In this document: in pieces, positions 1-18,348 of the stretch
Layout of the letters: every line of letters starts with the position of its first letter
Numbering within the stretch: position 1 is the stretch's first letter
IMG/VR virus record: IMGVR_UViG_3300045988_138873
DNA: 18,348 bases
Strand: one strand, 5' to 3'
Origin: a virus
The notes under the pieces: generated by a model
Databases searched by the model: none
What the model saw: the letters and a program-made list of their open reading frames with translations, nothing else
Told to the model about the DNA's origin: nothing
Made by a program: the position numbers and the translations under genes

Positions 1-99
1 CCGCAACCGGCTTTCGCCGTCCAGAACTTTCGCTCTGGCGCAGACTATATCTTCATCCTCAAGAAATCTCTTCCGTCCGAAAATATTATGCATTTCGGA
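1..99. repeat. 99-bp exact terminal direct repeat, copy 1 (identical to 18250-18348)
   Basis: Read directly: nt 1-99 equal nt 18250-18348. The repeat sits exactly at both window ends and inside a ribozyme, so it is best explained as a k-mer-length assembly overlap of a circular path with unit length 18,249 bp. Confidence 0.95.
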
Positions 100-111
100 T
101 AATTCTCTATT

Positions 112-140
112 ATATTACCTTCTTTTTCCTTCTTCGTCAA
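112..140 (-). promoter_or_regulatory. Possible sigma70-type promoter inside the P8 extension of the ribozyme, facing tnpB
   Basis: Minus strand: TTGACG (140-135), 17-nt spacer, TAATAT (117-112). Sequence match only. Confidence 0.25.
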
Positions 141-439
141 GAGGTAATTTGAGATTTCTTGATGGGATGCCCACCACTTCGGACAGCCTATCGCTTGCCG
201 TCCTACTCCCTTCCGGGATAGTCGTTGAACCTTCCTCTCTTCGAGGCTTGGCTGCTGATTGCCCATTATTCTAGCGTTTAGGTTTTAACCTTGCGCTATG
301 CAACCGCTTCTTTCTACTTTCGTCGCCGTCACGCTTAGAGTTGTTCACTCTTACGTTGTGGCGCGGTTGCCTTTAGGGGTTCCCAGCACTTCAATGGGTT
401 TTATTTTTTCGAACATATTCCTATGAACGTGACCTGTAT

Positions 440-3097
440 TTACAAGTCTGAGGTAAAATCATCAAGCGACGTTTGGGTAGCCTTATAGGTGTAATTAGTT
501 CCGTCAAAACTGCCACTCGTTAGGTTGAGATCAATCGACTTGCCAGATACAGCGCCTGTCGCTCCACCGACTACGGCGTCCATACCTCTTTCTTCGCCGC
601 TGCCAATTCCAGCAAAAGCCTTTGCGGCTTCATGGCACTGTTTGGCGAACGATGCTACGCTCGACTTACCCGACGCCATGTTCTGATAAATGGACTGTGC
701 CGCGTTATAAGCAGCAGCGTTGAAATTCCCATTGACATCCGTACAAACTTCCATCGCCACACGGTCAAACTCTTCCGTGTTTTGAGCCATAGCAGCAGCC
801 GCAAGACGCCATGCATCTGCTTCTTGTACTCCGTTGTCAATGAGTGCTTGAGCCATTATGTTACCGGTATTGATACGATACTCAGCGACTTCCTTGGAAA
901 TTTGTCCCTCGCCTTCGCCAACATTTTGTGCAATTTCAAGTTCTGCCTGAGCAAACGCCATTTGGCCTTCAAGAGATGCTTTCTTAGCCTGAAGGTCTGC
1001 AATCTCCGCATCAATGGCCTCATTAACCTGTTCTTGTTTCCCGCTGATAAACGCATCAACGACGCCCTGATTCAACGTCACCTGACCATCAGCGGATACG
1101 GTTGCATTCGCAAGAATCTCAGGGTACGCCTCAGCAAACTCACGCGCCTTGTCGGCAGAAATTGTGAAGCTGTCCGCGACTGTATTCTGAATCGACGCGA
1201 TTTGCTCAAGTACACCAGAGCATGTGTCAAAAGTGCTTAGGATACCAGACCACGGACTCGGCATATTATTCAACAGCCGGTTATTCTCGGCAATCGCCGC
1301 ATTGTTCTTTGCGATTTCGGCTGTGTAGTTCGAAATCGCAAGAGTGCTGCGTTTATCATTGGCATTTTGCAGGTTATCAATATGCTTTTGAAGTTCATCA
1401 TTGGATGCCTCAAGCGCAGCAGTTTCTTCTCTAATAGCATCTGCCTCAGCTTTATTCGCAGCATCAACAGACGTAGACGATGCCTCGCTCATCACATCCT
1501 TGACGGTGGACATGGCAGCGCTGAAGGAGTCAGTCGCGTTCGTTGCATTTTGAGCCGCATCGGCATATTGCGGGAATGTCTGATTGGCCACTTCAGTCAG
1601 ATATTGCTTATACTGATCTGACACACCCGCCATGTTGTTGATAGACGCGATAAAGGAATCAAACGTCTCTTGAGAATTGACCGTCGCTTCCTTGAGCATA
1701 TCAGATATTTTAATGACAGCATCATTCTGCATCTGATTTGCAACCGCCGAATTATACTCATCAACGATACTTTGATAGAGATCAATTTTACTCTGGATAT
1801 CATTCAAGAGCTGAGAGTTCTCGTTCTCATCCGAGCTACGCCATTCATCCGAACTTAAAAGCGTATCTTGAATTTCTTTATAGATATCGACCATACCGGC
1901 CGCATCTTTGTTCATTGCCGCCCAGCTCACGTCAATCTTGTTGTTGACATCCAGTAGAGCGCTACCAGAATAACTCGCTTCTTTAAGTGCCTTGTTCAGA
2001 GCCTTGCTATTTGCAAGCTCGATATCCGCTCCCATAGAATACGGGTTGTCAATCGTTTTAGTGCCAGTACCCTCAGTAAGAGCACCTTGCTTGTACTTAT
2101 TTGTGGCACTTTCCACTTTCGTCTGAAGCGCGTTGGCGTTCTGTTTTGCTTGTTCAGCAGAGATGTTTTTGAGCTTGGAAACCTCGTCATCCAACTTGCC
2201 ATTCACAAGGTCAAGGTTGTTTGCCTGAGAGCCAACCAACTCTGTAATCTGGTCTTGGATGCTTCGGGCTTGCTCACGAGAAGATGCGTCAAAATCACCG
2301 GCAGAAGCAAGTTTGCTGTACTGCGCAATAAGGTCGTTCAATTGTTCGCGCTGATCGTTTGCGGCGCTAGCAACGTCATTGACCTTTTGCTCGTTTTCCT
2401 CAGCAGCCTGTTTTGCTTTTTCTTGAGCATTGCGAATCGCATTGATGCCAACAGAGGCAATCGTTGTGATGGCGGAAATGATTGCCACAGGACTGCTGAT
2501 GAAGTTCTTTGCAGCAGCCTTAACAGAAAGTGCCATATTGCCAGCCCATTCTTTAAGAGAGGCGGCGTGACTTCTTGTAGTGATTTCTGCGGCGCGTTGG
2601 CGAATTTCTTCCTCAGTTAACGCGCGCCCAAACTCAGATGTTCGAATAGCAGCCTCTATTTCAGCCTGAGTATATTTCTTCTTAGCATCCAAATTTAGCT
2701 TTGACGCTAACGTGTCCGCATCCGTATTAAGTTTTTGAGCGGCAAGAGCAATGCCTTCTTCGGTAATCGTCTGAGTTGCTTTTAGTCTTTGACTGACAGC
2801 AGCCTTTTCTTCATTAGTAAGTGCCGATTGCCCAAGCAAAACATCTCTTTGCTTTTCGGATAATCCCGCTAAAGCAGCCGTATATGCATTGATCTTGCCA
2901 TCGTCCAATTCTGGTTCCGACGCACTTGGAAATTGGACGATATTATCTTCGTTGCCTCCTAGAGTGTTTGCGCTTGCCGCCTGTTGCTTCTCATATTCGT
3001 TATTTAACGCTTCAATTTCTTGCTTTGCTTGTCGCAGAACTTTGAACGATGCCAAATCATACAAACATAATGCCGACCAAACATTATATTGATTCAA
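440..3097 (-). CDS. Tape-measure-like coiled-coil tail protein, 885 aa as written; proposed exon 1 (ends at 445) of an IStron-interrupted gene
   Basis: Long Ala/Gln/Glu-rich helical ORF with a hydrophobic segment (FISSPVAIISAITTIASVGINAI) and a Gly-rich C-terminus, as in phage tape-measure proteins. The start is uncertain: TTG at 3097 has no SD, and there is no in-frame ATG before codon 188. The TAA stop (442-440) lies 3 nt inside the predicted intron. Confidence 0.6.
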   Translation of the reverse strand: MNQYNVWSALCLYDLASFKVLRQAKQEIEALNNEYEKQQAASANTLGGNEDNIVQFPSASEPELDDGKINAYTAALAGLSEKQRDVLLGQSALTNEEKAAVSQRLKATQTITEEGIALAAQKLNTDADTLASKLNLDAKKKYTQAEIEAAIRTSEFGRALTEEEIRQRAAEITTRSHAASLKEWAGNMALSVKAAAKNFISSPVAIISAITTIASVGINAIRNAQEKAKQAAEENEQKVNDVASAANDQREQLNDLIAQYSKLASAGDFDASSREQARSIQDQITELVGSQANNLDLVNGKLDDEVSKLKNISAEQAKQNANALQTKVESATNKYKQGALTEGTGTKTIDNPYSMGADIELANSKALNKALKEASYSGSALLDVNNKIDVSWAAMNKDAAGMVDIYKEIQDTLLSSDEWRSSDENENSQLLNDIQSKIDLYQSIVDEYNSAVANQMQNDAVIKISDMLKEATVNSQETFDSFIASINNMAGVSDQYKQYLTEVANQTFPQYADAAQNATNATDSFSAAMSTVKDVMSEASSTSVDAANKAEADAIREETAALEASNDELQKHIDNLQNANDKRSTLAISNYTAEIAKNNAAIAENNRLLNNMPSPWSGILSTFDTCSGVLEQIASIQNTVADSFTISADKAREFAEAYPEILANATVSADGQVTLNQGVVDAFISGKQEQVNEAIDAEIADLQAKKASLEGQMAFAQAELEIAQNVGEGEGQISKEVAEYRINTGNIMAQALIDNGVQEADAWRLAAAAMAQNTEEFDRVAMEVCTDVNGNFNAAAYNAAQSIYQNMASGKSSVASFAKQCHEAAKAFAGIGSGEERGMDAVVGGATGAVSGKSIDLNLTSGSFDGTNYTYKATQTSLDDFTSDL

Positions 3098-3110
3098 ACT
3101 AATGTGCGAG

Positions 3111-3139
3111 TTGACATATACAAGAAAATATGGTAATCT
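3111..3139 (+). promoter_or_regulatory. Sigma70-type promoter for the plus-strand zinc-ribbon gene
   Basis: TTGACA (3111-3116), 17-nt spacer with a TGn extended -10, TAATCT (3134-3139). The RBS GAAGGTG precedes ATG 3168. Confidence 0.55.
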
Positions 3140-3167
3140 AAATAACTAAAATAAAGAAGGTGAATCG

Positions 3168-3866
3168 ATGGCATTCGAAGATACAATTCGCAATATGAAG
3201 AAACGGCTTCAGGGAAATGTCTGCCCAAATTGCGGCATTCCTTGGAAAAGTGCGCCAAGTTGTCCAAACTGCAAATATTCGCCGAAAATTGTTGCTTGCC
3301 CAAAATGTGCAACAATAAAAGCATGCATTTCAATCTCTGAAAAAAGAAAATTATTGACAAACCCAGAGGCGGTAGATTCGGCAGAAAGCTGTGAATGCAA
3401 CGTCTGTTATGCGGAATTAAATATGACGAACGAAGAATATGACAAAATAAAATGGGATAATCTCAAAGTAGAAACATGGTGGCCAGCGAAATGGAAAGCA
3501 TCTGCCTGTACATTATCAGACTTTGTTGCTGCACGGTATGCTTTTGAAAACTATTTTGACAAGTCGCAATTAGACACCAGCCTATCTAAATACAAGTCCA
3601 ACTACGCCAATATGTTCCCTGAATCGGAAGAAAGTATAGAGTATTTTAGAAGCGTTGGTGGCATTGAAAACTATTACTTTCCTCAGAACACAGATCATAC
3701 TACTTCTCGTCCCAAGCACGTTCCCAAATGCCCCATCTGCGGATCTGAAAATCTCACGCGACTGACCACGATGAAGAAGGCTGCAAAAATAGCGCTGGTT
3801 GGAATTTATGGACTTGGCGATTGTGGGAAGACGTGGAAATGCAATAATTGTGGCAGTAAGTTTTGA
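3168..3866 (+). CDS. Multi-zinc-ribbon protein, unknown function (only convincing plus-strand gene)
   Basis: 232-aa ORF with its own promoter, RBS and terminator. CxxC pairs: CPNCG...CPNCK...CPKC, CECNVC, and a C-terminal CPICGS...KCNNCG flanking the hydrophobic stretch AAKIALVGIYGLG. Confidence 0.7.
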   Translation: MAFEDTIRNMKKRLQGNVCPNCGIPWKSAPSCPNCKYSPKIVACPKCATIKACISISEKRKLLTNPEAVDSAESCECNVCYAELNMTNEEYDKIKWDNLKVETWWPAKWKASACTLSDFVAARYAFENYFDKSQLDTSLSKYKSNYANMFPESEESIEYFRSVGGIENYYFPQNTDHTTSRPKHVPKCPICGSENLTRLTTMKKAAKIALVGIYGLGDCGKTWKCNNCGSKF

Positions 3867-3874
3867 TATGACAA

Positions 3875-3906
3875 AGGCGAGGCCGTTTGGCCTCGCCTTT
3901 TGTTTG
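3875..3906. terminator. Intrinsic terminator between convergent genes
   Basis: AGGCGAGGCC-GTTT-GGCCTCGCCT followed by TTTGTTTG on the plus strand. On the minus strand the same stem is followed by TTTGTCAT. Confidence 0.8.
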
Positions 3907-3919
3907 TGTTTTCTAAATG

Positions 3920-4174
3920 TTAATCGGAACTTCCATAGGCTTTCATCTTCACGTTTTGAGCATTGCCTGACAGTCTATCGTAGTTTCTTTGGATATCTGC
4001 CAATGTCCTAGCAGATTCTGCTTGCCGTTCCCTAACAGCTCGGAGTTGTTCATCAGTGACGTCCATATTAACAAAAATCTTATACCCACTACGAGTTTGT
4101 CCGACCGGAGAAACGACTTTCACAGAACGACTTTTGTTGCTCCCATTAGGCATTGATCGTGTCCGTCTTTTCAT
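3920..4174 (-). CDS. Small basic protein (84 aa), unknown function, translationally coupled to the upstream TM-GAF-like gene
   Basis: Its ATG overlaps the upstream stop as ATGA (4171-4174). Lys/Arg-rich N-terminus followed by a helical C-terminus. Confidence 0.55.
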   Translation of the reverse strand: MKRRTRSMPNGSNKSRSVKVVSPVGQTRSGYKIFVNMDVTDEQLRAVRERQAESARTLADIQRNYDRLSGNAQNVKMKAYGSSD

Positions 4175-5145
4175 TGATACACCTCCTCTTTAATATATGC
4201 AATTTCGTATACAACACGCATCATTTTTCTATACGCTTCTGACAACTGTGAAAATTCTTTTTTAATTTTTTGTGGGGAGTCTATAACAGCATCATAATAA
4301 GCAATAATTTCGATCAACCCATTAGCGCCTGATTTATGATTGATAATCGGAATCGCCATATACTGATTATAAAAGAAATCTGCGTGCCGACAAGCCTCTT
4401 TGTCTAAATTTTCGATATACTCATTTTTATCTAACTCGTTCCACCCTGCCCAATAATAATTTATAAGCATATCTTCCCATGTGCTTAGGATATACTTCTT
4501 TTTGCTATCTCGCAGACAATAAGTGAAATAGTAGTCTTTAATAAGAGGGTCATCGATAAACACAGGCTTAAATAATCCGTATAGAAACAGAGGATTATCC
4601 ATTAACGTATCGACCATTTCATCTTGACTAGCAGCGACCATCTCTACAGTTCTATTGTTTTTATCATATTCATAAATGTACACGGCGAACCCGTTAGAAC
4701 CGGAACGGTGCTGGCAGCTTTTTACAATGCCGCTTGCGCACGCATTTGCCAGAGATTCAAAAGAGGCGTCTCCGTCTTTTACTTTCTTAAACATCGTAAT
4801 CGCTGTTGACACAAAAAAATCATATGCATCTTGTAGATGTTTTTCGGCTCCTTGCAACTCCGTCCTTGCCTCGTCGTATACAGATTGCCAAAACAAAAGA
4901 AAAATACCAACAAGAATAACAAGAACAGTAATGCCCCCTTCTACCCATGATTGAGCAGTATTATTGTTCAAGCTCAACAGCGAACACAACAAAGATAAAG
5001 TAACGGGAGCAACAAACATAAATGCAACAACAAGATTAGAGTACATTTTGAATTTATGTTCACATCGCGTGAGTCTCATCTCGGGTAGAATACTGGCATT
5101 CATTTTGTCAACAACTTTGCTAGCGCAGGCATCGACCAAAATCAT
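4171..5145 (-). CDS. Membrane-anchored protein with a GAF-like cytoplasmic domain (324 aa from ATG 5145)
   Basis: The RBS AAGGGGGA lies 6 nt before ATG 5145 (the track's start at 5178 lacks an RBS). Two hydrophobic helices (LVVAFMFVAPVTLSLLCSLLSL; ITVLVILVGIFLLFW). The C-terminal region has a GAF-like pattern (FAVYIYEYD...MAIPIINHKSGANGLIEIIAYYD...), judged by eye. Confidence 0.55.
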   Translation of the reverse strand: MILVDACASKVVDKMNASILPEMRLTRCEHKFKMYSNLVVAFMFVAPVTLSLLCSLLSLNNNTAQSWVEGGITVLVILVGIFLLFWQSVYDEARTELQGAEKHLQDAYDFFVSTAITMFKKVKDGDASFESLANACASGIVKSCQHRSGSNGFAVYIYEYDKNNRTVEMVAASQDEMVDTLMDNPLFLYGLFKPVFIDDPLIKDYYFTYCLRDSKKKYILSTWEDMLINYYWAGWNELDKNEYIENLDKEACRHADFFYNQYMAIPIINHKSGANGLIEIIAYYDAVIDSPQKIKKEFSQLSEAYRKMMRVVYEIAYIKEEVYQ

Positions 5146-5260
5146 CGCGGATCCCCCTTGTTTAAGTATTACAACCATAACCTACAACTTTTTTATAAAT
5201 TGTCAATACAAAAGTGGGATTTTTCGAGATTTTTGTTATTACATACCGTCTTGCGTATCC

Positions 5261-5290
5261 ATTATACCATTATTATGTTTGATTGGTCAA
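5261..5290 (-). promoter_or_regulatory. Sigma70-type promoter for the TM-GAF-like operon
   Basis: Minus strand: TTGACC (5290-5285), 18-nt spacer ending in TGG, TATAAT (5266-5261). Confidence 0.5.
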
Positions 5291-5307
5291 CCACTTCAAT
5301 TAACACA

Positions 5308-5334
5308 AAGCCCCTTGCTATAAGCAAGGGGCTT
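5308..5334 (-). terminator. Intrinsic terminator after the aspartic-protease operon
   Basis: Perfect 11-bp stem AAGCCCCTTGC / GCAAGGGGCTT with a 5-nt loop, followed on the minus strand by TGTGTTAATT. Confidence 0.7.
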
Positions 5335-5351
5335 AACACACTCTTGATAGA

Positions 5352-5867
5352 TTATTTCCCGCCTTTTCTACGCTTTGATTTGCCCTTTCCATGAGTAGCA
5401 CCAATGGCGTTGTCGATGTTTGCCTGCGGGACAAAGTCCATCTTTTCTTTGGATGGTATCCTGAATGTGAACACTGTTTTATTATTAAAATTGCTCACAG
5501 AGAAATCACCAAACGTAATGATATCCATGCCAATAAGCATATCAAGACCTTGTTTACCAATATCAGTGTCGCACACAGGGACATCGCTTACATTTAAGTG
5601 ATTAGGGAGTCCGACATTCACCAAATAAGTATTAACTGTCTTTGTACTTGATGGAGTGCGAATATCCATCATTCCAGTTGGGACAAGATTCAGCCGTTCC
5701 ACTACGGACTCAGAAATACAAGTCGTTGTTGCACCAGTGTCCCAGAGAGCAATACCATCAACTGAGCCATCAGCACTTGAAATAGTAATAGGAGTCATCA
5801 ACCGATTACTCTTTCCAGTATATTCAAGTGTAAATGCTCGATAGACAACAGACGGTGCTATTCCCAT
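5352..5867 (-). CDS. Retropepsin-like (clan AA) aspartic protease
   Basis: Active-site motif ALWDTGATTTCIS and flap/dimer motif LIGMDII. Basic tail GKGKSKRRKGGK. RBS GAAGTGAG. Confidence 0.7.
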   Translation of the reverse strand: MGIAPSVVYRAFTLEYTGKSNRLMTPITISSADGSVDGIALWDTGATTTCISESVVERLNLVPTGMMDIRTPSSTKTVNTYLVNVGLPNHLNVSDVPVCDTDIGKQGLDMLIGMDIITFGDFSVSNFNNKTVFTFRIPSKEKMDFVPQANIDNAIGATHGKGKSKRRKGGK

Positions 5868-5917
5868 ATTCTCACTTCTTCTCTATATCTCTAGATGAGG
5901 TTATTTTAATTGCGCAC

Positions 5918-6151
5918 TTACCCGAAACAAATTGACGAAATATAATTCGTATATGCCGATTCATCACCGTTACATTTTTGAATAATGAAAGTTCCAATCC
6001 TCTCTTTCTCAGAAGTCTTCCTAACACCTTCAGCATAAGAACGATATGATCCTAGCACTGTCTTCCCTTTTATTGCAAGGAAAGAATCTCCGTACTTTTT
6101 AAATAAGTCGGCATAATTATCCAAGAACCACTTATATTCATCCTTCAACAT
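5918..6151 (-). CDS. Small DUF5678-like protein (77 aa from ATG 6151)
   Basis: The RBS GAGGTG precedes ATG 6151 (the track start at 6217 has no RBS). The pattern YGDSFLAIKGKTVLGSY...IGTFIIQKC resembles the small proteins found beside archaeal and bacterial retropepsin-like proteases (from memory). Confidence 0.5.
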   Translation of the reverse strand: MLKDEYKWFLDNYADLFKKYGDSFLAIKGKTVLGSYRSYAEGVRKTSEKERIGTFIIQKCNGDESAYTNYISSICFG

Positions 6152-6200
6152 ATATGCCACCTCTAGAATAACATTTTGCACTTTCAATATTTTGACACGT

Positions 6201-6395
6201 CTAACGCACAAAGTCAAGACATTTCATATCTGTATTGCTGCGAATCGCGTTCTCTAATATAGATGCTATTTGGCATCCGCGTTTAGATGCACAGCCGATC
6301 TCAACCAACTTCTCAAATTCTGCCCATGCAGATTCATACCCGTCACAAACGCTTTTGTCAAACACGCTTGCATCATACGCATCGTTCAATACCAC
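6201..6395 (-). CDS. 64-codon ORF, either a hypothetical protein or the 3' exon of the tape-measure gene
   Basis: GTG start at 6395 directly after a TGA, with AAGGATAGGTG upstream. No recognisable motif. It is in frame with tape-measure exon 1 if the 3' splice site is G6396. Confidence 0.35.
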   Translation of the reverse strand: MVLNDAYDASVFDKSVCDGYESAWAEFEKLVEIGCASKRGCQIASILENAIRSNTDMKCLDFVR

Positions 6396-6874
6396 CAGTC
6401 ACACCTATCCTTTATTTAGATGAGCCACCTGCGGCAACAGATGGCTCATCAGGCATTCAGAGAAATGTTGTTCCCAGCAACGTCTCTCTGCCAATTTGTG
6501 AGCCGTCTGTTCCAGCAGACGGCTCGTGCGTTTGTGAAGCACTGCTTCAGAGGCTCACTATAGTATGTGTGTCACTATTTTGGTCGGCGGCGTGACCCGC
6601 CTGTAATTTTTGCGCTGTCGCGCTGATTTGGAATACCCCTTCACGACTCATTGAGCCGCGCAGCCATTATACTCTCTGAACGTTCTCATGCGAACATGAG
6701 CTTCGCTGCGGATTCCTTTCGGTTCCCGGAGTGGAATTACAAAACCACCCGCCTTTCGGCCAATTTCGGCTGTTTTGCCAATGCTCCCTCACTTGCAACT
6801 CACGCTGCAAGCTCGTTCCGTGTCACCACCAGAGCATATGTGGGCACATCATGAGAACCCGTCATTTTGGGTCT
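6396..6874 (-). ncRNA. Second, ORF-less group I intron in the 3' end of the tape-measure gene (3' boundary approximate)
   Basis: P1 GTGGGT(6880-6875)/GCCCAC(6845-6840) with a terminal U:G. P2 hairpin 6792-6811. P-like AAATTGGCCGAAAGGCGGG (6766-6748). Q AATCCGCAGC (6714-6705). P6 CTCATG-TTCG-CATGAG (6700-6685). R-like GTTCAGAGAGTATAATGG (6681-6664). S-like CATACTATAGTGAG (6567-6554). Long 3' hairpins at 6500-6525, 6452-6492 and 6421-6448. Confidence 0.6.
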
Positions 6875-9800
6875 ACCCACAGAACGAATAAATTGAACAC
6901 CAAGGACACCGGCAGATACCGTGCCAAGCGTTCCAAGGCTCTTCGTGATTGTCTGGATAACGCCAGACATATCCGTCAAGAGGTCAATTACATTCTTAAT
7001 CGTTCGCGTATCATAAAGATTCTGAGCGACACCAACCCAAGTTTCTTTCAGCGCATTCAACTTGAATACGATGGAGTCTTGGGCACGCTCCAACTCTTTT
7101 GACGCGCTGCCAGCAGAACCGGCCATAGCGTCCATAGCGTTCTCTGCCTGCTTAAAGTTTGAGATAAGTGCCGCACCGACCTGGGCGCGTTGCTTGCCGA
7201 ATAGCTTTTCGAGCAACTGCGCTTGATTTTTATCGCTGATTTCATTCCAGATATCTGCAATATCTTTCAGAATATCATAAGTAGAACGATAAGTGTTTGG
7301 ATCGTCGGCCTCAAACAAGCTGATTCCCTGATTATTATTGCTTGCTACTTTCGTCAAGTTAGCAATATCGCCTGTGATTTCCTTGAGGTCATCAGAATAT
7401 GTTTCAGTTTCCTCGTCGTAACCTCTCAGGCGCATAGAAATCGTCTTCAAGGCATTGCCGACCTGCGAAGAATCTCTCGTAATCTCCGTAGCCGCAGTAG
7501 CCAACGCGACAGTCTGCTCAAACGTGTTATTGGCCGCAGCCATTGCGGATGACGATCTAGTAAGTGAATCAACAATATCAGCATTCGATACAGCAAAATT
7601 GTTGCCGACTTCGTTTATCTTAGAAATAATTCCGTCAAGAGAATCGTTAACGTCCAACTCCTTGAACGCCTTCAGCATACTGACAAGACCATCAGTTGCC
7701 TCGGGCAAATCAAGATCTTCAGACACCGCAGAGAAAATAGCAGAGTTCCGTGACAACGTAGACGCCTCGTCAAGCGAGTACCCCAGACGTGCCCAGTCTG
7801 CTGTCTGCTGAATGATGTCCTTTGTAGACGCACCGAGTTCCTTAGCAGTCTGGTTCGCCGTATAATAGAAACTGCGATACTGCTCTTCCGTCGCATCAGT
7901 CGTTTTCTTCAGGTCAATAAGCGCATTATCGAGGTCTTTAACAACATCGAATCCCTCTCTGAGCGTTTGCCACGTCTTAAAGATAATAGTTGTTGCGCCA
8001 ATCCACTGAGAAACCTTAGCGAGGTTGTTCTTGAAAACATCACCAAGTGATAGTGTATCTTTACCAGCAGCTTTAACCTCAGCGCGGAATGCGCTTAACT
8101 GTGCTTTCCACTTTGAGAAATCGGCTTGGCTGTTTACACGGCCAAGACTGACTTTCAACTGGTTGAGTTGCGCGTTAAGACCGGGGTCGTTTTTAAGCGC
8201 GCTCCACTTTGTTTCAATCGTGATTAGGTCTTGCTTCGCTTTGGCAAGCCCAGACTCAAAACGAGAATCGGCAACATCAAGCCTCGACAATTTTTCGAAA
8301 TGCATTACCTCGGACGTGCAATCCTCTAAAATTTGACGGAGCTTTTCATAAGCGGCTATTTTGCCTTGGTCATCTAGCTTGCCACCGTTAACTGCTTTAA
8401 GTTGCCTGTCCAATTCTGCGATATTTCCAGCGAGTTCTTTTGACGGATTCCCAAGAGCAGAAAACCGTGCCTGAAGTTCCGCAACCTTTTGCGGCATAGA
8501 TGCCATCTCTTTATTGATAGACGCAACAGCATCTTTTACGCGGCCTTCTGCAACAGCAAGCTCATAGTTTTGCTGAATAGCTCTCTCGTCGTGTTGCGAA
8601 CGTGCCTTGGCGGCAGCAACCACTTCAGGCATGAGATGAGATTGGATTCTGATCTCTTGCGTGATTTTCGATTGCTCGGCCTCAACACGAGCCAGCTCAG
8701 CCGCCATGGTCTGATACTCTTCAGTCCCCTGACTCGTGCTGAACATTTTCTTTCTTATTTGTGTGGCTCTGCCACGAGCAGAAAGCAAGGAATTATATTT
8801 CTGAACGACACCTTCAACCTGAGCATCAAAGCTCTTGACCTCAGCACTCAAAGTGCTAAATTGATTAAGATATTTTGTCAGTGCCGCGCCGTCTGAAGCG
8901 CCGCTCAACTCGTTATGAAGTTTATCAATTCGAGCTGCAAAGTCTTGCGTAAGATTTCCTACATTTGAAAGTTTCGTTCTATAGGCATCTAACTTAGACA
9001 ATTCCTCATCACGAATAGTCACGACGTCTTTCGTGCGCAACTTTGTCGGAGCGCGCTCTAGCGTGCGGTATGCCTCACCAAGCGCTTTTGCATTTGCAAT
9101 GAGTTCAACAATCTCTCTTTGCTGATCTCCACTTAGCGCACCATTTTCCGCTTTAAGTGCAGCGATTTTATTGTTGATTTCTGTGACTTTCTCTCCGAAC
9201 GATTCAAGCCTAGACTGGTCAACAATCGGCTTCTGTGAACTCTCTCCGGTATAAGACGCATTGATTTTATTGATTTCGATTTGCTGTTTTGATAGAAAAT
9301 TCAAGCGAGACTGGTTGTCTTTTTCAGTTTGTCGTGCCAACGCAGCCGCAGACTTGCGCTGTCGCTCCAAATCTAGCGTAATATTTGTTGTTGTTGTGCT
9401 AATTTCCTTTGTCTGCTCGTCATATGTCTGAAAATACGAAACTACTTTGCCCGCTTGATCTTTACCTTGGATTGTGAGATTTAATAGATTTCTAGCTCCA
9501 TCTACGGACTTCTCCCATTTGCCACTCACTCTGTCGATACGAATACCCATCTGGTCAATCTGCTCGACCATGCTATTCGTAATAGACGGATCAACATGCA
9601 AATTATTTAGTTCCGCTTGTAATTTAGTGATGGAATTTTGATCTAAACCTAGTTGAACGCCGACTTTATTGGCGGCGACCTTTTGATTGATTTTTTGTAC
9701 AAACGCACCTGCTTGCGCGCTAACTGCGCTATCATCAAGCGCGATTCCGACTTTAATTTTACTCGACTGATTTACCTTGTCGGAGATGCTTGGCAGTTGT

Positions 9801-9877
9801 GCCGCTATTCGTCTTGATGACGCTTCTTCATCTGCCTCAAGCACACTTGTTACAACAACTTCCAATTCATCGCTCAT
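6875..9877 (-). CDS. Phage tail tape-measure protein (TP901-type core domain), exon 1; the track ORF runs on to 6800 by reading into the intron
   Basis: RBS GGTGGTG 5 nt before ATG 9877. Roughly 600 aa of coiled coil, then ...ADWARLGYSLDEASTLSRNSAIFSAVSEDL...VGNNFAVSNADIVDSLTRSSSAMAAANNTFEQTVALATAATEITRDSSQVGNALKTISMRLRG, typical of the tape-measure core domain, then the Gly-rich hydrophobic segment LGTLGTVSAGVLGV. Confidence 0.85.
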
Positions 9878-9892
9878 TAAATCACCACCTTA

Positions 9893-10438
9893 TTAGAAAA
9901 ATAAATCGTCTAGATTTTCATCAGAGTTGCCAGTTATTCTCGACTTGACACCTTGACGCTTTAGACCATTTTGCAGAGCCAAAACATGAGAGCCAACGTA
10001 TCGAAGATGACGAATCGTCGCCTCAGTAAACGGCCTTGGGTTCATATATGCGCCTTTAGACTGAAAATTATATTTATAGCCCCAACGGTTGTTATTGCCA
10101 TACTCAATTAGTTCCGGCAGACTTTTACCAACCGTAACCCGATCTCGATTAAGCACACCTCCCGGATTGGGATCAGCTATATTGATAACGCGCAACACAC
10201 CATTCGTGGCCTTTCCGCCTTTCATTATGATGTTTCCCTTATCAGCAAGACCACCCATGTCGCCACGTCGCTCGTACATGAGAGGTCTATATGTATCGTA
10301 GACCTTTTCATCGATGGAGAATGCTTCTACATCTACGACAACCTGATATACCTCTCTGGAAAGCGCGGAGTCAATTTTAGGTTTTAATTGCTTATTTGCA
10401 TAAGCAAGCGCATCTTTGATATTCGTAGCACCCACCAC
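9893..10438 (-). CDS. Putative phage structural/assembly protein (181 aa)
   Basis: Immediately upstream of the tape measure, with the stop 13 nt before the tape-measure RBS. No confident family. GTG start embedded in AAGGTGGTG, so the exact start is uncertain. Confidence 0.45.
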   Translation of the reverse strand: MVGATNIKDALAYANKQLKPKIDSALSREVYQVVVDVEAFSIDEKVYDTYRPLMYERRGDMGGLADKGNIIMKGGKATNGVLRVINIADPNPGGVLNRDRVTVGKSLPELIEYGNNNRWGYKYNFQSKGAYMNPRPFTEATIRHLRYVGSHVLALQNGLKRQGVKSRITGNSDENLDDLFF

Positions 10439-10454
10439 CTTATGTTAAAAATGT

Positions 10455-10476
10455 GGGAGCGCCTTATGGCGCTCCC
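10455..10476 (-). terminator. Terminator-like hairpin in the GC-rich spacer
   Basis: GGGAGCGCC-N4-GGCGCTCCC, followed on the minus strand by ACATTTTTAAC. Confidence 0.5.
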
Positions 10477-10568
10477 GTTGCAAGGCTGCACTTGTATGCC
10501 GCACGCAGTCGGGCGGCAATCGTAAGCAAGTCGCACTCTTATTGGCCGCTGGCGACAGGCGGCAGTTG

Positions 10569-11216
10569 TTATTCAGATTCCTCCGCTTTGTACAGACGAA
10601 GCATTGCGTCCGCCACACCTTCAGCATCAACACCATGTGTTAGCTCAGACAGTTTGCCAGCATACGCAAGCAGTTCTTCTGTGTCCACGCTATCCACTTT
10701 GTCAACAAGGGACTCAACAAAACGACGTGCACCACTAACAATGGCAGACAAGTCGCCAGTCACGCCGTTATTGGCCAGATTACGTGCACGACGATATTCC
10801 GCAGCATTGTCACAAAGGCCATACAGATACCAAATGAAGCCGCAAAAATCATCCGTTGATTCGTCACTCTCAAGCGAAAGCGCATCATACAGCTCGTCCA
10901 TCGCGTCGATGTCAAGTAATTTTTCGCCATCATCACCAGCAGCTCCGCGAATCGGAATCGGCGGCACGTTAGTCATCATCTGAAGCACGGTTGCGTGGAA
11001 CATCGGGTCGAAATACTCAGGCCGGAAATTGCCACTGTCATCAAAGCATCCGGCAAGAACGCGACTGATAAAAGCCGACTGCTCCGCGCATGACAGGCTC
11101 GTGCGCACTTCAACATCAAACTCCGCACCATCAAATTCGTAGTGTACTTTGACATACTTCGGAACTTCTTTTGTTTTCATATATTTCTTCATAGTATCTA
11201 CAGAAAGTTTCTTCAT
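10569..11216 (-). CDS. Acidic 215-aa protein, possible tail assembly chaperone (assigned by position and composition)
   Basis: Strongly acidic C-terminal half, located two genes upstream of the tape measure. No motif-level evidence. Confidence 0.3.
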   Translation of the reverse strand: MKKLSVDTMKKYMKTKEVPKYVKVHYEFDGAEFDVEVRTSLSCAEQSAFISRVLAGCFDDSGNFRPEYFDPMFHATVLQMMTNVPPIPIRGAAGDDGEKLLDIDAMDELYDALSLESDESTDDFCGFIWYLYGLCDNAAEYRRARNLANNGVTGDLSAIVSGARRFVESLVDKVDSVDTEELLAYAGKLSELTHGVDAEGVADAMLRLYKAEESE

Positions 11217-11250
11217 ATATTAAAATTACCTCAACAATAGTTAGTTTTTT

Positions 11251-11976
11251 TTAATTCTTGTCGTACATCGCCGCAAAGTCAAAATCATCTGCGTGCTGGC
11301 TGACCCACCCGCGATAATTTTTCGTTAATTTGCAGACCGCAACACGTGAGTCACCATCGAACCAATCCATGTAACCGACAAACCCACTACGCTCAGGATT
11401 CGAGTAGAGGTCTATCTGACCGTCATGCCCAATGACGATAGTCTTGCAGTTGTCGTTAATTCGCGTCAGAACCTTTTTCAATTCGTCATAATAAAAGTTC
11501 TGCGACTCGTCGATGATAACCACCTTGTTTTCAAAGTTCACGCCGCGCAGAAATGTGTGCGTCACACACTCAATGTAAGCCATGCCGCATTTCTCGTTCT
11601 GACCACCATCCATGAATGCTGTATTCAGGTTAACCCCGATTTTATCAAGCGCCTGATAAAAAGGCTCGAAATACGGTTCAGACTTCTCTTCAATAGTACC
11701 TTTAAGATAGCCTTGTTTCTGCTCCTGCGTGGGCGCGGCAACGTACACGATGCCACTATACAAACTGTGCGCACAAAGCAGGTTCGCCGTAGCCGTAGCA
11801 ATCAGCGTCTTACCAGAACCGCTTTTCGCATTGCAAAACACAATACGCTTACTTTCATCCCAGATAGCATCGCGGAACGCTTCCTGATCTTTATCCAGCT
11901 TCAGCCCGTAAAAAGGATGCTCATTAAGCGTAATCGGAGCCTCGCCGATATTCATAGTCGTATTCTTCTTCGCCAT
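11251..11976 (-). CDS. phoH: PhoH-like ATPase
   Basis: Walker A NAKSGSGKT, Walker B VVIIDESQN, and PhoH-like segments EKSEPYFEPFYQAL, HTFLRGVNF and VIGHDGQIDL. The RBS GAGGT precedes ATG 11976. Confidence 0.8.
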   Translation of the reverse strand: MAKKNTTMNIGEAPITLNEHPFYGLKLDKDQEAFRDAIWDESKRIVFCNAKSGSGKTLIATATANLLCAHSLYSGIVYVAAPTQEQKQGYLKGTIEEKSEPYFEPFYQALDKIGVNLNTAFMDGGQNEKCGMAYIECVTHTFLRGVNFENKVVIIDESQNFYYDELKKVLTRINDNCKTIVIGHDGQIDLYSNPERSGFVGYMDWFDGDSRVAVCKLTKNYRGWVSQHADDFDFAAMYDKN

Positions 11977-11983
11977 ATCTACC

Positions 11984-12616
11984 TCAAATTAGGTCGATGT
12001 CTTCAATGATTTCATCCGCGACGTTGTAGCGAATCATCTCATCCGAGAACAAGAACCAATCACGACGATAATTACTGTCGTACAGATCGCCCGGAATACT
12101 CGTGTGCGTAATGATATAATCTCGAATACGCTTCTCAAGCCCTTTCGTGAACTCAAGGTTGTCCAACATCTTGCCTGTCGTACCGTAAATGCCAGACGAA
12201 CCATCGTGAATCAGGCAACTCGTATTCTTGAAAATGTACCGCGTATCACCTGCCATCAGGAGCAGACCACCGGCACTATACGCCTTGCCAAGCGCAATCG
12301 TAATAACGGGCGTCTTAGACAGCTCAATCATGTCAACAACGTTCATGATGGTATTGAGATCGCCGCCATCTGAGTTAATGAAAATCTTAATGGGCTTGCG
12401 TTCATCAACCGACTTGCCTTTGTCCTCGATGTTCCACTTGCGAATACACATCGACACATCAATCATACTTTCGTCAACATCGTCATTCCAAAGAATTTCA
12501 CGGTCTTTGAGGCGACGATAATATTCAAGCAGTCCGGGGTCTGGGAGCTGTTCTCAGAGAATGTTCTCTACATCGTCAAGACCCAACAGGTCAATGAAAT
12601 CGGCGGATTTTTTCAT
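11984..12616 (-). CDS. clpP: ClpP-family serine protease with an in-frame TGA at codon 21 (12556-12554)
   Basis: Triad contexts GKAYSAGG (Ser), CLIHDG (His), RRDWF (Asp), plus INSDGGD. The conserved fold extends upstream of the track's ATG (12466) through LLEYYRRLKDREILWNDDVDE. ATG 12616 has an AAGGAG RBS and overlaps the ruvC stop as ATGA. Confidence 0.75.
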
Positions 12617-13167
12617 AAAGTTTTCTCCTTGATTTTAATAGGAATGTTGTTTACTACATACCAGCCGATACAACACGCGTCGGCCAGATTGTCGTTCTCA
12701 GTCTCAATGCCAAACAAGTCGTTTACAGCCTGTATGGAAAGAACTTTAGACTGCTTCTTGTGCGTAGCACTTTCCAATTGCTTGACTTTGGCTTTGATCT
12801 CTTTCTCACTTCTGCCACGTGCCATGCAGTAGTTCTGCCACTGCGACGGTTGAACCAAATCATAAAGGTATTCATTTTTCTCTGCGAGATTGATGAGTAC
12901 ACCCTGCAACTGTGCGAGTCTCTTAAAGCCTTGTGCGTTTACACGCAACTGAATGTCCTCGTAGAAAACCGCATCAATTCCTTGCGTGTTCATGATATTT
13001 TCTATCAGTACCTCGATATTTCTAACCGCCTTCGGAAATGTATATTTTTTGTTGTCAAACGACCATGTGCCATGCCCAATCAGTTCTTTTGACTCGTAAT
13101 TAAACATCGCCCATGCCCCATGACGCGCTTGGTCTACCGCCAAAATCTTTATCGTATTCACCACCAA
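12613..13167 (-). CDS. ruvC: RuvC-like Holliday-junction resolvase
   Basis: Catalytic acidic motifs KILAVDQA, FYEDIQ and NDNLADACCIG in RuvC order. The start is uncertain: TTG/GTG within TTGGTGGTG. Confidence 0.7.
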   Translation of the reverse strand: MVVNTIKILAVDQARHGAWAMFNYESKELIGHGTWSFDNKKYTFPKAVRNIEVLIENIMNTQGIDAVFYEDIQLRVNAQGFKRLAQLQGVLINLAEKNEYLYDLVQPSQWQNYCMARGRSEKEIKAKVKQLESATHKKQSKVLSIQAVNDLFGIETENDNLADACCIGWYVVNNIPIKIKEKTL

Positions 13168-13183
13168 TCTGAAAGTTCAGAAA

Positions 13184-13207
13184 AAGGGAGGACATTCGTC
13201 CTCCCTT
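13184..13207 (-). terminator. Intrinsic terminator
   Basis: AAGGGAGGAC-GAAT-GTCCTCCCTT followed by a T-run (TTTTTCTG) on the minus strand. Confidence 0.75.
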
Positions 13208-13214
13208 CCTTAAC

Positions 13215-13559
13215 TTAATCCGTCTTTGCCTCAACATCATGAGCCGATTTATCATCAATGACACCAAGTTCAACGGTAGTGCGCATTTTCTTCGCCTTGT
13301 CAGCGTTATTTTTCTCGTAGATTTCGTCCAGCAGAATTTCTACAGTCGGTTCATACACACTCGTGTGCATAAAATCTACGCCGCGCTTGCGCAGTGCGCG
13401 GTACGCTTTCTTGGCATCACGATCATACTCGTATGTCATCAGCGTAGTGAAAATGTAGTAGTGGTCTGCGGTGTCAGTATGGACGCGCCAGCTACGCTGC
13501 TTCTCGCACGAGTAACACGTCTCGTAGACAGCGCCGCAGACCTTGCAACGTCTCTGCAT
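13215..13559 (-). CDS. Hypothetical protein with an N-terminal zinc ribbon (114 aa)
   Basis: CKVCG...CYSCEK at the N-terminus. The RBS GGAGAA precedes ATG 13559. Confidence 0.6.
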   Translation of the reverse strand: MQRRCKVCGAVYETCYSCEKQRSWRVHTDTADHYYIFTTLMTYEYDRDAKKAYRALRKRGVDFMHTSVYEPTVEILLDEIYEKNNADKAKKMRTTVELGVIDDKSAHDVEAKTD

Positions 13560-13573
13560 AATTTGTTCTCCGA

Positions 13574-14338
13574 TTACTTATTAAAGAGGACGTAGCACAG
13601 TTCCTCATCGTCAGAGCAGTAATCCTTCAGAGCGCTGAAGGAGAACGGGTGCGTGCCCTCAGTAGTCAGGTCGATAGAGAAGTTGTTATCAATCTTGGCC
13701 TTCGGGAACACGATGGAACCGGCACGCTTGACAGAAGCATTGCAGACATCGCAAGCAAGAATATCGACGATGTACTCAGCGGCCTCAGCATGATTCTCCG
13801 AGCCATCCGTGACCTTGATTGCATCTTCGGCCTCGTACTCATAAAGCACACCAATCTGAGTGCCTTCAAAAGCAGTGGGCAGCGTGATAACAGCCTCAGC
13901 GATAGAAGCCTTATCCGTGCCAGAGCCAACTTCGATGGTAGACTCAATGTTCTTGTCCGAAGTGATCTTGTAAACGACAGTCGGAGCAACCTTCGGCTTA
14001 TGCGTCATGGTGGCCTTTCCGCCATCAACCTTCAGGATCTCAAAGGTCTTGCCAGTAACCTTGGCAGTGCTAGAGCCAACCTGCACCTCAGTGCCGAGCT
14101 GCGCGGCCATCATCGGCATCGACAGCAGAGAACCCTCGCCAGAGAAGTTCACCCCCTTAGCGGTATCAAAACGAGCGATAAGCACGCCCTGAGCATCGGT
14201 CTTGTCAGTGGACTCGCCGGTGAACTCGATGGACGGACTCTCGATGCTGGTAAGCGTCCAGTCAACAAGGCCAGTCTCAAGATTGACCTGAGTCACACGA
14301 CGCACTTTATCAATAACGAAGGTGTTCGCGTTGAACAT
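13574..14338 (-). CDS. Putative major tail (tail tube) protein
   Basis: 254-aa beta-rich ORF. Its N-terminal pattern (VDWTLTSIESPSIEFTGESTDKTDAQGVLIARFDTAKGVNFSGE) resembles siphovirus major tail proteins by eye. Has an RBS and is followed by a structural gene context. Confidence 0.45.
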   Translation of the reverse strand: MFNANTFVIDKVRRVTQVNLETGLVDWTLTSIESPSIEFTGESTDKTDAQGVLIARFDTAKGVNFSGEGSLLSMPMMAAQLGTEVQVGSSTAKVTGKTFEILKVDGGKATMTHKPKVAPTVVYKITSDKNIESTIEVGSGTDKASIAEAVITLPTAFEGTQIGVLYEYEAEDAIKVTDGSENHAEAAEYIVDILACDVCNASVKRAGSIVFPKAKIDNNFSIDLTTEGTHPFSFSALKDYCSDDEELCYVLFNK

Positions 14339-14374
14339 AATATCTCATCCTTTCAAACACAAAATTAAGGAGAA

Positions 14375-15100
14375 CTATTTCAGTTCTCCCATCCAGTTAA
14401 ATTCTTCTTTTTTTATCTTTTTCACTTCTACACAGCCGCTATAAACGCCATGCATAAGATTGTCGTAGTTAACACGCTTTTGAATCCGTCGCACAGAGTC
14501 CATGAACGCACCAATCGGCAACGTCCAGACATCATCATGCCGGTACTTGAACTCAGCGCAATTCGTCAGCGATGAAATTAAAGGCAATAAAAAAGAACTG
14601 TACGGCTTCCTAGCCGCCAGTTCCCGTTCATCCTTTTCATCTTCTATCATTGCGTCTTTTGTGAAATCATCGTATCCGACATCGACGTTCTTTTCAAAGC
14701 AGTGCATTTTTCGCAGAGCATCCGTAATTAAAAAGTGGATCGCCCGGTCAATTACCACGCCATCTTTGTTCCTCAACACAATTTCTTTTGTATTCGGATT
14801 GATGGCTGGCACAAATGACGCCCAGTCCAAATCACCAAACAAAATGCTCATATCTGATTCACGAAACGCAAACGACAACTGTACGAATAACTCAAACTCA
14901 TCAACAGCATCCCAATAGATGCCCAGATTCTCATAAATATCTACTTTGTGGTCAGCAGGTGTGGAGCAAATCGACCGAACTAGACCGAAATATTCTTTTT
15001 CGCCGTAGTCGCTGATTTCACCGAGCGTCGGTTGATGAAGCGTTATCTTTGAGTTGATTTCGTAGTCGCCGCCACGAAAGATTTTAAGATCGTCCGTCAC
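14375..15100 (-). CDS. Hypothetical phage protein (241 aa)
   Basis: GTG start overlaps the upstream stop as GTGA (15097-15100), with GGAGGG 10 nt upstream. No recognisable motif. Confidence 0.5.
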   Translation of the reverse strand: MTDDLKIFRGGDYEINSKITLHQPTLGEISDYGEKEYFGLVRSICSTPADHKVDIYENLGIYWDAVDEFELFVQLSFAFRESDMSILFGDLDWASFVPAINPNTKEIVLRNKDGVVIDRAIHFLITDALRKMHCFEKNVDVGYDDFTKDAMIEDEKDERELAARKPYSSFLLPLISSLTNCAEFKYRHDDVWTLPIGAFMDSVRRIQKRVNYDNLMHGVYSGCVEVKKIKKEEFNWMGELK

Positions 15101-15594
15101 AGAAGTTCTGCCCTCCGGTTTATCTCATGAGTGGTAAACGGAATTTCCCAGCCGTAATAGCCGTTGTTGAACTGTACCTCTTCTGCCACTCCGATTTTAA
15201 TGCCGCCATAACCAAACAGCGGTGTATCGCCGTTATTAAGAATCTGGTCGATTTCGTCTGCAAGCAAATCCGCCCGCGACCCTTGAAGTAAATCAATCTG
15301 GTCTTGGTTGCAAATTACATAAACGATAATCGCCACTTCTTTTACGACGTCCGTATCAGCATAAACCACGCGACTGCGCATCGTGATATAATTCCCATCC
15401 ACAGTTGTCGTGTCTGGGATATAGAAGTGCGTCTTTACGAGCTTTGCCGCAGGACTCTTACTGCCCAGCTTAACATGGTCGAAATTTGCCACGTTATTGC
15501 CAGTATTGACAAGCAGGTCACACACCTTTTGATTTTTCAAAATCGCCTCACGCAATTTCTGCTTCTGTTGGATCATTGCATCAAAATGCGGCAT
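15097..15594 (-). CDS. Putative head-tail joining / tail completion protein (165 aa from ATG 15594)
   Basis: The RBS AGGGAGGTG lies 6 nt before ATG 15594. Assigned from size and position upstream of the tail-tube-like gene only. Confidence 0.35.
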   Translation of the reverse strand: MPHFDAMIQQKQKLREAILKNQKVCDLLVNTGNNVANFDHVKLGSKSPAAKLVKTHFYIPDTTTVDGNYITMRSRVVYADTDVVKEVAIIVYVICNQDQIDLLQGSRADLLADEIDQILNNGDTPLFGYGGIKIGVAEEVQFNNGYYGWEIPFTTHEINRRAELL

Positions 15595-15608
15595 CGCACG
15601 CACCTCCC

Positions 15609-16664
15609 TTACATATTCACAATATCAATCTTGATTTCTGCCTTGATGCTATGTGCCTCATTTGACACACGCACAACGACAGTCTCCCCCACATTCGCCT
15701 TGTCAGGCTTGGCATCAAGAATGATTTTTCTGCCGAGCACGTCGAAAGACTCTATGGCATCCGTACCGGACACAAGCTCGACATTCAGCACGGAGATGTC
15801 TGCATCAACTCCGACTGCATTTTTAAATACGATTTCAATATTTTTACTCTCGCCAACAGCAAGTAGGTTGTCCCCATCAGAATCAATCAGACGGAGCGTA
15901 TAAGCATCGGCGTCGCCTGACGAACCGTCGCTCTGCTCCGCTTTCACGAAGTCGGCGACCATATTCTCTTTGCTGTCCGTTGCCTCGTTGAATTGCGTCT
16001 CGATGACAGACCACTGAAGGATACCGTCATCCGCATACTCATCGCCGACAGCATAAGAAGTCGCGTCTACCTGTGTCACACGGAACACGGTTGGATTCGC
16101 GCGATTTCTGTCCATGATAATTCTCAGTGACGTATCGCACAAAACCGTTTCCTCGTTCATGGGCACATACACAAGATGCTGCGCGTCGCCAACCGTCATA
16201 TTGGTCTTTGGACGTTCGCCCGTGCCGTACTGCGTGGAGTTCAGGCAATACACCGGATAATCCACGATCTTGCCGGTCAATGGCGACACAAAATGAATCG
16301 TATACTTGCATTTCCAGAGAACCGCCTTCTCGTAAATGCGGTTGTTGTCAGGAAGCGAGTTCACCATCCACCATGCACCATTTGCCTTAATGTATTGGCC
16401 GCAATGCAGTACACCAATGTTGCAAAGAATCTGTCGGACAAGCGTACTGCTCTGCGCATCACCAGTTACATTCTGAATGATAGCGCGAACAGCTTTGGGC
16501 GTCTTCGCAACACTCTTATCGTATATCTCAACGTCACTCCCGACAAAGGAGTCGAGCACTTCATTGAAACCGTCTTGACCATATGCCCAGAATTCATCAT
16601 CCTCATATCCGCTATTAAAAAGCGGACGGATCATCTTGTACCAGCTCTTTGATTCTTCAGACAT
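15609..16664 (-). CDS. Phage structural protein with a C-terminal Ig-like domain (351 aa from ATG 16664); possibly distal tail protein-like
   Basis: The RBS GAGGTGG overlaps the upstream TGA. The C-terminal ~100 aa (TLRLIDSDGDNLLAVGESKNIEIVF...GETVVVRVSNEAHSIKAEIKIDI) look like a bacterial Ig-like (Big_2-type) domain. Confidence 0.5.
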   Translation of the reverse strand: MSEESKSWYKMIRPLFNSGYEDDEFWAYGQDGFNEVLDSFVGSDVEIYDKSVAKTPKAVRAIIQNVTGDAQSSTLVRQILCNIGVLHCGQYIKANGAWWMVNSLPDNNRIYEKAVLWKCKYTIHFVSPLTGKIVDYPVYCLNSTQYGTGERPKTNMTVGDAQHLVYVPMNEETVLCDTSLRIIMDRNRANPTVFRVTQVDATSYAVGDEYADDGILQWSVIETQFNEATDSKENMVADFVKAEQSDGSSGDADAYTLRLIDSDGDNLLAVGESKNIEIVFKNAVGVDADISVLNVELVSGTDAIESFDVLGRKIILDAKPDKANVGETVVVRVSNEAHSIKAEIKIDIVNM

Positions 16665-16672
16665 AGGCCACC

Positions 16673-16941
16673 TCAATGATAGGCAGGTGTTTTCTGACGG
16701 TGCAGAAGTGACTCGACACGAGAAATCTGATCGTCCAATTCCTGTTTGGTCACACGCTTTGTCGCATCCTGTCCAGTAAGCGTAACATCCTTGCCGTAGA
16801 TACCATTGAGCGCCATGACTCGGCTGAGTTCGCGCTGAAGATACGAGACATACATCATCTGGGCGAGCGTTCTCACGACCAGCTTATCGACATTACCGGA
16901 AAACTCGCCAGTGTCAGGGTCGTCCGTTGTGTTACGTTGAA
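16673..16941 (-). CDS. Start-less 89-codon ORF, the proposed 3' exon of the IStron-interrupted tail gene
   Basis: The frame is open from 16960 down to TGA 16675-16673. There is no SD before GTG 16876 or ATG 16858. It begins right after the predicted right end (...CTGTTAG|TTCAACG). Confidence 0.55.
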
Positions 16942-17110
16942 CTAACAGTAACTTACTGCTTCACAGCGTCCCCGTTCGTCGTGACTACTTGGGTTTGTTT
17001 GACGCTCCACAGCTTGAAGGCGCAACGACGCCTTGAGGTTGTAGCCCCTCTGCATTTTAGGCTACATACCTGCTTAGATTGATAGCGGCATTGTAGTCGC
17101 GGTCTATCTC
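16942..17110 (-). ncRNA. Putative TnpB omega RNA (reRNA) scaffold / IS200-IS605-type right end; 5' limit approximate
   Basis: A 115-nt non-coding tail plus the 3' end of tnpB. Hairpins GTAGCC/GGCTAC (17041-17065, spanning the stop codon), AAGGCG/CGCCTT (17017-17034) and AGCGTC/GACGCT (16965-17006), and the palindrome CAGTAAGTTACTG (16946-16958). This is the location where TnpB guide RNAs are known to be encoded. Confidence 0.5.
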
Positions 17111-18196
17111 CGCGCCACATTCTGCACACACGTATACTCTATCCCTGAGCCTCAAGTCGCGCTTGATCGCACCACAGCAAGAACAAGTCTTGCTACTCGG
17201 ATAGAATCTGCCCACTTGAACAAACTCAATTCTATTCCATTCGCACTTATACTGCATCTGTCTAATGAACTCACCAAAACACTGCTCCTGAATCGCCTTG
17301 CTGAGATGACGGTTCTTCATCATCCCTGTCACATTCAGGTCTTCCATCACCACTCTTTTCGGGAGCAGTGACACAAGATCATGTGTCGTTTGGTGGATGT
17401 AATTCGTGCGAATGTTGGTCATTCGTGCATACATCTTTTTGAGACGTTCTTCACTTCGCATTATGTTGTTCGTCTTAACAAACGTATTCCCACGACGATT
17501 TTGCTCATACTTTCTGGAAATACTGCGCTCCAAATGACGTCTTTGTTTTTCAAGACGCTTCATCTTTGACGTTTTGTTGATATTGCGATATGTTATTTTC
17601 GTCCCGTTAAATTCCGCTACCGCTAAGTCTTTTACTCCCAAATCTATACCCATTGAAATATCCGTCAGCACAGGCGCTTGGCTCTCGCACTCCATGCCGA
17701 AAGACAATATCCATTTGCCATTTACATTTGAAATCCTCGGATTCGTAAACTTGTGCCCACGCCCTTGCGGCAGGTCAAAATCTGTTTTATATTTGATTTT
17801 ACCCACTTTTTCGATATGCATAAGTTTGCTGTTAATAAAATATATCCTATCGTCCTTGACCGGATACGTCTTTTTGCTACGCTTGCGACTCTTAAATTTC
17901 GGAAAGCGCGCAATCTTCTTGAAGAAACCTTTATACGCTTTATCAAGATCACGGCAAACAACGCCTAAAGACGCATTTGACACTTCGCATAACCACTCGT
18001 GCTCTCCGTCTTTCTTCAACGGCGTCAGCAGCTTTATCATATCGAATGCGGACAGATGCTTCTCGCCATTCACGTATTGCTCCTGCTGATACGCAAGCAT
18101 GTAGTTCCAAATGTATCGGCAAGCTCCTATGTGTTTCCACATTAGAGCCTCTTGCTCTTTCGTCGGGTATAGTCTTATTTTATAAGACTTAATCAT
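17057..18196 (-). CDS. tnpB: TnpB, RNA-guided nuclease of an IS200/IS605-family element (no tnpA partner)
   Basis: N-terminus MIKSYKIRLYPTKEQ. RuvC-I GIDLGVKD, RuvC-II VVMEDLN, zinc finger CSCCG...CAECG, RuvC-III DRDYNAAINL. The RBS AAGGGAGGTG lies 5 nt before ATG 18196. Confidence 0.92.
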   Translation of the reverse strand: MIKSYKIRLYPTKEQEALMWKHIGACRYIWNYMLAYQQEQYVNGEKHLSAFDMIKLLTPLKKDGEHEWLCEVSNASLGVVCRDLDKAYKGFFKKIARFPKFKSRKRSKKTYPVKDDRIYFINSKLMHIEKVGKIKYKTDFDLPQGRGHKFTNPRISNVNGKWILSFGMECESQAPVLTDISMGIDLGVKDLAVAEFNGTKITYRNINKTSKMKRLEKQRRHLERSISRKYEQNRRGNTFVKTNNIMRSEERLKKMYARMTNIRTNYIHQTTHDLVSLLPKRVVMEDLNVTGMMKNRHLSKAIQEQCFGEFIRQMQYKCEWNRIEFVQVGRFYPSSKTCSCCGAIKRDLRLRDRVYVCAECGAEIDRDYNAAINLSRYVA

Positions 18197-18249
18197 CGTT
18201 GCACCTCCCTTCGTTAGTTATAAGGGAGATTCCTTATCGGTTCGCTACA
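18197..18249 (-). ncRNA. Distal (P9-like) part of the same ribozyme plus the tnpB leader
   Basis: Contiguous with nt 1-99 through the circular junction. Contains the hairpin ATAAGG-N6-CCTTAT (18220-18237), followed by the RBS AAGGGAGGTG of tnpB. Confidence 0.55.
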
Positions 18250-18348
18250 CCGCAACCGGCTTTCGCCGTCCAGAACTTTCGCTCTGGCGCAGACTATATC
18301 TTCATCCTCAAGAAATCTCTTCCGTCCGAAAATATTATGCATTTCGGA
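18250..18348. repeat. 99-bp exact terminal direct repeat, copy 2
   Basis: Identical to nt 1-99. Confidence 0.95.

Follow-up and report, generated by a model that had tools for sequence, protein, structure and literature searches.

The locus analysed here raises the question of whether the 885-aa open reading frame (ORF) on its minus strand is a complete gene and, if not, what interrupts it. We use "the window" for the whole stretch of DNA that was analysed, which is 18,348 nt long. Our analysis indicates that window positions 444 to 1 are very probably the ribozyme half of an IStron, copy A, that interrupts a tape-measure-like tail gene of an SPbeta-like phage. The features of this end of the window are as follows; carets mark junctions throughout.

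1..444, minus strand: first 444 nt of the probable IStron copy A, with the whole group I core from P1 to P9.1 (RF00028, folds, continuation in scaffold L006)
431..448, minus strand: P1 helix (covariance-model alignment, fold, exon junction colinear with vacant alleles)
399-393/178-170 and 388-383/258-253, minus strand: core helices P3 and P4
223-218/48-43, 203-181, 38-21, and 19-8, minus strand: core helices P7, P7.2, P9, and P9.1
45..266, minus strand: 73-aa ORF, not a gene, inside the core from the P5 3′/P4 3′ strand to the P7 3′ strand
440..442, minus strand: TAA terminating the 885-aa ORF, within the intron (P1 loop); no stop at this point in uninterrupted homologues
445..3097, minus strand: exon 1 of a giant coiled-coil, tape-measure-like tail gene (ORF list, phrog_4211, relatives that read through)

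Group I ribozyme core

A preliminary description of this DNA had proposed an IA-type group I ribozyme at this position. The proposal held up in a search with the Rfam covariance model RF00028, which gave 72.1 bits (E 6.9e-17; gathering cutoff 50 bits) for window positions 454..21 (minus strand), a match that covers the full model (positions 1-253 of 253). The group I elements listed in that description were all present on the minus strand. As read from the sequence, P (GAAGTGCTGGGAACC) lies at 392-378, Q (AATCAGCAGCC) at 260-250, R (GTTCAACGACTA) at 230-219, and S (AAGATATAGTC) at 53-43. They are accompanied by the hairpins P6 (CCTC-GAAGA-GAGG, 246-234), P7.1 (CCC-GGAA-GGG, 217-208), P9 (CCAGAGC-GAAA-GTTCTGG, 38-21), and GGC-GAAA-GCC (18-9, within P9.1, 19-8), by P7.2 (GGACGGC...GCUGUCC, 203-181), and by a long P8 (169-54). 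P3, P4, P6, and P8 were paired in the covariance-model alignment, and direct reading gave P7 as GACUAU (223-218) with AUAGUC (48-43). Folded separately, P1 reached −7.8 kcal/mol (z −3.6) and the branched P8 was recovered with a z of −5.8; P7.1, P7.2, and P9/P9.1 were recovered as well. This set of P/Q/R/S elements and hairpins exceeds chance by far, and the core scores on a par with its relatives (70-85 bits). The ribozyme is classed as IA2-type group I, a subgroup assigned by the presence of P7.1 and P7.2 between the P7 5′ and P3 3′ strands; the two are found as in td and Twort, and the earlier IA-type assignment stands.

The ribozyme copies are too alike for covariation to add anything. A P10 pairing was set aside as evidence, as it amounts to 2 bp (UG/CA) in copy A and is not convincing elsewhere. 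A low-threshold Rfam scan of the whole window returned nothing else credible, and no ribozyme in the interval between the 1025-aa and 885-aa ORFs. BLAST against GenBank phages matched only the ribozyme core and distant TnpB genes; the host phage was not among the matches. The 73-aa ORF inside the core had been suspected of not being a gene, and we agree. It has no Pfam match, and its frame is lost in other copies, by interruption after 9 codons in L019 and 19 in L020, both diverged, and by a frameshift in L008 and L009; it is therefore not conserved as a gene.

The 5′ splice site and the interrupted tail gene

P1 is formed on the minus strand by GACTTGT (448-442) and ACAGGTC (437-431). Its 5′ strand consists of exon GACU (448-445) and intron UGU (444-442), and ACAGGUC (437-431) is the internal guide. 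The 5′ splice site had been placed between 445 and 444, with a U:G wobble at T445:G434, and this placement is supported from two sides that agree: the covariance-model alignment gives the wobble as U445:G434, and the ligated exons are colinear with intron-less alleles without an indel, which supports the position independently. The site had also been taken to fall in the last codon of the gene. That part proved wrong, because the TAA at 442-440 is intronic and relatives read straight through. A boundary of the GG-core type (IS607 TnpA) at ...AGG^TCACG within P1 was rejected, since the vacant site in L001 lacks the entire segment from the 5′ splice site on.

On comparison with its relatives, the 885-aa ORF is exon 1 only of a gene of ~1,680-1,690 aa, with ~800 more codons beyond the intron. 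It is counted from TTG 3097, and gene callers start it at ATG 3064 (874 aa); the final base of exon 1, U445, is base one of a TTG codon. Exon 1 matches phrog_4211 (tape measure) weakly (E 1.7e-7), and an exact look-up of the 885-aa protein found it not on record. The relatives P0002 and P0012 read through, and intron-less alleles are present in L009, L012, and L078-L081, the latter being four metagenome contigs, two of them of 122-141 kb. The ligated sequence at junction A, CCTCAGACT^TGCAGCTTGAT, corresponds to CCTCAAACT TGCAACTTGAT in these alleles, in an open frame, and yields ...DFTSD-L-QLDISKY.... The more distant P0002 is colinear in protein (DFISQIELDVSKYQ versus DFTSDLQLDISKYQ). Across relatives, this one tail gene has at least three insertion sites.

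Two element copies in a linear window

The window is the reverse complement of positions 1530-19877 of the phage scaffold L006, which is SPbeta-like and 56 kb long; the alignment covers all 18,348 nt without gaps, at 99.891% identity. The TnpB, guide RNA, and 3′ splice site of copy A lie outside the window and were taken from this scaffold, which is 99.9% identical and comes from another sample. The whole of copy A there measures 1,764 nt (L006:19434-21197), contains its own 377-aa TnpB and a RAGATH-18 motif, terminates in ...ACGG at L006:21197, and is followed by an 808-aa ORF. The tail frame resumes 1,764 nt past the 5′ splice site; gene callers start the 808-aa ORF at GTG 21197, which no Shine-Dalgarno sequence precedes. 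The intron is thus more than a ribozyme by itself: it is an IStron that carries TnpB and a RAGATH-18 guide RNA.

The other end of the window holds a second copy, B, 16.5 kb from copy A, with the following features.

16924..18348, minus strand: last 1,425 nt of IStron copy B (ribozyme 3′ part, tnpB, guide-RNA scaffold, right end)
17057..18196, minus strand: tnpB of copy B, 379 aa (Pfam, NCBIfam, PDB 8IAZ)
16953..17013, minus strand: RAGATH-18 motif, core of the TnpB guide-RNA (omegaRNA/reRNA) scaffold (RF03064)
16924..16952, minus strand: copy B right end, a GUUAC...GUAAC hairpin and then ACAACGG (A/B divergence point, same end in at least nine independent insertions)
16673..16923, minus strand: exon 2 of a ~130-aa gene (P0001 match, L001 intron-less allele)
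1..99, no strand assigned: 99-nt stretch identical to 18250-18348, with P8 3′, P7 3′, P9, and P9.1 common to copies A and B

Copy B as a whole is 1,789 nt long (L006 1166-2954). In L005 and L006, which come from two different assemblies, it is preceded by a YonB-like gene, a 155-aa gene, and the 47-codon exon 1 that the window lacks. Window 406-16953 has an identical counterpart in L007, an independent contig of 16.5 kb that ends inside both elements, and the interrupted arrangement was found again at 99.9-100% identity in three independent assemblies. A cut-off RF00028 match lies at 18348..18270. As each end of the window falls in mid-element, one in B and the other in A, its terminal repeat is a false one, and we read the 99-nt repeat as an assembly repeat boundary and not as a genome terminus or circle junction. 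The permuted intron of the preliminary description (16900-18249 plus 1-460) turns out to be a chimera of two insertions, and the window a linear piece of a larger genome. Related contigs measure 122-141 kb; we take the host phage to be SPbeta-like, with a genome of about 120-140 kb.

The sequences of copies A and B agree fully as far as ...CACAACGG and diverge beyond it. The last base of the copy B intron is G16924, with the 3′ splice site between 16924 and 16923. Residues 48-129 of P0001 match 16921..16676 at 98% identity, and the stop codon follows at 16675-16673. At junction B, the intron-less allele in L001 reads CTTGGCT^ACAACCCC and the occupied one CTTGGCT^...CGG^ACGACCCT, and the ligations of copies A and B both restore frames colinear with intron-less alleles. 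On the assumption of a true circle, other 3′ splice sites past RAGATH-18 were tried for one that would carry on the 885-aa frame, namely after G16942, after 16954 (a UAG stop would result), and, on the pattern of UCGG/GG ends, after G16896 or G16908. They were dropped because the frame after 16923 belongs to the ~130-aa gene and the A/B comparison fixes the end at ...ACGG.

TnpB and guide RNA

The tnpB gene of copy B, with the upstream RBS GGGAGGTG, matches Pfam PF12323, PF01385, and PF07282 and scores 302.7 bits with NCBIfam guided_TnpB (cutoff 100). Its best solved relative is the IS607 TnpB of ISFba1 (PDB 8IAZ, E 2e-71), with whose RuvC residues D185, E285, and D367 of copy B align. TnpB is full length in both copies, with the RuvC residues aligned. 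The cutoffs of NCBIfam IS607_TnpB (162 versus 350) and IS200_TnpB (266 versus 425) were both missed. Two pointers to IS607 are the RAGATH-18 association and ISFba1 as best PDB match.

TnpA is absent from both copies, and only ~73 nt without an ORF separate P9.1 from the tnpB ATG; transposition in the strict sense is therefore not encoded. According to the literature, IStrons without TnpA are common. In a scan of bacterial genomes for TnpB, the closest match was 68% identical, on a Clostridia MAG contig of 103 kb, and no autonomous TnpA-bearing copy of the lineage was identified, as judged from the TnpB matches alone.

The RF03064 match (57 bits, cutoff 44.9, E 3.9e-9) lies 29 nt from the right end; the role of RAGATH-18 as a TnpB guide-RNA motif has been described (PMC11061315). 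The first ~20 nt of exon 2, 16923-16904 (ACGACCCTGACACTGGCGAG), are presumed to be the guide segment of the copy B omegaRNA.

Insertion sites and vacant alleles

The combination of this core, TnpB, RAGATH-18, and the right end ACACA(A/G)CGG recurs at different sites in at least 10 viral contigs. The same element was found at six or more sites in viral contigs, nearly always after YGGCU, with the 5′ flanks ATGGCT, GCGGCT, GTGGCT, TTGGCT, and AGACT and U as last exon base. Its right end is ...ACACAACGG in eight of nine distinct insertions and ...ACACAGCGG in L008; a requirement for CGG at the right end has been published (PMC13521648). What all insertion sites have in common is exactly the 4 nt (GRCU) that pair with the internal guide GGUC, which is invariant. 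RAGATH-18 and the right end are kept across copies whose TnpBs are only 60-68% identical to the window's. Vacant and occupied alleles differ precisely in the motif and the guide-proximal bases. The exact vacant junction with occupied-type flanks (G at −4 and +5) had no match in viral contigs, and a degenerate vacant-junction pattern gave four metagenome matches, all with A at both −4 and +5.

Alternative explanations

Established at the level of sequence are the ribozyme with TnpB and the guide-RNA motif, the two splice junctions, and the linear two-copy arrangement. With RF00028 fully matched within 454..21, the insertion could be pictured as a compact group I intron without an ORF, ~445 nt long and ending near position 1, with the tail gene resuming at once. 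This is hardly credible, since P9.1 leads into tnpB in L006, where the tail frame is back only after 1,764 nt, no exon-like sequence follows P9.1, and the same layout recurs at 10 or more other loci. A true circular genome of 18.2 kb, in which one intron ran from 445 across the junction and through the 379-aa ORF to ~16924, would account for the exact 99-nt terminal repeat and for a junction-spanning sequence that resembles a plausible complete element. We regard it as very improbable. The window is colinear with the linear 56-kb scaffold and ends in two elements 16.5 kb apart, and joining 445 to 16923 would mix phase 1 with phase 2 (GAC U^AC GAC), out of frame, and fuse two unrelated genes. 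Moreover, neither the remainder of the tail gene nor the first 47 codons (5′ part) of the ~130-aa gene are present in the window, its 18 kb hold no terminase, portal, or major capsid gene, and related contigs are far longer.

The stop codon 3 nt past the splice site, together with the gene-called start at GTG 21197 in L006, could also mean that copy A is a decayed, non-splicing remnant, with the 885-aa protein final and the downstream ORF translated separately. This is improbable given that the core scores equal those of relatives, that P1 is kept along with the phase and the terminal G, that the exons align with uninterrupted alleles in exact colinearity, that the GTG has no Shine-Dalgarno sequence, and that the arrangement is repeated in three independent assemblies. 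Some weight attaches to the idea that the element splices while its TnpB and guide RNA are inert, spread being due to ordinary recombination or to reverse splicing at GRCU sites. TnpA is absent, and the 4 nt common to the insertion sites are those that pair with the internal guide, as reverse splicing would select. We nevertheless consider it unlikely: both TnpBs are full length with aligned RuvC residues, RAGATH-18 and the right end are conserved despite the divergence of the TnpBs, and vacant and occupied alleles differ just at the motif and guide-proximal bases.

Proposed mechanism and implications

As an IStron in the tail gene, the element is ordered as an IA2-type group I intron (5′), tnpB for an RNA-guided nuclease, and a RAGATH-18-type omegaRNA (3′), with DNA ends that match its splice sites. 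In the tail-gene transcript, exon ...GACU would form P1 with the guide GGUC, guanosine would attack after U445, and the freed exon would attack after the terminal G of ...ACACAACGG, ~1.3 kb past the window end. The product, ...GAC U^UG CAG CUU..., would encode the uninterrupted protein of ~1,680-1,690 aa. Unspliced RNA would stop at the intronic TAA and double as tnpB mRNA and guide-RNA precursor. Splicing and guide maturation would be mutually exclusive. On the model of the Clostridium botulinum IStron, TnpB and its guide, the latter made up of the scaffold and ~16-20 nt from the start of exon 2, would cleave alleles that lack the intron but have the YGGCT/GACT motif adjoining a matching target, and the element would be copied into the cut allele by recombination. 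We infer catalysis, TnpB activity, the TAM, and homing, and for splicing we draw on the sequence and on the persistence of the interrupted gene.

We further offer, as a tentative possibility to which we give less than even weight, a joint reading in which these elements form a TnpA-less phage IStron lineage that combines canonical splice-rule reversion, RNA-guided homing, and escape-variant vacant alleles. In such a lineage, YGGCU would be the P1 5′ strand and perhaps also the TnpB TAM, and TnpB with its guide may act as the homing nuclease by which the element spreads between co-infecting SPbeta-like gut phages. A protein homing endonuclease may be the counterpart of TnpB on the sister ribozyme of Enterocloster phages, and surviving vacant alleles may be mutants in the motif or guide-proximal bases.

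In annotation terms, unrecognised introns account for three artefacts, namely the 885-aa "gene", the 73-aa ORF, and a 61/67-aa ORF after RAGATH-18, the real products being the ~1,680-1,690-aa tail protein and the ~130-aa protein. What looks like a "circular, complete" 18-kb genome is a fragment of a ~120-140 kb phage; direct repeats from multi-copy mobile introns can mimic terminal redundancy, which should be borne in mind when virome completeness is called. Two diverged IStron copies share one phage genome here, and occupied as well as vacant alleles are at hand; this natural system suits direct tests of how splicing competes with guide-RNA maturation and of RNA-guided homing in phage co-infection.

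Relation to known elements

IStrons are already known, including in phages, and the element described here adds another to that kind; their mechanism and CGG end have been published (bioRxiv 10.1101/2023.11.20.567912, PMC13521648, PMC4227781). It resembles the group B (IS607-type) IStrons BcISt1 of Bacillus cereus, CbISt3/CbISt4 of the C. botulinum phages c-st and D-1873, and CboIStron (Zedaveinyte et al.) in its 5′ IA2 core, its 3′ tnpB and guide RNA, splice sites that are the element ends, a right end of CGG, the lack of target duplication, and the often missing TnpA. Phage residence is on record for that group as well, and the c-st intron core is 73% identical to the window's. However, published group B IStrons insert after GG-ending sites and splice after G, whereas here the sites are YGGCU/GACU, the last exon base is the canonical U, and the U:G wobble lies within P1. 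The present element also differs in having no long AU-rich inverted-repeat stem and just 29 nt of scaffold past RAGATH-18.

ISFba1 (PDB 8IAZ; PMC11061315) likewise has RF03064 immediately 3′ of a ~380-aa TnpB with alignable RuvC residues, but it was not described as part of an intron, it uses AGGAG or GAGGG as TAM, and its scaffold runs ~50 nt past RAGATH-18 (PMC11061315). The T4 td and Twort introns, whose likeness is drawn from the literature and not from sequence comparison, share the P7.1/P7.2 core, the GNRA-capped P9, and residence in essential phage genes; they carry a protein homing endonuclease or no ORF, in contrast to TnpB and guide RNA here. The intron of the Enterocloster phages CB457P1/P2 and CB473P1-3 (OP172753-7) is 79% identical in nucleotides over the P3-P7 core, and is annotated with an I-TevI-like "intron-associated endonuclease" instead of TnpB and guide RNA. 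The Enterocloster phage intron and the window's element thus pair the same ribozyme chassis with different mobility genes.

The ribozyme core

The group I ribozyme in the preliminary description is confirmed and its 5′ splice site is correct, with three corrections to the setting: the 885-aa ORF is an exon of the tail gene, the apparent circularity is artefactual, and the intron proves to be an IStron, that is, a group I ribozyme, tnpB, and a RAGATH-18 guide RNA (omegaRNA) in a single spliceable mobile element. All of the claimed motifs were found where they had been placed, on the minus strand of 1-454. The suggested covariance-model search, with RF00028, gave a match to 454..21 that spanned all 253 positions of the model (72.1 bits, cutoff 50, E 6.9e-17). 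P7 is not paired in this model because it is pseudoknotted, and it was instead read directly from the sequence.

Helices of the ribozyme (window positions; paired in the RF00028 alignment unless noted)
445 and 434, minus: splice-site wobble U445:G434 in P1, formed by GACU-UGU with ACAGGUC
399-393 / 178-170, minus: P3
388-383 (UGCUGG) / 258-253 (UCAGCA), minus: P4
minus: P6 and P8
223-218 (GACUAU) / 48-43 (AUAGUC), minus: P7, read directly from the sequence
38-21, minus: P9, GAAA-capped

Folded in isolation, P1 gave -7.8 kcal/mol (z -3.6), P8 formed a long branched helix (z -5.8), and P9 and P9.1 formed a three-way junction. The isolated segment 3′ of the P7 5′ strand folded into hairpins P7.1 and P7.2, which are marks of subgroup IA introns; the label "td-like" thus holds at the level of the subgroup and at no closer one. 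The 73-aa ORF at 45-266 had been suspected not to be a gene. This view stands: a Pfam search returned no family match for it, and the frame is disrupted in diverged copies, being shortened to 9 and 19 codons in two (L019 and L020) and frameshifted in two others (L008 and L009).

The window spans two element copies on a linear phage genome

The first and last 99 nt of the window (1-99 and 18250-18348) are identical, and the preliminary description had read the intron across this junction. On the minus strand, such a reading runs into a 379-aa ORF (18196..17057) that encodes the full set of three TnpB domains, followed by a RAGATH-18 RNA at 17013..16953 (57 bits). The result resembles one complete element, but the neighbouring genes mismatch. 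Two uninterrupted relatives of the tail gene product, P0002 and P0012, run beyond ...LDDFTSDL* into ...DFISQIELDVSKYQDAISQIDGQ... for at least 180 further residues, and this continuation is missing from the window. The frame after RAGATH-18 instead encodes the C-terminal 82 residues of a different protein of ~130 aa (P0001, 98% identity), the first 47 residues of which are absent from the window. The splice from 445 to 16923 that belongs to the circular reading was rejected, as it joins phase 1 to phase 2 and fuses unrelated genes.

Exact look-up of the window's TnpB and 1025-aa protein led to 56-kb contigs from two independent assemblies (L005 and L006). All 18,348 nt of the window aligned without gaps to L006:19877-1530 at 99.891% identity, and L006 carries two RF00028 matches and two RAGATH-18 matches.

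Element copies in L006
L006:1166-2954 (its last 1,425 nt at window 18348..16924, minus): copy B, within the ~130-aa gene
L006:19434-21197 (its first 444 nt at window 444..1, minus): copy A, after the 885-aa ORF, with its own 377-aa TnpB, then an 808-aa ORF

One end of the window therefore lies partway into copy B and the other partway into copy A, and the flanking genes together with the gapless linear mapping contradict an intron that crosses the ends. The shared 99-mer is the P8 3′, P7 3′, P9, and P9.1 stretch common to both ribozymes. Window 406-16953 is matched without a difference by a third assembly (L007), which breaks off in each of the two elements. Judging by its name (k99_...), L005 may come from a de Bruijn assembly with k = 99, and the 99-nt overlap would then be accounted for; the exact repeat between the copies in L006 is longer (6 + 99 + 67 nt). 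The contig is thus linear, an 18.2-kb fragment from a phage of ~120-140 kb with SPbeta-type structural genes (Pfam families YonB, YomX, YomW, YomU, and YomN), and relatives of this phage occupy contigs of 122-141 kb. To call the genome complete or circular from the 99-nt repeat would be wrong, and direct terminal repeats are in general an unsafe basis for completeness calls.

Splice junctions

Over ~1,760 nt, the two copies share 93.8% identity (ribozyme 97.7%, tnpB part 91.7%). They match through ...GUUCAACGUAACACAACGG at the 3′ end and differ immediately afterwards, which fixes the right end there. Colinearity with intron-less alleles supports the 5′ splice site at 445|444.

Junctions of the two copies
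Window 445/444, minus: copy A 5′ junction, CCTCAGACT/TGTAAATACAGGTC
L006:21197/21198: copy A 3′ junction, ...ACAACGG/TGCAGCTTGATATTTC
Window 16924/16923 (3′ cut), minus: copy B occupied site, CTTGGCT/TAGATG...CACAACGG/ACGACCCTGAC
L001 (intron-less allele): copy B vacant site, CTTGGCT ACAACCCCGAC

Joining the exons of copy A gives GAC T/TG CAG CTT GAT, translated as ...DFTSD-L-QLDISKYQQQ.... Intron-less alleles (L009, L012, and metagenome contigs L078-L081) read ...TTTACCTCAAACT TGCAACTTGATATTTC... in an open frame with zero indels, and P0002 (59% identical) is colinear at site A, residue for residue. In both copies the final base of the exon is a U paired with G in P1, and the final base of the intron is G. 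The TAA at 442-440, previously taken as the end of the tail gene, is located in the P1 loop, and splicing would excise it. The ligated RNA at site A is expected to read ...CCUCAGACU-UGCAGCUUGAU..., with an intron of ~1.76 kb carrying an added 5′ G; the ligated-exon 40-mers would be GATGATTTTACCTCAGACTTGCAGCTTGATATTTCAAAAT at site A and TGACCTTGGCTACGACCCTGACACTGGCGAG at site B. The spliced protein would read across the junction as ...DFTSDLQLDISK..., and the predicted complete tail product is ~874-885 + 807 residues. This result corrects the annotation of the tail gene and of the window.

TnpB, guide RNA, and insertion target

The TnpB of copy B is full length (379 aa) and passes the NCBIfam guided_TnpB model (302.7 vs 100). 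Its best solved relative is the RAGATH-18-guided TnpB of ISFba1 (8IAZ, E 2e-71), to whose RuvC positions D185, E285, and D367 align; the third of these is Ala in the deposited 8IAZ chain, presumably because of an inactivating mutation. No TnpA is encoded in either element copy.

Guide RNA of copy B
17056-16924, minus: guide-RNA scaffold
16952-16931, minus: terminal hairpin
Predicted guide segment: ACGACCCTGACACTGGCGAG

A TnpB-based scan of viral contigs returned 20 loci. Half of these have RF00028 upstream of TnpB, and nine of these 10 also have RAGATH-18 downstream; the sequence of the tenth, L015, stops within tnpB. At five loci that are more distant or truncated, RAGATH-18 is present and the available sequence contains no intron. 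The right ends, that of copy B included, read ...ACACAACGG, or ACACAGCGG in L008, with unrelated sequence beyond each.

5′ flanks of the insertion sites
Site A: CAGACT
Site B: TTGGCT
Site C: GTGGCT (L009, L010, L011, and L014)
Site D: GCGGCT (L012)
L008 site: ATGGCT
L020 site: ATGGCT

All six distinct sites adjoin the invariant internal guide AGGUC, and their flanks define an insertion motif YGGCU (GACU at site A), and this motif is itself the partner of GGUC in P1. A single giant tail gene contains sites C, A, and D. The window has a vacant site C at 851/850 on the minus strand (ATAATGGCT/CAAGCACTC, also read as ATAATGGCT/CAAGCACTCATTGAC), exactly where a sister IStron sits in the four site C loci. 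Since it retains the GGCT motif and at least the first 15 nt of guide-matching sequence (a longer match was read by eye), its sequence predicts that it would be cleavable by the TnpB of the sister copy. L006 carries no insertion at site D (21956).

Occupied and vacant alleles differ mainly at the insertion sites (window 16897-16923; flanks of L006:1165 and 19433). Site B compared with L001 shows 12 mismatches from -74 to +26 and zero in the following 234 nt, with three of the 12 at guide positions +3, +8, and +12. Vacant site A alleles (four metagenome contigs and two distinct viral-contig alleles) have A at -4 (AACT vs GACT) and A at +5 without exception; among the viral contigs and metagenome matches, no vacant site A with occupied-type flanks was found. 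Site D differs by nine mismatches in 60 nt, the motif included (CGGGT). Such clustering agrees either with co-conversion during homing or with escape from TnpB cleavage.

The P1 loop of copy B (L006:1166-1200; also in L008, L013, and L015) contains an extra 7-8-bp hairpin, GUAACACACGAUACGUGUUGC, that is missing from copy A. Its 5′ strand, GUAACACA, recurs at the right end (GUAACACAACGG), which gives the 3′ strand two possible partners, an arrangement that may correspond to the 5′ DR/3′ DR feature reported in group B IStrons. We also note that one locus, L013 (IMGVR_UViG_3300029219_000019), has the 5′ flank of copy B (CCTTGGCT/) but an unrelated 3′ flank (CGG/TCCAGTCTAATGG), so either IStron copies have been rearranged with each other or the assembly is chimeric at the repeat.

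Two proposed transcript fates

The Clostridium botulinum IStron has been dissected experimentally (bioRxiv 10.1101/2023.11.20.567912; PMC13521648), and by homology with it the primary transcript here probably has two fates. In one, the ribozyme would fold and splice, restoring the tail-gene mRNA. In the other, the transcript would stay unspliced: tail-gene translation would end at the intronic TAA, tnpB would be translated from its own RBS, and the 3′ ~130 nt (RAGATH-18, terminal hairpin, and ACAACGG) with the first ~16-20 nt of exon 2 would become the guide RNA. Splicing cuts the scaffold from the guide, and the fates would therefore be mutually exclusive. Guided TnpB would cut intron-less alleles bearing the motif beside matching sequence, and the element would be copied into the cut allele as it recombines with an occupied genome. 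We infer catalysis, TAM, cleavage, and homing; the phage offers a natural two-copy system for testing RNA-guided intron homing.

Comparison with known IStrons

IStrons have been known since 2000. A 2014 catalogue of IS607-type ("group B") IStrons lists copies in C. botulinum phages c-st and D-1873 (PMC4227781), whose intron cores are 73% identical to the present core. Like those elements, the present one begins with an IA2 core and carries tnpB and the guide RNA in its 3′ part; its ends are also the splice sites, the right one finishing in CGG. Target duplication is absent from both, and frequent loss of TnpA is likewise common to them. Published group B IStrons insert after GG-ending sites and splice after G, whereas here the exon ends in a canonical U inside a fully paired P1; this is a known element type with a mildly unusual target rule. 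The scaffold extends 29 nt beyond RAGATH-18, compared to ~50 nt in ISFba1. At the protein level, the TnpB fell short of both family models and is assigned to neither, scoring 162 bits against IS607_TnpB (NCBIfam cutoff 350) and 266 against IS200_TnpB, the IS200/IS605 model (cutoff 425).

Enterocloster phages carry a sister ribozyme, 79% identical, with an I-TevI-like endonuclease instead of TnpB and guide RNA. In one of them (CB457P1, OP172753.1:8340-9529) the I-TevI-like intron endonuclease is annotated and the intron itself is not. The different mobility gene on the sister ribozyme agrees with the mobility-gene swapping reported on closely related introns (bioRxiv 10.1101/2023.11.20.567912).

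Host genes and neighbours

The 1025-aa ORF (PF10145; TIGR01760) encodes the canonical tape measure. The gene interrupted by copy A encodes another protein, giant and coiled-coil, that weakly matches a tape-measure PHROG, and PF10145 is present in one of its relatives; "tail gene" is a reasonable but not proven name. Copy B (16924-18348, minus) interrupts the ~130-aa gene upstream of a YomX_N-like gene, and the 67-aa ORF at 16673-16876 is the end of that gene's exon 2. Homologues of tail-gene exon 2 (L006:21200-23077; P0121-P0194) were annotated as pieces of ~370-1,090 aa in 74 of 74 cases, none exceeding 1,500 aa, which fits frequent intron interruption, or contig breaks at introns, in many assemblies.

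Several ORFs lie between the tape measure and the interrupted gene (3097-6800), a region in which an Rfam scan detected no RNA family. A 171-aa ORF (5352-5867) has retropepsin-like aspartyl protease matches (PF13975, E 8e-7), a 232-aa ORF on the opposite strand (3168-3866) has weak zinc-ribbon matches, and those of 335, 99, and 84 aa had zero matches. The ClpP-like head-maturation protease (11984-12466, minus) is 160 aa here and in L005 and L006, vs 210 aa in the intron-less L001; the DNA alignment is gapless at 98.3% identity, so the difference reflects a point change in a start or upstream stop and not an insertion.

Follow-up and report, generated by a model that had tools for sequence, protein, structure and literature searches.

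A gene-carrying group I intron of atypical architecture probably interrupts the tape-measure gene of a human-gut phage

Results

The window, by which we mean the whole stretch of 18,348 nt analysed here (IMGVR_UViG_3300045988_138873), is a piece of a ~100 kb phage whose sister contigs reach 101–110 kb, and not the 18-kb replicon that the first-pass annotation took it for. Its minus strand carries two long annotated ORFs, of 1025 and 885 aa, in which we recognise two parts of the gene for a tail tape-measure protein (TMP). Exon 1 (6875..9877; 1001 codons) ends in ...GVQFIRSVG, and its last codon, GGU, carries the U of the splice site. Beyond this point the 1025-aa ORF has another 24 codons, which are intron sequence, as the annotation had proposed. 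Exon 2 (443..3052; 870 codons) starts with GCAUCGU (Ala-Ser-Phe...), which is the ASFKVLRQ... at the start of the 885-aa ORF, and joins ...FIRSVG in frame; it ends where another intron begins (454–21, minus strand), one that RF00028 recognises. Between the two exons lie 3,822 nt (6874–3053, minus strand) with a structured RNA in front and genes on both strands behind it. The stretch that had originally been flagged, 6880–6396, is without a long ORF and has a GC content of 0.50–0.53, against 0.35–0.45 in its flanks.

The first ~300 nt of the interval (6874–6571, minus strand, as for all RNA coordinates below) make up a complete catalytic core of the group I type, with P1 and its U:G pair, the P3/P7 pseudoknot, the P4-P6 domain, P7, P8, P9, P9.1 and a local pseudoknot. 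We compared 35 non-redundant ribozyme copies drawn from ~90 gut-phage contigs; their sequence types are denoted by letters, the window being of type a. P1 (6839..6881) pairs UGUGGGU (6881–6875) with GCCCACA of the internal guide sequence (IGS; 6845–6839), and the 5' splice site (6875|6874) follows directly after U6875. The earlier placement of the start of a second group I intron inside the TMP ORF is supported. The coordinates then given for P1 (GUGGGU 6880–6875 with GCCCAC 6845–6840) were right, but the helix is 7 bp long. Its loop contains a small hairpin, ACCC/GGGU (6872–6857), and the strand AUGAUGU (6852–6846) that serves in P10. Compensatory changes affect three positions of P1, the types changing in step (GUGGGU/GCCCAC, CUGGGU/GCCCAG, GCGGGU/GCCCGC), while U:G is invariant in 35/35 and 22/22 sequences. 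P2 (AUGCUCU/GGAGCAU, 6781..6837), with two-sided changes in four of its seven pairs, encloses a covarying mini-hairpin GUG-GUGA-CAC (6829–6820) and P2.1 (CUUGCAGC-GUGA-GUUGCAAG, 6811–6792), whose loop holds the UGA (6802–6800) that stops read-through translation.

Further downstream, P3 (CAGCC 6772–6768 with GGCUG 6665–6661) is connected by J3/4 (GAAA) to a P4 of which the 5' strand is split: UUG (6763–6761) and CGGG (6728–6725) pair with UCCGCAG (6712–6706), and hairpins X (6760–6751) and Y (6750–6729) stand between the halves. P5 (CC-GAAA-GG, 6722–6715) and P6 with P6a (6705–6681) complete this domain; P3, X, Y, P5 and P6 with P6a all show compensatory changes. The 5' strand of P7, G(A)GAGUAU (6676–6669), pairs with GUAUUCC (6636–6630), with C-G<->U-A and G-C<->G-U exchanges, and covarying P8 (6660–6642) and J8/7 (AAGGG) precede the latter strand. 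J7/9 (AAAUC, 6629–6625), which doubles as the 5' strand of P9.0, leads to P9 (6623–6612) and to P9.1 (6601–6586), which covaries. The loop of P9.1 (GUCAC, 6596–6592) forms an H-type pseudoknot with GUGAC (6575–6571), and between them lies the 5' strand of P9.2 (GACCAAA, 6585–6579). Much of what had been read by eye in a ribozyme at 6880–6570 is borne out by the covariation among the 35 copies: the U:G of P1, the hairpin with the TGA, the Q element AAUCCGCAGC, the P6 hairpin CUCAUG-UUCG-CAUGAG (6700–6685) and the R-like element GUUCAGAGAGUAUAAUGG. Other assignments have to be revised. The supposed S-like element CATACTATAGTGAG, and the P7 built on it, give way to GUAUUCC as the true 3' strand of P7, and AAATTGGCCGAAAGGCGGG, read as P-like, is no plain P element: it spans J3/4 and the first half of P4 together with a hairpin inserted there.

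The helices P3-[P4-P5-P6]-P7-P3'-P8-P7' occur in the order of the group I topology, including the P3/P7 double pseudoknot. Across the 35 sequences 98.3% of cells are paired, as compared with 37–48% when the partners are slid, and 29 of 64 pairs show two-sided changes; none of 500 shuffles reached the observed values. P3, P5, P6, P7 and P8 each have two-sided changes, all cells of P3, P6, P7 and P8 are paired (100%), and RNAalifold run unguided recovers P1, P2, P3, P4b, P5, P6, P8 and P9.1. The partners of the 3' pseudoknot vary between types yet match each other in seven types. G6676-C6630, bulged A6675, G6674-C6631 and A6673-U6632 are invariant in 35/35 sequences, and this arrangement in P7, with G-C and A-U after a bulged A, resembles the canonical guanosine-binding site. 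The order and sequences of the core also resemble the RF00028 consensus, aligned through the 454–21 intron: AAUCCGCAG, P6, then UUCAGAGAG. Other features depart from the canon. The uninterrupted P4 expected of group I introns is broken in its 5' strand by X and Y, which makes the split P4 a variant architecture; its pairs are invariant apart from the first, and P4 itself is therefore without covariation support. The J8/7-P7 3' sequence, AAGGG-GUAUUCC, is unlike the usual AAGAUAUAGUC.

Searching the window with RF00028 and all of Rfam, at the gathering threshold and at E<=10, gave no match to the element, so the cmsearch check suggested in the first-pass annotation came out negative and the case rests on comparative analysis. 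RF00028 finds nothing in MT837120 either. A diverged copy (L100) gives a local match on the correct strand (model positions 60–145, 16.6 bits, E=0.068), far below the gathering threshold of 50 bits. The model also performs weakly on L094, an intron of canonical appearance at this TMP site, which reaches only 15.6 bits. The other intron of the window (454–21) scores 72 bits. Between the window and MT837120 the ribozyme is ~72% identical and the flanking TMP only 32.5%, which indicates that the RNA is conserved more strongly than the host protein. Genome and metagenome scans added only a few loci, among them the diverged types f and g, and scans of IMG/VR for alleles that lack the intron but share the end of exon 1 turned up none, only unrelated chance matches.

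The 3' terminus of the intron (3053..3081) lies far from the core. It contains the 3' strand of P9.2 (UUUGGUC, 3081–3075), the 3' strand of P9.0 (GAUUU, 3058–3054) and the omega-G, G3053, 3.8 kb downstream of the 5' splice site. P9.2 is a long-range helix in which the linker that follows P9.1 pairs with a segment lying 22 nt before the intron's 3' end. Its partners change together within type a and among types a, b, c and d; weak pairing or bulges mark the helix in some copies of types b and e, and the automatic search is noisy for type b, so that we regard P9.2 as likely. P9.0 is complementary to J7/9 in most copies and cannot covary because J7/9 is invariant. P10 joins 6852–6846 to the first seven nucleotides of exon 2 (3052–3046, GCAUCGU). 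In 22 distinct junction constructs, six of the seven P10 pairs show double changes and 92% of cells are paired, versus 31–44% after sliding, a score reached by 0/500 shuffles. The pairing covaries, in frame, in five sequence types (GCAUCGU/AUGAUGU, ACAAUCA/UGAUUGU, AUAUUC/GAAUAU, GCAAUUA/UAAUUGC), that of type e with a 2-nt bulge: types a–e all have a G plus the complement of their own IGS-adjacent sequence, in frame, heading an ORF of 600–1800 codons. All 42 correctly located sites (42/42), which were located without requiring a G, have one before exon 2, and phase 0 is kept at both splice sites in 45 loci. None of the omega-G candidates offered previously (6410–6396) is supported. A conserved G preceding the 3' strand of the pseudoknot was considered as omega-G and rejected, its position relative to the pseudoknot not being constant among types, and proximal P10 matches, searched for by eye, were confined to type d.

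Homology of the protein crosses the junction. In BLASTP of the fused protein, the alignments with uninterrupted homologues P0006 and P0009 run through residue 1001/1002 (query ranges 702–1074 and 708–1087). In cultured relatives, PMBT24 and Sundance among them, the TMP is contiguous (lengths of 1508 and 2528 aa) and runs 1000–1450 aa beyond the insertion site. Exon 2 is 88% identical to the C-terminal TMP part of L047 and matches both the TMP family phrog_4211 and the distal part of the TMP of Enterocloster phage PMBT24; PF10145, recorded for exon 1, is found on every C-terminal homologue. There is no ribosome-binding site (RBS) at the start of the 885-aa ORF. Following the TMP homologues past ...GVQFIRSVG, a comparison already proposed as a check, leads into the 885-aa ORF and not into an ORF of 64 aa further upstream. 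The intron thus does not sit in the 3' end of its gene, as first thought, since the TMP goes on for at least 870 codons in the 885-aa ORF. Nor are two introns spread over the two longest tail genes: the window's two introns lie in one and the same TMP gene. From ORF ends such as ...FIKNLD* we had concluded that the insertion site is where uninterrupted TMP homologues stop; we dropped this reading, as such ORFs are followed by other group-I-like RNAs and the cultured relatives, P0006 and P0009 read past the site.

The loop closed by P9.2 (3082..6570) carries a cargo of five or six genes on both strands, and the intron, called ORF-less in the first-pass annotation, extends to G3053 and encloses four minus-strand ORFs and one plus-strand gene. 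The former encode 64 aa (6395–6201), 99 aa (6217–5918), 171 aa (5867–5352; a retropepsin-like aspartyl protease, Pfam PF13975 and PF13650) and 335 aa (5178–4171); the latter, antisense to the intron, encodes a multi-CxxC zinc-ribbon protein of 232 aa (3168–3866). Pfam and PHROGs gave only the aspartyl-protease-like domain and weak zinc-ribbon matches, and a PDB sequence search with the zinc-ribbon ORF was empty. The Pfam, PHROGs and PDB sequence searches of the cargo brought out no recognisable homing endonuclease, no transposase family matched the cargo ORFs scanned, and a TnpB-like ORF (18196–17057) lies outside the intron. The cargo varies between copies (1–4.8 kb, in introns of 1325–5196 nt), and the antisense zinc-ribbon gene is conserved. 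Past the core, the window has three or four hairpins at 6550–6420, which the first-pass annotation gave as three distal hairpins of the ribozyme; they occur only in type a, outside the conserved RNA. With promoter-like sites in the cargo (type b, read by eye) and an antisense gene, the full-length 3.8-kb precursor may be rare.

Translation of the unspliced message would run from exon 1 into P2.1. The protein sequence of this read-through tail (RPKMTG...) is not conserved, type b reading the same RNA in another frame after a 1-nt indel, which agrees with the original view of it. At its end there are signs of constraint. An [A/V]A ending is found in 68 of 73 unique copies (...NELAA, ...NEQAA, ...SERAA; ...NMAA or ...NMVA in type b), and length changes are multiples of three, which preserves the frame. 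In both Ala codons GC is retained at positions 1–2, and the wobble base varies. Ala-Ala-stop is kept in type e despite a different hairpin register and is back, in a different hairpin, in frameshifted type b; type f has no early stop.

Discussion

We interpret 6874–3053 as probably one atypical group I intron within a single TMP gene. The flagged stretch would then be the catalytic front end of an intron of ~3.8 kb that carries genes, and gene callers have probably read one very long TMP gene as two. On the established group I pathway, free guanosine would attack after U6875; P9.2 and P9.0 (GAUUU with AAAUC of J7/9) would return the last nucleotides of the intron to the core, where G3053 would occupy the G-site, and P10 would align GCAUCGU of exon 2 on the guide sequence beside P1. 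Ligation would yield ...FIRSVG-ASFKVLRQ..., a TMP of >1,870 residues, with the predicted junction ...UCUGUGGGU|GCAUCGUUCAAAG... (also written ...AUUCGUUCUGUGGGU|GCAUCGUUCAAAGUU...), the gene being interrupted once more by the RF00028 intron (454–21). From the sequence comparisons we predict that the RNA is catalytic and that it is spliced in cis over the 3.8 kb.

Could the intron be compact, with its 3' splice site just past the pseudoknot (AUAG|UGA, at G6575 or the repeat copy G6558)? The N-terminal part of the TMP would then end in ...RSVG and a stop, with the 885-aa ORF made separately; in a weaker form, the proximal site would be an alternative to the distal one. Types a and e do have G|UGA in or beside the 3' strand of the pseudoknot, the window contains AUAGUGA at two places, a perfect 7-nt P10 target (GCAAUUA) stands directly past the pseudoknot in type d, and in homologue L093 a stop immediately follows the equivalent Gly. 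However, no rule of position or sequence holds across types, as b, c, f and g are without G-plus-stop there; the window has no P10 match at its proximal sites, two copies of AUAGUGA are the chance expectation, and there is no third near exon 2. P10 covariation at the distal site in every type and an exon 2 without RBS also make a proximal site unlikely. The initial proposal, an ORF-less intron of ~480 nt (6880–6396) that would close the TMP gene and possibly join the 64-codon ORF 6395–6201 to it, is scarcely credible. Hairpins do fill 6550–6420, and G6396 would keep the frame, but the hairpin region is restricted to type a, and types b–g have a promoter-like site or another gene 10–60 nt past the core. 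The 64-aa ORF has its own start (AGGUG-N6-GUG) and no homologue in other types, neither P10 nor P9.0 can be constructed at that place, and the TMP homologues continue in the other ORF; the fusion at G6396 is thus left without pairing, homology or conservation.

Splicing in trans, which we also hold to be quite unlikely, would place the core on an exon 1 transcript ending soon past the pseudoknot, and the 3' terminus and exon 2 on a second transcript begun inside the cargo, the two assembling via P9.2, P9.0 and P10. Type b has promoter-like TTGACA-N17-TATAAT sites directly after the core (read by eye), type a has stable hairpins there, an antisense gene lies within the cargo, and all contacts of the 3' splice site are pairings of 5–10 bp able to form between molecules. 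Against this, the two parts are encoded on one strand and in unchanged order, which makes a read-through precursor the simpler route, and the core is not followed by a T-rich terminator on the minus strand. We consider it very improbable that the element is a decayed or domesticated, non-splicing RNA derived from a group I intron, such as an element that processes or stabilises the 3' end of the message for the N-terminal TMP part, the N- and C-terminal parts then being two independent proteins: all features of the catalytic core are kept, U:G and the G before exon 2 are invariant, phase 0 is held at both sites in the 45 loci, and covariation between P10 and exon 2 across types is unexplained unless the 3' splice site is used. 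The failure of RF00028 to recognise the element, its interrupted P4, the absence of intron-less alleles among close relatives and the signs of constraint in the read-through tail would fit such an RNA.

If 6874–3053 is an intron, the annotation of a group of abundant human-gut phages (~90 contigs in our comparison, most of 75–150 kb) is affected: their TMP gene is called as two or three unrelated ORFs, one ending in junk codons and one without a start site. The real TMP would be a single protein of ~1,900–2,700 residues, which changes tail-length predictions. The structural range of group I ribozymes would widen to include a P4 that contains a four-way junction, as well as a 3' pseudoknot; as the standard covariance model misses the family, surveys based on RF00028 undercount phage introns. 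The variable cassette in the distal loop, which has promoter-like sites of its own and a gene in antisense orientation, suggests that a self-splicing intron can be a safe harbour for accessory genes within an essential structural gene. More tentatively, the part translated when splicing fails might be shaped to end in an ssrA-like C-terminus, marking the truncated N-terminal TMP for ClpXP-type degradation and keeping it from poisoning tail-length determination. Such an intron-encoded quality-control degron seems rather doubtful, and GC-rich GNRA hairpins could just as well give rise to the Ala-Ala tail as a side effect. The P1, P10 and P9.2 pairings give exact, testable predictions for splicing.

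TMP introns of Bacillus prophages are known from the literature, in which we found nothing on this intron family, on multi-gene cargo or on intron-encoded degrons. To our knowledge, the cargo is larger than that described for bacterial or phage group I introns. Prophages of the Bacillus cereus group have group I introns in TMP genes, sometimes more than one per gene (Tourasse and Kolsto 2008, PMC2504315). Common to both systems is a group I intron of the self-splicing type in the long, conserved TMP of a Firmicute phage; the hosts here are ~100-kb gut phages related to Enterocloster phages, and the intron differs in its RF00028-negative core, interrupted P4 and multi-gene cargo of 1–4.8 kb. 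Its RF00028-type neighbour (454–21) shares with it the helix order, AAUCCGCAG-P6-UUCA, A-rich J4/5 and J5/4, the G-site motif and the host gene, but not the X/Y-split 5' strand of P4, the non-consensus J8/7-P7 3' sequence or the 3' pseudoknot. The nrdD (sunY) intron of phage T4, of ~1 kb with a single homing-endonuclease ORF downstream of the core, selects its distant 3' splice site through P9.0, P10 and a long-range intron pairing. The 6874–3053 intron likewise has a core-distal 3' splice site behind its ORFs, but with five or six genes, one of them antisense, promoter-like sites and no recognisable endonuclease. IStrons, such as CdISt1 of Clostridioides difficile, are group I introns fused to an IS200/IS605 element. 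They have in common with the present intron a 5' group I ribozyme followed by kilobases of coding passenger DNA removed together with it; here no transposase or TnpB was recognised among the passenger ORFs scanned, and the passenger genes vary, with a conserved antisense zinc-ribbon gene.

A conserved RNA element in the tape-measure gene

The 1025-codon ORF at 9877-6800 on the minus strand belongs to the TP901-type tail tape-measure protein (TMP) family, and every C-terminal homologue carries PF10145. The sequence that follows ...GUGGGU (6880-6875) is rich in GC (0.50-0.53) and lacks a long ORF. A single phage record, MT837120, was matched by BLASTN; the start of the similarity coincides exactly with the proposed 5' splice site, and its copy of the element likewise follows a TMP ORF. 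Exact-pattern scans identified about 90 contigs with the element, mostly from human-gut samples. By sequence the copies sort into seven types (a-g), of which the window represents type a. Identity between the window and MT837120 is 72% over the first 180 nt of the element but only 32.5% in the TMP flanks. A 1-nt indel gives types a and b different frames for the codons read into the element, so the similarity resides at the RNA level. Judged from these comparisons, the element is a conserved RNA and not a protein. The first-pass annotation had placed a group I intron in the TMP gene and had asked whether the ORF tail is conserved as protein. The tail is not so conserved, and the intron is largely borne out by comparative structure and splice-site pairings. 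What that annotation called an '18-kb replicon' is only part of a phage genome of about 100 kb.

Rfam searches of the window found a group I intron (RF00028) at 454-21 on the minus strand with 72 bits, and a RAGATH-18 RNA. The latter (16953-17013, minus strand, 57 bits) lies directly downstream of a TnpB-like transposase ORF of 379 aa (17057-18196, minus strand; phrog_506, E=5e-114). Across 6150-7000, no Rfam model including RF00028 matched even at E<=10. The first-pass annotation had proposed this search, and by its own criterion the result would count against the intron. Comparative evidence was sought because of this silence. A diverged copy of the element (L100) has only a local RF00028 match (model positions 60-145, 16.6 bits), and an intron of canonical appearance, located at the same TMP site but in another contig (L094), scores only 15.6 bits; the negative result is therefore weak evidence here. 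The failure probably stems from the division of P4 and from a J8/7-P7' stretch that departs from the consensus.

Secondary structure of the core

A structure model was built by comparing the types and tested on a MAFFT alignment of 35 copies less than 95% identical. Standard pairs occupy 98.3% of the cells, as against 37-48% with the partners slid, and both sides have changed in 29 of 64 pairs; none of 500 shuffles reached the observed value of any measure. Model-free prediction with RNAalifold recovers P1 (7 bp), P1a, P2, P3, the hairpins X and Y, P4b, P5, P6, P6a, P8, P9.1 and a GNRA mini-hairpin, and the single-sequence fold is better than shuffles (z = -2.8). The predicted elements follow one another as P1 with its U:G wobble, P2, P2a and P2.1, P3, J3/4, P4 split by X and Y, P5 with a GNRA loop, P4', P6 and P6a, J6/7 (UUCA), P7, P3', P8, J8/7, P7', J7/9, P9 and P9.1, an order which is that of group I topology. 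P7 has a bulged A followed by G-C and A-U. Exchanges of C-G for U-A and of G-C for G-U place its 3' strand at GUAUUCC (6636-6630), and not at the 'S-like' CATACTATAGTGAG on which P7 had been built; the supposed 'P-like' AAATTGGCCGAAAGGCGGG in fact comprises J3/4, hairpin X and half of P4. The loop of P9.1 also pairs with a segment further downstream in a local pseudoknot, whose two strands match each other in seven types.

In two loci (L079 and L083, around 1450-1800), the same ribozyme bears a large insertion in the P6a loop. The complement of P9.1 with its preceding A-run (6586-6611, plus strand) has the look of an intrinsic terminator (GGCGGCGTGACCCGCC TGTAATTTTT) and could halt antisense or convergent transcription entering the ribozyme.

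The predicted 3' splice site and exon 2

Conservation between types ends right after the pseudoknot; within the next 10-60 nt, types b to g have a promoter-like site, ribosome-binding site or convergent gene. Many homologous ORFs end at the same residue, as if exon 2 had only a few codons; this reading was rejected, as several such ORFs precede other group-I-like RNAs. The TMPs of the cultured phages PMBT24 (Enterocloster) and Sundance (Brevibacillus) run 1000-1450 residues beyond the site. An '885-aa ORF' in the window (3097-440) has no ribosome-binding site and matches a TMP PHROG family and, weakly, the distal part of the PMBT24 TMP. Directly after G3053, GCAUCGU complements AUGAUGU (6852-6846), which lies immediately 5' of the P1 guide strand, and the exon junction is in phase 0 on both sides. 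All types with enough downstream sequence have a G followed by the complement of their own guide-adjacent sequence, in frame at the head of an ORF of 600-1800 codons. Exon 2 starts with GCAUC(G/A)U in type a (partner AUGAUGU), ACAAUCA in type b (UGAUUGU), AUAUUC in type c (GAAUAU), GCAAUUA in type d (UAAUUGC) and ACA-AUCAA in type e (UUGAU-AA-UGU, with a 2-nt bulge).

Over 22 distinct junction constructs, both sides have changed in six of the seven pairs of this P10 helix. Of its cells 92% are paired; sliding the whole P1+P10 structure gives 31-44%, and the observed score was reached by no shuffle. A G precedes exon 2 at all 42 sites, which were located without requiring it; three apparent sites lacking G proved to be false motif matches. 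The pentanucleotide GAUUU that immediately precedes the G could form a candidate P9.0 with AAAUC of J7/9. UUUGGUC (3081-3075), 22 nt upstream, probably pairs with GACCAAA (6585-6579) in the linker after P9.1; the two strands of this P9.2 change in concert, both among type a copies and from type to type (a, b, c and d). When fused, the two parts (...GVQFIRSVG/ASFKVLRQAKQEIEAL...) give a protein that aligns unbroken over residue 1001/1002 with two uninterrupted homologues (P0006 and P0009). The comparison of homologues beyond ...GVQFIRSVG suggested in the first-pass annotation leads straight into the '885-aa ORF'. Its candidate 3' splice sites are rejected in favour of G3053, backed by P10, frame and homology, and its location at the 3' end of the gene is contradicted by PMBT24, Sundance, P0006 and P0009, whose TMPs all continue past the site.

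Intron extent and cargo

The predicted intron spans 6874-3053 (3,822 nt), with the core in the first ~300 nt and the rest as cargo in a loop closed by P9.2. Intron length ranges from 1,325 to 5,196 nt (median 3,030) over 45 loci, and the cargo is thus variable. Far from being 'ORF-less', the intron contains four minus-strand ORFs and one plus-strand ORF. One minus-strand ORF (5352-5867) encodes a retropepsin-like aspartyl protease (PF13975, PF13650, DTG motif); type b cargo also has ORFs with ...LIDTGA. The plus-strand ORF (3168-3866) adjoins the 3' splice site and encodes a 232-aa multi-CxxC zinc-ribbon protein with its own ribosome-binding site and TTGACA box. Types b, d and g also have its C-terminal motif GKTWKCNNCGSKF in their cargo, in antisense orientation, and DZR/Zn_ribbon ORFs occupy the same place in L091, L092 and L096. 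This antisense protein may be the partner protein of the intron; the minus-strand ORFs 3360-3094 and 4174-3920 are probably antisense shadows of its gene. No homing endonuclease was recognised in the cargo. Four stable hairpins (6420-6550, minus strand), present in type a only, lie between the core and a 64-aa ORF. In the last of them the loop reads UUGCCG in the window and CGGCAA in L064, an inversion between relatives.

Proposed splicing and the read-through tail

The comparisons show the core structure, the pairings at both splice sites, the continuous frame and the homology across the junction; the steps of splicing are inferred from established group I chemistry. Guanosine would attack after U6875, G3053 would dock in the P7 site, and the exons would be ligated with P10 as guide. 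The 3.8-kb precursor may be spliced in cis or assembled from two transcripts, both being compatible with the sequence. A proximal 3' splice site could conceivably serve in addition to, or instead of, the distal one: AUAG/UGA occurs near the core in types a and e, and in type d (L081, around 11440-11460) the pseudoknot is directly followed by a second GCAAUUA, again a perfect target for P10. Such proximal sites, however, obey no general rule across types. AUAGUGA forms a direct repeat in the window (6555-6578, minus strand), the first copy overlapping the 3' strand of the pseudoknot; the length of the spacer varies, with 1 nt in L020 against 10 nt in the window, and the number of copies is at chance level. 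A similar duplication, AGACAAA, is present in type f.

Almost all copies retain the frame leading from exon 1 into the intron (6800-6874, minus strand), and in 68 of 73 unique copies its last codons are Ala-Ala-stop or Val-Ala-stop. The stop lies in the P2.1 loop in types a, c, d, e and g and, with the ending kept, in another hairpin in the frameshifted type b. The tail's alanine codons vary at the wobble position alone, and differences in read-through length are multiples of three. The tail resembles a degron of the ssrA type; that it serves as such an intron-encoded signal on a truncated TMP is possible but seems to us unlikely.

Other interruptions of the tape-measure gene

Exon 2 comprises 870 codons (443-3052, minus strand) and stops where the RF00028 intron 454-21 starts. 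A close relative (L047) is devoid of that intron and reads on (...DDFTSDL/QLDISKYQQ...) to 1,669 codons; residues 1-862 of its 1669-aa TMP-C match exon 2 of the window with 88% identity. A single TMP gene, of roughly 2,700 codons, is therefore interrupted by both introns, which had been assigned earlier to the two longest tail genes. Other relatives break off elsewhere (729-748 and 1262 codons), a sign that more introns may be polymorphic.

Other group-I-like RNAs occupy the same TMP codon as the element in L091 (3727-4186), L092 (4464-5060), L094 (2045-2810) and L096 (3773-4262). They have R-like CAGAGACUA and S-like AUAGUCC and are missed or barely scored by RF00028. Small genes, mostly antisense, come after them, and beyond these lies an ORF of 945 to 2516 codons. 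The insertion codon is an intron hot spot. A second recurrent break appears in nine TMP homologues (P0068, P0071, P0072, P0084, P0090, P0101, P0103, P0115 and P0120), whose ORFs leave the TMP sequence after ...LLEKLAG and finish in non-TMP tails such as ...YVQKCA-stop or ...IKNIFNCR-stop. This site corresponds to ...QLLEKLFG/KQRAQ... of the window TMP, which is uninterrupted there.

Comparison with known introns

In the phage T4 nrdD intron the core precedes the ORF and the 3' splice site is remote; the window intron resembles it in both respects. Group I introns in TMP genes have been described in Bacillus cereus-group prophages (PMC2504315). Literature searches found no description of the present intron family; what is new here is the sequence family itself, together with its split P4, its 3' pseudoknot and a large cargo of several genes.

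Follow-up and report, generated by a model that had tools for sequence, protein, structure and literature searches.

The window analysed here, that is, the whole 18,348-nt stretch of the viral record IMGVR_UViG_3300045988_138873, carries parts of two IStrons and of the two phage genes that they interrupt (Table 1). One end holds the 3′ portion of the first element, copy A: the last part of a ribozyme, then tnpB, then a guide-RNA scaffold, with the right end doubling as the 3′ splice site. It is followed by the second exon of its host gene, gene A. The other end holds the group I ribozyme of the second element, copy B, preceded by the first exon of gene B, and within that exon lies an insertion site of the same family which is unoccupied. 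The tnpB gene of copy A has an upstream Shine-Dalgarno sequence, GGGAGGTG. Terminase, portal and capsid genes were not detected in the window by a Pfam and PHROG domain search, comparison of the window in full with the GenBank phage collection by megablast gave zero matches, and an exact look-up of the 335-aa protein encoded at 4171-5178 gave no record. We regard it as probable that the window is a linear phage segment lying between two TnpA-less, IS607-derived IStrons, which would splice and would home by RNA guidance.

Table 1. Features of the window and the evidence on which they were placed
Feature	Position	Strand	Basis or remark
IStron copy B, 5′ portion (group I ribozyme)	1..444	-	Rfam RF00028; copy comparison
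Copy B target motif and candidate TAM, AGACT	445..449	-	read from sequence; also 5′ strand of P1, final U in U-G wobble
Gene B exon 1, tape-measure-like	445..3064	-	L002 gene call; phrog_4211; longest ORF would start at 3097
Unoccupied IStron site 3, within gene B	831..856	-	ATGGCT followed by CAAGCACTCATTGACAACGG
Gene A exon 2	16673..16923	-	in-frame spliced ORF; exon 1 outside the window, L002 1027-1165
Copy A predicted guide, ACGACCCTGACACTGGCGAG	16904..16923	-	first 20 nt of 3′ exon; copies diverge here
IStron copy A, 3′ portion, 1,425 nt	16924..18348	-	collinearity with L001/L002, copy homology, empty sites
Terminal hairpin GUUAC-12 nt-GUAAC (16952-16931) and tail ACAACGG (16930-16924)	16924..16952	-	conserved, covarying
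Predicted guide-RNA (omegaRNA/reRNA) scaffold	16924..17075	-	alignment and RNAalifold, 10 sequences
RAGATH-18	16953..17013	-	Rfam RF03064, 57 bits against a gathering score of 44.9
Copy A tnpB, 379 aa	17057..18196	-	Pfam HTH_OrfB_IS605, OrfB_IS605, Cas12f1-like_TNB; PHROG
99-nt repeat	18250..18348	-	ribozyme 3′ segment common to copies A and B

Judged from near-identical contigs of other samples, the window is one linear stretch within the large genome (~120-140 kb) of an SPbeta-like phage that infects gut Bacillota. Two 56-kb ENA metagenome contigs, L001 and L002, are collinear with the window; positions 1530-19877 of L002 correspond to window positions 18348-1 over the entire length with 99.89% identity. 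Both contigs have the same genes as the window but a different sequence upstream of tnpB, both gave Rfam matches to the ribozyme and to RAGATH-18, and some of their genes hit Pfam families whose names derive from SPbeta proteins, besides a faint match to Pfam TerL_ATPase (terminase large subunit). Related contigs extend to 122-141 kb. Gene calls and Rfam hits in L002 reveal two ribozyme-tnpB-RAGATH-18 sets, i.e. two complete IStrons of ~1.77 kb each, which stand in direct orientation, 18.2 kb apart, and are 93.8% identical. Copy A is 1,789 nt long (L002 1166-2954), with a spacer of 73 nt between the end of its ribozyme (1608) and the start of its tnpB (1682). The ribozyme of copy B was detected at L002 19424-19857; the remainder of this copy, outside the window at L002 19878-21197, comprises a 377-aa tnpB, RAGATH-18 (21108-21168) and the right end. 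Position 18348 of the window thus falls within copy A and position 1 within copy B.

The group I ribozyme (Rfam RF00028) scored 72 bits at window positions 454-21 on the minus strand, 72-76 bits over the full model (1-253) in both copies and 70-85 bits in 10 related viral contigs. In its P1 helix GACU|UGU pairs with ACAGGUC: the internal guide AGGUC(A) is complementary to the target (U)GRCU, and the splice-site U forms a wobble with G. The internal guide of L008 carries a compensating change, the exon C pairing with GGUCG. The match to the ribozyme model, the P1 helix with its U-G wobble and the change in L008 speak indirectly for the predicted self-splicing of the transcripts. A search for P10 pairing of the internal guide with the 3′ exons gave nothing convincing. 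The consensus TGRCT is common to the 6-7 insertion sites in related phages, where the 5′ flanks read TTGGCT, CAGACT, GTGGCT, ATGGCT, GCGGCT, ATGGCT and ATGGCT, with T as the last base in all of them. Judged from these flanks, TGRCT is a candidate TAM. A copy in L098/L160, in which no right end was found and whose 5′ boundary may be ATGACT, was left out of the site count. The left end occurs in two unrelated forms, long and short, the long form repeating the right-end motif GTAACACA.

Exact empty sites were recovered for four insertion sites (sites 1-4), one of them within the window. Since these intron-less alleles match, the IStron boundaries are exact. The boundaries of the intron coincide with those of the inserted DNA, and removal of the element restores the host ORF, as seen from the empty alleles of sites 1-4 and from the gap-free spliced products. 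For gene A the empty allele CCTTGGCT|ACGACCCTGACACTGG was present in six IMG/VR contigs. The ligated exons of this gene are predicted to read ..CUUGGCU|ACGACCCUG.. (..GGCU|ACGACC..), and the spliced product of 129 aa, to which no function was assigned and for which Pfam and PHROG searches gave no family, aligns across the junction ..DLG|YDPDTGEF.. without a gap to the intron-less homologs P0011, P0014 and P0016. Placing the 5′ splice site behind the GG (TTGG|CT), where classical group B elements have it, would shift the frame of gene A and is irreconcilable with the empty-site sequence. The second exon of gene B starts at L002 21198, outside the window. The ligated exons are predicted to read ..UCAGACU|UGCAGCUUG.. 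(..GACU|UGCAGC..), and the tape-measure-like product has at least 1,500 aa. Its junction ..DDFTSD|LQLDISKYQQQIAQID.. is gap-free against P0001-P0003 and against the intron-less alleles in L005 and L008, and exons 1 and 2 match positions 984-1537 and 2205-2426, respectively, of the phrog_4211 profile.

The presence of the elements varies from site to site among closely related phages. The unoccupied site 3 of the window is occupied in L005, L006, L010, L042, L043, L060, L082, L161 and L163, and the 20 nt that follow its motif are identical to the 3′ flank of the copies there in other phage contigs, hence their predicted guide. In the empty alleles of sites 1 and 3 the motif and at least 16 nt are identical to the predicted guides. 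An exact search with the occupied flanks of site 2 found no empty allele; those recovered by tblastn differ at two bases. The motif of copy B is AGACT, against AAACT in its empty alleles, which also have a mismatch at target position +5; not all sites would therefore be cleavable at present. One occupied allele sits on the background of an 'empty' haplotype. In contig L009/L109 exon 1 of gene A runs through an IStron into an unrelated 3′ flank.

Downstream of the copy A tnpB follows a non-coding tail of 133 nt (17056-16924), which the earlier note had rightly taken for structured and as carrying the TnpB guide-RNA scaffold, giving its length as 115 nt. The ~150-nt scaffold begins with SL1, with which the stop codon of tnpB overlaps, and continues with SL2, whose loop GUCGUUGC is invariant, RAGATH-18, the terminal hairpin and the tail ACAACGG. 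RAGATH-18 has been tied to the guide RNAs of IS607 TnpBs, where it forms the scaffold core (PMC11061315). Compensatory changes were found in 13 of the 39 pairs predicted by RNAalifold from the 10-sequence alignment. The single-sequence fold is modestly better than that of shuffled sequences (z = -1.68), and because this score is weak, the structural claim rests on the comparative data. Conservation of the terminal hairpin and the tail extends over both copies to the relatives, and the arms of the hairpin covary (GUUAG/CUAAC, GUUUGG/CCAAAC, GUUCU/AGAAC). Homology between copies A and B stops at ..ACAACGG; the right ends of 10 relatives finish in the same way, after which the flanks diverge at once, and all copies end in ..ACA(A/G)CGG. 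The G at 16924 is thus the terminal G of the intron and the right end of the transposon. By analogy with the systems described in PMC11061315 and PMC10690162, the adjoining flank in the 3′ exon would serve as the guide.

As the earlier note had it, tnpB is intact. Copy A TnpB has the RuvC residues D185, E285 and D367, which align to D194, E290 and D371 of ISFba1 TnpB, and a zinc finger made up of two CxxC pairs (C338-x2-C341 and C357-x2-C360); residues and finger are intact in both copies. The best match among solved structures was 8iaz_A (E=2e-71, full length), deposited under the name 'Transposase', whose residues, with an offset of 3, match those given for ISFba1 TnpB in PMC11061315. The nearest TnpBs from isolates are those of the Clostridium botulinum phages c-st and D-1873 (52% identity). 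Copies A and B have a tnpB dS of 0.33, and dN/dS among copies is 0.08-0.21: purifying selection on tnpB is strong, even with TnpA missing. By its motifs TnpB would be an RNA-guided nuclease whose cleavage depends on TAM and guide. Domains of Y1 transposases or serine recombinases were found in none of the genes called in the window, L001 and L002, in agreement with the earlier note, and tnpA or a remnant of it in none of 10 IMG/VR viral copies.

The earlier note had read the window as a real circle of 18.2 kb, a small phage-like replicon with a single IStron, composed of the ribozyme at 21-454 and the tnpB at 17057-18196, in a tail gene, with the 3′ splice site at 16942 and the guide TTCAACGTAACACAAC (16941-16926). 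The exact terminal overlap of 99 nt (positions 1-99 equal 18250-18348) speaks for this reading, as do the G that precedes 16941 and the 973-aa ORF that results when exon 1 is joined in frame to the stretch from 16941. This ORF is a chimera of two genes, however, since its 'exon 1' has other proteins as homologs than its 'exon 2'. Ribozyme and tnpB are both real but come from different copies, the ribozyme that really precedes the copy A tnpB having only 97% identity to that at 1-435; the note had itself named such a split between loci as counting against its reading. The two copies and the relatives share a conserved stretch of 18 nt at 16941-16924, and the supposed guide consists of the loop of the terminal hairpin, one of its arms and the ACAACGG tail. 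The empty site reconstructed by the note has no match in IMG/VR, where the corrected ones are present, and on the 56-kb contigs the window is linear between two full copies. What holds of the tail gene is the sense orientation of the elements in structural-module genes, namely the 129-aa gene A and the tape-measure-like gene B. With no terminase, portal or capsid gene in the window as well, we find the single-element circle scarcely credible.

It is only slightly more credible, and still very improbable, that the circle exists as a minor recombination product of the direct IStron repeats, bearing a hybrid copy-B/copy-A IStron. Direct repeats of 1.76 kb with 94% identity are substrates for recombination, and the junction in L009/L109 could be the reciprocal, deletion-type product. 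Such a circle would, however, be without replication and packaging genes, and the repeat can be explained without it. Copies A and B share an exact run of 172 nt in this region of L002, and in the strain of the window a SNP follows directly after the 99-mer, and the name of a related ENA contig record, k99_109969, implies an assembly k-mer of 99. A repeat of exactly this length, bounded by SNPs, is what a de Bruijn graph yields in the absence of any circle. The window appears circular because the assembler stopped in the 99-nt stretch common to both copies. Contigs of three other assemblies end at this repeat or run on through it, and a 16.5-kb Logan contig corresponds to the unique stretch between the copies.

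Within the linear phage segment the elements are IS607-type IStrons without TnpA, as indicated by RAGATH-18, the match to 8iaz, the CGG right end and the nearest isolate relatives. The order assumed earlier (ribozyme, tnpB, guide-RNA scaffold, 3′ splice site) is borne out in kind: a group I ribozyme lies in the 5′ part of the element, and between its core and the 3′ splice site an IS-derived tnpB is encoded in the same direction. The proposed membership in the IS200/IS605 family, after the model of CdISt1, gives way to the IS607 type. As in other TnpB systems, a RuvC Asp-Glu-Asp triad and a zinc ribbon are combined with a structured right-end scaffold, after which the flank varies. With group B IStrons the elements share a TnpB of the clade co-occurring with RAGATH-18 and the CGG 3′ terminus; they lack a GG-ending site (AGGG, TGGG, GAGG) with a 5′-exon G, and a serine-recombinase tnpA or its remnant between ribozyme and tnpB, an absence tolerated in described members. 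From group A they differ in having neither a T-rich target (TTGAT, ATTAT, TTTAT) with the 3′ end TCAG nor a Y1 (HUH) TnpA or subterminal palindromes at both ends. As the left end has two unrelated forms, it contains no conserved palindrome. A Y1-type (IS200/IS605) mechanism, suggested by the pentanucleotide target without duplication, was dismissed on account of the missing left-end hairpin, the RAGATH-18 scaffold and the CGG end.

Among known systems, CbISt3 and CbISt4 (group B; phages c-st and D-1873; Tourasse et al. 2014, PMC4227781) likewise have a ribozyme followed by tnpB in a phage, and their TnpA is often degenerate or absent. The c-st element ends in ..GCAACGG and has RAGATH-18 after tnpB; its ribozyme gave no Rfam match even at E<=0.1, whereas the ribozymes of the window family reach 72-85 bits. 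Group B elements splice after G, their targets having GG as the last two bases (AGGG, TGGG, GAGG); the target here is TGRCT, and splicing would follow the canonical U of a U-G wobble. In contrast to CbISt3 and CbISt4, the host is an SPbeta-like gut phage with several diverged copies per genome, situated in structural-module genes. CboIStron and CseIStron (Zedaveinyte et al., PMC10690162; PMC13521648) are also of the IS607 family, their splice sites are the transposon ends and their scaffold ends in ..CGG. They have or use a serine-recombinase TnpA, with the TAM TGGG, whereas the present elements have no TnpA, the target TGRCT and no GG/GG symmetry. In both, a pseudoknot between SL2 and the 3′ tail overlaps the recognition of the 3′ splice site; here the tail CAACG has its complement in the SL2 loop CGUUG.

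ISFba1 TnpB (Cell Res 2024, PMC11061315; 8iaz) resembles the present protein in its aligned RuvC residues and in the RAGATH-18 core downstream of the ORF. It reads its TAM, AGGAG, by N61, N62, K80, K83, N121 and N122; the corresponding positions here are gap, gap, A75, G78, D115 and D116. Its scaffold has 187 nt, compared with ~150 nt here, where the scaffold overlaps the tnpB stop codon and is embedded in an intron. The candidate TAM read from the flanks is unlike all TAMs measured for IS607 TnpBs (AGGAG, GAGGG, TGGG). CdISt1 of Clostridioides difficile (group A) has the same order of ribozyme, tnpB and right end, the last being the 3′ splice site, and a target that ends in U. Its target TTGAT, 3′ end TCAG, Y1-type ends with subterminal palindromes and IS605-type guide RNA are all absent here. 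Introns of the T4 td/I-TevI type also self-splice in essential phage genes, and spread by cutting intron-less alleles at co-infection, with co-conversion of flanking markers. Unlike theirs, the nuclease here would be RNA-guided, its specificity lying in a 5-nt motif and the 3′ exon of its own transcript.

On the precedents for IStron splicing and guide RNA (PMC10690162, PMC13521648, PMC11061315), some primary transcripts would self-splice and restore the phage ORF. Others would fold the scaffold, bind TnpB and use as guide ~16-20 nt retained from the 3′ exon. TnpB would then cut intron-less alleles bearing TGRCT and the guide sequence, for instance in a co-infecting phage or a resident prophage, and repair from the IStron-bearing genome would copy the element in. 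The predicted pseudoknot between the SL2 loop and the tail would hide the 3′ splice site, so that one fate of the RNA would exclude the other. Such exclusion of splicing and guide-RNA formation has been demonstrated experimentally for CboIStron and CseIStron (PMC10690162, PMC13521648), so that the competition for the 3′ splice site suggested in the earlier note would have a parallel there. RNA-guided homing, which the note put forward, had already been proposed for TnpA-less IStrons (PMC4227781, PMC13565253), and is described in the literature as untested. By analogy we consider it plausible for the present elements. Homing accounts for the spread to homologous sites, not for the first arrival at 6-7 different sites.

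It might be that the IStrons are immobile passengers for which only splicing matters, TnpB and scaffold having ceased to cut DNA or having been repurposed, e.g. as an RNA-guided regulator. The absence of TnpA across the lineage would fit, as would the age of the copies (tnpB dS, see above), the replacement of all ISFba1 TAM-contact residues and the existence in phages of catalytically dead TnpB derivatives that act as regulators (TldR). We nevertheless judge this unlikely, in view of the intact RuvC residues and zinc finger in both copies, the strong purifying selection on tnpB and the conserved, covarying scaffold. Moreover, at precisely defined sites, 6-7 in all, close relatives either have or lack the element, and an occupied allele stands on the 'empty' haplotype background. 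Ordinary IS607 transposition by a serine-recombinase TnpA that another element of the host provides in trans, with TnpB only restoring excised copies, corresponds to the published life cycle of CboIStron (PMC10690162) and could draw on the CGG right end and on the long left end that repeats GTAACACA. We hold it to be improbable: the target ends in CT and the right end in GG, no register of a crossover at a dinucleotide common to both junctions fits the observed junctions, and the empty sites leave just one placement of the junctions, so that the two ends have no crossover dinucleotide in common. Nor was tnpA or a remnant seen in the 10 viral copies, and the copy A spacer in L002 measures the 73 nt given above.

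Returning to homing by TnpA-less elements in a linear phage genome, we suggest, as a tentative possibility, that a lineage derived from IS607 IStrons has abandoned serine-recombinase transposition and is now purely an RNA-guided homing intron of large gut phages. The lack of a shared crossover dinucleotide would follow from a target that ends in CU, not GG. New sites would be reached by way of the ribozyme's guide (UGRCU), e.g. by reverse splicing, or by capture at breaks made by TnpB. The elements form an allelic series of 6-7 sites, the occupied subset differing between phages, with perfect motif and target at empty sites. If the suggestion is right, this series would be a natural record of homing, including possible escape alleles at site 2.

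The main value of the analysis is corrective: the window holds two copies of a known class of elements, joined by a repeat-induced pseudo-circle, and in the earlier single-IStron reading splice site, guide and host gene were all mis-assigned. What remains as gain is a family of IS607-type IStrons with many members in SPbeta-like gut phages, their boundaries exactly defined. Its unusual point is the target TGRCT, which ends in U and lies outside the range described for IS607-type IStrons. It offers a new candidate TAM for a compact TnpB, and its allelic series provides ready donor/recipient pairs for the study of RNA-guided intron homing.

The first and last 99 nt of the window are identical, which in the earlier note had prompted closure into an 18,249-bp circle and the assignment of ribozyme, tnpB and right end to a single IStron (group I ribozyme plus IS-derived tnpB). 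Longer metagenome contigs contradict this reconstruction. The identical TnpB protein is encoded on L001, a 56,267-bp ENA contig (record name k99_109969), which is 99.98% identical to the window 3′ of tnpB. 5′ of tnpB L001 runs into other genes (YonB-, YonD- and YonG-like, with a faint Pfam TerL_ATPase, terminase large subunit, match), and its ribozyme matches window 1-435 at only 97% identity. The 56,224-bp scaffold L002 covers the window from end to end in collinear order (L002 1530-19877 = window 18348-1, 99.89% identity) and contains two complete IStrons, copy A and copy B, 18.2 kb apart. Copy A therefore contributes its 3′ part to the window, at 16924-18348, and copy B its 5′ part, at 1-444. 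The ribozyme half and the tnpB half lie at separate loci, an outcome that the earlier note itself had named as speaking against its model.

In L002 the copies are 93.8% identical across 1,762 nt, the exact run common to both where the window repeat falls is 172 nt long, and a SNP in the window's strain sits immediately past the 99-mer. The 99-nt repeat pattern is what k=99 de Bruijn assembly yields when a repeat bounds a unique stretch; the value of k was derived from the name of the related record k99_109969. A 16,548-bp Logan contig corresponds exactly to the unique stretch separating the copies. The divergence between the copies in L002 is mosaic: dS of tnpB is 0.33 vs 97.7% identity of the ribozymes, and a 298-nt exact run spans the tnpB end and most of the guide-RNA scaffold, a pattern pointing to constraint acting on the RNA parts or to gene conversion from one copy to the other. 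In L009 2498-4290 and L109 (IMG/VR 3300029219_000019) exon 1 of gene A, the gene holding copy A, is followed by an IStron and then by an unrelated 3′ flank, TCCAGTCTAATGG. This junction reflects either recombination between IStron copies (deletion or rearrangement) or chimeric assembly via the repeat.

All long ORFs of the window are on the minus strand (ORF listing). Apart from the IStron parts they are phage genes, among them those for a 1,025-aa PhageMin_Tail/tape-measure protein, PhoH, a ClpP-like head protease, a RuvC-like resolvase and virion proteins; domain and PHROG matches revealed no terminase, portal, capsid or replication genes in the window. The gene content of L001 and L002 matches Pfam families bearing the names of Bacillus phage SPbeta proteins. 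Related metagenome contigs bearing such elements are as long as 122 and 141 kb, and one has two copies. The tape-measure profile phrog_4211 is split collinearly across two window genes that are separated by 3.7 kb. Genes in this interval include one for a 171-aa retroviral-type aspartyl-protease-like protein and the sole plus-strand gene of the window (232 aa, weak zinc-ribbon matches).

Coordinates of the IStron parts, predicted guides and genes around the split tape-measure profile
Feature	Location	Strand	Remarks
Group I intron core, full-length	window 454-21	minus	Rfam 72 bits (gathering score 50)
RAGATH-18 RNA	window 17013-16953	minus	Rfam 57 bits (gathering score 44.9)
TnpB, complete ORF	window 17057-18196	minus	HTH_OrfB_IS605, OrfB_IS605, Cas12f1-like_TNB; phrog_506
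Copy A, predicted guide	window 16923-16904	minus	ACGACCCTGACACTGGCGAG
Copy B, predicted guide	outside window		TGCAGCTTGATATTTCAAAA
Copy A, ribozyme	L002 1179-1608		
Copy A, tnpB	L002 1682-2821		379 aa
Copy A, RAGATH-18	L002 2865-2925		
Copy B, ribozyme	L002 19424-19857		
Copy B, tnpB	L002 19931-21064		377 aa
Copy B, RAGATH-18	L002 21108-21168		
phrog_4211 gene pair	window 6800-9877, 3064-445		
Gene between the phrog_4211 pair	window 5352-5867	minus	
Gene between the phrog_4211 pair	window 3168-3866	plus	

The putative 973-aa spliced protein of the earlier reconstruction is a chimera, its homologs splitting into two unrelated sets. Relatives of its 'exon 1' run beyond the junction (slash) as ..DFISD/LELDISNYQNAIAQID.. 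for >200 residues more; relatives of its 'exon 2' are ~180-aa proteins with N-termini of their own (..ADYELDLSCDLEYD). Homology between the copies in L002 continues to ..GTAACACAACGG and then ends, at window 16924, 18 nt past the 3′ splice site first proposed. Splicing after the G at window 16924 restores both host genes gap-free. Spliced gene A reads ..TDLG/YDPDTGEF.. (129-aa product; homologs have DLEYD, NLRYD or DLAYD), and gene B, which holds copy B, reads ..DDFTSD/LQLDISKYQQQIAQID.. for >=1,500 aa without a stop codon. The element lengths are 1,789 nt for copy A and 1,764 nt for copy B. Gene B is collinear with phrog_4211 (exon 1 at profile positions 984-1537, exon 2 at 2205-2426); for gene A no family was matched in Pfam and PHROG profile searches. 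Six IMG/VR viral contigs contain an exact match to the empty site as corrected for copy A, CCTTGGCT/ACGACCCTGRCAC, and a search of IMG/VR for the empty site reconstructed earlier gave no occurrence.

Ten IMG/VR viral contigs (17-110 kb) share the order ribozyme, tnpB, RAGATH-18, with TnpBs 67-99% identical to that of the window; further family members come from metagenome contigs. All right ends terminate in a hairpin followed by ACA(A/G)CGG, after which the flanks diverge. The 5′ flanks at 6-7 independent sites are TTGGCT, CAGACT, GTGGCT, ATGGCT, GCGGCT, ATGGCT and ATGGCT, and the target motif is therefore TGRCT. Among intron-less TnpB relatives, the viral contig L018 has two RAGATH-18 motifs 380 nt apart (4176-4236 and 4556-4615), and tRNA gene arrays adjoin tnpB in several (L020, L022, L014). 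In one MAG a skipping-rope RNA lies 5′ of tnpB (L115 2133-2231).

The ribozyme models are intact, with P1 showing adaptation to the target motif: (U)GRCU doubles as the P1 5′ strand, which pairs with AGGUC(A), the conserved internal guide, and ends in a U-G pair. In the related contig L008 the internal guide has GGUCG to match a C in the exon, as read from the sequence. The left end occurs in two unrelated forms before the internal guide (L002 1166-1194 vs window 436-444). The long form, TAGATGTAACACACGATACGTGTTGCAAT (29 nt), contains the hairpin AACACG-AUA-CGUGUU as well as an 8-nt repeat of GTAACACA, the right-end motif; the short form, of 9 nt, is TGTAAATRC. GUGUU beside the internal guide is a candidate for pairing with AACAC just 5′ of the 3′ splice site. 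Empty sites fix the junctions as ..GRCT/(T or G ... ACGG)/N. The crossover of IS607 serine recombinases requires a shared dinucleotide, and a GG core has been described. In all copies the left junction ends with CT and the right end with GG, without a dinucleotide in common, which is incompatible with such a GG-core crossover. The absence of tnpA held up: neither TnpA nor a remnant was found among the called genes, and the ribozyme-tnpB spacer is only 73 nt.

The intact tnpB with its RuvC residues was likewise confirmed, D185, E285 and D367 aligning to the catalytic D194, E290 and D371 of ISFba1. The closest solved structure is PDB 8iaz_A (E=2e-71), whose residues, offset by 3, agree with those reported for ISFba1 TnpB (PMC11061315). 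The gene is under purifying selection (dN/dS 0.08-0.21; dS 0.33 between copies A and B). RAGATH-18 reportedly co-occurs only with IS607-type TnpBs and forms the core of their guide RNA (reRNA), a 187-nt scaffold plus 20-nt guide; measured TAMs, the motifs beside TnpB targets, are AGGAG or GAGGG (PMC11061315). The nearest TnpBs among isolated phages (52% identity) are those of Clostridium botulinum phages c-st and D-1873, whose IStrons CbISt3 and CbISt4 have been listed (PMC4227781). Like the family described here, the c-st element has RAGATH-18 and ends with ..GCAACGG. RAGATH-18, the 8iaz_A match, the CGG ends and the kinship with c-st and D-1873 therefore make the elements IS607-derived, not members of the IS200/IS605, CdISt1-like family to which they had been assigned. 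Group B IStrons are IS607-type, with a CGG end, a GG-ending target and splicing after G (Tourasse et al. 2014, PMC4227781). Among the features tested there is one departure from group B: the target ends with CU, giving a canonical U-G pair at the splice site. Mapped by HMMER alignment only, the ISFba1 TAM-contact residues N61, N62, K80, K83, N121 and N122 are here aligned with gap, gap, A75, G78, D115 and D116; the apparent loss of all six is consistent with a different TAM. The c-st IStron shows group I-like motifs (..ctgctggaaactcctaaagc.., L159 1330-1420, 5′ of CST113), but the Rfam group I model did not report it even at E<=0.1, thus Rfam-based screens would miss such IStrons.

The scaffold starts at its 5′ end with stem-loop SL1, which overlaps the tnpB stop codon, and continues through stem-loop SL2 (invariant loop GUCGUUGC) and RAGATH-18 to the terminal hairpin and tail. 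Compensatory changes occur in 13/39 pairs, and the arms of the right-end hairpin covary across the family (GUUAC/GUAAC, GUUAG/CUAAC, GUUUGG/CCAAAC, GUUCU/AGAAC). The guide previously placed at 16941-16926 falls within this conserved scaffold, on the end of the hairpin loop, the 3′ arm and part of the tail. By analogy with CboIStron/CseIStron, the 3′ exon would supply the guide with its first 16-20 nt. CAACG in the tail is complementary to CGUUG, the invariant SL2 loop, and a CAGCG variant (L004) still pairs via G-U. A pseudoknot between loop and tail is predicted, from invariant bases that give no covariation; it would parallel the published PK-1/PK-2 pseudoknot of CboIStron/CseIStron, which overlaps the 3′ splice-site recognition nucleotides. 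The earlier reconstruction is wrong on replicon, host gene, splice site, guide, empty site and IS family.

At four sites there are empty alleles that fit the predicted junction, one of them inside the window: at 856-831 (minus strand) ATGGCT + CAAGCACTCATTGACAACGG is an unoccupied IStron site in gene B (site 3; sites 1 and 2 are those of copies A and B). CAAGCACTCATTGACAACGG is identical in 20/20 nt to the 3′ flank of copies at the same gene B position in other phage contigs, and TnpB from such copies would be predicted to target the phage of the window. Phages differ in which sites are filled. In the window's phage, sites 1 and 2 are filled and site 3 is free of an insertion; contigs 089288, 094660 and 094877 carry an IStron at site 3 and none at site 2, and site 1 was confirmed empty in 089288 and 094660; site 5 is occupied in 074121, and sites 1 and 3 in 071880. 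Empty alleles at sites 1 and 3 retain the motif and >=16 nt identity to the guide. At site 2, empty alleles (L005 4671, L008 1738 and six other loci) read TCAAACT/TGCAACTTG vs TCAGACT/../TGCAGCTTG in the occupied allele (window 445-449, L002 21198-21208), a G to A change at motif -4 (Asp to Asn) and another at target +5 (synonymous). These differences could reflect resistance to cleavage, co-conversion or exon adaptation to P1. In L075, which has site 1 occupied, comparison with L027-L029 across 400 nt 3′ of the site assigned distal SNPs to the empty-allele haplotype and proximal markers (+10, +23) to occupied alleles. This single case would fit homing accompanied by co-conversion over a short tract.

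Both elements have exact boundaries, and their removal restores the two host ORFs. By analogy with CboIStron/CseIStron (PMC10690162, PMC13521648), each transcript would either splice or become guide RNA. TnpB would cut intron-less alleles flanked by TGRCT, and recombination after cutting would copy the element in. IStrons in phage genomes and IS607 TnpB with RAGATH-18 guide RNA have been published (PMC4227781, PMC11061315), as has competition between splicing and guide-RNA formation (PMC10690162, PMC13521648), and homing was already proposed as the route by which TnpA-less IStrons spread (PMC4227781, PMC13565253). What is new is a populous IStron lineage of SPbeta-like gut phages, without TnpA and with the U-ending target TGRCT, present as several diverged copies per genome in structural-module genes, together with a natural series of alleles with and without the element.
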